Source: an uncultured bacterium (GTDB taxonomy: Bacteria; Patescibacteriota; Minisyncoccia; Phycocordibacterales; PALSA-1337). Taken from it: a stretch of DNA of 56,517 nucleotides. A model generated the notes under the pieces. The model did no database searches, was not told where the DNA came from, and worked only from the letters and a program-made list of their open reading frames with translations. The stretch's first letter is position 1; the number at the start of each line of letters is the position of its first letter. The position numbers and the translations under genes were made by a program. Where the stretch lies: positions 1 through 56,517 of the forward strand of contig CAIMKX010000009.1 in assembly GCA_903842025.1 (NCBI GenBank), read 5' to 3'. Positions 1 through 56,517 of the stretch are shown in pieces.

Positions 1-208
1 CTGATTTCGTTGTCAGTTAAACTCATTACGACATATATTTTAACATGGATGAAACGAAACAACTGTGTTGTTATTCACAGGGCGGCGATTAGGTCGAGGA
101 GGGGTGTGAGGGGTTACTTTGTTTGGTCGATCCCGCGCCGGCAGGTTGACTTTCGCGGGACAAAACAAATCATTGGCGATGCCTATTATATACCAAGGAG
201 ATAAAATC

Positions 209-264
209 CTGATAAAATCTTGTTCAAGAACTGATAAAATTTTGTTCAAGAACTGATAAAATTC
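209..264. repeat. 22-bp tandem direct repeat x2.5
   Basis: ctgataaaat(c/t)ttgttcaagaa repeated at 209, 231 and (partial) 253. Confidence 0.8.
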
Positions 265-338
265 TTACCATGTCTGACATGGTAACGAGGTTATATCATG
301 TTGATAAGTGACAACCTTACCATGTCAGACATGGTAAG
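265..338. promoter_or_regulatory. two copies of the perfect palindrome TTACCATGTC-N-GACATGGTAA
   Basis: Copies at 265-285 and 316-338. A third copy of the core lies at 17623-17639. Confidence 0.5.
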
Positions 339-1162
339 AAAGTCCTTTTAACATTCTCTACCAGTTGTTCCCTCACCTTTTCCCCTTCTTCTCCCCTGAT
401 CTTGGCTATCATTTTTACCACTTCAATCACATAAGTCGGCTCATTTCGCTGTCCACGATGTGGAATAGGTGCAACATAAGGACAATCAGTTTCCGACATT
501 ATTCGATCCAATGGAATGTATTTAATGATTTCATCGTAATTCCTGGCAAAGGTAATGACTCCGGTGAAGGAAAAGGTACAGCCCAAATCAAGAAACAACT
601 TGGTTTCTTCCAACCCGCCGGCGTAGAAGTGAAGATTGGCCTTGACCTTGGCGCGTTCTTTTAGGATTTGATGGGCATCCAAATAAGCGTTTGGCCCAGA
701 CTTATCATTTCCATTGCGGATATGAAGCATTAGGGGCTTATTGGCAGAATTGGCAACATCGATCATAACTTCAAAAGCTTGGCGCTGTTTATCGATTGAA
801 TCCTGATCCAGATGAAAATAATCCAATCCGCTCTCGCCAATCGCCACAACCTTCGGGTCTTTAGCCAATTCCAAATATGAATTGAAATCAGCCTGTTCTC
901 CCCTTGAAGTAAACTCTTTCCCACCTTCACCCAATTCCTGCAAATCATGGTGAGACTTGGAAGTATGAATGGGATGCAATCCGACCGCGGCATACATATT
1001 CTCGTGCGTGTGGGCTAATTCTATTGCCTTCTTGGAAGTATCGATCTGGGTGCCGACAGAGATCATTCCAACTCCCGCATCTTGGGCACGTTTGATGACT
1101 TCTTCCCTGTCGGGATCAAATCCTGAGAAATTAACGTGGCCGTGAATATCGTAATACTCCAT
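317..1162 (-). CDS. tatD: TatD-family metal-dependent hydrolase
   Basis: ORF 317..1195. Contains YDIHGHVNF (HxH metal site), GLHP, GESGLDY, LHIR and SETDCPY motifs of the TatD amidohydrolase fold. Start trimmed to ATG 1162 (MEYYDIHGH) because upstream codons lie in repeat A1. Confidence 0.8.
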   Translation of the reverse strand: MEYYDIHGHVNFSGFDPDREEVIKRAQDAGVGMISVGTQIDTSKKAIELAHTHENMYAAVGLHPIHTSKSHHDLQELGEGGKEFTSRGEQADFNSYLELAKDPKVVAIGESGLDYFHLDQDSIDKQRQAFEVMIDVANSANKPLMLHIRNGNDKSGPNAYLDAHQILKERAKVKANLHFYAGGLEETKLFLDLGCTFSFTGVITFARNYDEIIKYIPLDRIMSETDCPYVAPIPHRGQRNEPTYVIEVVKMIAKIRGEEGEKVREQLVENVKRTFLPCLTW

Positions 1163-1190
1163 AAGTTTGTCTGAATTGTTAGAGATTAGT

Positions 1191-1313
1191 TGCAAATTTT
1201 TAATTGACCTAATTTCTAAGTTCTAAGAAAGCACCAAACCCCAATTTCCAAAATTCTGACATTGGGGTTTGGGATTTTCTTAGGTCAATTAGAAATTAGG
1301 TTAATTAGAAATT
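1191..1313. repeat. family A palindromic MITE/REP-like element, copy A1
   Basis: Begins tgcaaattt..taatt and ends aattagaaatt. The core is caccaaaccccaatttcc...ttggggtttggg. Confidence 0.8.
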
Positions 1314-1320
1314 CCCCAAC

Positions 1321-2793
1321 TTACTTCCTCATGAACAACGGCTCCTTCGGCATTTCATTCTTCTCCGTCAAATTTATAATCTTGGCCGCGGTTTCCGGCA
1401 TTATAGGTAGCAACATTGTGCCAATAATATTCAGACGTGCCAAAAGCTCCTTGATGTCAGCCTCGCCACCAGCTTTGTCAGTCTTGATTTTCTTGAAGGG
1501 TTGGCGTTCCTGAACAATCTTATCCGTATTGGAAATCAGCTCCCAGACGGCATTTGAAGCGGCTTGAATGTTGTATTCATCAAATCCGGCTCTGTATTTC
1601 TTCTGTAAATCTTTGATTTCGTTTGAATTCAAAAGAGTTTTTAGTATCTCCTCGTCAAACTTAATCCCATTGGCCTCAGCCATTTTCATCACCCGAGAAA
1701 CAAGATTACCCAAACCGTTGGCCAGATGGGCGTTGAAAGCCTCCTTGAATTTGTCCATGGTAAACGGACTGTCCTCAAACGGAGCCAATTCGCGAGCAAC
1801 ATAATAGCGCAAAGCTTCTGTTCCATATTCTTTAACGACTTCCAGTGGATCAACGGTATTACCCAAAGATTTGGACATTTTGATGCCACCCTCGCCGGTC
1901 ACGAAGCCGTCGATGATGATCTGCTTGGACGGCGAAATCTTGGCGGAGAGGAGCATGGCCTGCCACATGGCAGATTGTTGGCGAAGATTGTCCTTGCCGC
2001 AATATTGGACGACGCCGCCGGTTTCCAGCCAGAATTTCTTGAATTGTTTCTCATCATCAGGCCAACCGACTGCGGAGATATAGTTGACCAAAGCGTCGAA
2101 CCAGACATACATGACCTGGGTCTCATCGCCTGGTACAGGAATACCCCACGGCATCTTGCTAGCCAAGCGGGAAATGCTGAAATCCTCGAGGCCTCTTTCG
2201 ACGAAAGCCCTGATCTCATTCAAGCGCGTATTTGGGACGACGAATTTTTCCTGCTTTTCATAAAGATCCATGAGAGGTTTCTGGAATATGCTGAAGCGGA
2301 AGAAATAATTCTCTTCCTGGATAATCTCCAAATCTTGGAGAGGATGCAAAGGACATTTGCCGTCGACCAATTCCGAGTCAGTCTTTTCCAGTTCACAGCC
2401 GATGCAATACTTGACTGAATAATTCTTTTTGTAGATAAGACCGTTTTTGTTGACGATCTTCCAGAATTCCTGGGCGGCCATGACGTGGTGCTTGTCGGTC
2501 GTCCGAATGAAATTCACGTCCGGCATCAGGCCCAAGAGCGGCATTATCTCACGAAATTTTTGCGCGGTTTCGTCGACATATTTTTGTGGTTCCAAACCCA
2601 ACTGTTTGGCTTTTTGGTAAATCTTGATGCCATGTTCATCGGTTCCGGTGTTAAAAAAGACTTCGAAACCATCAAGCTTTTTGGCTCGAGCAATGATGTC
2701 GGCCCTGATGAATTCCAAGGCGTGACCGATGTGCGGAATAGCGTTCACATACGGCAAAGTCGTGGTGATGTAAAAGGGTATTTTCATGTACAA
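1321..2793 (-). CDS. metG: methionyl-tRNA synthetase (short form)
   Basis: Class I motifs PHIGHAL (HIGH) and KMSKSLGN. Zn knuckle CIGCE...CPLH. Length 490 aa. Confidence 0.95.
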   Translation of the reverse strand: MYMKIPFYITTTLPYVNAIPHIGHALEFIRADIIARAKKLDGFEVFFNTGTDEHGIKIYQKAKQLGLEPQKYVDETAQKFREIMPLLGLMPDVNFIRTTDKHHVMAAQEFWKIVNKNGLIYKKNYSVKYCIGCELEKTDSELVDGKCPLHPLQDLEIIQEENYFFRFSIFQKPLMDLYEKQEKFVVPNTRLNEIRAFVERGLEDFSISRLASKMPWGIPVPGDETQVMYVWFDALVNYISAVGWPDDEKQFKKFWLETGGVVQYCGKDNLRQQSAMWQAMLLSAKISPSKQIIIDGFVTGEGGIKMSKSLGNTVDPLEVVKEYGTEALRYYVARELAPFEDSPFTMDKFKEAFNAHLANGLGNLVSRVMKMAEANGIKFDEEILKTLLNSNEIKDLQKKYRAGFDEYNIQAASNAVWELISNTDKIVQERQPFKKIKTDKAGGEADIKELLARLNIIGTMLLPIMPETAAKIINLTEKNEMPKEPLFMRK

Positions 2794-2844
2794 ATCAGTC
2801 TACAGCGAGAAGGTATTGAAGGCAACCTGTCGAAAACGAGATGT

Positions 2845-2963
2845 TGCAAATTCCTAATTACCTAATTTCTAATTACTAAGAAAGCACCAAACCCCAATTT
2901 CCAATATTTCGCCATTGGGACTTGGGATTTTTTTAGAAATTAGAAATTAGGTAATTAGAAATT
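2845..2963. repeat. family A element, copy A2
   Basis: Same termini (tgcaaattcctaatt ... aattagaaatt) and core. The right end supplies the last codons and stop of the AI-2E gene (..ENF*). Confidence 0.8.
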
Positions 2964-4055
2964 CTCATTCTTTCCCACCATCGCCCTCTCCGCCACTTCG
3001 GCCTTCTTGTACTTCTCAATATCCTTGACGTATTCCATGAAGGCCGCGGAAAGCGGAACGGCGATAAGGGCGCCGAGGACGCCGGCCAGCTTGGCACCAA
3101 TCACCAAAGCCAAGATAACCACGATCGGAGAGATACCGACGACTTTCTTCACGACCAGCGGATAGAAGATCTGGCTTTCAAATTGATAGATGATGAGATA
3201 GAGGCCCAAAAGCAGGAAACCGGTGCCGATGCCGCGATCGGAGAAAGCCAGGAGAATGGCGGGAATCGAGGAAATGATCGGTCCGAAAACGGGGATAATT
3301 TCGAACATGCCGGCGAAGACGGCCAACATCAAAGGGTGAGGTATGCCTACGATGATCAAGACCAGATAGACCAAGAGGCCGACAACGATACCCAAGATCA
3401 CCTGGCCTTGGAGCCAGAGAGCCATCTTGCGTTGGGAGCGCTTCCAGAGATCGATGATATATTCGTGATGCCTGACCGGAGCGACAATGCGCAGGAAATC
3501 CCCCACTCCATCTGATTGGACGGCCAGATAGAAAGAAAGAACGAGTATGAGAATGAAAGAAAGAACACCACCAAAGACGACGCTGGCAGTCTTGAAAGCA
3601 CCGGCGCTGGAGCCGACAATGAAAGACTGGAGGCTGGAGATGAATTCGGAGACCGAAATGGTGTGTTGGGATACGGCTAATGAAGCGATTGTGTTATTGC
3701 CTCCTATAGAGGAGATCGGGCTCCAAAGATCTTCGATAGTAATAGTGCTGGGCAAATCGGCCAGGAAACTGACCGAATCGTTGACGACCAGAGGCACGAA
3801 GAATATCAGTATGCCGGCCAAAACAGCGGCGATCAGAACATAAATGATGACCACGGAAATGATCCGATGGATCCTCATCCGGCCCATCCGGCGGATGACC
3901 GGCTCGGCGGCCGAGGCGATGACGATGGCGGCCATGATGACCAGAACGACGTCGGAGATGTAGTAGAGCAGCAAAAGCAGGACGGCGATCGCAAAAAATC
4001 TGACGATAGTGCCGGTATTCACGATGATGTTGGCGCTGTGAGAGGAGTCGGACAT
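2955..4055 (-). CDS. AI-2E family (PerM-like) transporter
   Basis: Polytopic membrane ORF with the hydrophobic pattern typical of the AI-2E/UPF0118 family. Start trimmed to MSDSSHS (ATG 4055) because the first 29 codons (..LDSRFRGND..) are read from repeat B1. Confidence 0.8.
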   Translation of the reverse strand: MSDSSHSANIIVNTGTIVRFFAIAVLLLLLYYISDVVLVIMAAIVIASAAEPVIRRMGRMRIHRIISVVIIYVLIAAVLAGILIFFVPLVVNDSVSFLADLPSTITIEDLWSPISSIGGNNTIASLAVSQHTISVSEFISSLQSFIVGSSAGAFKTASVVFGGVLSFILILVLSFYLAVQSDGVGDFLRIVAPVRHHEYIIDLWKRSQRKMALWLQGQVILGIVVGLLVYLVLIIVGIPHPLMLAVFAGMFEIIPVFGPIISSIPAILLAFSDRGIGTGFLLLGLYLIIYQFESQIFYPLVVKKVVGISPIVVILALVIGAKLAGVLGALIAVPLSAAFMEYVKDIEKYKKAEVAERAMVGKNENF

Positions 4056-4076
4056 GGGTATATTATAACATTGTGT

Positions 4077-4255
4077 GTCATTCCCGCGAAAGCGGGAATC
4101 CAGGATATCACCAATGACAAAATCCAAATGACAAATTTCCAATCAAATCCAAAGCTCAAATGTCAAAATTTGGATTTTGAGCTTTGACATTGATTTGTCA
4201 TTAGAAATTTGTCATTTGTCATTCAACACTGGATTCCCGCCTTCGCGGGAATGAC
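4077..4255. repeat. family B long composite palindromic element, copy B1
   Basis: Terminal hairpins gtcattcccgcgaaagcgggaatcc / ggattcccgccttcgcgggaatgac flank an inner palindrome (caaagctcaaatgtcaaaatttggattttgagctttg). Confidence 0.85.
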
Positions 4256-4267
4256 AACCAAATCACC

Positions 4268-5539
4268 TTATTTGAACCTAAAATACTCTCTCACTTCTTC
4301 ACTGTCTTTAAACCTCCCCACCACCGCCAGATTCAGCCCTTCATTGACGAATATTTCCTTGGCTAATTTTTGGACATCCTTGGCAGTCACAGCATTGATC
4401 TTGGCGATGATATCCGCCGGAGACTCGATCTTACCCCTGATCACCTCCTGATCGCCGCAAAACATCGCTCTGGCATCGGAAGTCTCCAGACCAAGCATGG
4501 TCGTTCCGGCGATGTAATCTTTGACTTTTTTGAGTTCAGCATCACTGACCGATTCGTTCTTCAAACGTTCACATTCAAGAATAATGTTCTTGATACCGAT
4601 TTCGATACGCGTATTGTCCAAACCAGCGGAAATGGCAAAGAAACCGTGATCAGTGAAGGCATTGTGTTCAGCCTTGATGTAATAGCAGATGCCGAGCTCG
4701 TCACGCATTTTGGAAAAGAGTCGGGAGCTCATGCCATGGCCGAGAATTGTGGCAAGGACATCCATAGTGGGAATTCTTTTGTCATGTACGGAAAATGTCC
4801 TCTGACCGATGACGATATGGGCCTGATCAGTCTCTTTGGCTTCGATCTTGATCTGCGGAGATTTTTGTGATTCTTTGACTTTAAGTTTTGAAGATTTTGC
4901 TGCGTCAGGAATCACTGAGAAGACTTTGCTGATCTTTTTCAAAACTTCCTTTTCATCAAATGATCCGGCAATCATGACAACCGTCGCCTTGGCAACATAA
5001 TTCGCATTGCGGTAGGTCAAAAGCTGTTCACGGGTAAAAGCGCGGACATTCTCCTCGGTTCCGGCAATATTCCAACCAACCGGCTGATCGCCATAAATAA
5101 GTTCCATGATAACGTCCTGGACATGCTGTTGAGGCAGATCCTTGTACATCCGGATCTCTTCGACGATCACGCCTTTTTCTTTCTGCATTTCATTCTGGTC
5201 AAAAAGAGGGTTCAAATAGAGATCGGAGACGACATCGATGATCTTGTCGAGATGGCGGGCGTCGGCTTTGGCGTAATAGCCGGTGCATTCCTGGCCGGTG
5301 AAGGCGTTGTAATTGGCGCCGATGGAGTCGAGCTCGCGGGAGATGTCGCTGGCCTTCGGCCGTCTCGGCGTTCCCTTGAAGAGCATATGCTCGAGGAAAT
5401 GCGAAAGGCCGTTGTCCTTTTTTGACTCATATTTGGACCCAGCTTCGACCATGGCAAGGATCGTCACCGACGGATTGTCGGCCATAGGAATAGTTACGAT
5501 TCTGAGGCCATTTAATAATACACTTTGGTTGAATTTCAT
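4268..5539 (-). CDS. M16-family zinc peptidase (insulinase/pitrilysin-like)
   Basis: Inverted zinc motif HFLEHMLFKGT (HxxEH) near the N-terminus. Two-domain length of 423 aa. Confidence 0.9.
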   Translation of the reverse strand: MKFNQSVLLNGLRIVTIPMADNPSVTILAMVEAGSKYESKKDNGLSHFLEHMLFKGTPRRPKASDISRELDSIGANYNAFTGQECTGYYAKADARHLDKIIDVVSDLYLNPLFDQNEMQKEKGVIVEEIRMYKDLPQQHVQDVIMELIYGDQPVGWNIAGTEENVRAFTREQLLTYRNANYVAKATVVMIAGSFDEKEVLKKISKVFSVIPDAAKSSKLKVKESQKSPQIKIEAKETDQAHIVIGQRTFSVHDKRIPTMDVLATILGHGMSSRLFSKMRDELGICYYIKAEHNAFTDHGFFAISAGLDNTRIEIGIKNIILECERLKNESVSDAELKKVKDYIAGTTMLGLETSDARAMFCGDQEVIRGKIESPADIIAKINAVTAKDVQKLAKEIFVNEGLNLAVVGRFKDSEEVREYFRFK

Positions 5540-5579
5540 AGAGTCACTGTATCATAACCAAACGCAATTGAGAATTGGT

Positions 5580-5834
5580 TCAGGCTATTTCGAGCTTCCT
5601 CTCGAGGCGTTTGATGCGGGTTGAGTGATCTTTGAAGACTGCACTCTCAACATTGTCCATCTTAACTTCCAGACGATCAACTTTGACTTCGAGGATGTCA
5701 AAGCGTTTATCTACGGCATCAAATCGTTCATCCATTTCTTGACGTAATTCTCTGAATTGATGACTATTTTCATCGAAACCCTTCTTGACCATTAATGCCA
5801 GCTCTTCCAATGTAATTTTAGGAGTATTATTCAT
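5580..5834 (-). CDS. small coiled-coil hypothetical protein
   Basis: ORF 5580..5903 trimmed to MNNTPKITLEEL. Heptad-like DKRFDILEVKVDRLEVKMDNVES. No recognised family. Confidence 0.45.
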   Translation of the reverse strand: MNNTPKITLEELALMVKKGFDENSHQFRELRQEMDERFDAVDKRFDILEVKVDRLEVKMDNVESAVFKDHSTRIKRLERKLEIA

Positions 5835-6178
5835 GATGAATATTATTAATATTAATAATGTCTGAGTTCTAACATTTTTTTGGTTCCTTGAGGATTTTAT
5901 CAAACCATCTATCCATCATTGCGAAACCATCCTCAAGTAGCTTGGCAATGTCCTCTGTTGTAACCTTCGGTTTTTGTTTTTTGGATTTATCCTTCATATA
6001 CTTGATTTTTATTCTAATAATATTTGGCTTACGAACTACAAATTTGGCAGGTTGTCACATATTTTACTCCTCAATTTTAATCGCACAACTTCCGCTCAAA
6101 TAAAAAATGTTTCGCAGTGGTGTTTTTCATCATTACGAAACATTTTTATCAATCAAATCAAATAATTTTTTATCCTGA

Positions 6179-7570
6179 TCAGCTTTCAATTTTTCTTTGA
6201 AGAAAATCGATCAAATCAGCCTCACTGACTCTTTCCTGTTGGCCTGAATCTCTGTCTCTAATCGTAACGCCTTTACCTTCTTCAATGGTTTCAAAATCGA
6301 TAGTGACACAGAATGGCGTGCCGATCTCATCCTGGCGGCGGTAGCGCTTGCCGATGTTGCCGTTGTCGTCGAACTTAACTTTGCTTGAACCGTATACCTT
6401 CCTTAGAGACATATATATTTCCCTGGCTTTATTTATCAATTCAGGCTTATTGCGCAACAATGGAAAAACCGCAACCTTCACCGGAGCCATATTTGGGGCA
6501 AATCGAAGCACAATGCGCTTTTCCCCGTTCATTTCATCCTCATGATAAGCCTCGCACAAAAGCATCAACATAGTCCGATCAACCCCGACTGAAGTCTCAA
6601 TGACATGGGGAATGTATTTTGTCTTTGTTTCTTCGTCGTAGGCCGACAGATCCACACCGGAAAACTTTTGATGCTGAGTCAGGTCGTAATCGCCGCGATA
6701 ATGGATACCTTCAAGTTCTTCTGTCCCAAACGGAAATTCATATTGAATGTCCCAAGCGTCCTTGGCGTAGAAAACCAAATTATCATGGCGTTTCCAGTGC
6801 AATTTGTCTTTATTGACACCTAACTTCTGATAATAGGCCATTCGTTCGGTTCTCCATTCTTCATAAACCCTCAAGGCTTCACGAGGATGAATAAAATATT
6901 GCATTTCCATTTGTTCAAATTCCCGCTTGCGAAAAAGAAACTGTCTCGGACTGATCTCGTTTCGAAATGCCTTGCCGACCTGCGCTATGCCGAACGGTAT
7001 CGAGTAAAAACCGGTATCAAGAATATTTTTATAATTAATGTATATACCCTGAGCTGTTTCTCCGCGCAAATAAACATCTTGATCGTCTTCTTCAAATTTG
7101 CCGAGTGTGGAAGTGGCCAGCAGGTTTTTTGCCCGTACCAAGCCAAATTTTTTTTCTCCACATACGGGGCATTTCAATCTTTCTCGATTCGCGTCAAAAA
7201 TTTCATTTATTTGTGTTTCTGTCATCTTCTCATCAGCTTTGATTCCGATCGCTTCCAGTAAATGATCCGCGCGCTGTTTGGAATGACAGGAATTGCATAC
7301 AACCAAAGGATCAGAAAATCCTGTAGTGTGACCGCTGGCTTCCCAAACTCTGGATGCCGTAAATATGCTCGAATCAAGCAAAGCGATATTTTCATGGTCT
7401 TTCATGGTGGATGTCCATGTATCAACGACATTTCTGCGTAATTCGACTCCGTAAGGTCCAAAGTCATATGTACCGGCAAAACCACCATAGATTTCGGACC
7501 CGGCAAACACAAAGCCGCGTCTTTTGCAGAGAGCGACTATTGAATCCAAAACATCGGATTTTTTATTCAT
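6179..7570 (-). CDS. glyQS: glycyl-tRNA synthetase, alpha2 (GlyQS) type
   Basis: 463 aa. N-terminal RRGFVFAGSEIYGG..YDFGPYG and class II core and anticodon-binding motifs typical of dimeric GlyRS. Confidence 0.95.
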   Translation of the reverse strand: MNKKSDVLDSIVALCKRRGFVFAGSEIYGGFAGTYDFGPYGVELRRNVVDTWTSTMKDHENIALLDSSIFTASRVWEASGHTTGFSDPLVVCNSCHSKQRADHLLEAIGIKADEKMTETQINEIFDANRERLKCPVCGEKKFGLVRAKNLLATSTLGKFEEDDQDVYLRGETAQGIYINYKNILDTGFYSIPFGIAQVGKAFRNEISPRQFLFRKREFEQMEMQYFIHPREALRVYEEWRTERMAYYQKLGVNKDKLHWKRHDNLVFYAKDAWDIQYEFPFGTEELEGIHYRGDYDLTQHQKFSGVDLSAYDEETKTKYIPHVIETSVGVDRTMLMLLCEAYHEDEMNGEKRIVLRFAPNMAPVKVAVFPLLRNKPELINKAREIYMSLRKVYGSSKVKFDDNGNIGKRYRRQDEIGTPFCVTIDFETIEEGKGVTIRDRDSGQQERVSEADLIDFLQRKIES

Positions 7571-7595
7571 GCGGGCATTGTATATAAATTATCAA

Positions 7596-9554
7596 CTAAT
7601 TGCCAGTGACTATCTCATACCCCTGCATGAAAGAAGGATCCGTGCTGAACCTGGTGGTCAGAGCGCCTTGCTGACTGCTGAGCGATGTGCCGGTAAAGCT
7701 ATCGGTCGCCGACAAGGAAGCTGGATTGACCAGAGTCGGAGATTGGCCGGTCTGGGTGATGCTCGGAAAAAAGGAGATCTGGAAAGCAACCTCCCGACGC
7801 TTGGAGGACTTGAGGGTATAGGCGGAAACGTTTCCGACATTCCAGGTCACCAGACCGCTGTTCTGGTCATAGCTCACGTCTTCGGAAGCGGGACTGACGG
7901 AATTCAACCATTTGACGTAAGGCGGCAAAGTCGCCGTCACGACAGCCCCGCCGACGGCGCTCGAGGCATTGTCGACGTCCCAGATCACCGTGTAAGTCGT
8001 AGCTTGATCGACTCTGGGCGGTATCGGACCGCTGTTGGTGAACGGACCGCTAGTATGGACTAGGCGTCCGGACAAAGCGACGTTGGAGGAGATCTTGATG
8101 TTCCTGGCCACGGCCGCCGTAACGCTCTGCGAGACGTTGGTCTCCTGCGTCCGGTTGCCGGAGACGCTAGCGACCATGGAGACGACCGGATTGACGATGG
8201 TATTCGCCGACGTGCCGTTGTCTCGCGGAACTATCGAGAAAGTCACCGCGCCCCCTTCCCCGGCCGAAACCGAGGCGAACTCAGAATTGGTCTGTCGGCT
8301 CCAGGTGATGGTGTTGTTGGCAGAATCAAAATAGCCGCTGTCGGGCGTGACCGAGGCCCGATCGTAGGCCGTGCCGGAAAGTTTGACGGAAATCTGCATA
8401 TTGGAGACTGAAACCGGCAGATTGTTGAGCCAGGAAATGATGATTCTTTGGCTCTGGCCAAATTGGCCGATGTGATCACTGGCGGTCTGATCGCTGTCAA
8501 CGGCGATGCTCAATGAAATGAACGGTTTCTGAATGATGATATCCTGCTCAATCGAGGTAAATTGCGTACCTATGACTTTCGGATTGTCAGAGCTCTTAGT
8601 CCCCACGGCAAAATGAAAGGCCCGATTGTCGCTGTCTTCGCCTGTCAAAGAGCCGTGGATCGTGATGGTCTTTTGTCCGCCAGCCGGCAGATCGCCGATG
8701 CTCCAGGTTGCGTTGTCGCCGACGGACGGAGCCGACGAAGAGATGAATTTGTAACCGAAAGGAAAATCTCCTTTGAGCAGGACATTTTTGAGGATCTGCT
8801 GGGAATTGGACTTGAGGCTGACTTTCAGGTCAAATTCCTGGCCTGAGGCGATCTCCTTGTAGGTCGAAACGGCCAAGCTCACCGGCGCGGAGCCGAGAAG
8901 AATGTCATAGGATTTGCTCTTGGTGAAGACTGCAGTCGATCCTTTGACGTTGTAGGTCATGGAGACGACGATCTGTTTCTGGAGATTTTCCTCGCCGTAA
9001 ATGATGGCGGAGACGGTGTCCTTCACAGACTGACCGGCGGTCATATTGCCGATGAATTTGTGGTAGGTTTTCAAAGGTTGGCCGGGGTCGGCGGAGTCGA
9101 TCGAGCCGGCCGGAAAGGAAACTGTGAGATCAGCGAGCTGAAGCTCAATGTTGTTCTTGTTGGTGGCAACGATATCAAAAGAAACCGGTGTCCCCCCGGC
9201 CACCGAGACTGGTCCGCTGATCTGGATGCTGATATTGTCTCCGGAAATGATGTTGGAACCATTCAGGAAAAGATAGGCGCCGAAACCGAGAGCGGCCAAG
9301 CAAAAGATGGCCGAGACAATAAATAATTTTGTGAAAAAAGACATTTTGTGGTGCTCTTGGTATTGCTCGTTGAGGTCAAATCCTGGCTTTGACTCCAATA
9401 CGGGCAATCTATCCCACTCAGTTTTCAATTCACTTCCCTGTCCTGTTTCTGACTGAAGCTTGCGACGAGTGCGCACATCTGGGGCCGTACGCGAGTAGAG
9501 CGATTTCTTGAGCTCATCAATGTAGGAATTGTCTTCAGAAAGAGGCACGCACAT
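7596..9554 (-). CDS. membrane-anchored protein with repeated Ig/CARDB-like beta domains
   Basis: 652 aa. Cytoplasmic N-terminus, single TM (FFTKLFIVSAIFCLAALGFGAYLF), then Ser/Thr/Val-rich beta-repeat ectodomain. Family assignment is tentative. Confidence 0.55.
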   Translation of the reverse strand: MCVPLSEDNSYIDELKKSLYSRTAPDVRTRRKLQSETGQGSELKTEWDRLPVLESKPGFDLNEQYQEHHKMSFFTKLFIVSAIFCLAALGFGAYLFLNGSNIISGDNISIQISGPVSVAGGTPVSFDIVATNKNNIELQLADLTVSFPAGSIDSADPGQPLKTYHKFIGNMTAGQSVKDTVSAIIYGEENLQKQIVVSMTYNVKGSTAVFTKSKSYDILLGSAPVSLAVSTYKEIASGQEFDLKVSLKSNSQQILKNVLLKGDFPFGYKFISSSAPSVGDNATWSIGDLPAGGQKTITIHGSLTGEDSDNRAFHFAVGTKSSDNPKVIGTQFTSIEQDIIIQKPFISLSIAVDSDQTASDHIGQFGQSQRIIISWLNNLPVSVSNMQISVKLSGTAYDRASVTPDSGYFDSANNTITWSRQTNSEFASVSAGEGGAVTFSIVPRDNGTSANTIVNPVVSMVASVSGNRTQETNVSQSVTAAVARNIKISSNVALSGRLVHTSGPFTNSGPIPPRVDQATTYTVIWDVDNASSAVGGAVVTATLPPYVKWLNSVSPASEDVSYDQNSGLVTWNVGNVSAYTLKSSKRREVAFQISFFPSITQTGQSPTLVNPASLSATDSFTGTSLSSQQGALTTRFSTDPSFMQGYEIVTGN

Positions 9555-9591
9555 TATTATAACACTTAATATGAGAGGTGCGTAATCCGGC

Positions 9592-9752
9592 TTTTTGCAA
9601 CCCCCCGCGGCTTTTTTAATCCCTCCGACTTTGCTTCCAATATACCGGCATTTTCACAAAGGCTTCGCTCCACGGATTCACTCAGCCTTTGGAAAATGCA
9701 GCGGTACATTGGTCGCAAATTATCGTCGGGCTTAAAAAAGCCGCGAGGAGTT
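9592..9752. repeat. ~160-bp imperfect long palindrome (element D)
   Basis: The arms ttttgcaacccc.cgcggcttttttaa...ccaatataccggcattttcacaaagg and their reverse complement are similar by eye. The centre is near 9670. Confidence 0.75.
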
Positions 9753-9761
9753 GCAAAACCA

Positions 9762-10358
9762 TTACAAATGCGATTCTTTCAAAGCCCTATTAATATGCCG
9801 GTTGATTTCCGCTCTCTTTGAATTCAATTCATTGATGAGCTCAAGAGAAAGGTTGTCAGATTTCAATTCAACCTCTGAATTCAAAGCGTCGCTGACATAA
9901 CCAAGACGATATAGGATCCTAAGGACCATAAAGGATTCCAGCGTCTTCAGTTGCTCGTCATCAAATCCAGTCGTGCTCCTTATAAAATTCGCAAATGATT
10001 CAATACACTGGAATAATTCCGAATGAGCTTGCTCGCCTTGCAGGAGGCGGCGCAAGATCAATGAAACAGGCGCAATAATTGCCAGTGATGATTTCTTCTT
10101 TTCCGGAGAAACATCATCATCGACTTTCCATTCCTGTGCACCAACCAGACGCCAATATTCCTTACCTTTGACCAGAGAGAAAATGCCGAATGAATAATTC
10201 TGGGTCTGATACCTTAATTTTGATTTTTCCAGCCGGATACCCTGCGCCACCGCCCTGACCAATCCAAAATCACGGGTGAAAATAGACAAGGTCTTCCCCG
10301 CTTCGCCATAAGCGCGGGAATCAATAATCAGACCGGGGGTTGTTTGGATGTCGTACAT
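9762..10358 (-). CDS. recO: DNA repair protein RecO
   Basis: ORF 9762..10454 trimmed to MYDIQTTPGLIIDSRAYGEAGK.. (OB-fold N-terminus typical of RecO). Upstream codons (CHSRFRGND) come from hairpin repeat B3. Confidence 0.75.
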   Translation of the reverse strand: MYDIQTTPGLIIDSRAYGEAGKTLSIFTRDFGLVRAVAQGIRLEKSKLRYQTQNYSFGIFSLVKGKEYWRLVGAQEWKVDDDVSPEKKKSSLAIIAPVSLILRRLLQGEQAHSELFQCIESFANFIRSTTGFDDEQLKTLESFMVLRILYRLGYVSDALNSEVELKSDNLSLELINELNSKRAEINRHINRALKESHL

Positions 10359-10385
10359 TTGTTTAATCAAGAAAGTCCCTTTATT

Positions 10386-10411
10386 GTCATTCCCGCGAAA
10401 GCGGGAATGAC
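10386..10411. repeat. family B solo hairpin (B3)
   Basis: Reads gtcattcccgcgaaagcgggaatgac. Lies between the ileS stop and the recO start. Confidence 0.8.
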
Positions 10412-10428
10412 AAACCAAATATTTGGTC

Positions 10429-13400
10429 TTAATAGAGTTTAAACTCATCCCCAAACTTGATCTCCACCAACCCCGTCGTTTTCTTGATCAGCTTTTCATT
10501 CTTGGAAATAAGTTCTTTCAGATCTGTTGTAGCCATTAGGTTTGCAGAATCGCCGACAGATAAGCCTTTTTCTTTGCGCATATCCTGAATCTTCCGCAGA
10601 AGTTCCCTGACCTGACCCTCCTCTATGAGTTCCGGCGTCATTGTCGTGTCCAATTCTACTTCAGTCTTGATATCCGAATCAAACGAAACTTCTTTTACAT
10701 TAACTTCATCTTTAATGAGATCAATGAGATGTTGATTCAATGTTAGTACTGCGGTTGTGGTATTCAACGATATCAGCGGTTGCCTAACATTAATTTTCGC
10801 CATCATCCTGGCCTCAAGGCCCTTTGAGGACAGTTCACGCACAACCTTCATTGATTCTATTAATTCTGAATCAACTTTGCCTGAAACTGGCCAATCTTCC
10901 AAATGAACGCTGTCCAATTCGCCGCCGGCTTCGCGATACAATTCTTCGGCAAAGAAAGGGGCGAACGGCGCCATTATTTTGGCGAGTGTTATCAGAACAT
11001 AGCGCGTGGTCGATAACGCTTCATTTTTATCTTTTCCATTCTCTTTGAATCGGTCGCGGGAACGACGAAGATACCATTGCGACAGATCGGCAATAAAATC
11101 GCGGATCGCCCGAGTTGGTTCGAGGAATTTGTATTCATCAAGTTTGGTCGTGACTTCTTTATTGAGTTCATTCAAGAGAGAAATGATCCACTTATCCAGA
11201 ATATTTTTGCTGGCAGGGATTGGGAGTGGCCTGGCCTTATTTTCGCCGGCGTAGAGTTTGTAGAATGAAAGGACATTTGAGACTAGGTTGAAGACTTTCT
11301 TGACTATCTCATCGACGGTCTTCTCGTCAAAATTCTTGGATTCGCCTGGTTGGTTGATCGAATACATCCAGAATCTGGCGGCGTCAGCGCCATATTTTTC
11401 CATTATGTCGAATGGATTGACGATATTCCCTATCGACTTGGACATCTTCTTGCCTTCAGGATCGAGGATGTGGCCAAGACAAATGACATTCTTGTAAGCC
11501 GGACCTTTGCCCATGAGCGTACCGATGGCGTGCAGTGTATAGAACCAACCGCGAGTCTGGTCGATGGCCTCGGAAATAAAATCGGCCGGAAAACCGACTT
11601 TGTCGATATATTCCTTATTCTCAAAAGGATAGTGATCCTGGGCAAATGGCATGGCTCCGGAATCGAACCAGACGTCCATGACTTCCTTGATTCTTTTCAT
11701 TTTTCCGCCGCATTCGCAATCCAAAGTCACCTGATCGATATTCGGACGATGAAGGTCAAGCTCGTATTCAGAGTTGCGCGGAAGGATCTTATATTCAAGA
11801 GGTTTGATTTCCGCCTTTTCTAAATACACTTCACCTTTTGGTTTAGCCACTAAGGATTGATCGATATCGTGTCCTTGAGCGGCTGCGCTCATCATCCAAA
11901 GAGGACCCGCGTGACTGATGATAAGAATATTTTTGCCCTGATATTTCGATTCAGTTTCCTCCAAGAATCTTCCCATACGCCTTTTTTGATCATAACGATT
12001 TTCAACACCCTTCTTGTTACCCGTAAAATAGTCTCTACGGTTTTCATATAATCCGCTTAAATCCGCTTCCGTCGATCCTTCAAAATCCCCCATACCCATT
12101 TCACGGAGACGATCATCATAAATAATCTGGCCTTTGTCATAACCTATAACATCAGAAAAGATTTCTGCCGTTTCTTTCGTCCTAAGGATCGGCGATGAAA
12201 ATACTAGATCAATCTTATGCTTTAATCCCTCGGCACTTTCTTTGACTTTAGTTTTTCCAAGTTCAGTCAAATGAAAAGATTTTGACATATCTGAATTCAA
12301 AATATCGCGAACATTATTCTCCGCCTCGCCATGCCTCATCACCCAATATTTATTCTTCGGCTTTTTGCTTATCTCCTCCACAGAACCGACAACTTTCCTT
12401 TTATTGCATTTCTCGCACAACCAAATAGGCAGAGGTGTGCCCCAATAGCGCTCACGGGAGATGGCCCAGTCCTTGATCTCCGAAAGCCATTCGCCAAAGC
12501 GGCCGTCTTTGATATATTCAGGCTCCCAGTTAATACTTTTATTACCCTTTACCAAATCATTCCTAAGAGCTGACATCTTGATATACCAAGAGTCGCGGGC
12601 GTAATAAATGAGTGGTGTCTTGCAGCGCCAACAATGAGGATAAGTATGCTTGTACCATTCCTGACTAAAGAAAAGATTGCGCTTTTTCAAATCCTCGATG
12701 ATATCGACATCCAAAGTCGGTTTACCCTTGTCATCTTTTTCTTTGACAAAGCGGCTGGACAAATAGCCCATATTTTGTTTAAATGTCCCGTCTTCATTGA
12801 CTAGATGAACCTTAGGAAGTCCAACAGCTGTTCCCAATTCAAAATCTTCTTGGCCGTACATGACAGCCGTGTGAACTATTCCCGTTCCATCCTCGGTCGT
12901 CACGAAATCGGCGGCATAGACTTTGAAGGCATTTTTTAATCGTGGTCTTTCGGTTTCCGAGATGCTTTCTTTTAGATATGGGAATAGTGGCTCGTATTCC
13001 AAATCGACAAGGTTTCTGCCTGTAAACTGATAGCCCATGTTAGGATCTTCAAGATTAAGATGCTTAGCTCGATCAACAGCAGCAATATGATACTCCCCAT
13101 GAATTTGATAAGCTCTATACGACATATCTAAATTAACAGCGAGCGCAACATTCCCTGGTAAAGTCCACGGTGTCGTCGTCCAGGCAAGTAAATAGACATC
13201 GCCTTTAATGCCAATCGTCTCAGGATTTTTAACCTTAAATTTAATCGTCAACGACAAATCCTTAACATCCTGATACCCCTGCGCCAATTCATGCGAAGAA
13301 AGTCCAGTACCACATCTCGGGCACCACGGCACAACTTTATAGTCTTTATAAAGAAGCTTCTTCTCCTCAACGGTCTTCACAATATTCCAAATCGATTCGA

Positions 13401-13887
13401 TGTAATCAGGCTTGTAGGTAATATACGGATCTTTGAGATCAACCCAATAACCCATCCGAGCCGTGAAGTCTTCCCATTCATGGACATATTTCCAGACGCT
13501 TTCCTTGCACCTGTCGTTGAATTTGCCAATGCCGTATTCTTCGATATCTTTTTTGACCTTTAGGCCTAGCTCCTTTTCAACCTGCAATTCAACCGGCAAG
13601 CCATGGGTATCCCAACCGCCTTTGCGACGGACATGGAAACCTTGCATGGTCTTGTAGCGAGGAATGGCATCCTTGAAAGCCCGGGCTTCGAGATGATGGA
13701 TGCCGGGATGGCCGTTGGCGGTCGGAGGTCCTTCGTAGAAGATGAATTCGCCTTTTGGTGATCTCTTCTCCAAACTCTTCTCGAATATCCCCTTCTCTTT
13801 CCAATAAGCCAAAATCCGCTCCTCGCGCTCGGCGTGGAGGCTCTTTGTCGTTACTTTTGGTTTGTCCTGATTTTCAGCTTCGGCCAT
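10429..13887 (-). CDS. ileS: isoleucyl-tRNA synthetase (type 2) with inserted histidine-phosphatase domain
   Basis: Motifs HPGIHH (HIGH), KMSKSIGN, CP1 editing WTTTPWTLPGN, and Zn knuckles CEKC / CECGG. Length 1152 aa is about 200 aa longer than usual because of an RHG-phosphatase insert (see findings). Confidence 0.95.
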   Translation of the reverse strand: MAEAENQDKPKVTTKSLHAEREERILAYWKEKGIFEKSLEKRSPKGEFIFYEGPPTANGHPGIHHLEARAFKDAIPRYKTMQGFHVRRKGGWDTHGLPVELQVEKELGLKVKKDIEEYGIGKFNDRCKESVWKYVHEWEDFTARMGYWVDLKDPYITYKPDYIESIWNIVKTVEEKKLLYKDYKVVPWCPRCGTGLSSHELAQGYQDVKDLSLTIKFKVKNPETIGIKGDVYLLAWTTTPWTLPGNVALAVNLDMSYRAYQIHGEYHIAAVDRAKHLNLEDPNMGYQFTGRNLVDLEYEPLFPYLKESISETERPRLKNAFKVYAADFVTTEDGTGIVHTAVMYGQEDFELGTAVGLPKVHLVNEDGTFKQNMGYLSSRFVKEKDDKGKPTLDVDIIEDLKKRNLFFSQEWYKHTYPHCWRCKTPLIYYARDSWYIKMSALRNDLVKGNKSINWEPEYIKDGRFGEWLSEIKDWAISRERYWGTPLPIWLCEKCNKRKVVGSVEEISKKPKNKYWVMRHGEAENNVRDILNSDMSKSFHLTELGKTKVKESAEGLKHKIDLVFSSPILRTKETAEIFSDVIGYDKGQIIYDDRLREMGMGDFEGSTEADLSGLYENRRDYFTGNKKGVENRYDQKRRMGRFLEETESKYQGKNILIISHAGPLWMMSAAAQGHDIDQSLVAKPKGEVYLEKAEIKPLEYKILPRNSEYELDLHRPNIDQVTLDCECGGKMKRIKEVMDVWFDSGAMPFAQDHYPFENKEYIDKVGFPADFISEAIDQTRGWFYTLHAIGTLMGKGPAYKNVICLGHILDPEGKKMSKSIGNIVNPFDIMEKYGADAARFWMYSINQPGESKNFDEKTVDEIVKKVFNLVSNVLSFYKLYAGENKARPLPIPASKNILDKWIISLLNELNKEVTTKLDEYKFLEPTRAIRDFIADLSQWYLRRSRDRFKENGKDKNEALSTTRYVLITLAKIMAPFAPFFAEELYREAGGELDSVHLEDWPVSGKVDSELIESMKVVRELSSKGLEARMMAKINVRQPLISLNTTTAVLTLNQHLIDLIKDEVNVKEVSFDSDIKTEVELDTTMTPELIEEGQVRELLRKIQDMRKEKGLSVGDSANLMATTDLKELISKNEKLIKKTTGLVEIKFGDEFKLY

Positions 13888-13931
13888 TTGTTTAATATAT
13901 CAGTTTTTATGATCTGTGGCATTGATAATGC

Positions 13932-15638
13932 TTACATCTTTTCCGGCACCCCGATACCCAATAGGTTCAAACCATTTTTAATGGTAATCGAAACCGCTTT
14001 GGTCAATGCCACTTTGTAGAGTGAATCTGGATCCTTCTCATCAACAATCTTTCCTTGACCGTACCAAGAATTGAAAGCGCCGGCTAATTCCGTCAAATAT
14101 GTAACTATAAGATGCGGCGCATATTCCTTCCCCGCCCTTTCGACAACCTCAGGAAAACGTACGATCAATTTCTCAACCAGATTTGGTTTGTGATCTTGAG
14201 GAACTTTGAACTCTATCGGCTTATTGGAATCGATAATCCCAAAAGATGCAGCTTTTTCCAAAATAGATTTGGCGCGAACGTAAGTGTATTGGAGATATGG
14301 ACCGGAATCACCCTCGAAAGAGATCGACTTGTCGAAATCGAAGATAATATCGCCGCCGATCGCTTGGCGCAGAATGGAATACTTGATAGCACCGATCGTG
14401 ACCATGTCGGACATGGTCTCGTCCACATTTCGATCTTTAACCTTCTCGAGAACAAGCGCCTTGACGTCATTGATCAGGCTTACCGCAGTGATCACTTCCC
14501 CCGTCCTTGAGGACATCTTACCGCTCGGCAGTCGAAGCATCCCGTGGCCGATATGAAGAGTTTTCCCCGCCAATTCCGGAAAAATTAGTTTCATGGCTTC
14601 AAGCAAGACATTGAAGTAATCGTTGATCTCATTGCCGGTAAGAACGATCGACTTTTCATAAGGATATTTGTCATGCTTGATCTTCACCAAACCAAGCTCT
14701 TTGGCCTCGTAGGTCGGCAGACCGTTTGAATTGACAAAAACTCTTGTATGGAGTTTTGGATTGACTTTCTGTGCCTCAAAAACGACAGCGCCATCGCTTT
14801 TTTCAAAGACTTTTCCTAAATTATCCTCAACCATTTGTTTGCCATAGCCTGCGACTTCGCTTTCAGAGAAGAAATAGTCGAACTTCATTCCCAAAGCTTC
14901 ATATCGCTTGGCGAAGAATTCCAAGGACTTTTTCTTGCCGATCTCATAGACTTCATTGATGGCCTTGTCGCTTTTCTCATAAAGTTTCTTGTTGACCTCT
15001 TCAACGGACTTTTTGAAATCCGTGTCAGCGTCATAGAGTTTATTACCGGCGACATAATCAACACCCAAAGCTAATCCGTTTAAATCAGACTCCGTGTGTA
15101 TATCCTTCTTTTTATAAAGAAAATGCGCCACAGCCTTTGCGACATGCAATCCCACGTCGCCTTGATAACAAGCTCTTTTGACCTCTGCGCCATTGGCTTC
15201 GACGATCCTGGAAACAGATTCGCCGATCGTGTTGCTCATCAAGTGGCCAACGTGGAATTCCTTGAAAGGATTTGGATCAGTAAATTCGATTATCGTCTTT
15301 TGCTTTTTAAGATTATTGTTTGAGCCAAATTTATCCCCTTCCTTCAGGGCTCTTTTGATATTTTCCGCGAAATATTCCGCCTTCAAGAAGAAATTGATGA
15401 ATCCCGGACCAGCAATCTCCACTTTTTCTACGAATTTCGGCTGGATCTTCTTGAATTCAATGACGATCTTTTCTGCCAGTGCTTTCGGAGAGATTCCAAG
15501 CGGTTTGGCATTGAGCATCGCTGAATTGCTAGAAAAATCCCCATATTCAGGGTTTTCGGGATAGTTAAGTTTCGGCTGTTCTTCAATCCCACATATCTGA
15601 GCGGCCTTCATCAAAGAATCCAACAATTCTTGTTTCAT
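13932..15638 (-). CDS. argS: arginyl-tRNA synthetase
   Basis: 568 aa. FHVGHLMSN (HIGH-like), N-terminal Arg_tRNA_synt_N-like region, C-terminal DALR-type anticodon-binding domain. Confidence 0.95.
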   Translation of the reverse strand: MKQELLDSLMKAAQICGIEEQPKLNYPENPEYGDFSSNSAMLNAKPLGISPKALAEKIVIEFKKIQPKFVEKVEIAGPGFINFFLKAEYFAENIKRALKEGDKFGSNNNLKKQKTIIEFTDPNPFKEFHVGHLMSNTIGESVSRIVEANGAEVKRACYQGDVGLHVAKAVAHFLYKKKDIHTESDLNGLALGVDYVAGNKLYDADTDFKKSVEEVNKKLYEKSDKAINEVYEIGKKKSLEFFAKRYEALGMKFDYFFSESEVAGYGKQMVEDNLGKVFEKSDGAVVFEAQKVNPKLHTRVFVNSNGLPTYEAKELGLVKIKHDKYPYEKSIVLTGNEINDYFNVLLEAMKLIFPELAGKTLHIGHGMLRLPSGKMSSRTGEVITAVSLINDVKALVLEKVKDRNVDETMSDMVTIGAIKYSILRQAIGGDIIFDFDKSISFEGDSGPYLQYTYVRAKSILEKAASFGIIDSNKPIEFKVPQDHKPNLVEKLIVRFPEVVERAGKEYAPHLIVTYLTELAGAFNSWYGQGKIVDEKDPDSLYKVALTKAVSITIKNGLNLLGIGVPEKM

Positions 15639-15927
15639 TGGCCCATTCTAGCAAAAACGCGTATTTTTCTCTCATTGACAAATAATAACTCATAGGATAC
15701 TGTCACTAAAGACGCTTTTTTGTTTTGGGGAAAAGTGCTCCTCGCCCTCCAAGGAGTAGAGCACCTGGTAGCTTCCGTTGCAGGCAGAGCGGAAGCTACC
15801 TACCCACCCTCTCATTACCCATTGACACATACCATGGTGTCTGGGTCGTGGGAGGGTTTTTTCCTTGAGGTCTCCTTAGGCCCGCCGAAACTCATCAGAG
15901 CGAAGGGGGCTCCTCAAGGAAGAGTAC

Positions 15928-15963
15928 AAAAAAAGCCCGACACCATCTGCATGTATGTCGGGC
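15928..15963 (-). terminator. intrinsic terminator downstream of glyA
   Basis: On the minus strand, gcccgaca-N13-tgtcgggc is followed by a 7-nt U-tract, 72 nt after the glyA stop. Confidence 0.7.
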
Positions 15964-16034
15964 AAGGAACTCATACAGTAACCGGACAAACGCCATTACT
16001 CGCATCGTATGCGCCCGTCCATCCATGAAATATC

Positions 16035-17342
16035 CTACTCTCCTCTCAAAATCTTGTCAATGCTTTTGGCGATGTTCTTGAAATCTTTCTCTTTTCTTCC
16101 CCGAGTCGTCTCGGCGGCAGTGCCCAGTCGGATGCCGGAAGGATCCGCCGGCGGTCTCTGGTCAAAAGGTATAGCGTTCTTATTGACAATAATTCCGGAC
16201 TTTTCCAATCTATCACTAGCTTCTTTTCCGGCGACTCCACCGGCGCCTTTTTCATTCTTCTTGCCGTCATTCCAAGTGTCCATAAGGATCAAATGCGTAT
16301 CAGTTCCTCCGGAAATCAAACGCCAGCCGAGATTCTTTAATTCAGCGGCTAATACGGAAGCGTTTTTGACTATTTGTTTGGCATATTTCTTGAATACCGG
16401 ACTGGCCGCTTCCTTCAAAGCCACCGCCACCGCGGCAATCTGATTGATATGCGGACCGCCTTGCAAGCCGGGAAAAACAGCCTTGTCTATTTTCTTGTCC
16501 AATTCTCTAGCGTCCTTCCTGACGAAAATCAAAGCCGCCCGCGGACCACGAAGAGTCTTGTGAGTAGTCGTTGTAACGACATCAGCGTAAGCGAATGGCG
16601 AAGGATAGACTTCTCCGGCCACCAAACCGGCGATATGCGACATGTCGACCATCATTATGGACTGGGCCGAATCGGCAACTTCGCGCATCCGCTTCCAATC
16701 GATCGTCCTCGGATAGGCCGTAAAACCGGAAACGATGATGGCCGGCTTTTCCTTCATGGCGATCTCGCGCAACTTGTCATAATTCAAAGTCTCTGAAACC
16801 GGATCAAGCTCATAAGGAACCTGTGTCCAGAATTTCCCCGTTGCCGAGACTTTGTGGCCGTGAGTGAGGTGACCGCCATGCGCCAGTGACAGGCCCATTA
16901 TTTTGGGTAATTGGGGGTTAGAATTTGGAATTTGGAATTTGGAATTTGGAAGATTTGAAACTGAAAATTTGAGATCGCTGGTTATTGGTGTTTGGTTATT
17001 GATTATTGGTGTAATACTACCGATTAAACCCACGTACACTGCCAAGTTTGCCGGCGAACCCGACAAGGCTTGGACATTAACATGCCATTCTTTGGGATCC
17101 AATTTGAATAGTTTAAGAGCGCGTTCTTGGCAAAGCATCTCTATCTTGTCAGTAATTTCATTGCCACCATAATAGCGCTTGCCAGGATAGCCTTCGGCGT
17201 ACTTGTTGGTCAATTCGGAGCCCAGAGCCTCCAATACATCCTTGGAGACATAGTTCTCCGAAGCGATCAAGTTTATGACCTTCTTCTGCCTTTTCTTCTC
17301 GGTTTCTATTAGTTTTTTGATTTGTGGGTCTTTCATGGCCAT
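16035..17342 (-). CDS. glyA: serine hydroxymethyltransferase with in-frame repeat-derived insertion
   Basis: Motifs [29 protein letters not shown] and [12 protein letters not shown] (PLP lysine). Carries ~34 extra residues between GLI and [10 protein letters not shown]. Confidence 0.95.
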   Translation of the reverse strand: [435 protein letters not shown]

Positions 17343-17364
17343 ATGGTATCACTATTGGAAAAAT

Positions 17365-17397
17365 AAAAAAGGGCCCGTCCACAATCGTGGCGGGTCC
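17365..17397 (-). terminator. intrinsic terminator-like hairpin 22 nt upstream of the glyA start
   Basis: Minus strand reads GGACCCGCCAC-GAUU-GUGGACGGGCCC followed by U6. Confidence 0.6.
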
Positions 17398-17490
17398 TGA
17401 GCATCATATACCTGATCTGATCTAACGAACTATTTACTAGACTAACTCCATATGGATAATATTGCAATACAAGTCGAAGTTGAACAGATT

Positions 17491-17525
17491 AAAAAAAGGG
17501 CCCGGCACTGTCCCGTGTCGGGTCC
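17491..17525 (-). terminator. second, related intrinsic terminator-like hairpin
   Basis: Minus strand reads GGACCCGACACGGGACAGUGCCGGGCCC followed by U7. The sequence is related to the hairpin at 17365-17397. Confidence 0.6.
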
Positions 17526-17720
17526 TTGGTTCTGCGGTCTGTACTATCCTGCACTTTTCGTCAACAACTCCTACCAAGCAAAAGCTTAACTCTCAATACG
17601 GATTAACGCAAGGGATTTATCCACCATGTCAGACATGGTAATAGATTTGCCAAAATAAACATCGGCATGTAGGCTGTGGCAAGAATAGTCATTGCACTTC
17701 AAATAATGTAAGATATCGAT

Positions 17721-18605
17721 ATGAAAACTTTCAAAGAACGAACTCCGGATACTCAATACAGAAATGTCCTGAAGCTCATCATGGAGACAGGCACCGAGGT
17801 CAAACCGATTCAAGGCGAAAAGTCCAAGATGGTCGTCGGCGCTCAGATGCGATTCAATCTCGATAACGGATTCCCTCTCATAACCGAAAGAGACCTTTCC
17901 AAGCTCATGAATGGCGCCCTGGCCGAACACTTTGCTTTCCTCCACGGTGCCCATACTCAAACTGAACTTGAGAAATGGGGCAATAAATGGTGGAGCCGCT
18001 GGGTCACAGCCGAAAGATGCGCCATCTTTGGTTTTCCACAAGGAGAACTTGGCCCGGGATCATATGGTCCAGCATGGACCGCCTTCCCTACAGCCGAAGG
18101 TAAACCCTTCAATCAGATCACTGAGGTAATGCAACAGCTCAAGGAAATGCCTTTTTTGAGAACCCATTGGATTTCAAATTGGATTCCTCAGTACACGATC
18201 CAACATTCGAAGTTGAAGCGCAAAGTCGTCGTCGCTCCTTGCCACGGCAACTTACACATCTTTGCCTATCCGGAAACCAAGGAAATCTCGGTACACCATA
18301 TTCAGAGAAGCGGTGATATGCCCGTTGGAGTAGCCTTCAACCTCATACAGTACGCCGCATTCACTCTCATGGTCGCCCAAATCATGGGCTACAAAGCCAA
18401 AGAGTTGGTCTACACCGTCTCTGATGCCCATATCTATGAGGGTCAATACGAATTGGTCAAGGAATTGCTCGCCCGCGAGCCTCGAGCCTTCCCGACGGTC
18501 ACCTTGGATCCGTCGATTACGGACATCATGGATTTCCGGCCGGAGCACTTCACTCTGACCGATTACAATCCTCATGAAGCTATGAAGATTCCAACTCCGG
18601 TCTAA
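17721..18605 (+). CDS. thyA: thymidylate synthase (ThyA) family protein, divergent
   Basis: Collinear with E. coli ThyA as I recall it: QMRFNL..GFPL, APCHG (catalytic Cys), QRSGD, AFNLIQY (Asn177 equivalent), SDAHIY and REPR. Confidence 0.8.
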   Translation: MKTFKERTPDTQYRNVLKLIMETGTEVKPIQGEKSKMVVGAQMRFNLDNGFPLITERDLSKLMNGALAEHFAFLHGAHTQTELEKWGNKWWSRWVTAERCAIFGFPQGELGPGSYGPAWTAFPTAEGKPFNQITEVMQQLKEMPFLRTHWISNWIPQYTIQHSKLKRKVVVAPCHGNLHIFAYPETKEISVHHIQRSGDMPVGVAFNLIQYAAFTLMVAQIMGYKAKELVYTVSDAHIYEGQYELVKELLAREPRAFPTVTLDPSITDIMDFRPEHFTLTDYNPHEAMKIPTPV

Positions 18606-18609
18606 GATT

Positions 18610-19068
18610 ATGAAAAAGAATTCTTTCGTTGACACGAACAATTCCGTCTCACGACCGGACGGCAAATATGCCCGAGTGATCAATGAGATCGCCGAGCATG
18701 GCGTCTGTCCGTTCTGTGAAGAAAATCTTTCCAAGTATCACAAAAATCCTGTGGAAGAACGGAAGTTTTGGTGGGTAACGGACAATATGTATCCGTACAC
18801 ACCAACCCTTCATCATCGTCTTATCATTCACAAGAAGCATATCGAGCATTATTCGGAGCTATCTAGTGAAGCCAAAGCCGAACTCGATCAAATATTCCAA
18901 GATGAAATGACGAAGCAAAACATCGATGGTGGCGCCCTGGTCATGCGTTTCGGTACGACGAAATATACCGGCGCTTCAGTGATCCATCTGCATTGTCATA
19001 TTGTCCAATCCAACCCCGACGACCGATCATATGACAAGTCCAAAGGAGTCATCATGCGCATCGGTTAG
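18610..19068 (+). CDS. HIT-superfamily nucleotide hydrolase/transferase
   Basis: Histidine triad HLHCHIV near the C-terminus and a CPFC zinc motif near the N-terminus (GalT/Apa2-like branch). Confidence 0.75.
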   Translation: MKKNSFVDTNNSVSRPDGKYARVINEIAEHGVCPFCEENLSKYHKNPVEERKFWWVTDNMYPYTPTLHHRLIIHKKHIEHYSELSSEAKAELDQIFQDEMTKQNIDGGALVMRFGTTKYTGASVIHLHCHIVQSNPDDRSYDKSKGVIMRIG

Positions 19069-19074
19069 ATTCTA

Positions 19075-19908
19075 CTATGCAACCAAAACAACCTCGACCC
19101 CAAAATGGTCGAGGATTTTTTCTGCATCGAGAAGAGAGTAACCTTTTGAATAGTAGACAATTTTAACACCAGCTGTTCCAATTAATCTAGCGCAGTTTGG
19201 ACAAGGAAAAGTCGTTGAATACAAAGCGGTTCCCTTCAGACTTTTACCATCCTTGGCCGCTTTGGCGATAATTTCCGCTTCGGCATGAATAGATGTGTAA
19301 ATATCCTGGTGTTCCCCGGCATTGAAGTTGCCACGGGGATCGCCATTCATAGCTAGATCCAAATCCGTTGGCAAATGATGGTTATGGGATGAATAAATTA
19401 CTTTCTTGTTCTTCAAGACCAGGGCACCGATCTGTCTCCACCAATCGGCACTTTTTTGGGCTTCAACAAAGGCTTTATCAATCATCTTCTTATGAAAAAC
19501 TGACTTGGTTATTTTCCAATCCGGTGATATCTCAAATTCCTTAAAGGTGATGATTTTGTTCCATCGCAAAAAAGTTGGGATGTATTTAACTTTCACGTTC
19601 TTGAAATATTTCTCCGCCAATTCATGGCAGACTTCGTCATCAGGCATAATGACACTTTTATAATTCAAGGAATTGAGGTCCTTTGAATTCAGCGCTTGAA
19701 TCGTTCGCTTTGGTAGCAAAACTTTCAAAGCCTCGACAAGAACTTCCGGTTCAATAGTGCGAACATCACGAGTCAAATGAACATTCTTGCTTATCAATTC
19801 AGAGCTAAATATAAAAATATCACCTTGATTGGCCTTGAAGAAATCCAAATAGCCTTTGTGCAGAACCGGAACAAAAGCGATTACGGCTTGGCTTTGAATT
19901 CGCATCAT
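19075..19908 (-). CDS. dCMP/CMP deaminase with ~130-aa N-terminal extra domain
   Basis: C-terminal HAEAE...PCPNCARLI zinc-binding cytidine/deoxycytidylate deaminase signature. The N-terminal domain is unassigned. Confidence 0.8.
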   Translation of the reverse strand: MMRIQSQAVIAFVPVLHKGYLDFFKANQGDIFIFSSELISKNVHLTRDVRTIEPEVLVEALKVLLPKRTIQALNSKDLNSLNYKSVIMPDDEVCHELAEKYFKNVKVKYIPTFLRWNKIITFKEFEISPDWKITKSVFHKKMIDKAFVEAQKSADWWRQIGALVLKNKKVIYSSHNHHLPTDLDLAMNGDPRGNFNAGEHQDIYTSIHAEAEIIAKAAKDGKSLKGTALYSTTFPCPNCARLIGTAGVKIVYYSKGYSLLDAEKILDHFGVEVVLVA

Positions 19909-20543
19909 CTTTTTTGTCTAATATTCTCCAGAAATTCTCCAGTTAATCTCGTGACTTCCTTGGCCAGCTTTTCAGCACCTTCAATGGTCAAATTTCGAAT
20001 GCGAGCCGAAGTCGTTGTCGTCGCTTGTGGCGGCAAAGTGACGATCTTGCCACAAAACGGCGTGTACTCCTGGGCCATGCTCCGAGTAAAATCAGTTGTG
20101 GATTTGGATACGACCAAAACATTTGGCTGAACCAGCTTGATCAAATCGCCAATACCGTGACTCGCCTCCCTCAAAGTAACAATGTCGACATGGCGCAAAT
20201 GAGCCAGCATTTTTAATCGTTCCTCTTGCGGAACAATCGGCCGCTCCGGACCTTTGCGCTTGCGAGTCAGCTCGTCAGAATCGACGCCGACAATAAGAAC
20301 GTCGCCTAGAGCCTTGGCCGCCTCTAGATAAGCAGCGTGGCCTTCGTGGATCAGATCATAAACGCCTTGGGTCAGAACAATCTCATAGCCCATTTCCTTG
20401 AAGGTGTGGACGATCTTTTCCAAATCTTTGTAGTCAGGAATAAAACGATGTTCAAGGTGTGAACCGGGCGAAAGAACGTGTTTGATCGTCGTCTTTGTAC
20501 CGTTGCCGTTGGTTTCTTGTTTGATGACCTTTTTCATGTACAT
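19905..20543 (-). CDS. cytidylyltransferase-like (HxGH) nucleotidyltransferase
   Basis: GVYDLIHEGHAAYLEAAKALGDVLIVGVDSD matches the (T/H)xGH nucleotidyltransferase fold (RfaE-II/TagD-like). Start chosen at MYMKKV. Confidence 0.7.
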   Translation of the reverse strand: MYMKKVIKQETNGNGTKTTIKHVLSPGSHLEHRFIPDYKDLEKIVHTFKEMGYEIVLTQGVYDLIHEGHAAYLEAAKALGDVLIVGVDSDELTRKRKGPERPIVPQEERLKMLAHLRHVDIVTLREASHGIGDLIKLVQPNVLVVSKSTTDFTRSMAQEYTPFCGKIVTLPPQATTTTSARIRNLTIEGAEKLAKEVTRLTGEFLENIRQKR

Positions 20544-20592
20544 TGAAGTATAAACCAGGAATAAAATAAAACAACAAGACAAAAGCTTAAAT

Positions 20593-21135
20593 ATGTATCA
20601 AAACGATGTTATACTCAAACCCATGAAATGTTTCATCATCTCCGCCCTCACCGCCGACGGCTATATCGCCAAGAACCGGACCCATGCCGCGATGTGGACC
20701 AGCAAAGAAGACAAGAAACGCTTTGTAGCACTTACAAAACAAGCCGGCGTCATCGTCATGGGCTTGAATACCTGGCAGACCCTGGGCAAACCTCTCAAAG
20801 ACCGTCTCAATATCGTTTACTCCCCCACTCCGCTTCCGGCAATTCCTGGCATGGAATCAACGGTCAAGGATCCCAAAGAATTATTGCAAGAATTGGAAAG
20901 CCGCGGCGTGAAGGAGGTGGCCATTTGCGGAGGCTCAACCATTTATACGATGTTCATGCAAACCGGTTTGGTCAACAAACTATATCTCACCATTGAACCG
21001 ATCCTATTCGGTGACGGAATGAGACTGTTCAACAAAGATCTGGATTACAAACTCAAACTATTGAGTTGCGAGAAGACGGAGGGAGGGACGCTACTACTAG
21101 ATTACGACGTAGAAAGTACGGCTGCAAATTTCTAA
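20593..21135 (+). CDS. dihydrofolate reductase family protein (RibD C-terminal type)
   Basis: Motifs ISALTADGYIA..., VIVMGLNTWQTLG and ICGGSTIY fit the DHFR/RibD_C fold. An alternative start is MKCF at 20623. Confidence 0.7.
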   Translation: MYQNDVILKPMKCFIISALTADGYIAKNRTHAAMWTSKEDKKRFVALTKQAGVIVMGLNTWQTLGKPLKDRLNIVYSPTPLPAIPGMESTVKDPKELLQELESRGVKEVAICGGSTIYTMFMQTGLVNKLYLTIEPILFGDGMRLFNKDLDYKLKLLSCEKTEGGTLLLDYDVESTAANF

Positions 21136-21223
21136 TTACCTAATTTTTAATTACTAAAAAATGACCAAGCTCCAATTGGGACTTGATCATTTCTTAGTAA
21201 TTAGAAATTAAAAATTAGAAATT
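21123..21223. repeat. family A element, copy A3
   Basis: Termini tgcaaatttctaatt ... aattagaaatt. Lies between the DHFR-family stop and the rplK stop. Confidence 0.8.
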
Positions 21224-21646
21224 TTACTTCACATCCACTCCCATAGACCTTGCGGTACCCGCAATAACCTTCATGGCCGCTTCGACGGTATTGGCATTCA
21301 GATCCGGCATTTTCTTTTCGGCAATCTCTTTGAGTTGAGCTTTGGTGATAGTGCCGACTTTGCTCAAGTTGGGCTTGCCGGAACCTTTGTCTTTCTTGAG
21401 AGCTTTTAATATGAGGCTGGAAGCTGGAGGAGTCTTCAGAACGAAGGAATATGTACGATCTTCGTAAACCGTAATAACGACCGGGATCATATCGCCGATC
21501 TTGTCCTTGGTGGCATCGTTGAACTTCTTGGTGAAATCGCCGATATTGACGCCAGCTTGGCCCAAAGTCGGTCCCAAAGGAGGAGCCGGAGTGGCTTTGC
21601 CGGCGGGAGCGAGGACCTTGACTTTCTTGATTATTTTCTTGGCCAT
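21224..21646 (-). CDS. rplK: 50S ribosomal protein L11
   Basis: The 140-aa sequence reads [35 protein letters not shown], which is canonical L11. Confidence 0.97.
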
Positions 21647-21684
21647 AGTTGTAGTTTGCTATGCTAGCATAAGTAATGATTAAA

Positions 21685-21819
21685 GTAAATTTCTAATTGA
21701 CCTAATTTCTAATTTCTAAAAAATGACCAAATCCCAATGCCCAATTTAATATCTGAATCTTAGAAATTGGTGTTTGGGTATTTCTTAGGTAATTAGGTCA
21801 ATTAGTAATTAGGTTAATT
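21685..21819. repeat. family A element, copy A4
   Basis: Reads aaatttctaattgacctaatttctaa ... ttaggtcaattagtaattaggttaatt. Lies between rplK and nusG. Confidence 0.75.
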
Positions 21820-21821
21820 CG

Positions 21822-22367
21822 TTAGACCTTTTTAACCTGAAGAAAATCTAATTCAACAGGGGTTTCGCGTCCAAACATGGATACCAAGACCTTGATCTTA
21901 CCTCTCTGGGTATCAACTTCCGCCACCTTGCCTTCAAAATCCTTGAAGGGACCGTCGGCGACTTTGACCAAATCGCCCGACGTAAGATCGATGGAATGCT
22001 GGGTCGTGCTTTTTTCCATTCTTGAGAATAAAGTTTCCACTTCTTTGGGATCCAAAGGAACGGGAGAAACGCCGGCGCCGACGAAACCGGTCACGCGAGG
22101 GGTATTCCTGACCACATACCAGGAATCATCGGTAACTATCATGTCCACGAGAACATAGCCCGGATAGATCTTTTCCTCTTCCTCGACTCTTTTGCCGCCT
22201 TTGACTTTGATCTTCTTTTCCGTTGGGACGATGACAGCGAAGATCTTGTCTTCCATGCCCAGTGACTCGATGCGTTGTTTGAGATTCCTAGCCACGGCGT
22301 TTTCATAGCCGGCATAAGTATGGATGGCGTACCAATTGCGTTCACCGGTTGTGTTTTGTTTGGTCAT
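21822..22367 (-). CDS. nusG: transcription termination/antitermination factor NusG
   Basis: NGN domain WYAIHTYAGYENAV and C-terminal KOW motif GDLVKVADGPFKDFEGKV. Confidence 0.95.
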   Translation of the reverse strand: MTKQNTTGERNWYAIHTYAGYENAVARNLKQRIESLGMEDKIFAVIVPTEKKIKVKGGKRVEEEEKIYPGYVLVDMIVTDDSWYVVRNTPRVTGFVGAGVSPVPLDPKEVETLFSRMEKSTTQHSIDLTSGDLVKVADGPFKDFEGKVAEVDTQRGKIKVLVSMFGRETPVELDFLQVKKV

Positions 22368-22405
22368 GGTAATTTAAAGTTTAAGAACAAATAGCACCAG
22401 TCGCG

Positions 22406-22475
22406 CCTTCAGGCGAGAGAAGTGTCGCGTAATTCGAGCGAAGCGAGAATCGGAGCGACACTTGTCTCGCCGAGG
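22406..22475. repeat. family C palindromic element, copy C1
   Basis: Reads ggcgagagaagtgtcgcgtaattcgagcgaagcgagaatcggagcgacacttgtctcgcc. It is the inverted copy of 23821-23890. Confidence 0.8.
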
Positions 22476-22512
22476 CGCGAAGATATTTTAAATAATAATT
22501 TTGCATTTTCAA

Positions 22513-22689
22513 TTAGAATAAAAGTGTTAGTAATCTCGAAAATACAAAATCGGCGATGCCGAGAAGGATGGCCGTGGCCAAAGAAACCGTAATGACAAGA
22601 ATCGTAAATCGGGTCGTTTCGGCGCGAGTTGGCCAATTGACATGAGTCATTTCAGCCCTTGTTTCCCTTATATATTCAGTGATTTTCAT
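22513..22689 (-). CDS. secE: preprotein translocase subunit SecE
   Basis: 58-aa ORF below the track cutoff, translated by hand: MKITEYIRETRAEMTHVNWPTRAETTRFTILVITVSLATAILLGIADFVFSRLLTLLF. Has the KVxWP motif plus a single TM and sits directly upstream of nusG. Confidence 0.8.
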   Translation of the reverse strand: MKITEYIRETRAEMTHVNWPTRAETTRFTILVITVSLATAILLGIADFVFSRLLTLLF

Positions 22690-22782
22690 ATTTTTATTAA
22701 AAAACCCCTCCTGGGGATAACAGGTTGATAATATACCCGTAGGTACTTAAAGTCAATGATTTTGGAACTGATACACTCTCCT

Positions 22783-22885
22783 TTGAGTTTGAAGGGACTA
22801 GTTTTTAGGAACTAGAGACTAGCGAATCGCAGGTTGTGCGATTCACTAGTCCCTAACAACTAGTCCCTAGTCCCTTGCGATTCAA
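22783..22885. repeat. palindromic element E (actagtccct-rich)
   Basis: Reads gggactag..ctagcgaatcgca-ggttg-tgcgattcactagtccc..ctagtccc. Confidence 0.6.
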
Positions 22886-22890
22886 GTCCC

Positions 22891-23676
22891 TTATTTGATC
22901 TCATACGTGATCGTCACATTGTCAGTCACTTTCTGTTCACCCGTCGGGATCTCCGGAGAGACTGAAGCAACCTTGGATGACATCATGTCCGTGGCGCCCA
23001 TGGCATAGACCGGACGAGGATAATTGCTGTTATTTTCCGAGAAACTGATGATCCTGACCAGAGAAACGCCGAGCTGTTTGGCCAAAGTATTGGCTTTGTC
23101 CTGGGCATTGGCTATGGCCTTGGAGCGAGCCTCGGCCTGGACAGCTTCCGGTTTGTCGACAGAGAATGACAGTTGGCCGATATTCTGAACACCCAAGGAA
23201 CCAATCGAGGTCAATAATGCCCCTGCGCTCTTCAAATCACGGACTTTGACCAGAATGCTTTGGCTGACGTCATAACCAGTCAGGATCGACTTGGAAGGAG
23301 GACAGCTATAAGTAGAACAGACGCTGTTTTGGTATTCATAATGCGGATTGATGGAATAGGACTGAGTCTGAATATCCTTGTCAGCCACGCCGCCATCGCG
23401 GACAGCCTTCAAGGCGGCATTGATCTTGGTCGTAGCTTGGGTTTGGGCGTCAGCCACGGTTTTGGCCGTCTCCGTTACGCTGAATGAAAACGTAGCGATA
23501 TCAGGCACAGCAACTGCGTCGCCCGTTCCGTCAACGTTAATGGTGTTAGTGGTATTCGGGTTGACTCCGACATAACGGATCGACTTGATCTCTTTGACGG
23601 AAGTCACGGCCAGAAATATGATCAGAAGTCCAAGGACTCCCATGGTCGCATTCCAAAACTTTGAAGGGATGTTCAT
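22891..23676 (-). CDS. SIMPL/DUF541-family periplasmic protein
   Basis: N-terminal TM/signal anchor, length of 261 aa and sequence pattern (..ISFSVTE..., GYDVSQSILVKVRD) resemble SIMPL (26-kDa periplasmic immunogenic protein) members. Confidence 0.7.
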   Translation of the reverse strand: MNIPSKFWNATMGVLGLLIIFLAVTSVKEIKSIRYVGVNPNTTNTINVDGTGDAVAVPDIATFSFSVTETAKTVADAQTQATTKINAALKAVRDGGVADKDIQTQSYSINPHYEYQNSVCSTYSCPPSKSILTGYDVSQSILVKVRDLKSAGALLTSIGSLGVQNIGQLSFSVDKPEAVQAEARSKAIANAQDKANTLAKQLGVSLVRIISFSENNSNYPRPVYAMGATDMMSSKVASVSPEIPTGEQKVTDNVTITYEIK

Positions 23677-23752
23677 GATTATTGGTTATTTAGATTATAA
23701 TAGGTTCATCTTAACTTGAGATGAGTATTTCGGCAACTGACTTTTTCTTTTT

Positions 23753-23963
23753 GTCATTCCCGCGAAGGCGGGAATCCAGTGTCGAACACCAATTACAGAC
23801 TTCTAATATCCCCGCACCCTCTCAGCGAGACAAGTGTCGCTCCGATTCTTCGCTTCGCTCGAATTACGCGACACTTCTCCCGCCTGAGGAGGGTGCGGCT
23901 ACGCGATTCGTTTTTCATATTACTAGTTGTTATATTCTGGATTCCTGCCTTCGCGGGAATGAC
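23753..23963. repeat. family B termini enclosing a family C element (nested composite)
   Basis: gtcattcccgcgaaggcgggaatcc ... ggattcctgccttcgcgggaatgac, with C2 (23821-23890) inside. Confidence 0.75.
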
Positions 23964-23970
23964 ACTAAGA

Positions 23971-24837
23971 TCATTTCTTCTCGCACAAATCCATCAAATT
24001 CTCAAAAAGTGAAAGCACGGTCATCGGCCCCACTCCTCCCGGAACCGGCGTGATGGCGGCCACAACTTTGTTCACGGCCTCAAAATCGACGTCACCGACC
24101 AGTTTTTTGGTTTCAATCTCGTCATCCAGTTTTTCACCGACCAAGGTGTTTATCCCGACATCTATAATGACTTGGCCTTTCTTGACATTCTTTTTCTGGA
24201 TCAAGCCAGGCTTGCCTGCTACACAAATAACGACATCAGCCACCTTGGTCTCTTTGGCCAGATCCTGAGTTTTGCTGTGACAAACGGTCACCGTAGCGTT
24301 TTCATTGAGACACATGGCGATGACCGGCTTCCCCACCAAAGTTGATCGGCCGATGACCGCGACTTTCTTACCGAACAGATCGATCTTGTAACTCTTCAAA
24401 AGAGTCCGGATGCCCCTTGCCGTGGCCGGTAAAAGAGCGTCTTCGTTGCCATCGAGCCATCGTTTGACGCTATGAGCCGTCAAAGCATCGACATCTTTGC
24501 TCGGCAGGATTGAATCAATAACGGCGTCATCGTCAATTTCTATGGGTAGAGGCAACTGGACGATTATTCCTTGAATCGTAACGTCGGCATTACATTCCTG
24601 AACGATACTTATAAGCTCGCTTTGCGGAACCGTCTCCAAAACCTGAATATGCTTGACATTGACGCCGATCTTCTTCCCGAAGGCTTTCTTGGCGTTAATA
24701 TATGAATTGGAATCGTCGCGATTGCCCGCCTGGATGATGGCCAAAGTCGGCGTACTTGAAAGCGCCGAAACCCTTTTGGCCAGTTCCGGAACGCGTTCAT
24801 CGCGCGTTTTGCGTCCGTCGAGGATGGTAGCTGACAT
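23971..24837 (-). CDS. folD: bifunctional methylene-THF dehydrogenase/methenyl-THF cyclohydrolase
   Basis: ILDGRK.., VQLPLP, GRSTLVGKPV and TPVPGGVGPMT motifs. Confidence 0.95.
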   Translation of the reverse strand: MSATILDGRKTRDERVPELAKRVSALSSTPTLAIIQAGNRDDSNSYINAKKAFGKKIGVNVKHIQVLETVPQSELISIVQECNADVTIQGIIVQLPLPIEIDDDAVIDSILPSKDVDALTAHSVKRWLDGNEDALLPATARGIRTLLKSYKIDLFGKKVAVIGRSTLVGKPVIAMCLNENATVTVCHSKTQDLAKETKVADVVICVAGKPGLIQKKNVKKGQVIIDVGINTLVGEKLDDEIETKKLVGDVDFEAVNKVVAAITPVPGGVGPMTVLSLFENLMDLCEKK

Positions 24838-24879
24838 AAGAAAAGCATAACATATATAGACTCGTTGTGAATGCTTGTT

Positions 24880-25923
24880 TCAATCCCAGAATATTCTCTC
24901 GATTTGACCTTGAATTTTTTCGCTTCGGCAATGTTTCAACATTCCAAGATATGAACATATTGAATTCGTAAGCTTTTCCTGGTCTATCAAACCAGTCTCT
25001 AAATCCAACCTTAATCTCGCAATCTTTTTAAGCATCCTTTTCTTCGTGCTTGTTCGGAGAACTTTGTAATGTGGCAAAGAAACGTATCCAAGAAAGTCCG
25101 TCCCCTGATAAATCTTTCTTATTTCTAATTTTCGTGGATGTAAATCCAAATCCATTTCACTTTTAAGAAAATCAGCAATTACCGAAATATGACTTTTAAG
25201 TTGTTCTTTTGATTCATCAAGAATCACAAAATCATCACAATATCTTATGTAATATCTGGCTTTGAGTTTATGTTTAATAAATTGGTCGAATTCATTCATA
25301 TAAATATTGGCAAAAAGCTGACTGGTAACATTACCTAAAGGCAAACCCTTCTCTGGTGTGTGATTAAATGATTCAATAATTTCTTGAATGAAAATAAGCA
25401 ATTTTACGTCCTGAATTTTTCCTGAAATTAGTCGAATTAACTTATCATGATCAACAGAATCAAAGAATTTTCTGATGTCACATTTCAAGACATAAGCTTG
25501 CCGTGTGAAATTTTGCGAAACTTTTCGTGAAAATACCTCCAATCGTTTGACTCCAGCATGAGTCCCTTTTTGATTTCTGGAAGAATAAACGTCATAGATA
25601 AATGAAGAATTAAATACATGGTACAATTTCCGGTGCACCGCCTGGAAAAGCACCCGATCGCGGACACTGGCAATATGAATGGTCCGTTTCTTTGGGTCTT
25701 GAATTATTGAAACCTTGTAAGGATCAAGTCTGAATCGGCCATTTACCAAATCCTCATGTAATATAAAAAGGTTTTCTTCCAAACGAAGATTGAATTCAGC
25801 CACATCTTTATTTGATTTCTTACCTTTACTGAATTCTTTCCAGGCGGCAAAAATATTTTCGATGGAAATTACATCACAAAAATCACAACTATTATGACCC
25901 CCCCCCGACACCACATTGCCCAT
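24880..25923 (-). CDS. diversity-generating retroelement reverse transcriptase
   Basis: RT motifs including LPLGNVTSQ ([I/L]GxxxSQ, DGR-type motif 4) and YCDDF (YxDD). The 347-aa protein has no maturase or endonuclease domains. It is adjacent to the TR/VR pair. Confidence 0.9.
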   Translation of the reverse strand: MGNVVSGGGHNSCDFCDVISIENIFAAWKEFSKGKKSNKDVAEFNLRLEENLFILHEDLVNGRFRLDPYKVSIIQDPKKRTIHIASVRDRVLFQAVHRKLYHVFNSSFIYDVYSSRNQKGTHAGVKRLEVFSRKVSQNFTRQAYVLKCDIRKFFDSVDHDKLIRLISGKIQDVKLLIFIQEIIESFNHTPEKGLPLGNVTSQLFANIYMNEFDQFIKHKLKARYYIRYCDDFVILDESKEQLKSHISVIADFLKSEMDLDLHPRKLEIRKIYQGTDFLGYVSLPHYKVLRTSTKKRMLKKIARLRLDLETGLIDQEKLTNSICSYLGMLKHCRSEKIQGQIERIFWD

Positions 25924-26263
25924 TATTCATGCGATTAGGATACTGCATAAGGATATTTATTGCACCAGTAATAGGTTTTCAAAACGCGATAAGCTTGGTA
26001 TCCATGCGACTATCGAATCTTTGTGTATAGAAATATTATCTTTGGCAGTCGAGTCGGCATTCAAACCTGGATATCAGAAAAAGATCACCCTGGAATCTTT
26101 GCGGCTGAAAATAGAAGTGCTCAAACATTTGGTAAGAACGGAAAACGAGTTGGAAATTATTGATCAAAGAACATATCTCCGTATCGAAAAACAACTTGTC
26201 GAAATCTCAAAAATGACAAATGGCTGGATCACTTACGTAACGCAAAAAGAGTCTTCAAAATGA
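25916..26263 (+). CDS. avd: Avd-like four-helix-bundle accessory protein (opposite strand to RT)
   Basis: 115 aa, helical. The C-terminal LVEISKMTNGWITYVTQK resembles the bAvd C-terminus (..EVGRILGSWIARVNRK, as I recall it) and 23S-IVS/Avd family proteins. Confidence 0.65.
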   Translation: MPIIHAIRILHKDIYCTSNRFSKRDKLGIHATIESLCIEILSLAVESAFKPGYQKKITLESLRLKIEVLKHLVRTENELEIIDQRTYLRIEKQLVEISKMTNGWITYVTQKESSK

Positions 26264-26278
26264 AAACTCCTTGCGAGA

Positions 26279-26395
26279 AACTTCCTGGCGAGCCCGCAAG
26301 TTCGGATTCCTGTTGTCCGGATTGTTCCAGTTGACCTTGAACTTGCCGCCGTTCCAGTTCGCGTTCGGGACGTTGCCGTCCGAATTGCGGGAACC
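26279..26395 (-). repeat. DGR template repeat (TR)
   Basis: 117 bp, non-coding, homologous to 26627-26743. Rich in AAC/AAT codons when read in the VR frame. Confidence 0.85.
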
Positions 26396-26567
26396 CTCGT
26401 ATTACCCTTCCCCTTCCACGTCTCCGAATGTCATTCGCATAACATTCTGTGTCTGCTCTGGTATTGCGAGCTTTGTATGGAAAAGAGTAAGCAGTTTCTA
26501 AATTATGGACAAATTGTTATAAGATTAAAATAATCAAACCAATTTAACAGTCCTTGTCACATTATAC

Positions 26568-26598
26568 AAAAAATGCCCCCGCTTTGGTAAACGGGGGC
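26568..26598 (-). terminator. GC hairpin plus U-tract just downstream of VR and the target stop codon
   Basis: Minus strand reads GCCCCCG-UUUACCAAAG-CGGGGGC followed by AUUUUUU, 20 nt after the stop at 26618. Confidence 0.7.
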
Positions 26599-26617
26599 AA
26601 GTGAACAAGTTAAAAGA

Positions 26618-27451
26618 TTAAAGTGTAACTGCCTGGCGAGCCCGCAAGTTCGGAAACCTGTCGTCCGGATCGTACCAGTTGACCCAGAACCGGCCGCCGT
26701 AACAGCTCGCGCTCGGGACGCCGCCGACCGAAAGGCGGGAACCAGAACATAATGTCCAATTCCTCAAATCCAAATGGTTCCCAGTCTCCATAAGGTATAC
26801 GAGCTCGAGAAGTTCGCGCTCAAGGAGCGTGACCGTCTTCAACTTCGATTCTTTCTTGGAGATTTGAATGGCTGAGAGGTTTATTAGCTCCTCATCGGCT
26901 TCTGCTACATCCCGGACCCAGATGGCATAAATGCCTCTACTGGGATGACGCTCATCTTTTTCGGCCGGAACCGCTGCATCCAGATCGTTCGAATATCGCC
27001 AACAGTTGAATGATGCGTCGCAGGCGTCATAGACACGATTGTTCGTGAGGGTTGTGTCGCCGATCACGAGAAGACGGTCGTAGTCTTTCTGGCGTTTGGG
27101 GATGATGAGTCCGGAAGTCGTAAACGACCACTTGAGCGACCTGAACATCGCTTCCATGCCGGCAACTTGCTCATCGGTAGAGCGCTCGACGCAAGGTTTG
27201 GGTGTTTCGCGAAGGATTTCGATGCGGGGGCGTGATGGTGAAACCTCTTTTGCAGAAGTTTCTGAAACCATTACCGACGCGTCGGAAAAACCTCTCAAAA
27301 GTCGTGCCGCGATCTCTTCACGACCTTCGTTGGTCACAAACCGATCCACGATTTCCTGAGAGATAACTCCGACATTGCCAGCGATTAAACTGACAAATTT
27401 AAGTCGGCGTGCCGTTTGCTCATCAACAACTATCGAGGGTGCCTTATTCAT
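26618..27451 (-). CDS. DGR variable (target) protein
   Basis: 277-aa ORF whose last ~40 codons are the VR. The C-terminus reads ..CSGSRLSVGGVPSASCYGGRFWVNWYDPDDRFPNLRARQAVTL. Confidence 0.85.
   Translation of the reverse strand: MNKAPSIVVDEQTARRLKFVSLIAGNVGVISQEIVDRFVTNEGREEIAARLLRGFSDASVMVSETSAKEVSPSRPRIEILRETPKPCVERSTDEQVAGMEAMFRSLKWSFTTSGLIIPKRQKDYDRLLVIGDTTLTNNRVYDACDASFNCWRYSNDLDAAVPAEKDERHPSRGIYAIWVRDVAEADEELINLSAIQISKKESKLKTVTLLERELLELVYLMETGNHLDLRNWTLCSGSRLSVGGVPSASCYGGRFWVNWYDPDDRFPNLRARQAVTL
26627..26743 (-). repeat. DGR variable repeat (VR)
   Basis: Differs from TR at 19 positions. Eighteen of these correspond to A in TR on the coding (minus) strand. Confidence 0.85.
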
Positions 27452-27585
27452 AGGGTGCCTCTTCCATTAGGAATCGAGTTCACCCGCGACTTGACGGTGG
27501 GTGTTTGGTTATTCAAGGTACTTACTCGATTCTGGCTGTGTTATACTACTATTAGTATCGTTAGTCAATAGCGCTTGGAAAAATT

Positions 27586-27933
27586 CTAAACCACCCGATT
27601 TTCCTCCATGCGATAGATTATTTTGCCGTGAGATTCGATTTGCTTTTTAAGCTCCTCATTTGTGAGTCTGGAGAAATCCAGGACATCGACGTTGTAGAGG
27701 AAAGATGCGGCATTATTCAGGAATTCACGGAGGCTGCCAGCGGTATTCTCCTTCAAATCCCCTTTTAGGGCGATATCGATATCAGATGTTCTTTTGAAGC
27801 TTCCTAGAGCTCGAGAGCCGAAAATCAGCGCCTGATCGATGTCCGCGTAATGACCAATGGCGTTGACGATGAAACCGAAATGTTCGGCCTCAAGGCCAAA
27901 TTCATTTACTGAGTGATCCTTTAAGGTATTCAT
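27586..27933 (-). CDS. minimal nucleotidyltransferase (MNT/KNTase-type) protein
   Basis: GSRALGSFKRTSDIDIAL matches the GSx10DxD motif of the Pol-beta superfamily. Length 115 aa. Confidence 0.8.
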   Translation of the reverse strand: MNTLKDHSVNEFGLEAEHFGFIVNAIGHYADIDQALIFGSRALGSFKRTSDIDIALKGDLKENTAGSLREFLNNAASFLYNVDVLDFSRLTNEELKKQIESHGKIIYRMEENRVV

Positions 27934-28036
27934 AGAGTTTTTTTGGCACGGGAGTATAATTCATAAAAGATAATATATCATTTTTTAGGGATTTAACATA
28001 ATACTCAAAATATAAATATATTGTTAGAATCGCCTT

Positions 28037-28792
28037 ATGGATGAAGCATTACAAATGGACGGGATCGTCCGTTGCGGCCGATACGCCTTCGGCCCAAACC
28101 GTTTTCATTATTGCGGACCGGACGCCAGCCGCGAGATCAAAGCCTGTATTGACAACAACATTAACGATTATCCTTTGAAAAAACTGCTCGAACAGTTCAA
28201 AAACCTGTTTCCGTACCTTAGATTGATAGCCACGGAAAATAAAATTGCCGATCCTTTCGATAATAGGGTCGTGGAAGCTTATTGGCTTGGAAATTATTAT
28301 CTCAAGAATGTCGAAAAGCGGCCTTACGACCAATTCATAAGAACAGGAATCAGAGCTAAAGAAAAAATGAAATCTCGGGAATTCGACTGGCTTGAGGAAA
28401 AAATCGGCCAGGGCGCTCTTCCCCATCACTCTTTTCACGTATTCAATGTCTGGGCAAAAACCATAGATTTGCCTGGCGGCGAAGCCAAGGCGTTATTCAA
28501 TATGGACGAATGCCGGATCAGTTCCGGCCGGATACAATCGACAAATGGCCCGGAAATCATGGTCAAGACCGAGCCCCTTCTTTATTCCCAAGGTAAAATT
28601 TTTCTGGGCCAACCTGTTTCGAGGACAATCACAAGAAAATTGGAGGCTGAATATGATATAGAAAATTTGAAACCAGGCCAGATAATTTCCATTCATTGGA
28701 GCCAGCCATGCGAAGTCATTACCGAAGCACAGGCGACGCGTTTGCGTCAATTCACTATGGCTAGCATAAAATTCGCAAACCAGACAATGTAA
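28037..28792 (+). CDS. conserved hypothetical protein
   Basis: Clean 251-aa ORF (CGRYAFGPNRFHYCGPD motif). I cannot assign a family with certainty. Confidence 0.55.
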   Translation: MDEALQMDGIVRCGRYAFGPNRFHYCGPDASREIKACIDNNINDYPLKKLLEQFKNLFPYLRLIATENKIADPFDNRVVEAYWLGNYYLKNVEKRPYDQFIRTGIRAKEKMKSREFDWLEEKIGQGALPHHSFHVFNVWAKTIDLPGGEAKALFNMDECRISSGRIQSTNGPEIMVKTEPLLYSQGKIFLGQPVSRTITRKLEAEYDIENLKPGQIISIHWSQPCEVITEAQATRLRQFTMASIKFANQTM

Positions 28793-28807
28793 GAAAAAAG
28801 ACCGCGA

Positions 28808-29941
28808 TTACAGTTTGGTGCTCCACCTCGCGAATATCCCGCACGGCAGTAATCTAGATATTGACCATTCGGCTCTGAGAGCCTCAGACTCGATGAGTTG
28901 ATAATTAATGGTCAACGGCATTTCAGCTTTTTTCATTTTTTCGTTGTCATTTTCCATTTTGATTTTTGATTTTTCAATTCCTGATTCTTGTACCGCCAAC
29001 TCCCCTGTTTCAATATCACCGCCAAGTTTTTCCTTGAGCTTGAGCAAGATATTCTCATAAGCCAGCGCAGAGTAGCCGGAAGCATAACCGTTTATCAGAA
29101 AGAAAAGTGGCTTGTCGCTGAGAAGTTTCAAACAATCCTCGACCAAAGGCAGGAAATCTTCCTCAATCTTCCAGACTTCATTTTCCGGACCATGGCCGAA
29201 GGCCGGCGGATCCATGATGATGCCGTCATACTTCCTTTCGCGCTTGATCTCCCTTTTTACGAAAGATCGGGCGTCTTCCAGAATCCAACGGATTGGTTTC
29301 TTGTCCAGACCGCTTAGCTCCGCATTCTCCCTGGCCCAAGTGACCGCCGCCTTTGAACCGTCGACATGGACGACTTTGGCTCCGGCCTGGGCGCAGGTCA
29401 GTGAGGCGCCACCTGTATAGCCGAAGAGGTTTAGAATTTCAACATCTCGGTTTTGGATTTGACCACCAGACTCTTGCTTGTCATTCCCGCGAAAGCGGGA
29501 ATCCAGTGTTGAATCGTTGGCGCCATTTCCAGCAACACTGGATTCCCGCTTTCGCGGGAATGACACAGTGTTTGCGGATGCGTCATCTTTTGCACCAATG
29601 ACATTTCGCATCCACTTCCAATTTTCCGCCTGTTCCGGAAACAACCCCACATGCTTGAACGGCGTCGGTTTGATCGTAAACTTAAGCCCGACAAACTCGA
29701 TCGGCCAACTATTGGGAGTATTGGGTTTAATAGTCCAGCCTCCTTTAGTTTCTTCCCTACTGAATACACCATCAGCCTTTTTCCATTCAGTGATGTCTAA
29801 TCGTTTAGCCCAAAGCGCCTGTGGATCGGGACGGGAAAGGACGACTTTTCCGAATCGTTCCAGCTTTTCGCCATCGCCGGAATCGAGAAGCTCGTAGTCA
29901 GCTGAAGGCTCGGTTATTAAGATGTTGGTGGTTTTATTCAT
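28808..29941 (-). CDS. class I SAM-dependent (RlmI/RlmK-like) methyltransferase with in-frame palindromic-repeat insertion
   Basis: Motif I LNLFGYTGGASL and motif IV IIMDPPAFG. The segment SFPRKRESS...LDSRFRGNDK is encoded by repeat B6. Confidence 0.8.
   Translation of the reverse strand: MNKTTNILITEPSADYELLDSGDGEKLERFGKVVLSRPDPQALWAKRLDITEWKKADGVFSREETKGGWTIKPNTPNSWPIEFVGLKFTIKPTPFKHVGLFPEQAENWKWMRNVIGAKDDASANTVSFPRKRESSVAGNGANDSTLDSRFRGNDKQESGGQIQNRDVEILNLFGYTGGASLTCAQAGAKVVHVDGSKAAVTWARENAELSGLDKKPIRWILEDARSFVKREIKRERKYDGIIMDPPAFGHGPENEVWKIEEDFLPLVEDCLKLLSDKPLFFLINGYASGYSALAYENILLKLKEKLGGDIETGELAVQESGIEKSKIKMENDNEKMKKAEMPLTINYQLIESEALRAEWSISRLLPCGIFARWSTKL
29480..29564. repeat. family B short element (B6) inside the methyltransferase CDS
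   Basis: Reads gtcattcccgcgaaagcgggaatccagtgttgaa..ttccagcaacactggattcccgctttcgcgggaatgac, and is read through in frame. Confidence 0.85.
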
Positions 29942-29943
29942 GT

Positions 29944-30074
29944 TGCAAATTTCTAATTTCTAATTAACCTAATTTCTAAGAAATACCCAAGCACCAATTT
30001 CCAGAACCAGAACTCGCAATTAGACATTGGGATTTGTTCATTTATTATAAATTAGGAATTAAAAATTAGAAATT
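29944..30074. repeat. family A element, copy A5
   Basis: Termini tgcaaatttctaatt ... aattagaaatt. The right end encodes the VKOR C-terminus (..KISNF*). Confidence 0.8.
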
Positions 30075-30538
30075 TTCCTCCCTTGGTATTTAGCAAAAAC
30101 ATTCATGGCCGTGACAAACAAGATTGTCGAAGTCAAAGCCGAACCCATGCAGTAGGCGCAATATGAATGGATGATGAAGACTTGGAGGAATATGAACCAG
30201 AGCGAGGCCATAAACCCGAGAATAGTTAGGAGAAGCGCCCATTTGAGATGCTTATGGGCCCGACTTTCAAGGAAACCGGAAATACCGACCAAAACCAGAA
30301 AGTAATATATTGAACCGCCCAATGCCACCGGCATGCCGTAAACTGTGGAATACGGACCGGTCAGGACCTTTTCACAGCCGGCGACGATCGAACATGGCGG
30401 CACCCGTCCTTGAAAGTGCTCGACGGTGAGATAAGTCGAGTCGACAAAACCGAACAAGGCGACGATCAAAAGGAAGACCGCGATCTTATTTGGCACCTCC
30501 GACAGCGGCTGTTTCAATAAGTGTTTCAAATTCTGCAT
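30059..30538 (-). CDS. vitamin K epoxide reductase (VKOR) family protein
   Basis: Multi-TM protein with loop Cys pair CSIVAGCEKV and CxxC CAYC. Start set at MQNLKH. Overlaps the dsbA-like gene end. Confidence 0.75.
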   Translation of the reverse strand: MQNLKHLLKQPLSEVPNKIAVFLLIVALFGFVDSTYLTVEHFQGRVPPCSIVAGCEKVLTGPYSTVYGMPVALGGSIYYFLVLVGISGFLESRAHKHLKWALLLTILGFMASLWFIFLQVFIIHSYCAYCMGSALTSTILFVTAMNVFAKYQGRKISNF

Positions 30539-31166
30539 AACTTGGGGGATTATTGATAGGTTTGCCATTGACAAAGAAGGTTGGTGTGGCATTGATACCG
30601 ATACTGACGCCTTCTTTGGATGAATTTGTGATCTTGTCTATCAAAGTCGAATTGCCTTGTCCTGAGCTTGTCGAAGGAGCCATGTCGGCCTTGAACTTGG
30701 GAATATCCAAACCGATGGTCTCGGCGTATTTGACGAATGTCGGCACAGCATCGGGCAATTCCGTCCATTCGGTGTGATTGGCGAAGATGAGCTTGTACAT
30801 GTCCCAGAATTTGCCTTGCGCGCCGGCGGCCTCCGAAGCCAAAGCGGCCGGGACAGCATTGGGATGCTGGGCCAAAGGAAACTGGCGGTAAACGAATCTT
30901 ATCGGAACCGTACTGCTGGCCAACAGTTGTTCTATCTCATAAAAATACATTTCGCAAGCCGGACACTGGAAATCACTGTACTCGATAAGCGTTACAGGAG
31001 CGTCTGATGGTCCGTAAACATGATCTTCACTGGTGATAGGAGCTGGCTCTTTGAGACTAGAGAGAGTGTCCTTGGCCGGCTTATTCATGGCGGCGATAAG
31101 GCCAACGACTATGAGGCCCAGTACGACAATGAAAACGGTCCAGAATGTGATGCGTCTTGAGTTCAT
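30486..31166 (-). CDS. DsbA-family thiol:disulfide oxidoreductase
   Basis: N-terminal TM anchor and thioredoxin active site FQCPACEMY. Confidence 0.85.
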   Translation of the reverse strand: MNSRRITFWTVFIVVLGLIVVGLIAAMNKPAKDTLSSLKEPAPITSEDHVYGPSDAPVTLIEYSDFQCPACEMYFYEIEQLLASSTVPIRFVYRQFPLAQHPNAVPAALASEAAGAQGKFWDMYKLIFANHTEWTELPDAVPTFVKYAETIGLDIPKFKADMAPSTSSGQGNSTLIDKITNSSKEGVSIGINATPTFFVNGKPINNPPSYAEFETLIETAAVGGAK

Positions 31167-31232
31167 GTCGCCAGTTTAAAGGAGAAAGAAAGGTTATGCA
31201 AGGGTTCCTCTGGAAAAGACAACTATTCATTT

Positions 31233-31436
31233 GTTATTCCCGCGAAGGTAGGAATCCAGAATGTCACCAATGACAAAATCCAAATGACAAATTTCCAATC
31301 AAATCTAAAGCTCAAATGTCAAAATTTGGATTTTGGGTTTTGACATTGATTTGTCATTTGAAATTTGAGCTTTGACATTTAACACTGGATTCCTCATTTA
31401 GCAAAATGACCTACTGGGCGCCTTCGCGGGAATGAC
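31233..31436. repeat. family B long composite element, copy B2
   Basis: Collinear with B1 (similar by eye). The right terminal hairpin is interrupted by ~25 extra nt. Confidence 0.8.
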
Positions 31437-31458
31437 AAACGAGAGACTTATCTTAATG

Positions 31459-32211
31459 TCAAATTCCTTCCGTGAGCGAAACAATCCTGTATCCCCTTGA
31501 TTCAATAGTTGAGAAGATCTCATCGAGAATATTGCCGGTGATCTTGTTGCCAAGATGCATGAGATAAATGTTGCCGGGCGCCAGGCTAGAAAGGATCCTC
31601 TCTTTAACGGCTTCGGCTGTCATACCGGTAGACTCCTCCCAATCGCCGGCATCAATTGTCCAGTAAACCGACCAGTAACCTTCTCTGGCGGCGGCTTCAA
31701 GAACTCGATCGTCACGGTCGCCGTAAGGAGGACGAAAGTAAGGCTTCGAAGATGTGCCAACCGCGATCTCCAAACTTATGTTCATCCTTCTCAATTCCAT
31801 AGCAATCTGGCCGTTGTCCAATTCCGTGAGGTGAGGATGATTAAAGGTATGGTTAAAGATCTCATTGCCTTCCTTAGCCATTTTCCGGACCAGATCGGGA
31901 TATGAATGGACGAACTGGCCGGTCAGAAAGAAAGTACCATTGATCCTATGTTTGGACAGAATGGAAAGTATTTGGTCGGCTGAATCGGCGCCGGAACCAC
32001 CGTCAAAAGTAAAGATGACTTGTTTCTTGGAAGTGTCACCGCGAAAAATCTCTTTGGAAGAAACAATATTGGGATGCTCGACAGGTGCAATAGCTGTCGG
32101 CGTTATATGATTGGCCAGAGAATTGATCAAGACGAGAATACAGCCAAGGACAAGAAAGAACAGACCAAGACGAGCTTCGACGGATATATTCAAATCGATA
32201 TCTTGTTGCAC
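31459..32211 (-). CDS. polysaccharide deacetylase (NodB homology domain)
   Basis: FTFDGG..., INGTFFLTG and HTFNHPHL motifs. ORF 31459..32289 probably starts at GTG 32211 (VQQDIDL..), which avoids overlap with uppP. Confidence 0.8.
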   Translation of the reverse strand: MQQDIDLNISVEARLGLFFLVLGCILVLINSLANHITPTAIAPVEHPNIVSSKEIFRGDTSKKQVIFTFDGGSGADSADQILSILSKHRINGTFFLTGQFVHSYPDLVRKMAKEGNEIFNHTFNHPHLTELDNGQIAMELRRMNISLEIAVGTSSKPYFRPPYGDRDDRVLEAAAREGYWSVYWTIDAGDWEESTGMTAEAVKERILSSLAPGNIYLMHLGNKITGNILDEIFSTIESRGYRIVSLTEGI

Positions 32212-32224
32212 AACATATAGTATA

Positions 32225-32995
32225 TCAGATGAATAAGAGCGGAATAAAAACCAAGACCAAGATGATCCGATATATTCCAAAAGCGGCAAAAGAATGATTT
32301 TTCAAATAGGAAAGAAGGAATTTGATGCTGACAATCGCGGCCAGGAAAGAAACGGTGAAGCCGATGCTCAAAGTCCCCATCTCATTCAGGGAAAAGGCGT
32401 TCAAATTCTTGACCAAATCCAAAGCGGTGGCGGCCAAGATCGTCGGCACGGCCAAGAGGAATGAGAATTCGACGATCGCTTCTTTGCTGAGACCCAGGAA
32501 CATTCCGCCAACTATTGTTGCCGCTGATCTGGAGACACCGGGAATTATTGCTATCGCTTGGGCAAAACCGATTAGCGCCGACTTCTTGTAACTCAACTGA
32601 CGGACATTAGTGATCAAGTTTTCCTTTTTGACGAATCCTTCAAAGAAGATGAGGATCAAACCGCCGAGAGCCAGTGAAACGAGGACTATGACCATATTTC
32701 CAAGAAGATAATCTTTGAGAACTTTGTATGCCAGCAAGCCTATCACGGCCGTTGGAATGAAAGCGACAAGCAAACGTTTTAACATTTCGATGTCCCAAAA
32801 TTTCTTCCAGAAGAAAACGATAACAGCCAAAATGGCGCCGCTTTGGATAGCGATCTCAAAGGTTTTGACAAATCCGGTCTGACCGAGACCCAAAACATAT
32901 GAGGCAATGATGAGATGCGCCGTCGAGGAGATCGGTAAAAATTCGGTAAAACCTTCAACAAAACCGAGAATTATGGCGGAAAAGGCGGAGATCAT
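32225..32995 (-). CDS. uppP: undecaprenyl-diphosphate phosphatase
   Basis: FTEFLPISSTAHL and PGVSRSAATI motifs of BacA/UppP. Length 256 aa. Confidence 0.95.
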   Translation of the reverse strand: MISAFSAIILGFVEGFTEFLPISSTAHLIIASYVLGLGQTGFVKTFEIAIQSGAILAVIVFFWKKFWDIEMLKRLLVAFIPTAVIGLLAYKVLKDYLLGNMVIVLVSLALGGLILIFFEGFVKKENLITNVRQLSYKKSALIGFAQAIAIIPGVSRSAATIVGGMFLGLSKEAIVEFSFLLAVPTILAATALDLVKNLNAFSLNEMGTLSIGFTVSFLAAIVSIKFLLSYLKNHSFAAFGIYRIILVLVFIPLLFI

Positions 32996-33091
32996 TCCTT
33001 AAATGATAACATATCCGAAAGGTGCAATAAAAAGCCGAACACGATGAAGTGTCCGGCCGAGTAAACTCCAAACCATCATTCCATTTCTAGA

Positions 33092-33958
33092 TCACTTGAT
33101 GTTGAGTCTGGCAGTGTAAAGAGCGCGAGCCAAGAGATTCCCTGCGCTGATAAGCGGTTCCAGAATCGGTCCACAATTTGAAAAATTGTAGGCTTTTTCA
33201 GGAACGATATTATTCTCTTCGAAGACCAGATCAAGCATTTTCTTGAAAACTTCCGAAGTCGGAACATGCTGACCGTGCTCAATGTGTTTGAGCAAATCAA
33301 AATGCCGCATAAGGATAATAATTTCGCGCCAATATAGTTCAGCGGGCTTGAAATCCGGAGTCTGCCCCGTACAATTCCATCTCGCATTCAGCATACTCCA
33401 AGCGTTCATCGTGAACCGCTCGGCAAACTTGCGAGCGACGTCCAGGTAGTGTCTTCCTTTATTCTTCCCTAACCGTTCTGGATTGTACGGTCGCAGGTTG
33501 TCATAACCGCCATAACCGCCAAACGGGCGGAAAAACCAGAGAAGTTTGGAAAATAGAGGTTCCTCGTAAGGCAACATGAGGGGATACTGAGCCTTTTGTT
33601 CCTCCGTCTGAGCAAAAAAATTATTGCATAAGATGGCGAAGGCATTTGCACTGAGGTTCGATTTCAAATCAACGATCGAAGCATACGATTCGAGCGTAAA
33701 GCGGAAACCCGTATTTTGCGGCAAACCATCAAAGACACGATGCTCACCATGCCTATCGGCCAACTCCAGAAAAAAGAGGAATCGCTCGGGGCCGTTCCCG
33801 TCCCTCTTCTGGCTCTTATGCAACCATTCTAGACGGTCATCATACAGCATCGGCCTTTTCCATCGTTTCAACATGTTCTCCCAACTTTCGACTCCTTCCG
33901 ATATCTCGATCGAGTCCAGCGCGTGGGGTTCGCGCTTCTCATCAGCTTCATTTTTCAT
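33092..33958 (-). CDS. hypothetical protein (Trp/Arg-rich, soluble)
   Basis: 288-aa ORF with coherent coding appearance. No family recognised. Confidence 0.45.
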   Translation of the reverse strand: MKNEADEKREPHALDSIEISEGVESWENMLKRWKRPMLYDDRLEWLHKSQKRDGNGPERFLFFLELADRHGEHRVFDGLPQNTGFRFTLESYASIVDLKSNLSANAFAILCNNFFAQTEEQKAQYPLMLPYEEPLFSKLLWFFRPFGGYGGYDNLRPYNPERLGKNKGRHYLDVARKFAERFTMNAWSMLNARWNCTGQTPDFKPAELYWREIIILMRHFDLLKHIEHGQHVPTSEVFKKMLDLVFEENNIVPEKAYNFSNCGPILEPLISAGNLLARALYTARLNIK

Positions 33959-34037
33959 AGAACAATCCTTTTGTTATGCACCGCTATTTGGTGCGCCTAA
34001 AGAGAACATTACTACGAATTAGATAAGAGTCAACAAA

Positions 34038-35282
34038 TTACAACTTGCTCAAATCAAGCGTACTGGTCGCCACCTCATACAGACCTTTAATGCCGTTCCA
34101 GGCCGTCAGATAAAGTTTCGAATCACCTCGGTCGTAAAAAATTTCGTTGATCTCCAGATTCTGGCCTTTGGTATCAAAAGGCTTGATGGGATTTTCCACC
34201 CGATAGCGCCAAAGAGTTCCCAGGTCTCCTTTTGGAAAGAGGTCAACATAGCCGTCACGGGCGGCGTTGTAGACATCGTTGCCATAGATGAAAAGTCCGA
34301 GAGAGGAACCTGGCAAATAGAAGCGCTCGTAAGAAAGATCGTTCGTATGAATTCGCAAGCCGTAAGGAACTGTCTCACAACCGACATAGATGTAACCGGT
34401 TGAAGTTGAATTCTGGACAAAAGGCATATCGTCACTCATGGAGCAAGGAGAAATCTCGGTGGCGTAGATCGGACGAAGCGTCCGAGCGTCGGCCTTTTCA
34501 AAACCGTTTATCATTCCTCCGCCAAAATATAATTCCGTAGAACTGCCGTAGATGCCGATGGCCGCCGAGTGACCGTTGGGGATGTGGTCCTTGAAATCCA
34601 TCATCAAATCGCCTCCGATAATTTTGACCTTGAAGATTGCTGAAGGATCGGTGTTGGTGATCCCGTAAATGTAAGCGCCGTCGGTGACGATGGCCGGCTT
34701 TTTCCCGCCATCAACGGTTGTTGTGCTTATGATAGTTGAAACGGCATAGGTTTGCGGATTGAGAGAATAGATTTGCAAAGAGGAATTGTTTGAAAGTTGG
34801 AAATATATCCGGTCGTTCACGGCATCAAAAATCATCGATTCGACATCCCCTTTTGCCGGCAAAGTCACGATCACCGGACGGGAAATGTCCGTGCCTTTGC
34901 CGAAAATAACAATTTGATTTGTCTCAAATGGATTGCCGGCCACGTCAGCCATGCCGATAAAGATCCGGCCATCGGCCACGACCGTGCCGTGGGCATAGGC
35001 GAAGATATTCGGCGATTGTTCCCGGACGTTGGCCAGCCCCAGATCAACCCGAGAATGAATCGACGGTAAAATGACGCTTTCGATCTTTTTGAACGGAATG
35101 ATCGGTGCAACCGTTGCTGAAGGGATTGGATTAGGGCTTGAAACAATAGCGGGTGGATTTTCATATGGCCCGATGTTGAAATAGACCTTTTGCCAGCAGA
35201 CCAGAAAGAACAGCCAGACCAGGATGGTTATGCCGGAAGTCACAATGAGCGGAACATGCTTTTTCACGTCCATTATGGACAT
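34038..35282 (-). CDS. membrane-anchored beta-propeller-like hypothetical protein
   Basis: N-terminal TM (VPLIVTSGITILVWLFFLVCW). Repeated beta-strand blocks with YxxG / IYG / LY motifs. Confidence 0.5.
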   Translation of the reverse strand: MSIMDVKKHVPLIVTSGITILVWLFFLVCWQKVYFNIGPYENPPAIVSSPNPIPSATVAPIIPFKKIESVILPSIHSRVDLGLANVREQSPNIFAYAHGTVVADGRIFIGMADVAGNPFETNQIVIFGKGTDISRPVIVTLPAKGDVESMIFDAVNDRIYFQLSNNSSLQIYSLNPQTYAVSTIISTTTVDGGKKPAIVTDGAYIYGITNTDPSAIFKVKIIGGDLMMDFKDHIPNGHSAAIGIYGSSTELYFGGGMINGFEKADARTLRPIYATEISPCSMSDDMPFVQNSTSTGYIYVGCETVPYGLRIHTNDLSYERFYLPGSSLGLFIYGNDVYNAARDGYVDLFPKGDLGTLWRYRVENPIKPFDTKGQNLEINEIFYDRGDSKLYLTAWNGIKGLYEVATSTLDLSKL

Positions 35283-35387
35283 TATTATAACCTATTTGAG
35301 AATAGTAATATTTCCGCCAAACAGACCCTTCTTGTAATAACTGAACCGCTTCCCCGTCTTTTACGTATATATAATGGCAATACGACT

Positions 35388-35648
35388 ATGCAAACACTTA
35401 TCAATGCGAATATTTTCTTTTTCGTCGCGACGATCGGTTTTGTTATTATCGGCATTCTTGTCGTGATCGCACTGATATTCTTGATACAGATCCTAATAAA
35501 CCTGCGCAAACTATCGGAAACGGTCAAGGATGAAGCCGATATGATCTCTGACGATATTGATACCTTGCGTGCCAGAACAAAAAGTCTGAGTTGGATAATA
35601 GCGTTCAAACTTTTCAGAAAATTATTTTCGAACAGAAACAAAGATTAG
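35388..35648 (+). CDS. small membrane protein (DUF948-like)
   Basis: ORF 35190..35648 trimmed to MQTLINANIFFFV. One TM plus a charged coiled tail. Sits upstream of a YtxH-like gene, as in Firmicutes. Confidence 0.5.
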   Translation: MQTLINANIFFFVATIGFVIIGILVVIALIFLIQILINLRKLSETVKDEADMISDDIDTLRARTKSLSWIIAFKLFRKLFSNRNKD

Positions 35649-35667
35649 TAGACTAACAAATACACAT

Positions 35668-36039
35668 ATGTCAGAAGAAAATCAATCACATAAAATGGGT
35701 ATCGGACTCAGCCTCGCCGCCTTGGCAGCGGCCGCCGCTGGCGCTTATTATCTCTACGGTTCCGACAAAGCCGCTACGAATCGCAAGCAAGTCAAAAGTT
35801 GGATGCTCAAAATGAAAGCCGAGGTTATGGATGAGGTCGAAAACATCAAGGACCTCAGTCAAGAGGCTTACGATAAAGCCATAGACAAAGTCTCAGAAAA
35901 GTACGCCGTGCTCAAGAATATCGACAAGGATGAGTTGAAGGCGCTTGCCCAAAGGATGAAATTTCATTGGAAAGAGATCAAAGATGACATCGATGAGACT
36001 GTGGGCAAGGAGATGAAAAAGGCTGAGAAAAGAGAATGA
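35668..36039 (+). CDS. YtxH-like small stress/membrane-associated protein
   Basis: N-terminal GIGLSLAALAAAAAGAYYLYG followed by a Lys/Glu-rich helical region. Confidence 0.55.
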   Translation: MSEENQSHKMGIGLSLAALAAAAAGAYYLYGSDKAATNRKQVKSWMLKMKAEVMDEVENIKDLSQEAYDKAIDKVSEKYAVLKNIDKDELKALAQRMKFHWKEIKDDIDETVGKEMKKAEKRE

Positions 36040-36139
36040 GTTGAAATTTGGTGTCACAACCTTCAACAATATTTTCGTACAAAAAATCCCCATAGCGCTG
36101 TCGCAGTGAGGATCTGTGGATTCTGGCATTCTCATGAAC

Positions 36140-37270
36140 TCAACGTACGGCGAGCGTCTCGCCGGCATACTCCAAACCCTTCGGCTTGATGATGACTTTC
36201 TTGTCGCCATCTTCGATGTGCCCGGCGACGAAGGCCCGCAGTCCCAATCCCTTAGCAATCTGGATCACAGTTTCAGGATCATTATGTCCGCTTGGTAAAT
36301 AAAGTGCAAAACCAGCGCCCATATTGAGATTGCCGTAGGCTTCCATGTCATCGACTGGTCCATGCTCTTGCAGGAAGTCGAAGATCGGAAGCTGTGTCGG
36401 AAGCGTTTCAATAACATAGGTGAACGGCTGTGTCGCCCGCATAAGCTTGCGCCAACCGTGGCCAGTGATATTGACGGCATAATGGATATTGACTCCGACG
36501 TTGAGACAATCTTCGACGAGGCCGACATAGATGTGCGTCGGATCGAGAAGTGTCTCACCATAGGTGCGGATGCCAATCTTTGTGAGATAACCCATGGGTA
36601 GCTTATTCGCAATCTTCCGGGCAAGCGTAAGCCCGTTGGCATGAATACCGGAACTCTCGATGATAACGATAGAATCACCGTGCCTGATGTTCGCCGGATT
36701 GATCAGACGGCTTTTGGGAGCGATGATACCGACTGTGGCACCGGCCAGATCTTCCGTACCAAGTTCGATGATGCCTTTGAGTGTCGGCGTTTCTCCTCCG
36801 CCCCAGACGCATCGCGCCGACATGTTGGCCATTGTCGTACCTTCGATGAGATCATGGCTCCACTTCTTGTCTTTGAACCGATCGGAATCCTGAACGGCCA
36901 GGTATTGCCCGTACACTAGCGGCATAGCGCCGAGAGTGATGAGGTCATTGAAAGCCATCGCCGCATTACATATGGCGACTTTATCAAAGAATGACTGCCC
37001 CGTAAGAGACTTCATCTTCTCAGCCAATTGCTGCATGGCTCCGGCCACCAGGCTTTTCGTCCCTAGACCCTCGACGACTAGTCCGAGATAGCCCCACGGA
37101 GCCTCGACTAGAAATGCGCTCTCGCCTCGAGTCCATCCGACAACTTTGAATCCGAATCTCTCTATATTGCGATCCGTCGTTAATGCGGCCATCTGTGCCA
37201 TCCGTTTGAATGGGTCCATGGCGTCATAATTAACGCCGGTGCCCGCATAGGTCATAGTCTGTTCTTTCAT
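36140..37270 (-). CDS. AIR synthase (PurM)-superfamily protein, divergent
   Basis: Motifs GVNYDAMD, VEGLGTK, GGETP and SSGIHANG correspond to PurM N- and C-domain signatures. Lies in a purine gene context. Confidence 0.7.
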   Translation of the reverse strand: MKEQTMTYAGTGVNYDAMDPFKRMAQMAALTTDRNIERFGFKVVGWTRGESAFLVEAPWGYLGLVVEGLGTKSLVAGAMQQLAEKMKSLTGQSFFDKVAICNAAMAFNDLITLGAMPLVYGQYLAVQDSDRFKDKKWSHDLIEGTTMANMSARCVWGGGETPTLKGIIELGTEDLAGATVGIIAPKSRLINPANIRHGDSIVIIESSGIHANGLTLARKIANKLPMGYLTKIGIRTYGETLLDPTHIYVGLVEDCLNVGVNIHYAVNITGHGWRKLMRATQPFTYVIETLPTQLPIFDFLQEHGPVDDMEAYGNLNMGAGFALYLPSGHNDPETVIQIAKGLGLRAFVAGHIEDGDKKVIIKPKGLEYAGETLAVR

Positions 37271-37398
37271 GCATTTTCCTTTTGTTGAGCTAATTCAAAT
37301 TGAATACTACGCATATGTACTGAAAACGCAAGCCAGATTGACAATATCCCGAAAACGACTAGTCTTTGACTCCAGACAACGAAAGGAAAAATTGATCT

Positions 37399-38985
37399 AT
37401 GAAAACAATGAAAACTGCGTTGATTTCGGTGTACCACAAAGACGGTATCACTGATTTCGCGCTCGAACTCATCAAACTTGGAATAACCATATACGCCTCC
37501 GGCGGTACGGCCAAACACCTCACAAAAGCCGGCATTAAGGTCCTCGACGTCGCGACCCTAGTCGGCGGCGAGGCAATTCTCGGGCACAGGGTTGTTACCC
37601 TTTCCCGTAAAGTGCACGCCGGACTTTTAGCCCGCTATGATGTCCCTGAAGACATGGCTGAGCTTGAACGCCTCAATATTCCGTGCATCGACCTCGTGTG
37701 CGTTGACCTCTATCCGCTCGAACAGGAGATCGCCAAACCGGACAGCACAGAATCGTCAGTCATCGAAATGACCGACATCGGCGGACCGACTATGATCCGT
37801 TCGGCGGCAAAAGGCTGCCGCGTCATCGTCTGTGATCCGACAGACCGCCAGCCTGTAATCGAATGGCTGAAATCGGATGGACAGAAAGACCCAGGCCTGC
37901 CAGGCAGATTATGCGCAAAAGCCGAATTCGTCGTCGCAAACCATTGCATGGCATCCGCTACATACCGTAGTGCGGGATGGTACCGTGGCCTTTCCGGCGA
38001 GCTTGTCGCTGAATGTAAATACGGCGAGAACGCTCACCAAACACCGGCAGCGTTGTTCTCTTCGGGGATCGACGATCCGCTGGGGCTCGACAAATTCACT
38101 GTGGTTGAAGGTACGCCTCCCAGCTACAACAACTACTGCGATTTGGACCGGCTGTTACAGACGATGACACATGTTGCGGTCGCCTTTCGCAACATAAGCG
38201 GAAGAAAAGACGGCAAAATTGCGATCGGAGGGAAACACGGCAATGCATGTGGCGCATGTACCAGTTACAACGATGAAGATGCGCTACGTTGTGCAATGAA
38301 TGGTGATCCGTTGGCCATCTTCGGAGGACTGGTGATGACGAACTTCCCGATAGATGAGAAGCTGGCTGAATCTCTCTCCGGTAAGATGCTCGACGGTATC
38401 ATCGCCCCCGGTTTCTCCGTAGAGGCCATCGCTAAGCTCCGGCGCCGAGGCGATAAATGCCGGTTCATTGAGAACAAAGCTCTGTCATCCGAGATAGGGT
38501 TGGACGCGGTGCCGCGATTCCGCTACGTTCGTGGAGGTTTCCTTCGTCAGCCGAATTACACGGCGATGATGGACTTCAGCCACGCCAATCTCAAAAAGAT
38601 TGGCGACGCTTCTGAGCGACAACTCATCGACATGCTTCTGGCCTGGGCCATTGGTTCGACCAGCAACAGCAACACGATCACTCTCGTCAAAAACAGCATG
38701 TTGATCGGCAACGGTGTCGGCCAACAAGATCGTGTCGGCGCAGCCAAATTGGCGATCGAAAGGGCGACTCGCTCAAAACACGACATCAGCGGTGCCGTGG
38801 CCTACAGCGATTCGTTCTTCCCCTTCCCTGACGGACCGGAGACCCTGATCAATGCCGGCGTCACTGCGATCCTGACCTCGAGCGGTTCGGTCAAAGATCA
38901 GGCGACAATCGACGTCTGTGTCAAAAACAACGTCACGTTGTACATGATCCCCGATCCGATCGGACGAGGCTTCTTCGGTCATTGA
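37399..38985 (+). CDS. purH: bifunctional AICAR transformylase / IMP cyclohydrolase
   Basis: MGS-like N-terminus ALISVYHKDG..ASGGTAK and a long AICARFT domain. Length 528 aa. Confidence 0.93.
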   Translation: MKTMKTALISVYHKDGITDFALELIKLGITIYASGGTAKHLTKAGIKVLDVATLVGGEAILGHRVVTLSRKVHAGLLARYDVPEDMAELERLNIPCIDLVCVDLYPLEQEIAKPDSTESSVIEMTDIGGPTMIRSAAKGCRVIVCDPTDRQPVIEWLKSDGQKDPGLPGRLCAKAEFVVANHCMASATYRSAGWYRGLSGELVAECKYGENAHQTPAALFSSGIDDPLGLDKFTVVEGTPPSYNNYCDLDRLLQTMTHVAVAFRNISGRKDGKIAIGGKHGNACGACTSYNDEDALRCAMNGDPLAIFGGLVMTNFPIDEKLAESLSGKMLDGIIAPGFSVEAIAKLRRRGDKCRFIENKALSSEIGLDAVPRFRYVRGGFLRQPNYTAMMDFSHANLKKIGDASERQLIDMLLAWAIGSTSNSNTITLVKNSMLIGNGVGQQDRVGAAKLAIERATRSKHDISGAVAYSDSFFPFPDGPETLINAGVTAILTSSGSVKDQATIDVCVKNNVTLYMIPDPIGRGFFGH

Positions 38986-39003
38986 GTTGACTTCATTATT
39001 CAC

Positions 39004-39036
39004 GTGCCACTCCCCTCAAGGGTGTGGCACTTTTTT
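39004..39036 (+). terminator. intrinsic terminator after purH
   Basis: gtgccac-N13-gtggcac followed by T6. Confidence 0.7.
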
Positions 39037-39043
39037 ATTGCAC

Positions 39044-39076
39044 AAAAAAGACTCACTCCGATTTCTCAGAGTGAGC
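39044..39076 (-). terminator. terminator-like hairpin after purB
   Basis: On the minus strand, ctcact..agtgag hairpin followed by a U6 tract, 20 nt after the purB stop. Confidence 0.5.
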
Positions 39077-39095
39077 TGCGATTCCGAAAGAGCGA

Positions 39096-40565
39096 TTATC
39101 CTTTTTTCAAGTAGGCTTCAGCGGTCTCGGCGATTCCTAACGCTTTCTCCGTAGCGAGACTGATGTAAGCCTCCGGATTGCTTATCATCTGAACCGTCTC
39201 TTGGGGAATTTTATCCCAAACTACTGAGTTCATCCCCACTTTTCCTTGAAGTACGCGCTTCGTTGCATCAAGGAGAGAAATATTGGCGGACCGAGAGTAT
39301 GGTACTGCTTCACGATTCACCAACTCATGCGCATCGCCTTCGTAACCAGCCATCTGGAGAGCGATGTAGATCGGCTCCGCCAGTATGTTATCACCCTGAA
39401 GCTCCAGATTGCGCTTGCATGCTTCCGGATCAACTGAGATACGAGCGATGAACGGCGGGTCGCCGCGCAAGAGAGTGTTCAACTGCGAGACCAAGTTCAC
39501 AACAATTGTCGGGAAGTCCCGAGCGATGGCGCTGTTCACCAGGTCCCGTTGATGCTCACTTATGAGCACGTCCATGACCTTGCCGAATTCGCTCTTGGTC
39601 TTCAGCCAGGTGCTTTCTAGGTTTTCGAAATTAATCGGGTTCCTTTTGTGCGCCATGGTTGATGAGCCGACTTGGCCTTTGTCGAATGGTTCACCAAGCT
39701 CTGCGATTTCGCTTCGCATGAGATGCCGACCATCCCGACCGAATTGACCGATAGAAGCCGATAGCTTCACACAAGCAAACAAATAATCGGCGAGTGGTTC
39801 CGGTGGCAGAATCTGCGTACTGATTGGCGCTGGTTTTAATCCAAGCTTACGCAGCACAAGCCCTTCAAACGTCTGGGGTACAGCGTAACCAATTTCTTCG
39901 CCCTCTTCTTTCTTGACGGCATTCTTGGCATAGTCGATAATCCCGACCGCTTTCTGTGCGTTGTACGCGCCGACAGCGCCGGAGATCTTTCCCACGAGCC
40001 CATAGGCTGCCGCATTGGCACTCTCGAGATTCCGGAGAATCCTGCTCAAGATCGTGGCAAACCAGAAACCGACCGTGATTGGCAGCGCATGCTGGCCATG
40101 CGTACGACCGATCTGCTTCTGGGAGGCGAATGTCCGGGTCCGCTCGATGAAATGCCCAATGACTTTGTCAGCCAAGGGCTTGACCACCTCGGTGTGAGCA
40201 CGGAGGAATTGAAGCGACCGCGCAGTATCGAGGACGTCATAGCTCGTGAGTGGAACATGAATCCATCGGCGAAGACCGAGGGGTGACCGCTCTTGAGCCA
40301 AGCGAACCCAGGCACGGATGTCATGCTTAGTAATCTTCCGCTCGACTTCATCGACTTCGCTCGTCGTGATAGAGAGAAGTTTCTGCTCGACTTCCGGCGT
40401 GAGAAGGACGATGTCGGCCGGAGGAATAACTCCGATGTCCGCCAACGTCCTCATGGTTGCGATTTCTACTTCGGCCACACACCTGAAAAGGTTGTCGTAG
40501 CCGAAATGCCCTTGTAGGTCTTTCGGTTGATACCGGGGGTTGCCCGGCAATGATAAGTTAGGCAT
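39096..40565 (-). CDS. purB: adenylosuccinate lyase
   Basis: Fumarate-lyase signature VGSSTMAHKRNP. Length 489 aa. Confidence 0.92.
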   Translation of the reverse strand: MPNLSLPGNPRYQPKDLQGHFGYDNLFRCVAEVEIATMRTLADIGVIPPADIVLLTPEVEQKLLSITTSEVDEVERKITKHDIRAWVRLAQERSPLGLRRWIHVPLTSYDVLDTARSLQFLRAHTEVVKPLADKVIGHFIERTRTFASQKQIGRTHGQHALPITVGFWFATILSRILRNLESANAAAYGLVGKISGAVGAYNAQKAVGIIDYAKNAVKKEEGEEIGYAVPQTFEGLVLRKLGLKPAPISTQILPPEPLADYLFACVKLSASIGQFGRDGRHLMRSEIAELGEPFDKGQVGSSTMAHKRNPINFENLESTWLKTKSEFGKVMDVLISEHQRDLVNSAIARDFPTIVVNLVSQLNTLLRGDPPFIARISVDPEACKRNLELQGDNILAEPIYIALQMAGYEGDAHELVNREAVPYSRSANISLLDATKRVLQGKVGMNSVVWDKIPQETVQMISNPEAYISLATEKALGIAETAEAYLKKG

Positions 40566-40668
40566 ATGTGGCCCTTTCTATTGTTTTTTGTTTACCGCGT
40601 CCGCCGTAGCCTTGGCGAAGGCGGATACTTTCCGAAATCAATACTACTCAAAAATACTGAAAAGGCAA

Positions 40669-40700
40669 CAAAAAAGCTCCGGAAGGTCCCTCTCGGAGCT
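40669..40700 (-). terminator. intrinsic terminator after the purC-purE fusion gene
   Basis: Minus strand agctccg-N12-cggagct followed by a U-tract. Confidence 0.6.
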
Positions 40701-40717
40701 CGTGACTGAACATGATG

Positions 40718-42070
40718 TCACCAGGACATACCGGTCAAACGCTTTTCCTGATCGAAACGCAAGGCGGCATAGATGCTCGGATTGCGAATAGCCAGGATTT
40801 GCAGAGCAGCAAGCACAGCGTTTGCCGGTTCAAGCACCGTCATGACCGGAACATTGCTCGGCGTGCGGAGTGACGACCAGACATCTTCAGGGAATTCCTT
40901 GTACCCTGCCGGCACCGTGATGACCGGGACCGTGGAATTTGCTGCCAAGACCGGACCGGCGCCGTTGCTTCGTCCAATGTAGGCGATGATGACCGAGTCG
41001 CACGGCTCCTCCTGTAAATGCTGCTGCAGGAGTTTGTAAGCCAGCACTGGTTGTTTGTGCACCGAACAAGTGATCGGCAATAGTTGGAACTGCGGCTTGG
41101 GCTCAAGCTTCATAATCAGCTCCTCGACCGCCGTGAAGTGATCCTTTTCCGATCCGCACCAAACGATGAGGCGTTGGGACGGGACCCCAAAACGGTCCGT
41201 CGCGTCCGCGACTTCGCGGTACTTGGCCGTGACTGTGGTGAGATCACCGCCGTCGCGATACACCTGTTTGTCGATGTACCCGCCGGAATGATCTACCACC
41301 CGCCATGAATCATTGTCGATGACGTCGGCCAGCCGGAGCTTACCTTCGGTATTGATACCGAACTCGACCTTGAAGTCCACGAGCTTGCGCCCTTGGAGCT
41401 GCCAAGCCTTCTCGAGCACCAAGAACGTCTGGCGAGCAATGTTGCCCATCTGTTGAAGAAGTTCAGGTTCATTCGGATAAGTAAAGACTTCACCGAAAAG
41501 TAGTGTCCGGAATGGTTTCTGGCCAACCAGCACACCTTTCAGTGTCGTCTTTCTTTCTTCCGACGTGTGACCTGGATAATACAAGTCAATCTTTCCTCCG
41601 GAAACCAGCTCCATAAGCGGGTCATCTTTGACAAGATCGTGATCGCACCACTTCTTGCCATGAGTCTTCAGAAAGAACTCCACGACCAGCCTCGGGAAGA
41701 TGTGTCCCTTCGGCAAATGGGGGTTACGGTCAAGATATGATCCATGCGCTTCGCGCCGGACCACCACCTCATACGGCAACATGACACATTTGTCAGCGAG
41801 AAACTCCGTGGCGCCATCTTGACCTTCGAAGGCCACTGGTATGTCGCATGCCCTGAGAAGCCGGAACACGTTACAGGTTGTGCGCGTGGCCAAGGCGGCT
41901 TTGCCGTTGATGATGTCGTGCTTGGCGCCGTCACCGGCGGTGATGTCGTCTTTCGATTCAATCCTGACTCGGGCAGGACTTTCCGGGATGGAGAAGATTC
42001 GTTTGGTCTTCCCCTCGTTCATTGGCTGAACTTCAGTCGTTTGCATATGTATTTTCCTTTCTTTGTACAT
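40718..42070 (-). CDS. bifunctional SAICAR synthetase / AIR carboxylase (PAICS-like PurC-PurE fusion)
   Basis: N-terminal EGKTKRIF..SKDDITAGDGAK (PurC) and C-terminal GRSNGAGPVLAANSTVPVITVP (PurE). Also ADVIDNDSWR and DVWSSLRTPS blocks. Confidence 0.88.
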   Translation of the reverse strand: MYKERKIHMQTTEVQPMNEGKTKRIFSIPESPARVRIESKDDITAGDGAKHDIINGKAALATRTTCNVFRLLRACDIPVAFEGQDGATEFLADKCVMLPYEVVVRREAHGSYLDRNPHLPKGHIFPRLVVEFFLKTHGKKWCDHDLVKDDPLMELVSGGKIDLYYPGHTSEERKTTLKGVLVGQKPFRTLLFGEVFTYPNEPELLQQMGNIARQTFLVLEKAWQLQGRKLVDFKVEFGINTEGKLRLADVIDNDSWRVVDHSGGYIDKQVYRDGGDLTTVTAKYREVADATDRFGVPSQRLIVWCGSEKDHFTAVEELIMKLEPKPQFQLLPITCSVHKQPVLAYKLLQQHLQEEPCDSVIIAYIGRSNGAGPVLAANSTVPVITVPAGYKEFPEDVWSSLRTPSNVPVMTVLEPANAVLAALQILAIRNPSIYAALRFDQEKRLTGMSW

Positions 42071-42305
42071 TGGGAAGAATTCCCAAACCTGGCTTACAAA
42101 CTACTCCCTAAGCCACAGTGAGTCAAGCTAGGCCGAGTAACTTACCCCTTCTTGCCACCTGTTCGCCCCGGTGTGCCCTTTTCAGCCCCAGGTAAGGCAT
42201 TTCCACGACTTTGGCCCTAATCAGAGCCGTGTCGCGAGATTTCGGGCAATTCGATTGCCAGTGCGAATTGACTTCAAAAACGAGCTGGCGTATGTTCGTC
42301 CGTGC

Positions 42306-42656
42306 ATGAAAAATCGATTCATAAAAGCGGAGCCGAAGGACATCGAACATTCGAGCTTCGCCGGCTACCTGCAAGCGTCATACAAAGATCTCGTCGAATG
42401 CTTCGGGGAGCCCAATGACCGGACCAAGGACGGAAAATGGCAATCGTTCGACTGGAAGGTCCGGGCAGAATGGGCATTCAAGAGCACGGCTCGCAGAGAC
42501 CGCGCCGTCATCACTATCTACGATTACAAGGAAATCCAGCCAGTCGAGGAAGTGACGCTGTGGCATGTCGGACTGAAAGGATCAGCAAAAAGGCTTAAGG
42601 AATTCCTCAAACAAAAGAAGTCAATTCTACTTCATCGATCGCTTACTACGGTATAA
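42306..42656 (+). CDS. hypothetical protein
   Basis: ORF 42171..42656 trimmed to MKNRFIKAEPK. No family recognised. Confidence 0.35.
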   Translation: MKNRFIKAEPKDIEHSSFAGYLQASYKDLVECFGEPNDRTKDGKWQSFDWKVRAEWAFKSTARRDRAVITIYDYKEIQPVEEVTLWHVGLKGSAKRLKEFLKQKKSILLHRSLTTV

Positions 42657-42963
42657 AATTTCCTGCCGCTTCCCCGGCCTTTTCTTGTGCCGGTCTGATC
42701 TGTTCGGTCCAGCATGCTTTTACATCCCATCGAATCGGCCAATGGAAAACGCAATTGCGTACGAAAAACCATGAAAACCATATTACCACTCCGGCCACAA
42801 ATACGAGTGCTGCAATACACCACTGAAAGATATAAAGTTTGTCTTTCTTTGAGAGACCCTGCGATGATCGTGTTTTCCTATATGTTAGACATTGTAGAAA
42901 ATTTAGTGAATTTATATCATTTTTAACCCAAATTCACTAAAAAATGACAAAAAGACGTGAAAA

Positions 42964-43308
42964 TTACTTTCTCTTCGGTCTTTCCCCTTTCATCAATCTG
43001 TCGAATGCTTCAAGATTACCCATGGCATCATGGACCGGATTGTGATCATGCTTCGTGACACGCAAATGCTTCCAGGATGACGAGTCCATGAAATCGCCAA
43101 TGAGACCGGCATAGAAATCGCCGATCTTCCCAGTGTATATCCGGGTAGTCGGATTCTCGGCCGACCTATGGCCTTCGATAATGACACCATGGAATATCGC
43201 CCGCGACGGATACGCGACCGCGCCGAATTCTGTGAGCTTCCCCATGCTCGGACATTTACCATTGGCTTCGCAGTCAATGAAGATCAGGTTTTTGATGTCG
43301 GGATTCAT
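42964..43308 (-). CDS. short DEDD(h) 3'-5' exonuclease-like protein (possibly truncated)
   Basis: FIDCEANG (ExoI DxE) and HNPVHDAMGN (ExoIII Hx4D) are present, but only 114 aa and no clear ExoII. Confidence 0.45.
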   Translation of the reverse strand: MNPDIKNLIFIDCEANGKCPSMGKLTEFGAVAYPSRAIFHGVIIEGHRSAENPTTRIYTGKIGDFYAGLIGDFMDSSSWKHLRVTKHDHNPVHDAMGNLEAFDRLMKGERPKRK

Positions 43309-43341
43309 TTGATAAATATGTTATCACAATGCCTTGTAGGG

Positions 43342-44466
43342 CTACTTCATCTGCAGAGTATTGGGAATACCATCCTTAATCCTGACAAGAGCCTTACGAT
43401 ATTGACCATAATCTAGTATATGCTCATGATGTAACCTACCAATAAGCAAGCCGGGATGAATATTTAGTTCTAGACTAACAGATTTTATCGTCATCGCATC
43501 AACATTCGCGCGACGGAGATCTTTCACAACATCATCAAACCCAAAAGCGTTTGATGCAAAATCATTAGCCTCATTTTCTTCTTTCTCTGTTCCTGTATCA
43601 TTGATATCATCAGAGAAAACCCTATTAGGATGTTTAAGTACGTGACCAATCTCGTGCAGAAGCGTGAAATAAAAATTGTCTATTCGATCATACCGCAAAG
43701 ACATGATGATTACTGGCTCATTTGGTGTAATCCAGGTGACCGCGCCATCTACGCGCGTCTTAAAAAAGTGGGGCAAAAATATAACTCGAACACCAATATG
43801 ACCCAACTTAGTAATAATTTCCTTAATGCCATCATTATTTTGTGAATACTGTTTAATTTCAAAAGCGAATTTCTCTAGCGCGGTTGAATCATATTTCCCA
43901 ACCCCTTTTATTTTTTCAGCCTCTTTTTTTCCTAGTAACACCCACGCTTTTAGATAATTCGAAACTATATCTCCAGTCTTTGAAGTTCGGAAATTTGCTG
44001 TACAAACATCTTTTCTGAATTGATCCAAATTAGACATGTTGAACAACTCCAAGACTGCTTTACAGAGCTCACTGGTATTCTTCATTCTTGGCGGTAAATA
44101 TTTGCGTCGAATCAATTCCGGCACAGGAAAAAGCGAGTATAGTTCAGACCGCTTACTTACCTCACTCTCTTTAAATTTTGATTTATCCTTAAGAAGATAT
44201 AGGTCATATTCGGATTGCATGCCGAGCCAGAGATCCGCAGATGTTCCTAGCGCAGCCGCAATAACCCGGGCCGATTCGGGAGTAATCGCTCTCTTCCCAT
44301 TTATAATCTCATTAACCGTTCTGGCAGGCCGGCCTATGATTTCTGAAAATTCTGACTGAGTCAAACCACGAGCCTCAAGCTCGTCCTGCAAAATTTCTCC
44401 GGGATGAGCAACCAAGAAAGGAGTCTTATTCTTTTTTTCTTCTGAATTAATCATGATTTTATTCAT
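43342..44466 (-). CDS. higA: HigA-type XRE antitoxin fused to ImmA/IrrE (COG2856) zinc metallopeptidase domain
   Basis: N-terminal HPGEILQDELEARGLTQSEFSEIIGRPARTVNEIINGKRAITPESA (HigA HTH). C-terminal LLHEIGHVLKH (HExxH). Confidence 0.85.
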   Translation of the reverse strand: MNKIMINSEEKKNKTPFLVAHPGEILQDELEARGLTQSEFSEIIGRPARTVNEIINGKRAITPESARVIAAALGTSADLWLGMQSEYDLYLLKDKSKFKESEVSKRSELYSLFPVPELIRRKYLPPRMKNTSELCKAVLELFNMSNLDQFRKDVCTANFRTSKTGDIVSNYLKAWVLLGKKEAEKIKGVGKYDSTALEKFAFEIKQYSQNNDGIKEIITKLGHIGVRVIFLPHFFKTRVDGAVTWITPNEPVIIMSLRYDRIDNFYFTLLHEIGHVLKHPNRVFSDDINDTGTEKEENEANDFASNAFGFDDVVKDLRRANVDAMTIKSVSLELNIHPGLLIGRLHHEHILDYGQYRKALVRIKDGIPNTLQMK

Positions 44467-44752
44467 AATGATTGGAAATTTCCTCGATCACTATGGTTCT
44501 CTTACTTAATTCCTCGATTGAAAAGATGAGCCTGTATTGCTTGTTGAGCCTCAGCGAAAACTTATTCTCATGCCCCTTTAGTTTCTCAAAATGATTCCCC
44601 TTAATTTCACGTATATCACCCTCATGCTTCGCATTTTTAATGATTTGAATCTTCTTGAAAAACGCTCGGGCCACAAAATCGGGGTATTTACTAATCCCTT
44701 TTCCCTCGTAATACAAGCCCTCCAATTCTGAGCTTTGGAACCGAAAATTCAT
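44459..44752 (-). CDS. higB: HigB-family (RelE/ParE-fold) toxin
   Basis: 97 aa with ..KLKGHENKFSLRLNKQYRLIF motifs of the plasmid-maintenance killer (HigB) family. Overlaps higA by 8 nt. Confidence 0.8.
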   Translation of the reverse strand: MNFRFQSSELEGLYYEGKGISKYPDFVARAFFKKIQIIKNAKHEGDIREIKGNHFEKLKGHENKFSLRLNKQYRLIFSIEELSKRTIVIEEISNHYE

Positions 44753-44889
44753 ATTTTAATATCGACCTATTATTGAGCTTTTTGCTCATGATTAACATTA
44801 TAGCCTCCTAACACTCTAAATGCAAACAGATATTTACAATGTGTGTATAACTCCAATTTCTGAACATTACATCAGTTGTAACTATTCAT

Positions 44890-44919
44890 TTGACAATATT
44901 GCTCATCAGGATTTATAAT
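44890..44919 (+). promoter_or_regulatory. sigma70-like promoter upstream of the HNH gene
   Basis: TTGACA-18 nt-TATAAT, 60 nt upstream of ATG 44980. Confidence 0.55.
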
Positions 44920-44979
44920 CGAACACATGTGGCTTCAGGTCGGGAAGTTCCACCCCTTTACTAATTAATAATAACTCAA

Positions 44980-45258
44980 ATGGCGTTTACAACCTATTTG
45001 ATTGAGCTCGTTTGGCTGAAGGCTTTCGTTGTCCCAGGCAGAGATTCAGGATTCTTGAGAAAGGACATATGTGGTGCATGGATCCGTCGAGACCAACATG
45101 GAAACCGAGATAGCGAGTACGGATGGGAAATTGATCACATCCGGGCAGTCGCAAACGGCGGGAGCGACTCGATCCTCAATCTCAGACCATTGCATTGGCA
45201 AAACAATGCTAGGAAATCTGACGGCAACCTAGTTTGCCCAGTTACCGCAGCTAGATAA
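44980..45258 (+). CDS. stand-alone HNH endonuclease
   Basis: Contains EIDHIRAVANGG...NLRPLHWQNNARK (H-N-H). Length 92 aa. Confidence 0.8.
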   Translation: MAFTTYLIELVWLKAFVVPGRDSGFLRKDICGAWIRRDQHGNRDSEYGWEIDHIRAVANGGSDSILNLRPLHWQNNARKSDGNLVCPVTAAR

Positions 45259-45296
45259 AAGAAAACTGACACCTGGTCAGTTCCCTTCCTGTTCAG

Positions 45297-45326
45297 AATC
45301 GCTCGTCACACGATGAGCGATTTTGT
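45297..45326 (+). terminator. intrinsic terminator after the HNH gene
   Basis: aatcgctcgtc-aca-gatgagcgatt followed by tttgt. Confidence 0.55.
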
Positions 45327-45663
45327 ATTAACATTTTATCATTGATATCCGGTATTCAGAAACCAGCTTTGTTTGCATGAAATCTCCTTTAAAAGAGACG
45401 ACAAATATTGAGGACTGGATTCATGAAAGTATGAACTGGTCTACTTAGTGAACCACTTTATCCACATACGCACTATTTTCATTCTTATCGGGCCCGCTGC
45501 TATACTAGCTAGCGAGTAAGAGTAATTTAATAACGAACTGGCGACACATTCGCAATTAAGTCTGGTCGGAAACACCGAAGGACTTGCAACGTAAACTTGT
45601 CTTCATAAGAAATTATGAATACGGGCTTGCGTCGCAAGTCCTTTTTTTGTTTTTTCGCCACTT

Positions 45664-45927
45664 ATGAAAATTAATATGAAAAATACAATTGAATTAACCG
45701 ACTTCTATCGCACCTCCGACCTCGCTTGCGCGGCGGCCGTTTCCCTATTCGTACCACTCGATAGCATCGATAAGACCGACAGACGCCGGGCATTTTTCAT
45801 ATTCGAACGTAATAGCGAACTGGATGGATTGCTCGAGGCATTCTGGAAAGGCACGTTGCAGGTCGAGCCGCGTGCTTACTTCGATCAGATCAAAGCTCTG
45901 AAGACACGCTTGTACGAAATCGACTAG
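45664..45927 (+). CDS. small hypothetical protein (DUF5659-like, phage/mobile-element associated)
   Basis: 87 aa with DLACAAAVSLFVPL....FIFE pattern. The family call comes from memory and is tentative. Confidence 0.45.
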   Translation: MKINMKNTIELTDFYRTSDLACAAAVSLFVPLDSIDKTDRRRAFFIFERNSELDGLLEAFWKGTLQVEPRAYFDQIKALKTRLYEID

Positions 45928-46028
45928 CATGGCCGCTCAATCCTGCAAAACACAGACGGTCCCGGTACTAACGCCGAAGAACGAGCAGATCTTCATTGAC
46001 CGCTTGATAGAGATTTTGCTCATGCAGG

Positions 46029-46520
46029 TTGAGCCTAATGAAAATGAACATGGAACAAAAACCAAAAGGATTCTTCATCGTGCATAAAGAGGATGTCCTG
46101 GTAAGATTGGCCCCTCTCAATGACGCCCAGTTCCGTCTTCATTTTGTGAGTGTCGCCCAAGCCGACTTCAAAGACGGTCCCGACCGCAAAACTGGCACCA
46201 TCAATGCCACTTTTTCGCAGATGTTGGCTGGCCCTCTTCAAACATGGTCCAAGAGCAAGCTTAGCCGTGTCAGAAAAGCGCTTATCGATAAAATCGGCTC
46301 CTTGGTACGAATCGGCAAACAAAAGGTTATGATCGCTCACTATCCCCTGTATCGAGCCAAGGTGAAAGATGCCGGACTCATATTCTCACTGATAAAACCT
46401 AAAGTCCTGCTCACAGAACAGGATGTTCTACAGGCGAAACAACAGCGAACTATGGAAGTGAATCAGGGTCTGGCAAATCTGGCCAAGAAGTTCACTATTC
46501 CGCCAAGCAGTGTTCCATAG
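46029..46520 (+). CDS. hypothetical protein (mobile-element context)
   Basis: 163-aa ORF upstream of the recombinase remnant. Confidence 0.4.
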   Translation: MSLMKMNMEQKPKGFFIVHKEDVLVRLAPLNDAQFRLHFVSVAQADFKDGPDRKTGTINATFSQMLAGPLQTWSKSKLSRVRKALIDKIGSLVRIGKQKVMIAHYPLYRAKVKDAGLIFSLIKPKVLLTEQDVLQAKQQRTMEVNQGLANLAKKFTIPPSSVP

Positions 46521-46617
46521 GCGGAACCTATTCGTGGCTAAGAAAAAGAAGAAAAGAAACGCAAAACCTTGATAAGGTGTGGACAATCACAAAAGCGCAA
46601 AATCGCATTCTCATAAA

Positions 46618-48216
46618 ATGGCTACGGATAAGGGTTTTGCCAAAATAGATGGCCATCGATGATAGCGGCGAGTACAAACTCGCGCCGGATGGCGTCTACA
46701 ACGATCCCGGCAAGAGCGCGACGAACATGAAGCGTCCCGGCTTGCAGGATATGCTTCTCCGCATTCAGGAAGACAAAACGATACGAGCTGTCTTCGTTCA
46801 GGACACCGACCGCTTGGCACGCAATACGACTGACCACCTGTGACTATCAAGGCTTTGCTCGCCAAGCACGAGGTGAAGCTCATCTCGGTATCGCAGCCTG
46901 GCCTCGAAGATATGCCCGAAGGCAACCTCATGGATACCATCATCGCCGGCTTCAATCAATTCCAGTCACAGCTGACTGCACGCAAGTCGACCAAGAGCAT
47001 GGCGCAGAAATTCAGCGAGGGTGGTTGGCCGACACATGCGCCCATCGGCTACCTCAATGTCGGCGAGAAGGATAACGAGAAAAAGCGAACAGTAATCGTC
47101 GACCCCATTCGAGGACCGCTCATCCAGGAAGCCTTCAAGCTCTATGCCACCGGCGACTACTCGGCCGTGGCCGTGCTCGACATCATCCATGAGAAAGGCT
47201 TTCGTGCCCGTAACGGCAAGCGCATCATGCTCGGCAAATTCGCGGACATGTTCAAAAATCATTTTTACTACGGCGAGATGCGCTGGCGCGGACTGATCGG
47301 TCCTGGGAAGCATCCATCACTCATAGACAAGGAGCTCTATGACCGTTGCCAAAGGATTAGCGAGGAACACAACCATCGAGCTTGCCGCCGGCATAAGCAC
47401 AACTTCATTCTCCGAGGATTTATCCGCTGTGCCATCTGTGGTTGCCGATACACGGCAGAGCATAACGTTCCGAAAAAGATTTCCTATTATCACTGCAATC
47501 GCTACAAGAATAATATTCCCGGAAACGTGAAATGCATGGACCAGTACGTCGAGATGAGCAATCTGGAAAATCAGGTCCAGGAGCAATTCAACCGCCTCCA
47601 ATTTACCGATGACTTCATCGCCAAGATCGAAGCTCGGCTCAAGATTGTCTATGAGGAAAAGAAAAGCTCGGTGACCGACGAGAAAAGCCGTATTATGCAG
47701 GCCAAGCTTTCCGTCGAGAGCAAGCTCGAACGCGCAGAACATAAATTAATCGACGGTGTCATAGATGACCAGTCATTCGAACGCCTCAAGAAAACGTATC
47801 GCGAACAGATAGAGGACTTCGAAAATCAGATCGCCAAGCTGGACCGCTCCAAGAACATCAAGGTAGACGTCATTCAACAGGTCCTCGCACTTACTCGGGA
47901 CATCGGGACCTCATATAGCAATGCCAAGCCGGAGTTGAAGCAACTCTACCTCGGACTTTCCTGGCATCATTTCTTGGCCAAGGAGAAAAAAATCGTCGAA
48001 GCGGTGAAATCGCCAATCGTCGTGGCTTTGGAAGAAGTCGGGGCGATCACTGATGCCGCCGGAGACGCCACGAAAACCGCCATTCCTAGCCCTATGTCAG
48101 GCATGGACTCGTCGGTTATAAATAATACCGTGAGGGGTCGCGTGGTAGACGTATTCAGAACCAGTATCTATGCTTCTCCTAGCCAAATCTTTACGGAATA
48201 CGCCACAACTAGGTAA
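46618..48216 (+). pseudogene. large serine recombinase, N-terminally decayed and frameshifted
   Basis: Resolvase-domain fragments occur in three frames (MATDKGFAKIDG / DDSGEY..YNDPGKSATNMKRPGLQDML..DRLARN / TIKALLAKHEVKLISVSQP). No catalytic-Ser region is found. These are followed by an intact recombinase domain, zinc ribbon (CAICGCRY..YYHC) and coiled-coil. Confidence 0.75.
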
Positions 48217-48365
48217 CTTTGCATGCTCGTTGTACTAATTTATGACTTACCCCACCAGCTACCACACTACTATAAAATTTCACAGGAGATGTATCCTATT
48301 CAAATCAATCCTAACCTTATCAACAGTTGAATCGCAACATCTCATGTTAAAATAGTCTTGTACTT

Positions 48366-48800
48366 ATGAGTGAAAACTCCCTCGTCAATCTAATGCTCTC
48401 ACACCAAGTCACTTTTCCTTGGCGTTCTATGTCGAATTTTCAACATAGAACAGAAGTAAAAGTCACATCGAACAGAGTTGACGTTGTTTACTTTGAACAA
48501 CTAAATGCTTCTGGTATTGGTTTCATCGCAGCAGTCGAAGCTAAACTGCATGACTGGCGAAAGGCTATCCGACAAGCTCACAGAAATAAACTATTCGCAG
48601 ATAGAGTTTATGTTGCGATGCCAACCCAATATGCTTCAGCAGCCATTGAGAATATCTCTGTGTTTAGACAGGCGTCGATTGGATTAATTTTGGTAGATAA
48701 TGAACGTTCTCGGATTTATTACCACCCTCCAATGAATACGCAAAGGTCGTCAAAACACGTGATTAAAGTCAAACAAACCTTAGCTTCTCAGAATAATTAG
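48366..48800 (+). CDS. PD-(D/E)xK nuclease-fold-like hypothetical protein
   Basis: RVDVVYF...GFIAAVEAKLHDW gives a D-x19-E-A-K arrangement. Length 144 aa. Its end overlaps the convergent kinase gene by 4 nt. Confidence 0.45.
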   Translation: MSENSLVNLMLSHQVTFPWRSMSNFQHRTEVKVTSNRVDVVYFEQLNASGIGFIAAVEAKLHDWRKAIRQAHRNKLFADRVYVAMPTQYASAAIENISVFRQASIGLILVDNERSRIYYHPPMNTQRSSKHVIKVKQTLASQNN

Positions 48801-50662
48801 GAAAGGAACTTTAACCAAGTTCGAAGTAGTGGTGTTTCAATTGAGTATAGTTTTTCAAAACGCCTAGTTTCTCGTATCGCCATCATGACTCTGTGGTAGA
48901 GAGACTCCTTCCCCCCATTCTTTACAGAGGCAAGCTCGGCTGGTATAGATACAATGAAATGCTTTCTGCGATGAGAACGCTCCCATTTAGATAGCTTATT
49001 TCTCTTCATGAGCGTACTTGCACAGTGCGGGCAGTTGCACTGAGTACGTATTCTGCCAAGCATATTCGTTCGCAAGCCAATTATGTGGTCAGCCTTAATT
49101 ATCGACAAAAATATGCCTAAATACATTCCGTCTGGTTTCTGTGCAAATTTCGGTTTTACCCTCTTGCTCATTAATATTGGCAATTTAGGGTATGTTGTAG
49201 AAATCAAACCACTTACACCAGCCGTACTTAATGGTATAACCGACAAATCACCATCAAATAATACAAATCTGTTATTAACTACCCACGGTTCAATGAACTC
49301 TGCAATGGCCTTAAGTTGATCAGCGCTCAAAGTGGTTTTATTATTAGTTACGCATATTCGAAGAACTATTCCGTCAAGACCTTTTGCAGCATAAGCATTC
49401 TTGATTTCTGTAAGTTGTGGAGACAAGAGCAGCGACTCACATATAGCTATTACTCCTATAAGTGGCAATTCGTTAGCCATCTTTTTCTTCCAATCTCTTG
49501 CAATATCAATTGCTGCGATATTCTTACTAAGGTTATCTGTGGTTAGAGGAGCTTCAAACTCCGAGGCTGGTACACATAAACCTATTGTCCCTATGCTATG
49601 TTGATTAAAAAAAATATTATCGAGGTTTTGCTGTTCTGACCAAGGAACTTCCCAGAGCATATTCTGGGCATTTGTTTTTGCTGGCAAAGTTGGCATGACA
49701 TCAGTTATCCAGTATATTCCAGTGTTTCTACCTCCTTCATAGATGGTTTCAAGAACATTTGTGTGTTCGTTACCTCTACCTGGCTTGGTCTTTAAAAAAT
49801 ATCTAGGCATTTCAATTATCCTTGTATCATTACCAACCAAAAGAATTTTAGTTGCCCGAGAAGGAAGTGGTCGTCGTGCAGGTTCTTTGGATAACATCAC
49901 GTCAATTAAATTTGAAATAACTTCGTCAAAATTAGCCCTGAAGTGCCTGACGGGAGGCGGTAATTGCTGAAGAATATCTGTGGAGTTTTTAAAAAACTCA
50001 GAAATTTCTCTGCCTGTTACAGCACTATATAATACTGCACCCACTCCATACATATCAGTCAAAACAGTGAGCTGACTTAACCTCAATTCAGACGGGTCAA
50101 ATAGGTAAGTTAATACTTCAGGAGCAATAAATTTTCTGGCGGGATAAACCCTCTCGGTCTTCATCTTCTTCAAAAATTTTGCTGCTCCAAAATCAACCAA
50201 ATGATAATTCCCTTGAACATCAAAAATTATGTTGGCTGGTTTAATATCAAAATGAACGATACCCGCCTCCTCAAGTGTACTGACGCATTCAATAAGTGTG
50301 ACGGCCAATTTCTTGACCTCTTCTAAAGATAATTGCCCAACCTTCTTTATACGCTCTTCCAAATTAACACCATCAATAAAAGGCATTATAATAACATAAT
50401 GACCTTTGACCTGATCGATCCTAATTGGTTTCGGAATGAATGGTGAATCAATTTTTAGGAGGACATCGGCTTCCTGGTATGGTAGTTCTTGAGAATCATG
50501 AACTTCTTTTACTTTACAAAATAACTGTTGACCATCTGATGTTGTTACCTTAAACTTCTCTCCATCTTGCCCTTGTTGTATTGGATCGATAGAGACAATA
50601 GAACCACCTAACATTTCCTTCATGATTTTAATACCTTTAGTATCTGATGTATTTCTAGTCAT
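48797..50662 (-). CDS. Hanks-type Ser/Thr protein kinase fused to a TGT/DpdA-like CxCxxC TIM-barrel-like domain
   Basis: Kinase motifs: FCKVK (beta3 Lys), HFDIKPANI, VDFGAAK, IAPEV and DMYGVGAVLY. The C-terminal ~340 aa has an alternating beta/alpha pattern ending in CNCPHC-x17/21-H. Confidence 0.8.
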   Translation of the reverse strand: MTRNTSDTKGIKIMKEMLGGSIVSIDPIQQGQDGEKFKVTTSDGQQLFCKVKEVHDSQELPYQEADVLLKIDSPFIPKPIRIDQVKGHYVIIMPFIDGVNLEERIKKVGQLSLEEVKKLAVTLIECVSTLEEAGIVHFDIKPANIIFDVQGNYHLVDFGAAKFLKKMKTERVYPARKFIAPEVLTYLFDPSELRLSQLTVLTDMYGVGAVLYSAVTGREISEFFKNSTDILQQLPPPVRHFRANFDEVISNLIDVMLSKEPARRPLPSRATKILLVGNDTRIIEMPRYFLKTKPGRGNEHTNVLETIYEGGRNTGIYWITDVMPTLPAKTNAQNMLWEVPWSEQQNLDNIFFNQHSIGTIGLCVPASEFEAPLTTDNLSKNIAAIDIARDWKKKMANELPLIGVIAICESLLLSPQLTEIKNAYAAKGLDGIVLRICVTNNKTTLSADQLKAIAEFIEPWVVNNRFVLFDGDLSVIPLSTAGVSGLISTTYPKLPILMSKRVKPKFAQKPDGMYLGIFLSIIKADHIIGLRTNMLGRIRTQCNCPHCASTLMKRNKLSKWERSHRRKHFIVSIPAELASVKNGGKESLYHRVMMAIRETRRFEKLYSIETPLLRTWLKFLS

Positions 50663-50824
50663 TATTAACTACGCTAACTCAAACACAAAGGCATGTCAAC
50701 TATTATAATAGGTGATTTATTATCTGTACCAGATTCATAAATAAAAATATAAAGTGGTGGTTCCTTATATTAACTGTTACAAAAGTTAATCATCCAAAAT
50801 TCCTATATACAACAATACCTAAAT

Positions 50825-51031
50825 ATGTATGATCCATTCACAACATACATGGACTACCGCCGAAAAATACTTTCAATCCGAATGGAATACCTAAAGGGTA
50901 TTATTGACTTGGATACTGCAAAGGCTCGAATACAACCACTCCTCGATGAGATGAATATACGGGGTTTGGTAATCGCAAAGCAACACAGCAGAAAATTCAC
51001 GAAGTTAACCTTTGGCTACGTGATGAGGTGA
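50825..51031 (+). CDS. small hypothetical protein
   Basis: 68-aa ORF in the gap between the kinase gene and the RM operon. Flanked by a related ~25-bp direct repeat (50708-50735 / 51070-51098). Confidence 0.3.
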   Translation: MYDPFTTYMDYRRKILSIRMEYLKGIIDLDTAKARIQPLLDEMNIRGLVIAKQHSRKFTKLTFGYVMR

Positions 51032-51116
51032 GATATTACAGCTCTTCGTTGGTTAAAATAAACTTACACAATAATAAGTGATATTCAATCTGTATACTTT
51101 GTCGTCCAAGTCGTCT

Positions 51117-51611
51117 TTAACTCCAAATCTCACTTGTCCTAGGTTCAAATTGCTTTAGAATTTTTAAATATTCAACCTGTATATTCGACTCTACCCATTT
51201 AGGATACAGTTGACCAATCTCACCATTCTTCATGGAAACATCATTACACGGCTCGAAGAAAAAACCATCTGGTGATGCGACAAATAACCATGATGGATTC
51301 CAGATTTTCAAAGTCTGATCAACAATCTCCTTTATCTTCTTACTATCACGGCGAGTGCAAAACTTGACTTCGACTAGATATACTTCGGTTTTATCTTGAG
51401 ATATGAGCACAAAATCAGGTGCATTCCTGATATTTGCAATGACGGCTTTTATTTCCACCAGATGTTGATATTGGGCAAGCTCGGGTAGCGTATATTCGTA
51501 ACCAGATCTAAGAATAGTAAATCGTCCTGATTCACGAAACATTTGTTCAAAAATAGTTTCCGCAATTCTCCCCTTTATAAGTTCGCGAGTAAATTCAATA
51601 TTAGTCATCAA
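51117..51611 (-). CDS. small PD-(D/E)xK (Hjc/endonuclease-like) protein
   Basis: KGRIAE...PDFVLIS...VYLVEVKF follows the E...D...ExK order of restriction-endonuclease-like folds. Lies 6 nt downstream of the MmeI-like gene. Confidence 0.55.
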   Translation of the reverse strand: MMTNIEFTRELIKGRIAETIFEQMFRESGRFTILRSGYEYTLPELAQYQHLVEIKAVIANIRNAPDFVLISQDKTEVYLVEVKFCTRRDSKKIKEIVDQTLKIWNPSWLFVASPDGFFFEPCNDVSMKNGEIGQLYPKWVESNIQVEYLKILKQFEPRTSEIWS

Positions 51612-51616
51612 TTTTA

Positions 51617-54334
51617 TTATTGTTTACTTGATAATTTCTTATACAGATCAAACAGAAATTTAATGCGCATTTCATTATTTGTAAACCTCTTTCCGTAGCA
51701 CGCATCTACTGATTTATCTAGATCAGCATGAACTGTTACTAGCTCTGGGGGCATCGTTTTAGGATCATACAAATCAGCAAGAGAACTATTTGGAAACTGT
51801 TGCCGAACATCCAATACTTTTTGTGCGCAAGCTTCAACATCTTTCTTATGCTCATCAGATACACTTTCTGGCCAAGGAAAATTGTTATAAACCAGTGTAT
51901 TTGAATAGCGGTAATCACTTTTTAATCTACCACATACATATGATACCCAAGTCATGTGCATCAAGGACTGGAGAACGCCGAAGTCATATAGTGTAGCATC
52001 TAAAACTGCTAAACATGTGTCTCCAATGATTTTATCCTTGCCAAAAAAGCTCATTGGTATGTAGACCCTATTTTCTGAACTAACACGAGGAATAGCGACA
52101 TAGTTGCTTTCTGGTTGACGGATTTCCCCAAAAAGCGCTGGGTATTTTGCCAACACTTGTGTCTCCGTCCGAGAGCTTTCAGTGCGCAGTATCTTAACAT
52201 TTTCTATACGTTCCATAACTTTCGGAAGTGTCTGAATTATCTGTGGCTCAACATCCTTTAACCATAAACAATATCTCCTTTCACCATTTAGATATTCTTT
52301 TGCACTGATGATCTCCTTCATATATGGCAAAGCATCGGGTTCAACTTGTAAAAAATCATTCTTCTCTCTTTCCGTAAATAGAAAATTACCTCCGTCATTA
52401 GGCATATTTCCAAACGTTATCGCTGGCACTGAACATATTGGAGCCCGTCTATTTTCAACGAAAACATCCTCACCTGCTACAAGGTAAGCGTTTATGTGAT
52501 TGACCTCCTTCTCCTTCGGCTCGCTCCTAATTGTCTCGTATTCATACAGATATTTTCTCGGGGTATCAAAACATGCGAAACCGACTATTACACAGTATAC
52601 TGCAGCAACTCCTGGCGCATCATTATTCCATTTAAATGTTTCATGGGCAAAATGAATCGTTATTCCATACCTTTCTTTTAATCTTTTCCAAAGAATAGCA
52701 ACTTGCTCTCCTTGGCATATTGAATTTGTAGACACAAAAGCCGTCTTTATCGAAGTACCAGCCATATACCTAGCCGCCTTTTCATACCATGCGGTAACAA
52801 AGTCAAGATTGCCCGCACCTTTTATATTGTCGAATACGCTCAAGAATATTTCCTTTTGTTTGGGATCCATCAGGCGTGCACCTACGAATGGCGGATTTCC
52901 AAGAATGAATGAGAGCCTAGACTTCGGAATAATGCTTTCCCAATCTGTAGTCAGCGCATCAGCATTAATTATAGTCGCAGGCTCTCGAAGTGGGATGCGA
53001 GCATATATCTCACCAAACTTCTCCGACAGCAACTGATTCATTTGATGATCTACGAGATACATTGCCACGCGAGCTATGAGTGCCGGAAACTCCTCGATCT
53101 CAATACCATAAAATTGATTAACATTGATCATAGAAAGCTCATCTGCTCCAAATCCAAATATTCGTAGGCTAGACTCTTTGACTGAACGCTTTTTGCGTAA
53201 CACTTCGATCTCAAGTTTTCGTATCTCTCGATAAGCAACAACTAGAAAGTTCCCGCACCCACAAGCTGGATCTAGGAATTTAAGTGATGAAAGTTTTTTA
53301 TGGAAAATATCAAGTTTTTTAGGATCACGTTTGACTTGATCAAATTCAATGTAAAGCTCATCGAGGAAGAGTGGATGTATTAACTTCAGGATGTTTATCT
53401 CTGACGTATAATGCGCACCCAGATGACGGCGAGCTTCCTCATCCATAACACCTTGGAATAACGAGCCGAAAATTGATGCTGAGATCTTCGACCAATCAAA
53501 ACTTAAACATTTCATCAGTTTGAGATATGCGGTTGCGTCCAAAGATACTGGCGCTATTTGTTCAGCAAAAATACCGCCGTTAATATACTGGAACGTCATC
53601 AACTGTTCATCTAGATTCGTTTGTCTCTTTTCCTGAGGTGTATTTAGAATGTGGAATATTTGTAATAGATGAATACCGAGGTCAGATCCGTCCTTATTCA
53701 CCCTATTCTCTATGTAGCTTCGAAAATGGTCTTTCGGGAAAATACCTGTATCATCTGCGAAAAGACAAAATAGAATGCGAATCAAAAAGACTTCTAGATC
53801 ATGTCCACTATACCCAGTCTTCGCAATCTCATTATGAAAATCGGCCATCAATTTTGCTGCCTTAATACTTGCCTCTTCCTCTTTCTCATACACTTGAACA
53901 TGATACCCAGATATAAACCCGAAAAGATTTATATGCTTATGCAGGTCTTTAAGCAAAAATTCTTCGTGTGTATCTGTATCCAAATCATACACACGGATCT
54001 TTTCAAAATCAGAGACGATGACATACTGTGGAAGTTCTGGGTCTTTTAAGCCTGGAAAATAATCTTTGGCTTGATTAAATGCCCTATCTAGACTTTTTCC
54101 ACGAGTTTTGTGTTCAGCCAGCATTGTTCCTTTCCAAATCACATCGATATACCCTCTTCCACCGTCCAACTTTTTAACAGGATATTCAAACGTGGCAACT
54201 CGTCTCCTAGACACACCAAAAACATTAAAGAATCCATCCCAGAAACTCTTTGCTTCTGCATCTTCATTGTAATCACGTTCCCATTCATGAGAAAAGACTA
54301 CAGCTCTATTTCTAATTTCGTTAAGACTAATCAT
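51617..54334 (-). CDS. MmeI-family type IIL/IIG restriction endonuclease-N6-adenine methyltransferase
   Basis: N-terminal FW..FF.VFGVSRRRVATFE..GYIDVIWKGTMLAEHKTRGKSLD (D-x9-ExK nuclease). Also FLDPACGCGNFLV (motif I) and LGNPPFVG (motif IV). Length 905 aa. Confidence 0.9.
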   Translation of the reverse strand: MISLNEIRNRAVVFSHEWERDYNEDAEAKSFWDGFFNVFGVSRRRVATFEYPVKKLDGGRGYIDVIWKGTMLAEHKTRGKSLDRAFNQAKDYFPGLKDPELPQYVIVSDFEKIRVYDLDTDTHEEFLLKDLHKHINLFGFISGYHVQVYEKEEEASIKAAKLMADFHNEIAKTGYSGHDLEVFLIRILFCLFADDTGIFPKDHFRSYIENRVNKDGSDLGIHLLQIFHILNTPQEKRQTNLDEQLMTFQYINGGIFAEQIAPVSLDATAYLKLMKCLSFDWSKISASIFGSLFQGVMDEEARRHLGAHYTSEINILKLIHPLFLDELYIEFDQVKRDPKKLDIFHKKLSSLKFLDPACGCGNFLVVAYREIRKLEIEVLRKKRSVKESSLRIFGFGADELSMINVNQFYGIEIEEFPALIARVAMYLVDHQMNQLLSEKFGEIYARIPLREPATIINADALTTDWESIIPKSRLSFILGNPPFVGARLMDPKQKEIFLSVFDNIKGAGNLDFVTAWYEKAARYMAGTSIKTAFVSTNSICQGEQVAILWKRLKERYGITIHFAHETFKWNNDAPGVAAVYCVIVGFACFDTPRKYLYEYETIRSEPKEKEVNHINAYLVAGEDVFVENRRAPICSVPAITFGNMPNDGGNFLFTEREKNDFLQVEPDALPYMKEIISAKEYLNGERRYCLWLKDVEPQIIQTLPKVMERIENVKILRTESSRTETQVLAKYPALFGEIRQPESNYVAIPRVSSENRVYIPMSFFGKDKIIGDTCLAVLDATLYDFGVLQSLMHMTWVSYVCGRLKSDYRYSNTLVYNNFPWPESVSDEHKKDVEACAQKVLDVRQQFPNSSLADLYDPKTMPPELVTVHADLDKSVDACYGKRFTNNEMRIKFLFDLYKKLSSKQ

Positions 54335-54559
54335 AAATGCTTATAGAATAGAGTGTATCACACTGCAATTTATAAATCAGTTTGGAATTATTCGCAAAAA
54401 ACGAAGATAGACATAAAAATGGACATGGTGTATCATCCCGCATTTTTAAAAACTGCGATTCGATGCCTCTGTAACTTTCTACCTCTGATTAGTAATCTTG
54501 CCCCATATTACAGATTCAAGCGTTTGTCGGCATGATGCACAAGCAACACATCTTGGCCT

Positions 54560-55213
54560 TTAAGTCTCAAAAGTCATCCTTTTATAAATCTGTCTCGTGG
54601 TCTCGACATCCCTCATGCAGTAATCGCAAATCTCTTTAACCTTTCCTCGTTTGAAAAAGTCATAAACCTCGGAACCATCAATCCCATCTTTTGGTGTCGG
54701 TAATCCGAGAGCAAGAGCAATATGTTCAAGACCGACATTTTTCTGAAAACCCCATTTCGACCATTCGCACATAGTGTCAAAGATCGGAGAACTGCGATAC
54801 CGTGCGAAACTCAAATCTTTACTTGGCTTAATGTTTAAAACGATTGATCTCTGATACAGAAAAGTCAAATCAAAATTCATAATGTTATGGCCAATAAATA
54901 GGTCGCTTTTCTCGGTTATCAGCCAAAATTCCTGAAGGGTTTTGCTCTCGTCTTCTGGGTTGCAAATCACCTGTGTATTCTCGTCATTTATGGCATATGC
55001 TACGCAAAGAACCCTTCCAAAACCGCCATCAAAAGACGTCTTCAAAAAATAATCTTCAAACTTGTCGGCAATCTTACCTTCAATCTCAACTTCTTCAACC
55101 ACATCTTTCTTCCGAGATTTCTTCTCAAGCTGTCGCTTGAAAAGATACTCTAGTTTTGATTGACTATTTTCATCAGCGGGTAAAGTCTCAATATCTATAA
55201 ATAGTTTGTTCAT
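54560..55213 (-). CDS. DEDDy 3'-5' exonuclease (PolB-exonuclease-like, COG3298-type)
   Basis: FIDIETLP (ExoI), GHNIMNFDLTFL (ExoII) and DYCMRDVETT (ExoIII). Start set at MNKLFIDIE. Confidence 0.75.
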   Translation of the reverse strand: MNKLFIDIETLPADENSQSKLEYLFKRQLEKKSRKKDVVEEVEIEGKIADKFEDYFLKTSFDGGFGRVLCVAYAINDENTQVICNPEDESKTLQEFWLITEKSDLFIGHNIMNFDLTFLYQRSIVLNIKPSKDLSFARYRSSPIFDTMCEWSKWGFQKNVGLEHIALALGLPTPKDGIDGSEVYDFFKRGKVKEICDYCMRDVETTRQIYKRMTFET

Positions 55214-55229
55214 ATATATTATGTGAAAA

Positions 55230-56141
55230 CTAATAACAATCAACTCTTCCTGTACCGTTACCACCGGCATAAGTGCAATGTGTAGTCTGTTGATATTGTT
55301 GCGGTGCTGGAATTGCCCCCGTATTTATTGGAATCCCTATTTGCGATTGAAGACTTTGTATCTGTAAGTTAAGTTTTTCTATTTTCGCATTAGCTTCATT
55401 CGTCAAAATGCTTAACTGATTTTGGAATTGATTTGTCGCTGACCCGAAAGGATTTGGTGCACCAGCAAAAGAATTCCCTAGAGTCTGCTTATCGGCGTAA
55501 TATTTATTTTTTATATCGAGAATTTGTTGGTTAAGGGTATTGATCTGGGTTTGGATATCTTGGGTGGCAGATTGTTGGGAAGTTTGAATAACTGTTCCGC
55601 TCGGTATAGGTACACAAGACTTTTGGTCGTTGCTCGAAGTATATCCCGCCTTACACGAACAATTGTATGCCCCGTTGCTCATATATGACGATCCGTCCCA
55701 TGTAGCATTCATATCATCACAGATCTGATAACCAGTTTTCTGAGGTATTTCACAATATGCGTCACCAGTTTGTGGACAAATGAGGTTTTGTTTTGCGGGA
55801 CATTTATTCCAGTAAGTACCGTTACAAAGTGTACCCGTAGGTTGAGTCGGTTGCTTAACTTGAGGTTGCGCGAGCGGTGAAATTACAGCACCAGGATTCT
55901 TGCTGTTAACACTTTTAACTGGTATTCGTGCAGATGCAGTTGGACTTGCCTCTGAAGGCACGGACGTTGGTGATTGTTCGATAATCTTATTGGGTGGTGT
56001 AGGTGTGTTTACTATCTGTACTTTGGAACCGGTAGACATGAATGAAAAAATACTCCACGTTGTTGGATTCCACCATGATGCAAAAGTAATCGAAGGGACA
56101 GTGAATAATAAAATGGTAACTGCTAAAATAGGTTTTTTCAT
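55230..56141 (-). CDS. secreted Cys-rich / coiled-coil hypothetical protein
   Basis: Signal peptide MKKPILAVTILLFTVPSITFA. Eight or more Cys in the central region. Gln/Asn-rich coiled-coil C-terminal half. Confidence 0.55.
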   Translation of the reverse strand: MKKPILAVTILLFTVPSITFASWWNPTTWSIFSFMSTGSKVQIVNTPTPPNKIIEQSPTSVPSEASPTASARIPVKSVNSKNPGAVISPLAQPQVKQPTQPTGTLCNGTYWNKCPAKQNLICPQTGDAYCEIPQKTGYQICDDMNATWDGSSYMSNGAYNCSCKAGYTSSNDQKSCVPIPSGTVIQTSQQSATQDIQTQINTLNQQILDIKNKYYADKQTLGNSFAGAPNPFGSATNQFQNQLSILTNEANAKIEKLNLQIQSLQSQIGIPINTGAIPAPQQYQQTTHCTYAGGNGTGRVDCY

Positions 56142-56517
56142 GGGTATTGATTATCTAATAAATCAACAATACCCTAGTGTGAGATACACAAAACCCAACA
56201 CTAGGAGGCCTTGCGACCCATATACCGGTTTCCCGATATAACGTTGAACACGCCCTAATGCTGGGGTTAATGTGTTCAACGATTTTCGACCATACCTTAT
56301 GCAAATCACACAAGGGTTAGGTCTACGATATTCAGTTGTGTCTTCAGTGTACGACTTGGAACAGGTCTTGTCTACCGCAGTCTCCTCCCATACATAATGA
56401 GCCTCAAATAGTTCCACTGTCCCAGGGAAATGAGCTCAATTTCCCTTGAGCTGTGGATAACGGCATGATTGATGAATTATGAACATCATCATGAACGATT
56501 CTCACATAGTGAGCGTA

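Follow-up and report, generated by a model that had tools for sequence, protein, structure and literature searches.

Aminoacyl-tRNA synthetases (aaRSs) are known to have gained editing, tRNA-binding, and signalling domains; as far as we found, an apparently active phosphatase nested in the catalytic body of an aaRS had not been described. In the isoleucyl-tRNA synthetase (IleRS) of Thermus thermophilus, the zinc motif sits in CP3, a hypervariable and insertion-tolerant region whose topology varies among all solved IleRSs (PMC7191050). The yeast segment ScIleRS 453-ARDWNVSRNRYWG-465 lines the pocket for the tRNA CCA end (PMC7955072). The GXHH variant of the class I signature is functional in type 2 enzymes (IleRS2), where it is tied to mupirocin hyper-resistance (PMC10485003).

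Here we analyze an ileS gene carried on a 56,517-nt stretch of DNA (contig CAIMKX010000009.1, referred to as the window) from an uncultured member of the Patescibacteriota. We propose that its product is probably a genuine, ancient bifunctional enzyme: a type 2 IleRS holding, in the loop of its CP3 zinc knuckle, a small phosphatase of the PhoE/PspA/CobC type that is predicted to be catalytically competent. A preliminary description of this locus knew of no aaRS with an embedded, seemingly catalytic phosphatase. The architecture proved to be clade-wide and visible in public databases as a Pfam domain combination, but our searches, which included full-text literature searches, found neither a curated family for the fused architecture nor a paper describing an IleRS-phosphatase fusion. 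A published study of SepRS in Parcubacteria is unrelated to the fusion, and the only name that NCBI gives to the fused forms is "class I tRNA ligase family protein." We read the fused architecture as a further case of aaRS domain accretion; a free-standing phosphatase gene between argS and ileS and a second IleRS clade with multiple phosphatase domains, both described below, are new here.

An IleRS interrupted in its CP3 zinc knuckle

The gene occupies positions 10429..13887 of the minus strand as a single open reading frame of 1152 aa, unbroken as the preliminary description had stated. Its product exceeds the cut-off of the ileS equivalog model TIGR00392 (893 bits; cut-off, 621.4), aligns to the IleRS2 structure 8C8W of P. 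megaterium with 813 bits, and gave a whole-protein AF2 model (pLDDT 89.4, pTM 0.81) that Foldseek matched to 8C8V with a target TM score of 0.80. The N-terminal part, aa 1-509 (12361..13887, minus strand; PF00133 match 25-513; 8C8W residues 5-477), comprises the first half of the Rossmann domain, the CP core, the CP1 editing domain, CP2, and the first half of CP3. The C-terminal part, aa 709-1152 plus the stop codon (10429..11763, minus strand; 8C8W residues 485-905), comprises the second half of the Rossmann domain, the anticodon-binding domain, and a C-terminal DUF5915 domain, with WFDSG at 740-744, KMSKS at 814-818, and Pfam matches to PF08264 (898-1038) and PF19302 (1076-1147). The domains of a type 2 IleRS, namely, CP1 editing, anticodon-binding, and type 2 C-terminal domains, were all matched. 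The CP1 editing region matches the CP1 structures 1WK8/1UE0, and 120 relatives show no variation in its motif WTTTPWTLPGN (aa 236-246), in Asp348, or in the Gly, Thr, Gly, Val, and His of GTGIVH. The class I motifs of type 2 IleRS are present as KMSKS and as a swapped, non-canonical GIHH (aa 62-65; 13693..13704, minus strand), with GxHH found in 118 of the 120 relatives. The preliminary description had called the HIGH, KMSKS, CP1, and anticodon-binding modules intact, which holds for the last three, whereas the HIGH signature is in fact GIHH. The IleRS modules are intact, and from its sequence the protein is predicted to charge tRNA-Ile; no second IleRS gene was found within the 56.5-kb window.

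The interruption falls beyond the CP2-CP3 linker IKDWAISRERYWG (aa 471-483; 12439..12477, minus strand), which is homologous to the yeast IleRS CCA-pocket segment. The zinc knuckle is split into a first half, CEKC (Cys491 and Cys494; 12406..12417, minus strand), and a second half, CEC (Cys724 and Cys726; 11710..11718, minus strand), each cysteine being present in at least 90% of the 120 relatives, and the phosphatase domain sits between these WLCEKC and LDCECGG halves. Alignment to 8C8W is lost at query residue 509 and resumes at 709 (chain residues 477 and 485), so that about 199 aa take the place of about 8. This break, together with comparison to the insert-less IleRS of Moranbacteria-type relatives, defines the insert as aa 510-708 (11764..12360, minus strand), consisting of the phosphatase domain, a C-terminal helix, and a strand leading back into CP3. 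The insert of about 195 residues between the knuckle halves proposed earlier agrees with the alignment break; the coordinates given for it, 11773-12360, encode residues 510-705, PKNKYWVMRHGEAEN...KILPRN. In the whole-protein model, pLDDT is 94-98 across the insert. Identity to the window protein is 45% for the insert versus 72% for the IleRS body, indicating that the insert evolves much faster. By analogy with the yeast enzyme, the phosphatase may lie near the CCA-end pocket, the insert being rooted about 27 residues past the CP2-CP3 linker.

Profile and structural evidence supports the earlier assignment of the insert to branch 1 of the histidine phosphatase superfamily. The Pfam His_Phos_1 model (PF00300) matches aa 515-677 (11857..12345, minus strand) with 102.8 bits against a cut-off of 21.7 (E=2.4e-29), the catalytic core is intact in profile searches, and the four insert motifs quoted in the preliminary description are all present in the translation. 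The catalytic set consists of the RHG motif with Arg518, the nucleophilic His519, and Gly520 (12328..12336, minus strand); Arg569, the second phosphate-binding arginine (12181..12183, minus strand); Glu596, the general acid/base, within the PhoE-type motif REMGMGDFEG (12100..12102, minus strand); His659, the second catalytic histidine (11911..11913, minus strand); and Asn525, which completes it. Across 294 domains, the RHG Arg and His are present in 293 (the sole exception is a truncated sequence), Arg569 in 293, Glu or Asp at position 596 in 290, and His659 in every domain reaching that column. Of the 294, 259 match the RHNREH signature exactly, its Arg, His, Arg, and His being near 100%, and among 120 close relatives RHG, Arg569, Glu596, and His659 are invariant. 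We conclude that the insert is, to judge from these residues, an apparently active phosphatase with a complete branch-1 catalytic set.

A domain-only AF2 model (pLDDT 88.6) showed the alpha/beta fold common to PhoE and cofactor-dependent phosphoglycerate mutase (dPGM), and Foldseek matched it to 9MMH, 4PZ9, 4IJ6, and 1H2E (TM 0.69-0.76, probability 1.00). The best match in a profile search of the PDB was PhoE (1EBB/1H2E, E=4e-31), whose REIHLGDWEG aligns with the REMGMGDFEG of the insert; PspA (4IJ5) and CobC (6NRU) were also retrieved. The nearest solved relatives are the small phosphomonoesterases PhoE, PspA, CobC, and GpgP and the riboflavin-pathway enzyme HFP rather than mutases of glycolysis. 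All NCBIfam equivalog cut-offs were missed by the insert (ribazole_cobC, 71.5 versus 162.9; PspA, 44.2 versus 350; PRK13463, 46.3 versus 277), and thus the substrates of the PhoE/PspA/CobC relatives cannot be transferred to it. A basic, RNA-binding charge signature was not found in the domain, whose mean pI is 6.3, so direct tRNA binding gains no support.

Distribution of the fusion and of the free-standing phosphatase

A trivial explanation for the architecture could be that the contig is chimeric, as the preliminary description had considered for both junctions. Composition runs across both without a step, and the identical protein is on record from 8 contigs of four sources. The insert is present in 120 of the 120 best full-length homologues, in which PF00133 and PF00300 occur together. 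When relatives are clustered at 50% identity, about 180 groups match the insert together with both of its flanks (181 representatives, E<=1e-30), nearly all as a single continuous match over both junctions. Scanning GTDB species-representative genomes with the tighter of two domain alignments recovered relatives of the domain in at least 564 stretches, and the best 80 of these all lie inside IleRS ORFs of Patescibacteria (Parcubacteria/Paceibacteria). The fusion is present in hundreds of species, and the same junctions occur in the RAAC4_OD1_1 genome of 2013. Since the join is common to hundreds of independent genomes and shows no compositional step, an assembly chimera was ruled out. We also considered whether ileS is split at the insert in three relatives that gave short matches on long contigs (P0011, P0021, and P0022); their ends are out-of-frame junk, and we therefore read them as sequencing frameshifts. 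For a large share of Parcubacteria/Paceibacteria, this essential enzyme normally exists in the fused form.

In Moranbacteria-type relatives, the phosphatase is a separate gene located between argS and an insert-less ileS. This arrangement was found in six loci (L081, L082, L083, L084, L085, and L086), and in L081 and L082 the free-standing gene overlaps ileS by 17 nt. In a seventh locus, L087, it adjoins argS with no ileS within 5 kb, so the linkage may be to the whole aaRS gene cluster rather than to ileS specifically. Two distant relatives from outside the CPR have no aaRS linkage. The same family-specific residues are conserved in the fused and the free-standing forms. Between argS and the free phosphatase gene we also noted a conserved 50-aa ORF with a basic stretch and one hydrophobic helix, which offers no functional clue.

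The gene order argS-ileS-recO is common to fused and unfused genomes. In the window, argS (13932..15638, minus strand; Pfam ArgRS domains) lies 44 nt upstream of ileS, and recO (9762..10454, minus strand; RecO_N) overlaps the ileS stop by 26 nt. Among fused GTDB loci, argS is upstream in 58 of the 65 that are informative, 66 of 80 have recO downstream and on the strand of ileS, and no free phosphatase copy remains. An ADP-ribose-pyrophosphatase-like NUDIX gene that follows ileS in Moranbacteria-type loci was considered as a third partner and rejected; it is essentially absent near fused ileS (4 weak matches in 80 loci).

In a distant IleRS clade, each protein bears two or three His_Phos domains, placed at two other sites and all with intact catalytic signatures. 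Its IleRS is only about 35% identical to that of the window and is nearest to eukaryote-like IleRS; genes for a DAHP synthase and an SLH protein lie in its neighborhood. Altogether, the phosphatase occupies three insertion sites in two IleRS clades, with up to three domains per IleRS. One relative (P0281) has both His_Phos and GNAT domains in loops around CP3. A neighbor-joining tree of the domains is star-like with little resolution at depth, and the count of independent insertions that it would imply is uncertain.

Explanations for the nested phosphatase

In the reading that we favor, His519 would attack a phosphomonoester to form a phospho-histidine intermediate, the established mechanism of the superfamily, with Arg518, Arg569, Asn525, and His659 holding the phosphate and Glu596 protonating the leaving group. 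The domain would have been captured from the neighboring phosphatase gene into a permissive loop of IleRS, possibly by tandem duplication of the phosphatase gene and the 5' half of ileS followed by an in-frame deletion. It would still act as an autonomous small-molecule phosphomonoesterase, produced 1:1 with IleRS and kept beside it. The phosphatase is probably coupled functionally to IleRS, and we lean slightly toward a substrate connected with tRNA-Ile or with the reaction cycle of IleRS. This link is favored because the two enzymes are found together more than once: in an operon, in a fusion, and through independent insertions, which involve three sites and two IleRS clades. Our guess at the leading candidate class is a nucleotide-like monoester, given that the nearest characterized relatives have phosphomonoesters as substrates that are ribotide-like or small and acidic. 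A stronger version of the proposal, which we consider unlikely, is that the domain supplies a previously unrecognized third catalytic activity of an aaRS, acting in cis on the IleRS cycle, and that this drove the repeated capture of one phosphatase family as operon partner, as CP3 insert, and, in the second clade, in up to three copies. Such an activity might serve repair or defense against toxins, freeing IleRS or the 3' end of tRNA-Ile from a phosphorylated block, or it might dispose of a phosphorylated product or inhibitor at the entrance to the active site.

The main competitor, possible though we doubt it, is a frozen accident in which an unrelated housekeeping phosphatase, encoded beside ileS in a long operon of housekeeping genes, fell into a tolerant surface loop and has been kept solely as the only copy of that enzyme in the genome, with no link to aminoacylation. 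Since CP3 is hypervariable and insertion tolerant, with a topology that differs in every solved IleRS, capture of a neighbor could be neutral, and the position of the phosphatase gene directly upstream of ileS in unfused relatives provides a simple duplication-deletion route. The gene that stays by argS rather than ileS in L087, the faster evolution of the insert, the non-basic character of the domain, and the occurrence of GNAT enzyme domains in IleRS loops (P0281; NF040702) point the same way. An accident accounts less well for a pairing that recurs at three separate insertion sites, for its appearance in another IleRS clade whose proteins have as many as three intact copies each, for an operon adjacency with start/stop overlap, and for retention of the fusion in hundreds of species. 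That one particular enzyme should have captured the phosphatase repeatedly is difficult to account for unless proximity was selected. Quite improbable, in our judgment, is a repair or counter-defense phosphatase that acts on macromolecules and restores charging in cis by stripping the acceptor end of tRNA-Ile of a 3'-(pyro)phosphate or 2'-phosphate or by dephosphorylating IleRS modified by a toxin kinase. Toxins exist whose targets are the CCA ends of tRNAs, which they pyrophosphorylate, or the active sites of aaRSs, which they phosphorylate, and branch 1 includes the protein phosphatases SixA, PGAM5, and Sts-1, both of which favor this idea, as do the root of the insert in CP3 close beyond the CCA-pocket linker and the several intact phosphatase copies around the catalytic core in one clade. 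However, the domain lacks a basic surface signature, every one of its nearest relatives is a phosphatase of small molecules, the DNA beside the gene shows no evident cognate toxin, and shielding one of twenty synthetases would not save translation from a general tRNA toxin.

Two further readings fare worse. That the domain is the glycolytic dPGM of the organism, fused for coexpression, is suggested by the best NCBIfam match, the archaeal-type dPGM model NF038349 (91.7 bits), and by the JGI name "probable phosphoglycerate mutase" for some free-standing relatives. We regard it as very improbable, and it was rejected on profile scores, motif type, and structural neighbors: NF038349 is far from its cut-off of 225, as are NF002339 (29.5 versus 316) and NF002901 (45.5 versus 261); the acid/base motif REMGMGDFEG is of the phosphatase type, as in PhoE; solved dPGMs match only the N-terminal half (profile positions ~7-115); and the structural neighbors are phosphatases. 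In dPGMs, the acid/base motif is ERHYG and Gly-Asn follows the second histidine, whereas Ala-Gly-Pro follows His659. Least credible of all is a catalytically dead scaffold domain or a chimeric misassembly, for which the fast evolution of the insert was the only favorable observation. Against it stand catalytic residues that are essentially invariant in 294 domains, the junctions shared by hundreds of independent assemblies including RAAC4_OD1_1, and the unstepped composition and eight-contig record of the identical protein; the artifact part of this explanation is refuted.

Returning to the bifunctional enzyme, fusion, operon adjacency, and repeated insertion in two clades together make a strong, testable "Rosetta stone" link to isoleucine charging, and a decorative role for domains retained in minimal genomes is unlikely. 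If the link is functional, it would represent a new step in the maintenance of tRNA-Ile or IleRS; if it is not, the locus is a clean natural example of neighbor-gene capture in a permissive loop. Metabolic reconstructions of CPR genomes may count the embedded domain as a phosphoglycerate mutase.

Comparison with known systems

The insert shares with the broad-specificity phosphatase PhoE (YhfR of Geobacillus stearothermophilus; 1EBB, 1H2E) and with PspA (4IJ5), CobC (6NRU, 6E4B), GpgP (Rv2419c; 4PZ9), and HFP (9MMH) a single-domain branch-1 fold of about 200 aa, the RHG, Arg, Glu, and His set, and the acid/base motif LrEixxGxwEG. Unlike these free-standing enzymes, to which it is only about 23% identical, it is nested inside an aaRS and has an extra C-terminal helix and a strand leading into CP3. 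The surrounding protein resembles IleRS2 of the GXHH subclade (8C8U-8C8W; T. thermophilus 1ILE), with the full domain set, including the CP3 zinc knuckle, and GIHH. At the alignment break, solved IleRS2 structures span about 8 residues within a knuckle loop of about 20-25, whereas the window protein has about 199 extra residues that form a second enzyme in CP3.

A precedent for an IleRS with an additional enzyme domain is the ileS_w_GNAT family (NF040702). There the added enzyme is of another family, and the window protein, which has no GNAT Pfam match, reaches 303 bits where the cut-off is 1999. The Mycobacterium tuberculosis RNase H/acid phosphatase Rv2228c (NF005567) likewise joins a branch-1 phosphatase to a nucleic-acid enzyme, and the insert matches the phosphatase half of NF005567 with 63.5 bits, below the cut-off of 326. 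In Rv2228c, however, the partner is RNase H and the fusion is end to end, with the phosphatase C-terminal by matched model positions; its two halves are not known to be functionally coupled. Another counterpart is the Moranbacteria-type free phosphatase (MEP7162340.1, P0035), which belongs to the same family, has the same conserved residues, and lies in the same syntenic block, but which is a separate protein (180-210 aa) whose C-terminal tail differs from that of the insert, encoded beside an IleRS of 956-1010 aa that lacks the insert.

A phosphatase domain nested in isoleucyl-tRNA synthetase

The isoleucyl-tRNA synthetase (IleRS) gene of the window is a single uninterrupted open reading frame (ORF) of 1152 aa (10429-13887, minus strand), and its frame is continuous as the preliminary description had reported from the sequence alone. 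The claim that a phosphatase domain lies within it at 11773-12360 was also borne out. This interval translates to residues 510 to 705, and all four motifs quoted for it were found. Pfam His_Phos_1 (PF00300) matched residues 515 to 677 (E = 2.4e-29; 102.8 bits versus a threshold of 21.7), the flanks of the insert matched tRNA-synt_1, Anticodon_1, and DUF5915, and the protein scored 893 bits against the NCBIfam ileS equivalog TIGR00392 (cut-off, 621); both comparisons that had been proposed, with PF00300 and with the IleRS family, gave matches above cut-off. Alignment with the solved Priestia megaterium IleRS2 (8C8W) stopped at query residue 509 (chain 477) and restarted at residue 709 (chain 485), with ~199 residues in the window IleRS versus ~8 in the solved enzyme. 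No compositional step was seen at either junction.

The insertion point lies within the second zinc knuckle, with Cys491 and Cys494 on one side and Cys724 and Cys726 on the other; comparison with insert-less relatives places it in a loop of ~20 residues between CxxC and DLH(K/R)P. The zinc motif of Thermus thermophilus IleRS is assigned to the CP3 subdomain, the topology of which differs in every solved IleRS (PMC7191050), marking CP3 as a variable, permissive region. The pocket that receives the tRNA CCA end in yeast IleRS is lined by the CP2-CP3 linker ARDWNVSRNRYWG (PMC7955072). The homologous window stretch, IKDWAISRERYWG (residues 471 to 483), lies ~27 residues N-terminal of the insertion point. 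The phosphatase would thus be rooted in a subdomain whose start is at the CCA-pocket rim.

On the synthetase side, conservation extends to KMSKS, to the editing motifs of CP1, and to the two zinc knuckles. The preliminary description of the IleRS modules as intact holds for KMSKS and CP1 but needs a qualifier for HIGH, since the class I signature reads GIHH, a swapped non-canonical form (13693-13704, minus strand; aa 62 to 65). A GXHH-type motif is common to 118 of the 120 relatives, with HIGH in the other 2; Brkic et al. (PMC10485003) showed that IleRS2 works with GXHH and that this motif makes it hyper-resistant to mupirocin. An AlphaFold2 model of the whole protein, built with the family alignment (mean pLDDT, 89.4; pTM, 0.81; insert, 94 to 98), superposed on IleRS2 8C8V with a target TM of 0.80.

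Distribution and catalytic residues of the fusion

The best 120 matches of a full-protein search (1100 to 1240 aa, 58 to 72% identity; named sources Patescibacteria, Paceibacterota, Taylorbacteria, and Parcubacteria) all carried PF00133 and PF00300. An exhaustive phmmer search of 1.84 billion 50%-identity representatives, using the insert and both flanks as the query, returned 181 proteins at E ≤ 1e-30, nearly all matched across flank, insert, and flank as a single stretch. At least 564 confirmed domain relatives were found in GTDB species-representative genomes. Among the best 80 of these (Parcubacteria, Paceibacterota, Taylor-, Nomura-, Vogel-, Kaiser-, Wolfe-, and Adlerbacteria, Minisyncoccia, and the 2013 genome RAAC4_OD1_1), the domain lay inside the IleRS reading frame in every case, and IleRS motifs flanked it on both sides within one ORF in 75; of the exceptions, four end at a contig edge and two are full-length ORFs missing only the C-side motif-pattern match. 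A few short matches on long contigs resembled split IleRS genes, yet they run out into frameshifted junk, as sequencing errors would produce.

A chimeric join, which the preliminary description had named as a possible source of error, could in principle produce such a gene. No chimera was found: the same architecture recurs in the best 80 GTDB relatives and in nearly all of the 181 phmmer proteins, the junctions are shared by hundreds of independent assemblies, and an identical copy of the window protein is present on 8 contigs from four sources. An assembly artefact is effectively excluded. These data show a real, widespread architecture in which both catalytic centers, judged from their conserved residues, are intact and which is predicted to be bifunctional.

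Ten insert positions were invariant across the 120-relative alignment (Arg518, His519, Asn525, Gly544, Ser565, Arg569, Glu596, Glu629, Arg637, and His659), which together with the profile match supports the complete histidine phosphatase core claimed earlier. In a set of 294 domains that included divergent representatives, free-standing paralogues, and copies from other insertion sites, 259 matched the six-residue catalytic signature exactly, both Arg and both His residues were essentially universal, and Glu or Asp occupied the acid/base position in 290. No part of the protein evolves faster than the insert (mean identity to the window, 45% versus 72% for the IleRS body), and retention of the catalytic residues despite this fits purifying selection on phosphatase catalysis. 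On these sequence grounds, a pseudo-enzyme is effectively excluded.

The family profile best matched Geobacillus PhoE (1EBB/1H2E; 4e-31), followed by the phosphoserine phosphatase PspA (4IJ5), 9MMH, and CobC. A domain-only model (pLDDT, 88.6) had as structural neighbors, at a TM of ~0.7, the riboflavin-pathway histidine phosphatase 9MMH, GpgP Rv2419c, PspA, PhoE, TIGAR, and CobC. The acid/base motif REMGMGDFEG is of the PhoE type, and the insert missed all NCBIfam equivalog cut-offs (dPGM_arch, 91.7 versus 225; cobC, 71.5 versus 163; PspA, 44 versus 350). In light of these relatives, motif, and missed cut-offs, we classify the insert as a predicted small phosphomonoesterase not assignable to one equivalog. 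A glycolytic dPGM is effectively excluded by the motif and the dPGM_arch score, and because true dPGMs matched only the N-terminal half of the family profile.

Other insertion sites, operon partners, and neighboring genes

Across two IleRS clades, the phosphatase recurs at three different insertion sites. Site A is the CP3 position of the window; site B is a loop ~75 residues past KMSKS, occupied in proteins P0369 (which has no other phosphatase copy), P0366, P0378, and the P0304 cluster; and site C lies directly past WFESG, in the P0304 cluster and P0355. P0355 carries copies at sites A and C and the beginning of a third at site B, cut by the contig end. All site B, site C, and extra copies keep the catalytic signature. 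In a neighbor-joining tree of domains, site B copies cluster and site C copies cluster, with deep branches not resolved. P0304, P0378, and P0355 form a separate lineage with IleRS bodies only ~35% identical to that of the window; they are nearest eukaryote/archaeal-like IleRS (yeast 8WND, 714 bits), whereas the window IleRS is nearest Priestia IleRS2 (813 bits). Locus L090 (ERZ25074184 contig_3, 1.06 Mb; 8001-12260) encodes a 1419-aa IleRS of the eukaryote/archaeal-like clade in which site C and site B each carry an intact phosphatase domain; a true DAHP synthase, PurA, PFOR, and a 1476-aa SLH-domain protein are encoded in its genome context. The partial P0281 (JGI metagenome, 1066 aa) combines IleRS, His_Phos at site A (680-854), a GNAT acetyltransferase past WFESG (949-1063), and an IS200-like Y1 transposase segment in the CP1 editing domain (aa 340-461). 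Since NCBIfam also contains an ileS_w_GNAT model, IleRS loops accept enzyme domains more generally.

The closest free-standing relatives of the insert (180 to 210 aa) are mostly from Moranbacteria. Six loci (L081 to L086) share the order argS, phosphatase, and insert-less ileS (956 to 1010 aa), with a 17-nt overlap of the phosphatase gene onto the ileS start in L081 and L082; in L087 the phosphatase adjoins argS, with ileS absent within 5 kb. Sister lineages thus have an operon-encoded equivalent of the insert. No synthetase gene lay near the phosphatase in two distant non-CPR relatives. The window retains the same block of argS (44 nt upstream of ileS), ileS, recO, and a DUF11/CLIPPER protein. 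Among the best 80 of the at least 564 GTDB relatives, argS was upstream of fused ileS in 58 of 65 informative loci and recO downstream in 66 of 80, and no free-standing phosphatase copy was left. Catalytic and family-specific residues are the same in fused and free forms. The simplest reading is that the upstream neighbor phosphatase gene was captured into a permissive IleRS loop, possibly by tandem duplication of the phosphatase gene and the 5' half of ileS and then an in-frame deletion.

Further genes were observed at these loci. In Moranbacteria-type genomes, a conserved 50- to 52-aa ORF with a basic N terminus and one hydrophobic helix occupies the interval between argS and the free-standing phosphatase (L081 7865-8017, L083 7841-7996, L085 4842-4994, and L087 4839-4997; present but unannotated in L082 and L086). 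No Pfam match is recorded for it, and the window lacks an equivalent. In unfused Moranbacteria-type genomes, the stop codon of ileS is overlapped by an ADP-ribose-pyrophosphatase-like NUDIX gene (L081 11622-12161, L082 6878-7417, L085 8943-9482, and L086 9712-10251), which is essentially absent beside fused ileS (4 weak matches in the best 80 GTDB loci). The 652-aa DUF11/CLIPPER-type surface protein gene of the window (7596-9554, minus strand) has a GC content of 0.50 to 0.61 versus ~0.43 in its neighbors; despite this, it lies within the synteny conserved with Moranbacteria-type loci.

Elsewhere in the window, a reverse-transcriptase domain (RVT_1, E = 4.5e-25) occurs in a 347-aa ORF (24880-25923, minus strand) that adjoins FolD and could belong to a diversity-generating retroelement, retron, or group II intron. 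A 450-aa PAICS-like PurC-PurE fusion of SAICAR synthetase and AIR carboxylase domains (40718-42070, minus strand) is adjoined by PurB, PurH, and a PurM-like gene, so purine synthesis is retained in part despite the small genome of this bacterium. An apparent mobile/defense island (43342-56141) holds an HTH and M78-peptidase protein, a large serine recombinase (46840-48216), a Hanks-type Ser/Thr protein kinase (48797-50662), a complete MmeI-type restriction-modification enzyme (51617-54334), and a PolB-like 3'-5' exonuclease (54560-55270).

Possible functions and relation to known synthetases

By analogy with its superfamily, the phosphatase would be active via the canonical phospho-histidine mechanism, and we infer that it acts on a small phosphomonoester. 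We give slightly better than even weight to a functional tie with IleRS or tRNA-Ile. The main rival, a less probable though substantial alternative, is neutral neighbor capture, in which an unrelated housekeeping phosphatase entered a tolerant loop. The domain might instead serve macromolecular repair of the tRNA 3' end or of phospho-IleRS, a role that neither its nearest relatives nor its charge (mean pI 6.3, giving no hint of RNA binding) supports. A functional tie with IleRS or tRNA-Ile is the reading we prefer.

The novelty put forward in the preliminary description stands insofar as the literature searched, including a 2026 preprint on IleRS domain evolution, yielded no account of an IleRS that carries a phosphatase; the domain combination itself is already visible through Pfam in public databases, which give the fused proteins the generic name "class I tRNA ligase family protein." Specialists should find the fusion of real interest, since what was added is an enzyme that is apparently active, occurs throughout the clade, and was acquired more than once, with a directly testable function. 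We rate it as belonging to a known kind, domain accretion by aminoacyl-tRNA synthetases.

Follow-up and report, generated by a model that had tools for sequence, protein, structure and literature searches.

An in-frame tract of heptanucleotide repeats in the serine hydroxymethyltransferase gene of a Patescibacteria genome

Introduction

How does a universally conserved enzyme come to carry a stretch of translated tandem-repeat DNA, and is such DNA a recent arrival or an old resident of its gene? The question is raised by glyA, the gene for serine hydroxymethyltransferase (SHMT), in the 56,517-nt stretch of DNA analysed here (the window). A preliminary description of the window, made from the letters alone, had noticed a repeat-like, low-complexity insertion inside this gene and had likened it to the palindromic elements of Rickettsia. 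The turn concerned does not vary in length among the SHMTs compared from E. coli, Bacillus, plant and human; in one CPR clade it has been turned into what is probably a translated microsatellite.

Heptanucleotide repeats have been described in several bacterial groups, among them the cyanobacterial STRR repeats and, in Xanthomonas and Nostoc, GGGAATC repeats (Rehm et al. 2015, PMC4692102, citing Mrazek et al. 2007 and Calothrix repeats), as well as the intergenic TAACTGA arrays of marine Beggiatoaceae (MacGregor 2015, PMC4679880). Both papers report the hypothesis that polymerase slippage favours a unit of 7 nt (PMC4692102, PMC4679880). No paper on heptamer arrays in CPR/Patescibacteria came up in a literature search. 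What we add here is a recombination mosaic at the glyA site, the contrast between repeat and non-repeat loops at that same site, and the patchiness of unit families at the level of the genus.

Results

The glyA product is an SHMT with one unaligned segment

The genome that contains the window (G000 below; 0.95 Mb in 56 contigs, 99% complete) holds a single copy of glyA, and its placement in Patescibacteria/Paceibacteria follows from the source names of the closest SHMT homologues. Profile, fold and catalytic motifs all assign the product to the SHMT family: PF00464 scores 514 bits against a cut-off of 27, SHMTs of the PDB match at E 1e-114, and the motifs IASENY and GGHLTHG are intact, as is the PLP-lysine motif. 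The profile match is split into two stretches. Similarly, solved SHMTs align with residues ~2-106 and 147-433, while residues ~105-147 remain unaligned in all of them. The open reading frame is unbroken throughout, and together with the unaligned segment this confirms the in-frame, low-complexity repeat insertion that had been proposed.

The size of the insertion can be read from two anchors, SGxxANxxVY and GGHLTHG, which are separated by 52 aa in the query and by 17 aa in the baseline state, a net gain of 35 aa. Of the 119 closest homologues, 65 have the 17-aa spacing, which usually reads TALVPQGGKIMGMSLDH, and the solved SHMTs and other distant homologues inspected (L078-L081, including a eukaryote-like one) have it too. 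From the sequence quoted in the preliminary description we take the spacing in E. coli GlyA to be 17 aa as well. The residues on either side, S94-N99 and G156-G162, are invariant in the SHMT alignment. The insertion had been put at about 34 aa and at 16899-17021; its existence and approximate size stand, and its bounds move to those in Table 1, since the wider interval also takes in the native codons of K147 and I148.

Table 1. Features of glyA and of the inserted segment, in positions of the window
Feature	Position	Strand	Basis or remark
glyA, serine hydroxymethyltransferase (SHMT)	16035..17342	minus	435 aa; PF00464 E 2e-154
Codons of helix 95-107 (SGSPAN phosphate-binding helix), adjoining the insert upstream	17022..17060	minus	DSSP on AlphaFold model
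Inserted segment, codons G108-P146, 39 residues	16905..17021	minus	replaces a 4-residue turn
CAATAAY-type heptamer array	16981..17015	minus	register decomposition; part common to SHMT genes of other species
Four degenerate units, coding for SDLKFSVS	16953..16980	minus	register decomposition
Perfect (CAAATTC)x4.4 array, (GAATTTG)n on the plus strand	16918..16952	minus	TRF 16921-16951, 100% matches
Right junction CCCCCAA TTACCCA (P-Q-L-P), then native AAATAAT (K-I-M)	16897..16917	minus	right-anchored alignment
Codons of strand 147-151 (KIMGL) and the GGHLTHG loop (156-162), adjoining the insert downstream	16857..16904	minus	DSSP on model

The insert is built of seven-nucleotide units in a single register

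On the coding strand, the whole insert can be decomposed into about 17 consecutive 7-nt units that keep a single register. The units run ATTACAC, CAATAAT, CAATAAC, CAAACAC, CAATAAC; then CAGCGAT, CTCAAAT, TTTCAGT, TTCAAAT; then CTTCCAA, ATTCCAA, ATTCCAA, ATTCCAA, ATTCTAA; and lastly CCCCCAA and TTACCCA, after which the native AAATAAT GGG (K-I-M-G) resumes. Both periodic tracts picked out in the preliminary description are recovered by TRF, the (GAATTTG)x4 tract as 4.4 copies and the second one at 16979-17010. With 4.4 perfect copies in the assembly, the former qualifies as a heptamer SSR (at least three head-to-tail 7-nt units), and a 21-mer of this array has 0.03 chance occurrences expected in the window.

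As had also been claimed, the inserted DNA is unlike its surroundings. Its GC content is 32.5% against 49% for the remaining glyA, with only six C on the plus strand, and its lag-7 identity is 0.56 against 0.24. The 10,000 shuffled versions of the insert give 0.31 +/- 0.04 and all stay below 0.56. The periodicity extends beyond the perfect array: the segment at 16952-17021, which leaves that array out, has a lag-7 identity of 0.48, which 5 of 10,000 shuffles match or exceed. The encoded peptide is a polar stretch rich in N, Q, S, T, P and I.

No inverted repeat was found within the insert (16860-17060 holds one 10-nt palindrome, which lies outside it), nor was a target-site duplication found at the insert. 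The mRNA of the insert is predicted to be unstructured, with an MFE of -2 kcal/mol and z 0.04, and Rfam gave no family match at E <= 1 over 15600-17800. A hairpin or MITE was discarded as a reading of this DNA because the insert has no inverted repeat, and an RNA element or intron because it has neither an Rfam match nor a fold.

The insert is modelled as a disordered loop

An AlphaFold model built with 76 aligned sequences has a mean pLDDT of 84.9 and superimposes on solved SHMTs with TM 0.82-0.84. Residues 110-141 have pLDDT <50 and adopt no secondary structure. According to DSSP on this model, they form a disordered loop between helix 95-107 and strand 147-151, in agreement with the earlier idea that the insert might be a loop. 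In fold-type I PLP enzymes the cofactor lies at the C-terminal ends of the strands. The strand just after the insert carries GGHLTHG at its C-terminal end, and the insert joins it at the N-terminal end. From this topology and from pLDDT, the loop is expected to be solvent-exposed and distant from the active site, and its base should lie on the face of the sheet opposite the PLP site.

Residue A154, probably the counterpart of P130 in soybean SHMT8 (the match fits the offsets of the solved-SHMT alignment), is located eight residues past the insert, at the opposite end of strand 147-151. Soybean P130 is a folate-site residue (PMC11366715).

Heptamer arrays are abundant in this genome and patchy in its genus

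Period 7 accounts for 265 of the 696 TRF arrays in G000, while the runner-up, period 9, accounts for 82. They belong to a handful of unit families, among them ACTAGGG, AAGAGGT, AAATTAG, AAAATGT and AAATTCC, and 49 hairpins have complementary heptamer arrays as their arms and unrelated sequences as their loops. As for heptamer SSRs elsewhere, the arrays are mostly intergenic: 40 of 255 lie within long ORFs, against ~171 of 255 for random intervals, a roughly four-fold depletion.

The glyA array belongs to this intragenic minority, whose 40 arrays are in frame within genuine, mostly essential genes. Hosts confirmed by Pfam are SecA, CTP synthase (PyrG), LepA, a GT4 glycosyltransferase, RecR, GatA, PheS, TrmD, DnaE, TopA, a UvrD-nuclease, RNase J and Dus. 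In three of these hosts, LepA, PyrG and DnaE, the arrays form a complete inverted pair. The element in LepA is of the GAATTTG/CAAATTC family, like the glyA array, and many congeners have no LepA element; a 75-nt hairpin of the same family is located inside the 16S rRNA gene.

We compared the insert with the rest of the genome, as the preliminary description had advised, with a divided outcome. The CAAATTC array matches eight places at 86-100% identity (E 8e-10 to 3e-5), with match sites at C1:31236, C12:44761, C44:28080, C1:32234, C13:164, C48:47639 and C48:11518 and shorter matches on C38 and C35; its (GAATTTG)n is 100% identical to the arrays at C1:31236 and C12:44761. These matches cover only the 28-31 nt of the heptamer array, whereas the remainder of the insert has no partner beyond 17 nt (E >= 0.4), and no full-length copy was found elsewhere in G000. 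The likeness to the cores of the intergenic 'family A' repeats, which had been pointed out earlier, comes down to matches of 14-17 nt at E 0.4-1.7, too weak to uphold it. Two further genes, one for a membrane protein and one pilin-like, have CAAATTC-family arrays at their 5' ends (C1:31236, C38:8012).

Unit families differ sharply between species of the genus. Three-unit patterns were searched in 24 congeners with up to two mismatches, counting overlapping matches. The pattern (GAATTTG)3 has 14 matches in G000, 9 in congener G021 and 1 in G014, with none in the other 22. For (TAGGGAC)3 the counts are 43 in G000 and 4 in G002, and for (AGAGGTA)3 they are 41 in G000, 14 in G002, 9 in G006, 2 in G010 and 1 in G003; the remaining congeners have none of either. 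At the level of loci, the glyA 7-mer occurs at about ten places in G000 and at several in G021.

The SHMT site is filled by heptamer arrays in other species as well

Among the 24 congeners taken as species representatives, the 17-aa baseline prevails at the SHMT site, and a Q/N-rich tract occurs in none. Among the 119 closest homologues, the site is lengthened in 54. The metagenomic SHMT loci keep the order with argS and have thyA nearby, which identifies these genes as orthologues. Heptamer arrays built of different units sit at the SHMT codons of the insert in no fewer than eight further species of the clade: ACCAATA x4.3 (L039), CAATAAC x5.4 (L040), CAAATTC x2.1 with CAATAAC units (L041), GGAGCTA x5.6 and AACCAGT x8.7 (L042), CTAACTC x7.1 (L043), TAACCAA x5 (L045), AACCCTA/TCCCCTA (L073) and a degenerate tract (L044). 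The lag-7 identity of these heptamer-type alleles is 0.41-0.62, apart from L044 at 0.27.

Some of these tracts resemble the query at the level of DNA. The query shares a 23-nt exact match, CAATAACCAAACACCAATAACCA, with the insert of L040 and a 15-nt exact match with that of L041. The order of a CAATAAC-type array, a CAAATTC-type array and a QLP junction is common to the query and L041. All heptamer tracts adjoin the native AAAT(A/C)AT GGG codons. The Q-L-P-K ending, encoded by CA(A/G)(T/C)T(A/T)CC(A/C)AAA, occurs in several tracts including the query, and the junction ...TTACC(A/C)A AAAT(A/C)AT GGG is common to the query, L044 and L045, while L041 and L042 have near versions of it. The orthologue alignment that had been proposed for dating the insertion therefore gives two answers: most orthologues are empty, as a recent event would have it, but the collinear and partly identical arrays of other species speak against one. 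The preliminary description had also held that a homologous segment in relatives, lacking nucleotide similarity to genomic repeats, would refute its reading; relatives do share a homologous segment, yet the CAAATTC array matches repeats across the genome.

CAATAAT units agree with the native AAATAAT at 6 of 7 positions and are in phase with it in the query. In L041, CAATAAT units are in phase with the native AAATCAT (5 of 7 positions), and the remaining alleles are not in phase.

Heptamer DNA is not the only filling of this site. Non-repeat loops include the types IPPKKIxLPGxxNPExLVPSK, VPRGG... and LGATHVK..., and 15 alleles with such loops, spanning 23-37 aa between the anchors, served as a control, with lag-7 identities of 0.13-0.30. 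The IPPKKIxLPGxxNPExLVPSK class is conserved at the protein level over DNA that is not periodic. The heptamer-type loops, by contrast, span 27-62 aa between the anchors and are hypervariable in sequence and of low complexity. Lengthening in 54 of 119 homologues, together with non-repeat loops of low lag-7 identity, indicates that the SHMT turn is a general length hot spot, of which heptamer DNA is one class of occupant.

Filled and empty alleles differ by a recombined block

Two genes from two groundwater assemblies, L045 (filled) and L046 (empty), are nearly identical at both ends: their first 270 nt agree at 99.6% of positions and their last 640 nt at 99.1%. In a block of ~330 nt around the site, their identity falls to 83-85%. 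Judged by this pattern, the pair is a recombination mosaic and not the product of a clean insertion or excision, and it points to homologous recombination acting within groundwater CPR populations. In a FastTree phylogeny of SHMT with the loop masked, heptamer-type alleles are scattered among empty ones, a scatter that we ascribe to the confounding effect of such recombination on the gene tree. An argument for independent gains from this scatter was set aside for the same reason. A metagenome scan for other copy numbers, using the glyA flanks with N{10,40} between them, found no alleles.

Discussion

The reading that we consider probable is that the insert is an old, tolerated, in-frame heptanucleotide microsatellite, shaped by slippage with frame-restoring survivors, and that its alleles are exchanged by recombination. 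The SHMT heptamer site is, as far as sequence comparison can tell, old and not the landing site of a recent mobile element, because no fewer than eight further species have heptamer arrays there, next to the same native codons. The tract would grow, shrink and be respelled through slipped-strand mispairing, and only changes that restore the frame would survive, whether by steps of three units (21 nt, 7 aa) or by indels that compensate one another. A recent expansion in this lineage may account for the four perfect CAAATTC units, and close relatives would swap filled and empty alleles through homologous recombination. The loop is presumably tolerated since it joins the N-terminal end of a strand, across the sheet from PLP, and the peptide itself would need no function. 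As a further suggestion, the arrays may have been seeded from the native AAATAAT codons.

An RPE- or MITE-like mobile element that recently landed in frame in glyA would account for an empty site in most orthologues, for the perfect identity of (GAATTTG)n with the arrays at C1:31236 and C12:44761, for the complete hairpins of the same family in LepA (in frame) and in the 16S rRNA gene, and for heptamer families that are patchy among congeners, as expected of proliferating repeats. We nevertheless regard it as unlikely: the insert has neither an inverted repeat nor a target-site duplication, no full-length copy of it and no Y1/RAYT or TnpB gene were found in the genome, which is 99% complete, half of the insert (the CAATAAC units and the QLP junction) has homologues among the inserts that other species carry at this site, and the contrast between filled and empty states in near-identical genes is that of a recombined block and not of a clean insertion. 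That the loop is instead a selected, lineage-specific extension, for instance a flexible tether, a segment that binds a partner or a means of modulating oligomerisation or folate access, strikes us as decidedly unlikely. The heptamer-type loops are hypervariable in length and sequence, of low complexity and predicted to be disordered, and the trait they share is the periodicity of their DNA and not a peptide motif. Such a role would agree with the lengthened turn seen in 54 homologues among the closest 119, and the IPPKKIxLPGxxNPExLVPSK class, conserved as protein over aperiodic DNA, argues that extensions here can be maintained.

The perfect tract could also, by analogy with neuO, be a contingency switch that turns glyA on and off through slippage by one unit in either direction, given four perfect 7-nt units in a coding region, 7 being no multiple of 3 (cf. 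neuO, PMC13001214), and same-family arrays at the 5' ends of the membrane-protein and pilin-like genes. This we judge very improbable for a short, mid-gene tract in a single-copy core metabolic gene, the more so as the same class of tract occurs in genes such as those for DnaE, SecA and PheS, whose switching off would kill the cell. Finally, short tandem repeats are prone to mis-assembly, but an assembly artefact or chimera is hardly credible, since the reading frame is intact across 117 nt and homologous DNA recurs at this position of the gene in species that were assembled independently; an identical insert is also encoded by a separate ENA contig of 1845 nt, which may not be independent.

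Several known repeat systems resemble the one described here. In common with the STRR, GGGAATC and TAACTGA repeats, it consists of tandem 7-nt units with a genome-wide excess of period 7, mostly intergenic, frequently in inverted pairs capable of forming hairpins, and variable in length and spelling between close relatives. Unlike those repeats, which are described as intergenic and whose hosts have large cyanobacterial or gammaproteobacterial genomes, a composite tract is here translated within a universally conserved enzyme, dozens more arrays are in frame in essential genes, and the genome is a CPR genome of 0.95 Mb.

The preliminary description had drawn its analogy with Rickettsia palindromic elements (RPEs), reportedly the subject of Ogata et al. 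2000. RPEs are palindromic elements of 100-150 bp with full-length copies. Part of the analogy holds: in both cases many genes of a reduced genome are affected, repeat DNA lies in frame in housekeeping proteins and is tolerated in loops, and many orthologues are without it. The glyA insert is read in frame within a conserved protein that it leaves unbroken, and in a loop. The analogy fails in that this insert has no stable hairpin or palindrome and no full-length dispersed copies, and in that other species have orthologous tracts at this site. PMC1458961 and PMC1166351 mention RPEs too.

A coding heptanucleotide repeat is also known from neuO of the E. coli K1 prophage CUS-3, whose frame is kept in multiples of three units, each three units giving a 7-aa repeat (PMC13001214). 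The tract of neuO has 3-53 units and is phase-variable; its gene, an accessory one that modifies the surface, carries it at the 5' end (PMC13001214). The glyA tract shares the placement of 7-nt tandem units inside a coding sequence, but it is short, composite, and mid-gene in a core enzyme.

We note that glyA is one case of a genome-wide habit, with 7-nt arrays in genes of replication, translation and secretion and in rRNA. For annotation, this means that such arrays are not to be taken for frameshifts, introns or contamination. For protein engineering, they map loops of essential enzymes that tolerate insertion. For the mutation biology of tiny genomes, perfect tracts are frameshift hazards in single-copy essential genes, and yet they persist across species.

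The dispersed families in which CAAATTC occurs suggest, in addition, that some process spreads or homogenises units between loci. With CAAATTC at about ten loci of G000, at several of G021 and at none in 22 congeners, slippage in situ would be insufficient on its own, and dispersal or conversion would be the likelier source; old sites filled with genome-specific units suggest copying or homogenisation between loci. A wider reading is that the in-frame sites are ancient and draw their units from a genome-specific 'vocabulary' used across dozens of loci, including intergenic hairpins, essential genes and the 16S rRNA gene. We hold this to be unlikely; if true, it would imply an active, genome-wide copying or homogenising of 7-nt units and not slippage at each locus. 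Candidate routes would be gene conversion between arrays or templated synthesis by the three reverse transcriptases (RTs) of G000, in which the RVT_1 profile matches three full ORFs. Transposase candidates were discarded as agents for spreading the arrays, given that neither Y1_Tnp/RAYT nor TnpB was found. The RVT_1 ORF located in the window looks like a free-standing RT with affinity to those of group II introns or DGRs.

Variation at the SHMT loop

The glyA orthologues of two groundwater assemblies, one with a heptamer array at the loop site (L045) and one without (L046), are 99.1-99.6% identical outside a block of ~330 nt around the loop, and 83-85% identical within it. The pair forms a clear recombination mosaic in a CPR population. 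A different 15-aa extension at the same SHMT turn is non-repetitive (IPPKKIxLPGxxNPExLVPSK) and conserved in more than 20 sequences (homologues P0008-P0061 and loci L061-L077), and could represent an addition that is structured and functional.

Heptamer arrays inside other genes

LepA, PyrG and DnaE, whose genes each carry a complete inverted pair of heptamer arrays, are essential proteins. The LepA element, which encodes ...KNLEFRETQQNSFGKIPNSKFYIPNS..., has a counterpart site without the element in many congeners. In the gene for a GT4 glycosyltransferase, the inverted arrays (TTTGGAA.../...ATTCTAA) flank 117 nt of native coding sequence for the N-terminus of the protein, and therefore the "loop" of such pairs can be host gene sequence. 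We note that this segment, bounded by inverted arrays, might be invertible.

A hairpin with heptamer-array arms, (GAATTTA)3 and (CAAATTC)n, also lies within the 16S rRNA gene (C13:1-571), in its 3' part; the Rfam SSU match spans 494 model positions over 571 nt. At two other sites, heptamer arrays enclose a GC-rich hairpin (CTTGCCCT.CG.AGCTCG...), which is translated in frame in RecR and is reminiscent of small elements inserting into heptamer tracts.

Repeat-encoded peptides also occur in frame: PPFSKGDSPTG...SPFEKGGGRSxAEAGGF is common to the SecA (C12), DnaE (C39) and Dus (C21) ORFs, and IPAKAGIQ...LDSRLRGNDK to SecA (C12) and LepA of a congener (G021). The argS gene of a related species contains two arrays, the first of them, (AAAGTCA)x4.9, perfect and the next one (CAGAACG)x3.6.

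(TAGGGAC)n hairpins and reverse transcriptases

MITE-like hairpins whose ends are conserved (GACTAGTTTT / AAAACTAGTC) are built from (TAGGGAC)n arrays, and some of these hairpins occupy contig ends. Whichever way the unit is oriented, it contains TAG; almost all the arrays lie outside long ORFs.

The 0.95-Mb genome encodes three full reverse-transcriptase ORFs of 338-365 aa. The ORF in the window matches RVT_1 only. Since its top NCBIfam match, the group II intron reverse transcriptase, falls under the cut-off, it may be DGR-like. It adjoins folD (23971-24837).

Coordinates of the features (C, contigs of the genome G000; L042, metagenomic locus)
Feature	Location	Strand	Remark
LepA	C44:28078-28169		inverted pair, in frame
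PyrG	C42:3509-3603		inverted pair, in frame
DnaE	C39:5941-6027		inverted pair, in frame
GT4 glycosyltransferase	C12:44761-44949		inverted arrays
argS	L042:2323-2356		tandem arrays
16S rRNA gene	C13:120-194		hairpin, 75 nt
RecR	C35:7301-7372		nested GC-rich hairpin
Second site	C38:7955-8028		nested GC-rich hairpin
(TAGGGAC)n	C3:12-61		contig end
(TAGGGAC)n	C43:1-52		contig end
(TAGGGAC)n	~20 internal sites		
Reverse transcriptase	window 24880-25923	minus	
Reverse transcriptase	C50:6517-7131		
Reverse transcriptase	C38:15492-16103

Follow-up and report, generated by a model that had tools for sequence, protein, structure and literature searches.

The 231-nt gap between the variable repeat (VR) and the template repeat (TR) of a diversity-generating retroelement (DGR) of Patescibacteria contains a conserved -10 box together with a structured leader RNA that continues into TR. 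Comparison of related loci establishes both the conservation of the leader structure and its linkage to the architecture in which the accessory gene avd is inverted. The locus lies in a window of 56,517 nt, i.e., the whole stretch of DNA that we analysed, for which an earlier note had described a DGR without assigning anything to the VR-TR gap, where we find a promoter-like site and a conserved structured RNA. We tentatively propose, with somewhat less than even confidence, that this 160-230-nt leader upstream of TR, a permuted form of the Bordetella DGR RNA, is the RNA module by which RT-Avd is recruited and the primer positioned throughout the Patescibacteria DGR clade.

Patescibacteria are ultra-small and the most DGR-rich bacterial lineage, in which DGRs are common. 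To our knowledge, a Bordetella phage is the only case in which DGR reverse transcription has been worked out, and there the RNA elements follow the template. Taken simply as a DGR, the present locus is one more example in a clade of thousands and has little weight alone. The permuted leader, if true, would test which RNA-protein contacts are essential, would explain why an inverted avd directly follows TR, and would provide a compact RNA of ~315 nt, from promoter to terminator, for reconstitution and for the engineering of targeted mutagenesis. A covariance model of the leader would also improve the annotation of Patescibacteria DGRs, including the strand and boundaries of TR.

The retroelement and its genes

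The locus is very probably a chromosomal DGR of the Patescibacteria (CPR) type, i.e., Architecture B3 and clade 2, and is flanked by folD, nusG, secE and L11. The order on the minus strand is the target gene with VR, a terminator, a promoter, the ~160-nt leader, the 117-nt TR and a terminator-like hairpin, followed by avd, which lies on the opposite strand and converges on TR, and by the reverse transcriptase (RT) gene, which diverges from avd (Table 1). The relatives of the locus are Patescibacteria MAGs, the layout is the same in 75/75 related genome loci, and the cassette with its A-biased repeats recurs in about 108 loci. At the level of sequence comparison, the gene identities and the adenine-specific TR/VR divergence are established, and the DGR reading of the earlier note is supported by an RT nearest to that of Bordetella phage (bRT), by the A-specific divergence, by the position of VR at the 3' end of an ORF, and by a GC-rich block with a downstream hairpin.

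Table 1. Coordinates of the features of the DGR locus in the window
Feature	Position	Strand	Details
DGR reverse transcriptase	24880..25923	minus	347-aa ORF; Pfam RVT_1 E=4.5e-25; LGNVTSQ, YCDD
G9 homopolymer (C9 on avd strand)	25900..25908	minus	divergent avd/RT junction, within RT codons 6-9
avd (accessory variability determinant)	25916..26263	plus	115 aa, TTG start; opposite strand to RT, TR and VR
Stem-loop and U-run directly 3' of TR	26242..26274	minus	GCAAGGAGUUUUC-AUUUU-GAAGACUCUUUUUGC; spans avd stop codon
TR 3' edge	26276..26283	minus	AGUUUCU (26282-26276), complementary to leader 7-mer
TR	26279-26395	minus	117 nt, 32 adenines, 10 in-frame AAY codons
A-site mismatches (TR coordinates)	26283, 26307, 26308, 26314, 26323, 26326, 26337, 26338, 26343, 26344, 26353, 26358, 26364, 26373, 26374, 26379, 26385, 26386		
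Structured 5' leader of TR transcript, short form	26396..26555	minus	RNAalifold, shuffling controls, covariance model match
Leader element P1	26552-26508	minus	
Leader 7-mer AGAAACU	26499-26493	minus	followed by invariant GC
Leader closing helix	26490-26479 with 26413-26402	minus	
Leader hairpins	26471-26455 and 26447-26426	minus	
Leader segment	26426-26415	minus	CGGAGACGUGGA
Promoter-like site for TR RNA	26561..26590	minus	TTACCA-18-TATAAT; scanner, 10/12 matches; -10 box 26566-26561
GC-rich hairpin and T-run after target stop codon	26574..26599	minus	11-bp stem, 7 GC pairs, then TTTTTTG
VR	26627-26743	minus	last ~40 codons of target ORF
DGR target gene	26618..27451	minus	277 aa; variable helical N-terminal ~75 aa, then conserved ~200-aa domain ending in VR

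The repeat coordinates and the 348-bp offset claimed before were reproduced exactly, and re-alignment gave the same 19 mismatches, 18 of them at TR adenines of the minus strand (T on the plus strand) and at the same 18 positions. The sole non-A mismatch, a minus-strand G->T at 26354, lies beside an A site. With 32 adenines in 117 positions, the hypergeometric probability that 18 or more of the 19 mismatches hit an adenine is 1.2e-11. The bias, the absence of which the earlier note had named as counting against a DGR, stands. Altogether 18 of the 32 TR adenines are altered in VR, the changes being split evenly between codon positions 1 and 2 (nine each) with position 3 untouched, as had been claimed for the variable positions. 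The translations agree with the peptides given earlier, including the Asn-rich TR with its AAY codons, and the placement of VR at the end of the target ORF holds. A 23-nt GC-rich block is the same in both copies (VR 26632-26654, TR 26284-26306), again as noted before; at the VR 3' end it is IMH-like, and TR/VR divergence resumes 4 nt past it. An independent repeat finder ranked the TR/VR pair as the top direct repeat of the region, and no second VR was found in the window. When 108 related loci were pooled, 56.6% of TR adenines differed in VR compared with 1.1% of other bases.

The RT ORF was present as the earlier note had it, with both motifs. LGNVTSQ conforms to [I/L/V]GxxxSQ of motif 4, YCDD to YxDD, and the nearest solved structure is bRT of Bordetella phage (8ub7_A, E=5e-39), ahead of the best group II intron RT (5e-17) by 22 orders of magnitude in E-value, all of which points to an RT of the DGR clade. 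The matches to NCBIfam RT models, including those for group II introns and retrons, were all far under their cutoffs. The true start of RT may be GTG 25914 or 25911 instead of the ATG, which we propose because a SNP at 25921 removes the annotated ATG in the sister strain L164. Close to this start, 116/161 related loci have G runs of 7-13 nt in the corresponding position, and this conserved poly-G tract at the avd/RT junction may act as an on/off switch.

The element had been called complete, and it is; the earlier note had overlooked avd, the gene that makes it so. The product of this ORF scores against Pfam bAvd with E=9.8e-10 (39.3 bits, cutoff 40) and, over its full length, against NCBIfam DivGenRetAVD with E=9.5e-14 (51.6 bits, cutoff 80), and the top PDB matches of the clade avd profile are entries for Bordetella Avd, Bbp7 (4dwl) and Avd (8ub7_B). 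These matches, although both scores are slightly below the curated cutoffs, identify an Avd encoded adjacent to TR and RT. The inverted orientation is kept in 75/75 related loci. We had considered the inverted avd as a novelty and rejected this, as Wu et al. 2018 already include it in Architecture B3 (PMC5758913).

Since the sub-threshold NCBIfam matches include models for group II introns and retrons, one could envisage that TR and VR arose by an ordinary duplication and that the nearby RT belongs to a retron or group II intron unrelated to them. We regard this as refuted by the mismatch bias (P~1e-11), by the distance of these matches from their cutoffs together with bRT as the best solved relative, by the adjacent Avd, by the recurrence of the A-biased cassette in about 108 loci, and by an Rfam search that found no intron RNA domains and no retron msr/msd.

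The target ORF was found as described before, and its N-terminus remains without a Pfam or NCBIfam match. The 44 homologues are all uncharacterised Patescibacteria proteins. Neither Pfam, NCBIfam nor PDB profiles matched the target, Pfam gave nothing on 35 homologues, and a BFVD fold search with the target was also negative. No transmembrane segment was predicted, in agreement with the earlier note, the maximal Kyte-Doolittle hydropathy over 19 residues being 1.35. The AF2 model reached a pLDDT of 87.9, and its Foldseek matches, which were weak and non-significant (best E~0.7, TM <=0.45), were almost all to C-type-lectin-fold proteins, the top ones, all weak, being Mtd, TaqVP, TvpA, FGE, EgtB and snake-venom CTLs. 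Based on the model, the C-terminal domain may adopt the C-type-lectin (CLec) fold.

The structured leader of the predicted template transcript

RNAalifold on 17 sequences including the window gave a short-form leader of 37 bp, 30 of them with compensatory changes; 92.4% of cells were paired compared with 72.2% after shuffling (0/500), and covariation was 0.68 compared with 0.28. The long form has 48 bp, 45 compensatory, with 92.6% paired against 66.6% in shuffled and 40-52% in slid controls. Owing to its many G-U pairs, the fold is confined to the TR-sense strand, and it ends within 6 nt of TR. A covariance model built from the long-form loci alone matches the window at 26399-26509 on the minus strand with 19 bits (E=6e-4 over 1.1 kb, filters off), a modest match, and the leader model run on the whole window at default filters gave no match. 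Among related loci, the leader model matches 103/160, once each, always on the RT strand and just upstream of TR. The leader is present in 8/9 members of the clade with inverted avd compared with 0/60 outgroup DGR loci. Rfam 15 (4227 models), searched with the window and 10 related loci at gathering and permissive thresholds, returned chance, terminator-like matches only. As far as we found, the proposed ~315-nt DGR ncRNA is absent from Rfam and has no description in the literature, one 2026 preprint on coevolutionary ncRNA mining aside, and the leader RNA, the post-TR terminator and the poly-G tract do not appear in the published accounts of Architecture B3 and clade 2 (PMC5758913, PMC8144416).

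The boundaries of the TR transcript, i.e., promoter, terminator and RNA ends, are predictions. In the -10 box, T1, A2, A4 and T6 are invariant in alignment A4, and TA.AAT is kept in 58 loci. The stem-loop directly 3' of TR is predicted to terminate the TR transcript and may correspond to the Avd-binding stem-loop; the consensus terminator scanner did not call it because its stem is GC-poor. A hairpin with a T-run follows TR in 104/109 loci, whereas the opposite strand gave 34 and shuffled sequences 20. The avd stop codon lies within 16 nt after TR. The synonymous sites of avd carry no extra conservation. An Sp-like RNA antisense to avd was ruled out on these two grounds, i.e., the lack of added synonymous constraint and the terminator-like hairpin after TR in 104/109 loci. 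The GC-rich hairpin after the target stop codon is predicted to terminate transcription of the target gene, and may represent the inverted repeat seen downstream of IMH in other DGRs.

The leader 7-mer can pair with the TR 3' edge. In 18/20 loci the duplex of leader and TR tail reaches 6/7 bp or more, and the mean is 6.35 Watson-Crick pairs compared with 5.45+/-0.15 when tails were permuted (0/5000). RNAalifold did not call this duplex on the full transcript because the tail columns were misaligned, and the duplex was therefore tested separately. Immediately 5' of the duplex, A26283 is the 3'-most TR/VR mismatch (C at 26631 in VR). This junction A is changed in the VR of 18/18 loci, to C in 12 of them, which could be a fixed IMH/IMH* difference instead of a footprint of initiation. 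At two loci where leader and TR differ in the VR 3' flank (L023, L027), VR matches TR; a leader origin is therefore conceivable for no more than the base or bases at the junction.

We weighed whether the leader acts outside the reverse-transcription machinery, either in cis as a regulatory 5' UTR or as a small RNA in its own right, for example a riboswitch-like element or attenuator for TR/RT expression. Its position between a promoter-like site and TR does resemble a 5' UTR, the involvement of RT-Avd is read from sequence, and Handa et al. put the required elements downstream of TR in other DGRs. Nevertheless, the leader is restricted to inverted-avd DGRs that have no room for an Sp RNA (8/9 compared with 0/60), adjoins TR within 6 nt and has one strand that pairs, with covariation, with the TR 3' edge. 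Moreover, the predicted transcript end right after TR means that there is no downstream ORF to regulate, and avd is free of overlaid constraint. We therefore consider a purely regulatory leader quite unlikely. The leader as part of the reverse-transcription RNA would be a functional counterpart of the Bordetella Sp RNA, circularly permuted.

Proposed mechanism and current activity

In the mechanism that we propose, transcription starting from the conserved -10 box would yield an ncRNA of ~315 nt (leader, TR and 3' hairpin). Once bound to it, the RT-Avd complex would reverse-transcribe TR and misincorporate opposite adenines, and the cDNA would replace VR, recoding up to ~13 Asn/Lys/Asp codons that would lie on the ligand-binding face of the putative C-type-lectin-fold domain. 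In the leader, AGAAACU would pair with the TR 3' edge, the invariant G-C would come next, and the 12-bp helix would close just upstream of TR, which would place the start of cDNA synthesis at or beside A26283. The permuted order would thus run from a primer-like strand through the invariant G-C, a 12-bp 'stop' helix enclosing the conserved hairpins, TR and a tail that pairs back, to the terminator hairpin, a possibility to which we give a little under an even chance.

We infer that the element may be currently active. The cassette is identical in all public assemblies of the population, and apart from one SNP the sequence is the same over 3-7 kb; the assemblies compared were those encoding an identical or >90% identical RT and represent at least five samples. 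An invariant VR across strains, which the earlier note had listed as counting against a DGR, was thus seen, but it carries no weight on activity because the assemblies are one clone, with 0-1 SNP in 3-7 kb. A relic, in which genes and repeats are intact while VR was fixed long ago and diversification has ended, would be in line with VR and TR being identical in all assemblies from at least five samples, with the 90% cluster of the target being a single sequence on 12 contigs, and with the annotated RT ATG being lost in one sister strain. However, the compared assemblies, as one clone, are powerless to detect change, while all three ORFs are intact, the catalytic YCDD is kept, and the leader helices, promoter box and terminator are preserved. 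TR retains 10 in-frame AAY codons, and a VR with 18/32 TR adenines changed and one non-A change implies little drift after homing. On this evidence we find a relic unlikely.

Comparison with known systems

As a DGR, the cassette adds a further, unremarkable member to an architecture and clade that are already well documented. In Architecture B3, which accounts for about 90% of CPR DGRs, the order is TR-(avd)-RT with avd reversed (Wu et al. 2018, PMC5758913), and the CPR DGRs are clade 2 of Roux et al. 2021 (PMC8144416). The locus shares with them the gene order and orientations, the reversed avd between TR and RT, the chromosomal and Patescibacteria-restricted occurrence, and a target without a recognisable domain, signal peptide or transmembrane segment; RT identities to these loci are 45-72%, and there is no difference at the cassette level.

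Structured RNAs beside RT genes, presumed to serve the retroelement like the leader proposed here, were described as motifs RT-1 to RT-19, of which RT-10 is the Sp of BPP-1 (Weinberg 2017, PMC5737381), but none of them matches the leader of the window or those of the 10 related loci searched. The retron msr-msd RNA has the topology proposed here: the RNA that primes and gives structure precedes the template on its 5' side, and the template is enclosed by pairing between the 5' and 3' flanks. Unlike a retron, the locus has a DGR RT, a protein-coding template repeat with a VR partner, and Avd.

The prototype is the DGR of Bordetella phage BPP-1 (mtd-avd-TR-Sp-brt), whose RT and Avd are homologous to those of the locus. 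Both systems have A-specific transfer from TR to VR, a VR at the C-terminus of a CLec-fold protein (putative here) and a GC-rich IMH-like block with a downstream hairpin. In contrast to BPP-1, the locus is chromosomal and not phage-borne, has no Rfam RT-10 match, and carries an inverted avd where Sp would be, without ~140 nt of Sp between TR and RT; its structured RNA lies 5' of TR, the proposed circular permutation, and the predicted transcript ends right after TR. Handa et al. placed Sp-like elements downstream of TR in CPR DGRs by single-sequence folding (bioRxiv 10.1101/2023.10.23.563531), which fits the 3' hairpin here, though not the wholly 5' location of the other elements. In Bordetella, the RNA elements are ordered as primer strand, G57, C58 and stop-duplex strand (bioRxiv 10.1101/2023.10.23.563531), and in BPP-1 and the locus alike, a strand pairing with the 3' part of TR is followed by G-C and this by one strand of a helix that has its partner just upstream of TR.

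The retroelement, its inverted avd and its target

The diversity-generating retroelement (DGR) called in the earlier note is real in all the parts described there. The alignment of its template repeat (TR) with its variable repeat (VR) was reproduced without gaps at an offset of 348 nt and is the top-ranked direct repeat of an independent repeat finder. Of its 19 mismatches, 18 lie at just the positions previously listed and have T on the plus strand of the lower copy, i.e., A on the minus strand, while the nineteenth, at 26354, is a minus-strand G-to-T change adjoining an A site. Given 32 adenines among the 117 TR positions, at least 18 of 19 mismatches at adenines has P=1.2e-11. The adenine changes fall on codon positions 1 and 2 (nine each, none at position 3), the TR read in the VR frame holds ten AAY codons, the GC-rich 23-nt block is the same in both copies, and the VR does form the end of the target ORF. 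There is no second VR within the window. Such divergence is typical of related loci: pooled over 108 of them, 94.7% of TR/VR mismatches are at adenines, and the VR differs from the TR at 56.6% of adenines vs 1.1% of other bases. The call was a correct one of an ordinary Patescibacteria DGR of published architecture. It was incomplete in overlooking the accessory variability determinant gene (avd) and in taking the VR-TR interval for a spacer, which it is not.

The avd product matches Pfam bAvd (E=9.8e-10) and NCBIfam DivGenRetAVD (E=9.5e-14) over the full length of the ORF, both slightly below curated cutoffs, and the two best PDB matches of a profile of the clade's avd homologues, both weak, are Bordetella phage Avd (4dwl and 8ub7 chain B). 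The gene is encoded on the opposite strand between the TR and the reverse transcriptase (RT) gene; 16 nt separate its stop codon from the TR end, and its start abuts that of the RT. Of the 80 related loci in Patescibacteria genomes (RT identity 45-63%), 75 have enough upstream sequence, and all of these have an inverted avd; in ~58 of them a TR is apparent just upstream of avd, and the TR adenines are on the RT strand. This layout is already known, being the same as Architecture B3, TR-(avd)-RT, of Wu et al. 2018. Clade 2 of Roux et al. 2021 (PMC8144416) comprises cellular, Patescibacteria-restricted DGRs, whose targets are usually without recognisable domains or membrane anchors. Among related loci, L021 has a second DGR with co-oriented avd (7650-8634) ~4 kb from its inverted-avd DGR, L033 combines a single TR with two VRs, and in L036 and L060 the VR lies ~1.3 kb away on the opposite strand.

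Features of the retroelement and its surroundings in the window
Feature	Position	Strand	Remark
RT ORF	24880..25923	minus	347 aa; contains LPLGNVTSQLFANIYM and IRYCDDFVIL
G9 (C9 on avd strand)	25900-25908	minus	same position in related loci L004-L163
avd	25916..26263	plus	
Stem-loop across avd stop codon, then T-run	26274-26242	minus (RT strand)	directly after TR
TR	26279-26395	minus	
AGUUUCU at TR 3' edge	26282-26276	minus	
Leader RNA	26396-26555	minus	short form
Leader 7-mer AGAAACU	26499-26493	minus	
TTACCA-18-TATAAT, promoter-like	26590-26561	minus	overlaps target gene's terminator hairpin
Target ORF	26618..27451	minus	277 aa
VR	26627-26743	minus	
Pol-beta-type nucleotidyltransferase	27586-27933	minus	115 aa; Pfam Polbeta, E=1e-13; adjoins target gene
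DUF6390	28037-28792		after nucleotidyltransferase gene
SAM-methyltransferase-like ORF	28808..29941		inverted REP/MITE-like pair in frame; peptide strings FPRKRESS...RFRGND
REP/MITE-like palindromic repeats, TGTCATTCCCGCGAA[A/G]GCGGGAATCCAGTGT	23746-23795, 23921-23970, 29479-29511, 29533-29565, also 22409-22446/23850-23887		
LOOT RNA (Rfam RF03000)	56205-56323	minus	full length; 79.8 bits (gathering score 46.4), E=1.9e-13; orphan structured RNA
folD, SIMPL, nusG, secE, L11			genes flanking DGR cassette

The best solved relative of the RT is the 328-aa reverse transcriptase of 8ub7-8ube (E=5e-39; best group II intron RT, E=5e-17); these entries also contain Avd and therefore represent the Bordetella bRT complex. 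The flanking genes, together with conserved RT-folD synteny, show that the element is chromosomal. The same adjacency occurs in another genome in P0125, a 605-aa gene call that joins a clade RT (66% identity) to FolD domains, probably a read-through or gene-calling artefact. Pol-beta-type nucleotidyltransferases of the kind encoded beside the target gene usually have a HEPN partner, with which they form toxin-antitoxin modules.

The 44 homologues of the target are all uncharacterised Patescibacteria proteins with a variable N-terminus and a conserved C-terminal domain of ~200 aa, in which variation is densest in the final 40 residues. No transmembrane segment is predicted, in agreement with the earlier note, and sequence methods gave no assignment. 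An AlphaFold2 model from the family alignment reached a mean pLDDT of 87.9 (>90 at residues ~80-277), and Foldseek against the PDB returned nothing significant (best E=0.7). These highest, non-significant entries are nearly all C-type-lectin-fold proteins, including Mtd, TaqVP and TvpA, i.e., all three bacterial DGR variable proteins of known structure, as well as formylglycine-generating enzymes, EgtB and snake-venom lectins. On this model, the target likely carries a divergent C-type-lectin fold.

Clonal contigs and the avd/RT junction

At least five samples yielded contigs whose RT is the same or >90% identical, and over 1.6-7 kb these contigs match the window exactly, except for single SNPs at 25921 and 25913. 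The VR and TR are unchanged in all of them, an invariance across strains that had been proposed as an argument against a DGR; because the contigs represent one clone, it is uninformative. The intact parts and the single non-adenine mismatch suggest that the element is probably functional.

The SNPs at 25913 and 25921 are the only ones separating the window from two sister assemblies, over compared lengths of 7 kb and 1.6 kb, and both lie within the 11 nt separating the avd start from a poly-G tract. One of them removes the annotated RT ATG and is synonymous in avd, which points to GTG 25914 or 25911 as the RT start; the SNPs could also be sequencing errors beside the homopolymer. Of 161 related DGR loci, 116 have a tract of 7-13 G (commonest 9-10) in this divergent avd/RT junction, where it precedes the first aligned avd codon by ~11-17 nt. 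In most loci the tract comes before the RT ATG; in the window's subgroup it falls within the RT reading frame (SGGG). A slipped-strand on/off switch is one possible role for the tract, a shared 5' element another.

The leader RNA and its predicted pairing with the template repeat

Aligned from 58 loci, the VR-TR interval shows a conserved TA.AAT box and then a long non-coding block, likewise conserved, reaching into the TR. For the long form of this leader, RNAalifold (35 sequences) predicts 48 bp in five to six helices, 45 of them with compensatory double changes. Cells are paired in 92.6% of cases vs 66.6% after shuffling (0/500 reach the observed value) and 40-52% with the 3' partner slid, and the covariation score is 0.76 vs 0.26 and 0.13-0.20, respectively. 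Because many conserved pairs are G-U, the structure is specific to the TR-sense strand. In the window's subgroup the leader is shorter, and 17 such sequences including the window gave 37 predicted pairs, 30 compensatory (paired 92.4% vs 72.2% shuffled; covariation 0.68 vs 0.28).

A covariance model of the long-form 3' domains only, with the window's subgroup left out, matches the window at 26399-26509(-) over the full model (19 bits, E=6e-4 in 1.1 kb with filters off); the whole window searched with default filters gave no match. Of 80 genome loci and 80 metagenome loci, 54 and 49, respectively, match the model, in every case once, on the RT strand and immediately upstream of the TR. Viral contigs provided 69 DGR loci; where the RT is of this clade, avd is inverted (9/9) and the leader is present in all but one (8/9), whereas the 60 more distant loci lack the leader (0/60) and have a co-oriented avd wherever one was detected. 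It is strongly supported that the leader is a conserved RNA structure and a hallmark of the inverted-avd architecture. No Rfam 15 family matches it, and such a leader is undescribed in the available literature, one 2026 preprint lying outside this coverage.

A stem-loop and T-run follow the TR in 104 of 109 loci (opposite strand, 34; shuffled, 20), and avd synonymous sites show no added constraint toward the 3' end. Together, these observations disfavour a template RNA running antisense through avd; the template RNA appears to be a discrete transcript of ~315 nt composed of leader, TR and 3' hairpin.

The conserved leader 7-mer is complementary to the TR 3' edge, with at least six of seven pairs in 18 of 20 loci of the short or intermediate form and compensatory variants (e.g., UAAAACU/AGUUUUA, UGAAACU/AGUUUCA, CGAAACU/AGUUUCG, AGAAAUU/AAUUUCU and AACACU/AGUGUU). 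The duplex averages 6.35 Watson-Crick pairs vs 5.45+/-0.15 when tails are permuted among loci (0/5000). In long-form loci, the equivalent duplex joins AAAAUGAAGAU with UCUUCAUUU, plus UUG with CAA, at a mean energy of -8.46 kcal/mol vs -7.15+/-0.21 permuted (0/300). All 18 loci have A as the TR base immediately 5' of the duplex, and in none of them does the VR keep it: C takes its place in 12 and GC or GT in four, independent of codon phase (P=3.6e-5 and 1.5e-5 against clade rates of 56.6% adenines changed and A-to-C as 19% of changes). In the window, this junction is 26283/26631, the outlying mismatch of the earlier note. The junction adenine may be the first templated position or, alternatively, the product may include a G or C from the leader. 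The difference could equally be a fixed one between IMH, the GC-rich element at the VR 3' end, and IMH*, its TR counterpart. The VR flank follows the TR wherever leader and TR tail differ.

Comparison with the Bordetella phage DGR RNA

The Bordetella phage TR depends on ~20 nt of upstream sequence and on a 140-nt spacer RNA (Sp) downstream, in which Sp53-56 pairs with TR118-121, A56 primes, and G57 and C58 come next; Sp59-70 and the segment just upstream of the TR then form a "stop" duplex, followed by RT-binding elements, and an Avd-binding stem-loop comes directly after the TR (Handa et al., bioRxiv 10.1101/2023.10.23.563531). The leader has the same local order, namely a strand pairing with the TR 3' edge, an invariant G-C and a 12-bp helix, the other strand of which ends 6 nt before the TR. 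Conserved hairpins and the CGGUGAnACGGA motif lie between the two strands of this helix, and a stem-loop directly after the TR is likewise present in the window. The connectivity differs, as the module is 5' of the TR in the window and Sp is downstream in Bordetella. The same local order with another connectivity leads us to propose that the DGR RNA is circularly permuted here, a well-motivated hypothesis for the mechanistic role of the leader which, if true, would explain why the inverted avd can occupy the position of Sp.

Follow-up and report, generated by a model that had tools for sequence, protein, structure and literature searches.

The closest described counterparts of the locus considered here fall into two groups, one built on the tRNA-guanine transglycosylase (TGT) fold and one on Hanks-type protein kinases. 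Members of the TGT superfamily (bacterial TGT, DpdA, and archaeal TGT) share a (beta/alpha)8 barrel followed by a C-terminal CxCxxC...H subdomain. TGT catalysis relies on an Asp nucleophile (D280 in Z. mobilis) and the base-binding residues D102 and D156, while the zinc site consists of CxCxxC and then a His about 22-26 residues on. In Dpd systems, DpdA is accompanied by DpdB/DpdC and the helicase/nuclease genes dpdD-K. On the kinase side, BREX type 2 (Pgl) comprises the PglW kinase of ~1400 aa together with PglX, PglZ, BrxC, BrxD, and BrxHI, the methylation-associated defense system (MADS) comprises the MAD6 kinase with MAD1-8, and KKP is laid out as a PP2C phosphatase followed by two kinases with CSD and FHA domains. 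Enzymes of the TGT superfamily are reported to modify DNA in Dpd systems (PMC10164549), and in CBASS a protein of the TGT family, Cap10, has been put to a new use (bioRxiv 10.1101/2025.04.06.647259). KKP, in which a kinase with a nucleic-acid-binding domain is paired with PP2C, gives phage defense, and its PP2C serves as the antitoxin of the toxic kinases (PMC11341870).

The locus lies in a 56,517-nt stretch of DNA from an uncultured Patescibacteriota bacterium (the window: contig CAIMKX010000009.1, taken at its full length), in which a first-pass annotation, made from the letters alone, had proposed a defense module of four open reading frames. Translation recovers all four of them at the coordinates and on the strands proposed (Table 1). 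The kinase-fusion gene converges on the 144-aa gene, with 4 nt in common (48797-48800), and a gap of 455 nt separates the fusion gene from the 164-aa gene. The start codon of the fusion is ambiguous, as public gene calls give 621, 608, or 605 aa; its full-length relatives measure 611-643 aa, all with an identical two-domain architecture. What is new here is that the convergent pair is a rare, compact, fused variant of a widespread and unnamed module with a core of TGT-like protein and nuclease, which is probably a mobile-element defense system.

Table 1. Features at and around the locus, numbered from the first nucleotide of the window
Feature	Position	Strand	Basis or remark
Large serine recombinase pseudogene; context (mobile-element marker), outside the module	46691..48216	+	tblastn, Pfam
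144-aa predicted nuclease of PD-(D/E)xK fold, conserved partner gene	48366..48800	+	AF2 model, Foldseek, conservation
621-aa fusion: Ser/Thr kinase and TGT-fold domain	48797..50662	-	
Hanks-type protein kinase domain, aa 30-270	49853..50575	-	Pfam Pkinase and motifs
TGT-fold (beta/alpha)8 barrel and C-terminal helical Zn subdomain, aa about 286-621	48800..49807	-	AF2, Foldseek
CNCPHC (C542, C544, C547), putative zinc ligands	49022..49039	-	Invariant in relatives
H568, putative fourth zinc ligand	48959-48961 (codon)	-	
164-aa PD-(D/E)xK-motif protein (PDF...EVK), downstream of MmeI, outside the module	51117..51611	-	
MmeI-family type IIL/IIG restriction-modification enzyme; adjacent independent system	51617..54334	-	Pfam, PADLOC

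The N-terminal part of the fusion carries a complete Hanks kinase core, as the first-pass annotation had read it. Pfam Pkinase (PF00069) matches with an E of 4.6e-30 and 105.3 bits against a cut-off of 31.7, and the translation contains the Gly-rich loop GQDGEKF, the beta3 Lys K52 in FCKVK, the alphaC E64, H137-F-D139-IKPAN144, D157-FG, A180-PE, and DMYGVG. The kinase is of the non-RD type (HFD), with the catalytic residues K52, D139, N144, and D157 intact. Its best kinase-domain matches in PADLOC and NCBIfam are MAD6 and PglW, and the PADLOC PD-T4-6 models match the same domain; as all three matches cover the kinase core only, they were rejected as identities. MAD6 reaches 70 bits against a cut-off of 460 and MAD2 13.5 bits against 720, which leaves MADS uncalled. 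The pairing of PglW with PglX, to which the locus had been likened, fares no better, with PglW at 50 bits against a cut-off of 990 and the PglX models at 19 bits or less against 400-900, so that BREX type 2 is not called; PglZ and BrxC do not occur among the called neighbors, and the locus holds no other component of either system. The KKP kinases of Pf prophages and the single-kinase defenses Stk2 and PD-T4-6 are likewise Hanks kinases on mobile elements with a C-terminal nucleic-acid or ligand binder, and they defend through phosphorylation; KKP further has a PP2C partner like that of the relatives of the module. Unlike KKP, however, the locus here encodes one kinase, no CSD or FHA domain, and no PP2C, and has a nuclease and a TGT-fold protein as core partners.

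The C-terminal 340-aa domain of the fusion yields a confident AF2 model of eight beta/alpha units (pLDDT 90, pTM 0.90), whose top 50 Foldseek matches in the PDB are all bacterial TGT (E 1.2e-6 to 9e-6, TM 0.48-0.57), with a phage TGT among its matches in a viral library. The TGT likeness suspected in the first-pass annotation is thus clear at the level of the predicted fold, and it comes from one predicted structure; sequence profiles do not detect it, their comparisons with TGT/DpdA being non-significant. The domain finds no significant family match in Pfam, NCBIfam, PADLOC, PHROGs, or PDB sequences, either as a single sequence or as a profile, and none of its PDB sequence or profile matches is a TGT. 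Pfam TGT matches none of the 13 fusion members at an E of up to 10. With hhalign, the family gives a probability of 1-3%, whether the target is the single E. coli Tgt sequence or an alignment of nine TGT/DpdA sequences taken from plasmid and phage records; these comparisons served for colinearity only, not as homology evidence, and locally they run colinear with TGT, at non-significant probability, in the helix that carries Q80, in the strand with DG, and at the zinc motif. The sequence searches with this domain and the 144-aa protein gave three sub-threshold matches and no others, to Ribosomal_L32p (E 0.014, with the TGT-fold domain), ribulose-5-phosphate epimerase (E 0.065), and a PP2A activator (E 0.084), and all were treated as chance.

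C268, C270, C273, and H294 (domain numbering), which spell CxCxxC...H, are invariant in the 13 kinase-fused relatives, and CNCPHC sits on the TGT CxCxxC in the hhalign alignment, again at non-significant probability; together they make a putative zinc site of the TGT type. The first-pass annotation had placed this motif at 49019-49042, a span that encloses its codons, and had named a His 17 or 21 residues after the last Cys as a ligand: the His at +21 (H568) is conserved, whereas +17 varies. In the wider family, the zinc site is missing from about two thirds of members. By contrast with TGT proper, the catalytic Asp residues, both nucleophile and base-binding, appear to be absent, as had been surmised. 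This reading derives from weak local hhalign matches and from the succession of secondary-structure elements rather than from a superposition, and it places S/T at the D280 position in the fusion clade (G in most of the family) and P/A at the position of Z. mobilis D156. Other polar residues of the barrel are retained in the wider family, namely Q80 (82/91 sequences), D156 (66/91), and G157 (85/91), together with a nearly universal DPxxY Asp (74/91) that may be catalytic and has no secure counterpart in the fusion clade; since alignment to that clade is unstable between MAFFT runs, we claim no residue equivalence for the N-terminal third of the barrel.

What sets the domain apart from the TGT superfamily at large is its fusion to, or pairing with, a protein kinase and a nuclease, and the lack of deazapurine pathway genes. 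Cap10 of type IV CBASS offers a likeness, being a TGT-fold protein in an anti-phage system that has been remodeled away from tRNA. Yet in Cap10 the catalytic Asp residues are retained and the zinc site is gone, whereas the domain here seems to follow the opposite pattern; the partners of Cap10, the QueC-like Cap9 and a CD-NTase, are both lacking here, and the PADLOC Cap10 models do not match the fusion. Neither PADLOC nor NCBIfam gives a Dpd match for the fusion, and no Dpd genes recur beside the 79 loci described below.

The convergent partner, singled out earlier by its D..EAK motif, is a predicted nuclease of the PD-(D/E)xK fold. Its AF2 model (pLDDT 94.5) runs helix, three strands, helix, strand, and its top Foldseek match is 3DNX (E 3e-6, TM 0.67), which belongs to DUF1052, classed as PD-(D/E)XK (PMC3424549). 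The residues of catalytic type are E3, E30, D39, E58-x-K60, and Q70, and D39, E58, K60, W64, Q70, and G106 are invariant in 83/83 non-redundant homologues, in agreement with the initial assignment of the fold. DUF1052/3DNX and other small PD-(D/E)XK proteins share this fold over the full length and the D...ExK...Q pattern; against this, identity to 3DNX is 16%, there is no Pfam match, and the genomic partners of DUF1052 differ from those of the 144-aa family (PMC3424549). Searches of Pfam, NCBIfam, PADLOC, PHROGs, and PDB sequences, single and profile, returned nothing above noise. Most small partners in the wider family carry a winged-helix insert that the protein here lacks, and some are annotated by JGI as MarR-type regulators. 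A conserved C-terminal Ser (S128) was considered as a phospho-acceptor, but the wider family does not conserve it and the idea was abandoned.

How widespread is this pair? The kinase-TGT fusion itself is rare, with 13 representatives among 1.84 billion proteins, and in every fusion relative (the locus here, L001, L002, L003, and L008) the small nuclease gene converges on the 3′ end of the fusion gene with an overlap of 4-12 nt. When a small-protein alignment was used for a profile search of genome contigs, a TGT-like reading frame adjoined the nuclease in 75 of the 79 GTDB species-representative loci so found. A separate kinase is present in 58 of the 79, with a PP2C phosphatase in 31 and without it in 27; eight loci have a PIN protein and no kinase, and keep the TGT-like protein and the nuclease; five carry kinase-TGT fusions. 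The kinase gene usually lies directly upstream of the TGT-like gene, and PP2C often upstream of the nuclease. The invariant core of the wider family is the PD-(D/E)xK nuclease and the TGT-fold protein, with or without a kinase. That the fusion is the minority form, that the kinase is mostly a separate gene, and that PP2C or PIN are frequent extras had escaped the first-pass annotation. In the fused form here, kinase and TGT-like protein are joined, the winged-helix insert of the nuclease has gone, and the phosphatase is missing, no PP2C being found anywhere in the window.

The distribution of the family is sporadic, at 201 of 185,579 species representatives (about 0.1%), and its carriers belong to Bacteroidota, Proteobacteria, Verrucomicrobiota, Acidobacteriota, Bacillota, Patescibacteria, and some archaea. 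Cultured carriers include Aeromonas piscicola, A. sobria, and Sphingobacterium puteale, as well as plasmids of Bacillus mycoides and Polaromonas. The family is missing from 50,697 phage records, so that its link to phage is indirect. RefSeq labels both core proteins hypothetical; as had been supposed, neither matches a named defense system in PADLOC, NCBIfam, or Pfam, and we found no description in the literature of a combination of kinase, PP2C, TGT-like protein, and REase.

The serine recombinase beside the pair (Pfam Recombinase, Zn_ribbon_recom) has a frameshift at about 46840 and lacks its first ~41 residues by tblastn. It was rejected as a third component: from one locus to another the recombinases are just 23-30% identical, the module proteins 39-61%; recombinase position and orientation vary; and the copy here is a pseudogene. 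No att-like repeats, direct or inverted, were found around the island apart from short chance matches. In relatives, where the module is also found on plasmids, it has serine recombinases, a relaxase, integrases, type I/III/ISP restriction genes, and toxin-antitoxin pairs nearby. Defense and mobile-element genes are only modestly enriched, at about 15-20 of 124 neighbors, and many other neighbors are ordinary housekeeping genes. The MmeI-like type IIL enzyme next door is as first described: MmeI_N, MmeI_hel, MmeI_Mtase, MmeI_TRD, and MmeI_C follow in canonical order, all above cut-off (Pfam, E 1e-23 to 1e-88), and PADLOC REase_MTase_IIG matches over the full length at 1173 bits. It is an ordinary member of its family and unrelated to the kinase module. 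The family of the 164-aa protein is highly conserved, with 357 clusters (57-95% identity among the 120 listed), and among the matches listed all named homologues are from Patescibacteria.

What kind of module is it? The first-pass annotation had treated all four genes as one defense module analogous to PglW/PglX, with the kinase fusion, two small nucleases, and the MmeI-type enzyme. The four are indeed adjacent, both here and in near-identical contigs from the same population, and in L001 the module has a type ISP enzyme 2.6 kb away. The comparative data contradict this model nonetheless, because the kinase-nuclease pair recurs in every relative while MmeI and the 164-aa gene are absent from the divergent loci L001/L005, L003, and L008, and in the 79 GTDB loci there is nothing of the two other than R-M neighbors attributable to chance. 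The anticipated co-occurrence is thus borne out for the small PD-(D/E)xK gene and not for type IIL enzymes. Homologues of the 164-aa protein also occur in other contexts, without MmeI or kinase, and PglW, PglX, and MAD6 all score far short of their cut-offs; we take MmeI and the 164-aa protein to be separate from the pair, and a four-gene system can virtually be dismissed. A non-defense signaling or regulatory cassette, in which a winged-helix DNA-binding protein of REase fold would be controlled by Ser/Thr phosphorylation and the TIM barrel would be a metabolic or sensing enzyme, could draw on the winged-helix insert of most small partners, the MarR-type annotations, and the many housekeeping neighbors. 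We consider it improbable, given the sporadic distribution, the occurrence on plasmids and beside recombinases, R-M genes, and toxin-antitoxin pairs, the invariance of the nuclease catalytic residues, and a fused form here that has no winged helix.

Two further readings were weighed. R-M systems typically have their genes in convergent, overlapping pairs, as here. Considering also that the TGT-like protein and the nuclease form the core whether or not a kinase is present, that the barrel conserves Q80, D156-G157, and the DPxxY Asp, and that Dpd systems supply a precedent (PMC10164549), the TGT-fold enzyme might exchange or remove a DNA base, as DpdA does, so as to mark self or damage foreign DNA, with the nuclease restricting by the mark and the kinase and phosphatase only tuning the outcome. 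Such a scheme strikes us as unlikely: at the nucleophile position the fusion clade appears to have S/T and most of the family G; base-biosynthesis genes, of the queC/D/E/F type or otherwise, do not recur in the neighborhood; most of the family is without the zinc site; and Pfam TGT is matched by no member. Alternatively, the convergent 3′ overlap, which suggests tightly balanced expression, the adjoining serine recombinases, and the plasmid copies could point to a toxin-antitoxin or addiction module that stabilizes the island, the kinase being a toxin (as in KKP and HipA) that the small protein or PP2C neutralizes, with defense as a by-product of growth arrest. PP2C plays the antitoxin in KKP and is found in at least 31 of the 79 relatives, but the small protein keeps a complete, invariant nuclease site that a mere antitoxin would not need, the eight kinase-free loci keep TGT-like protein and nuclease, and the fused form here has no phosphatase, all of which makes this explanation quite unlikely.

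The reading that we prefer, with a confidence approaching but not reaching even, is that positions 48366-50662 hold a self-contained two-gene conflict module of defense type, a phosphorylation-controlled nuclease on a decayed serine-recombinase island. It is favored by the conservation of the pair, whichever partner the search starts from, by the intact kinase and nuclease residues, by the TGT-like predicted fold with its invariant CxCxxC...H, by the mobile or defense setting and sporadic distribution, and by the KKP and Cap10 precedents. It is weakened by the non-significant profile comparisons with TGT, by the DPxxY Asp of the wider family, by the modest enrichment of defense and mobile-element neighbors, and by the lack of members in the phage records. 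We infer its steps as follows. The TGT-fold domain, having apparently lost the Asp nucleophile and base-binding Asp and kept the zinc subdomain, would act as a sensor for a nucleobase, nucleic acid, or protein that appears on infection or mobile-element entry. Ligand binding would turn on the attached non-RD kinase, phosphorylation would release or activate the partner nuclease, which would then cut DNA, and PP2C, where present, would reset the system. More broadly, and more tentatively, the wider family may be an unnamed prokaryotic immune system whose core is a TGT-fold protein devoid of transglycosylase chemistry and a PD-(D/E)xK nuclease, usually under a kinase/PP2C switch and sometimes with PIN in place of the kinase. 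The TGT-fold domain would be a receptor for a nucleobase-type signal (e.g., 7-deazaguanine-modified phage DNA or a free base) or a Cap10-like handler of a nucleobase or protein, and the locus here would be its minimal fused form.

The fused form provides direct genetic evidence that kinase and TGT-fold protein work as a single unit, and, as cultured carriers exist, the hypothesis is directly testable. If the module is an immune system, it would be a new family of two to four genes spread across several bacterial phyla and some archaea. It would also mean that the TGT fold of the queuosine pathway had been recruited into defense a second time independently, after Dpd and type IV CBASS, with the fold coupled here to eukaryote-like Ser/Thr phosphorylation.

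The first-pass annotation proposed a four-gene defence module in which a kinase fusion is joined by two small nucleases and an MmeI-type enzyme. All four ORFs are present as described (see the table), but the unit that is supported is a two-gene pair, the 621-aa fusion and the 144-aa nuclease. At every fusion-relative locus the small nuclease gene is convergent with the fusion gene and overlaps its 3′ end, by 4 nt in the window, 12 nt at L001/L005, 9 nt at L002, 7 nt at L003 (in an Angelobacter MAG that carries a relaxase/TrwB/Dam element) and 6 nt at L008 (a Chloracidobacterium MAG). An apparent kinase/TGT split at L002 was discounted, being due to an N-run in the scaffold. The MmeI and 164-aa genes, by contrast, are confined to near-identical contigs from the same population and were not found at L003, L008 or L001/L005, at the last of which a type ISP enzyme is encoded 2.6 kb from the module. 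Since these two genes are missing from the divergent loci and 164-aa homologues occur in other contexts, the four-gene module is not supported; of the anticipated recurrence beside the same neighbours, the part concerning the 144-aa nuclease stands and the rest does not.

Coordinates of the features discussed, in the window and at the compared loci
Feature	Sequence	Coordinates	Strand
HigB-like toxin and HTH_3 + Peptidase_M78 protein (left island edge)	window	43342-44752	-
HNH protein	window	44980-45258	
Large serine recombinase (pseudogene)	window	46691-48216	+
144-aa ORF (nuclease)	window	48366-48800	+
621-aa ORF (kinase fusion)	window	48797-50662	-
68-aa ORF	window	50825-51031	+
164-aa ORF	window	51117-51611	-
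905-aa ORF (MmeI-type)	window	51617-54334	-
3′-5′ exonuclease	window	54560-55270	-
Secreted Cys-rich (cEGF-like) protein	window	55230-56141	
LOOT RNA (RF03000)	window	56205-56323	-
P0018, 143-aa nuclease partner	L005	10001-10432	
Second-group fusion (Alkaliphilus)	L050	5767-7764	
Second-group fusion (Saccharibacteria)	L026	8309-10369	
307-aa 'tRNA-guanine transglycosylase'	L103 (NZ_CP014001)	1303-2226	

The 905-aa protein, with all five MmeI-family domains by Pfam and a PADLOC type IIG score of 1173 bits, is the ordinary MmeI-type enzyme it was taken for. Its 164-aa neighbour belongs to a PD-(D/E)xK-motif family of 357 clusters that is, judged by sequence identity, unusually well conserved (57–95% among the 120 matches listed). 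The homologues have no Pfam domain, those named are all from Patescibacteria, and the close ones lie beside a trypsin-like protease or an 815-aa protein without a Pfam match, not beside MmeI. Their contexts are varied and often mobile or defence-like: examples are a serine recombinase together with Phage_CRI, and RelB/YafQ close to a Hypoth_Ymh gene. Between the 164-aa and kinase genes, the 455-nt gap holds a 68-aa ORF, called as a gene in some public assemblies, that matches phrog_10302, a phage family without known function (E 6e-5).

The kinase half of the fusion is, as initially described, a complete non-RD Hanks kinase: Pfam Pkinase covers residues 30–270 (E 4.6e-30, 105 bits against a cut-off of 31.7), and the full catalytic motif set is in place (K52, E64, H137-F-D139-IKPAN144, D157-FG and APE). 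Public gene calls differ on the start, giving 621, 608 or 605 aa. Against PADLOC and NCBIfam the full-length fusion matches through its kinase core alone, and a search of Pfam, PHROGs and PDB sequences with residues 275–621, as single sequence or profile, found nothing significant. Relatives are rare: among 1.84 billion representative proteins scanned exhaustively with HMMER there are only 13. Near-full-length relatives (n = 7, 611–643 aa) all have the kinase-plus-domain architecture, and more distant kinase fusions (n = 3, 683–693 aa) retain CxCxxC...(N)H. The AlphaFold2 model of the domain, built from 13 sequences (pLDDT 90, pTM 0.90), comprises eight beta/alpha units and, C-terminal to them, a helical subdomain. 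Foldseek against the PDB gave 140 matches at E ≤ 1e-3, the best 50 of which are all bacterial tRNA-guanine transglycosylase (TGT; E 1.2e-6 to 9e-6, TM 0.48–0.57, whole domain aligned), and the Foldseek viral library gave weaker matches, an annotated phage TGT among them.

The suggestion of a TGT/DpdA-like domain thus gains support at the level of fold, but profile–profile comparisons give it none: neither E. coli Tgt alone nor an alignment of nine TGT/DpdA sequences was matched significantly (probability 1–3%). Within that insignificant overall result, the three best local alignments are colinear and structurally sensible, placing the Q80 helix and strand of the domain on TGT 'EIQ..LGSDIVM', 'LDGIVLR...VLFDGD' on 'fDGyAiGG...yLMGVG', and CNCPHC on CDCYTC. 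In the same register, the position of D280 (Z. mobilis numbering), the nucleophile of TGT, is occupied by S/T in the fusion domain and, across most of the wider family, by Gly, and that of D156 by P/A, in agreement with the earlier remark that the canonical TGT aspartates are not evident. The fold is assigned directly by the model and the structure search; the mapping of catalytic residues onto the domain is one we infer from the alignments. As for the proposed CxCxxC...H zinc site, C542, C544, C547 and H568 (C268, C270, C273 and H294 in domain numbering) are invariant in 13/13 relatives, but the other candidate His, at +17, varies among them. Conserved residues of the barrel include Q354 and D430 (full-length numbering). 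We conclude that the C-terminal domain has a TGT-like fold and a zinc motif and probably lacks the transglycosylase catalytic residues, its putative TGT homology deriving from one predicted structure.

The 144-aa partner has 82 relatives by profile search, mostly ~220 aa because the strands bearing 'PD' and 'ExK' are separated by an inserted winged-helix domain, which the window protein lacks. Its model (48 sequences, pLDDT 94.5) has a sole significant PDB match, 3DNX (E 3e-6, TM 0.67, full length), which is in DUF1052, a PD-(D/E)XK superfamily member (PMC3424549). D39, E58, K60, W64, Q70 and G106 do not vary among 83 non-redundant homologues, and E3 and E30 hardly do; this pattern is the predicted signature of an active nuclease site and, with the fold match, bears out the PD-(D/E)xK assignment. 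JGI calls P0018 a 'DNA-binding helix-hairpin-helix protein with protein kinase domain', although no kinase domain is present; the overlapping kinase gene is the probable source of the name.

Scanning GTDB with the nuclease alignment, one genome per species, yielded 201 loci, 80 of which were retrieved. An HMM from the kinase-fused domains alone detected an adjacent ORF of 380–430 aa in 26 of the 80 (E 7e-23 to 7.5e-4, each adjoining the nuclease), and the iterated profile a TGT-like ORF in 77. Independent BLAST clustering of all neighbouring ORFs gave four recurrent families, three of them Pkinase, PP2C_2 and PIN_3 by Pfam. Across the 79 loci counted for architecture, the TGT-like protein occurs with a separate kinase and PP2C at 31, with a separate kinase at 27, with PIN and no kinase at 8, and fused to the kinase at 5; other architectures, most cut by contig ends, account for 8. 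The common layout has PP2C followed by the nuclease on one strand, convergent with the kinase followed by the TGT-like gene on the other. The nuclease and the TGT-fold protein therefore form the invariant core; as a third component the kinase is the most frequent, and it is rarely fused.

The PIN group (L079, L052, L065, L084, L089, L091, L047 and L064, from Patescibacteria and Pseudomonadales) carries a 150-aa PIN_3 protein between the nuclease and TGT-like genes, at ~8270–8730 in most, and among standalone TGT-like proteins those of this group are most closely related to the window domain; a large serine recombinase lies within 2–5 kb of the module at most of these loci. A second fusion group of 665–693 aa (L050, L026 and P0014–P0016) lies further from the window protein than do the fusions of the window clade (17–21% identity, E 3e-5 to 7e-4), which may mean that kinase::TGT-like fusion took place more than once. 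In this group CxCxxC is retained in L050 and P0014–P0016 and lost in L026, and the nuclease gene runs in the same direction as the fusion gene in L050 but converges with it in L026. Across the wider family the zinc motif is found in about one third (31–32/91 sequences), with loss in Bacteroidota and Aeromonas forms, and a 'DPxxY' Asp, without secure placement in the window clade, is nearly universal (74/91). The core proteins match nothing in Pfam, NCBIfam (June 2026 release) or PADLOC; RefSeq lists them as 'hypothetical protein' beside 'serine/threonine-protein kinase' in Bacillus mycoides and Polaromonas plasmids, and the family is absent from the 50,697 phage records searched. Operons of three or four genes are present in Aeromonas piscicola LMG 24783 and on B. 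mycoides plasmid NZ_CP128131 (65.2–67.9 kb); one standalone TGT-like member, from A. piscicola, is at L044:8274–9470. The L103 transglycosylase, a source sequence for the TGT reference alignment, lies between two DEAD/DEAH helicases on a Picosynechococcus plasmid, in what looks like a plasmid-borne dpd-type cluster.

The genomic context of the module is variable and mobile-element- or defence-tinged, not exclusively so. The serine recombinase adjoining the window module is a pseudogene: intact homologues align to it in one frame over their residues 42–91 and in another over 91–492, with the frameshift near 46840, and it has lost the N-terminal ~41 residues (catalytic Ser region). At L010/L011, where the same module occurs, the recombinase is shortened still more and the left flank differs, carrying ice-binding and sortase genes. 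Module-adjacent recombinases of other loci share only 23–30% identity with one another and are therefore markers of different mobile islands, not a co-evolving third gene. A Pfam survey of 124 flanking genes from ~34 loci found integrases (4), ResIII (4), SWI2_SNF2 (3), HSDR_N (2), Resolvase (2) and Relaxase (2), along with many housekeeping genes, and one metagenomic locus has a Dcm/Z1/DUF4420 cluster on one side of the module and a MazE/PIN pair on the other. At the left island edge of the window, a 97-aa HigB-like toxin upstream of a 370-aa ImmA/IrrE-like protein forms a toxin–antitoxin-like pair, followed by the HNH protein and a DUF5659 protein. Just past MmeI lies a PolB-exonuclease-like, RNase H-fold protein (DNA_pol_B_exo2, E 1.4e-16), and the sole Rfam match in the window is a full-length one to the LOOT RNA, which scores 79.8 bits where the gathering score is 46.4.

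The most economical reading, which we hold tentatively and at slightly less than even confidence, is a phosphorylation-controlled nuclease module of conflict or defence type. Beyond the observed gene linkage, folds and conserved active-site residues, we infer each mechanistic step: the invariable position of the TGT-fold protein beside the kinase or fused to it suggests that it may serve as the kinase's sensor domain, the nuclease would be the effector, and PP2C, where present, would reset the system. Two precedents support this logic. KKP combines kinases bearing a nucleic-acid-binding C-terminal domain with PP2C and defends against phage via kinase activity (PMC11341870); in type IV CBASS, the TGT-family protein Cap10 has been remodelled to act on a protein partner (bioRxiv 10.1101/2025.04.06.647259). 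An R-M-like system with a catalytically active barrel is unlikely, and would place activity in a domain that appears to lack the TGT catalytic residues. A kinase toxin–antitoxin module, in a family whose PIN group has no kinase, is somewhat less likely again, and a non-defence regulator, for which the many housekeeping neighbours speak, the least likely of these.

As first supposed, the module matches no named defence system in PADLOC, NCBIfam or the literature searched, although a recent description may exist outside them. Its kinds of component, Hanks kinase, PD-(D/E)xK nuclease, TGT fold and PP2C, are known, and their combination is new. The module is thus a well-supported, widespread and experimentally tractable candidate system of putative function.
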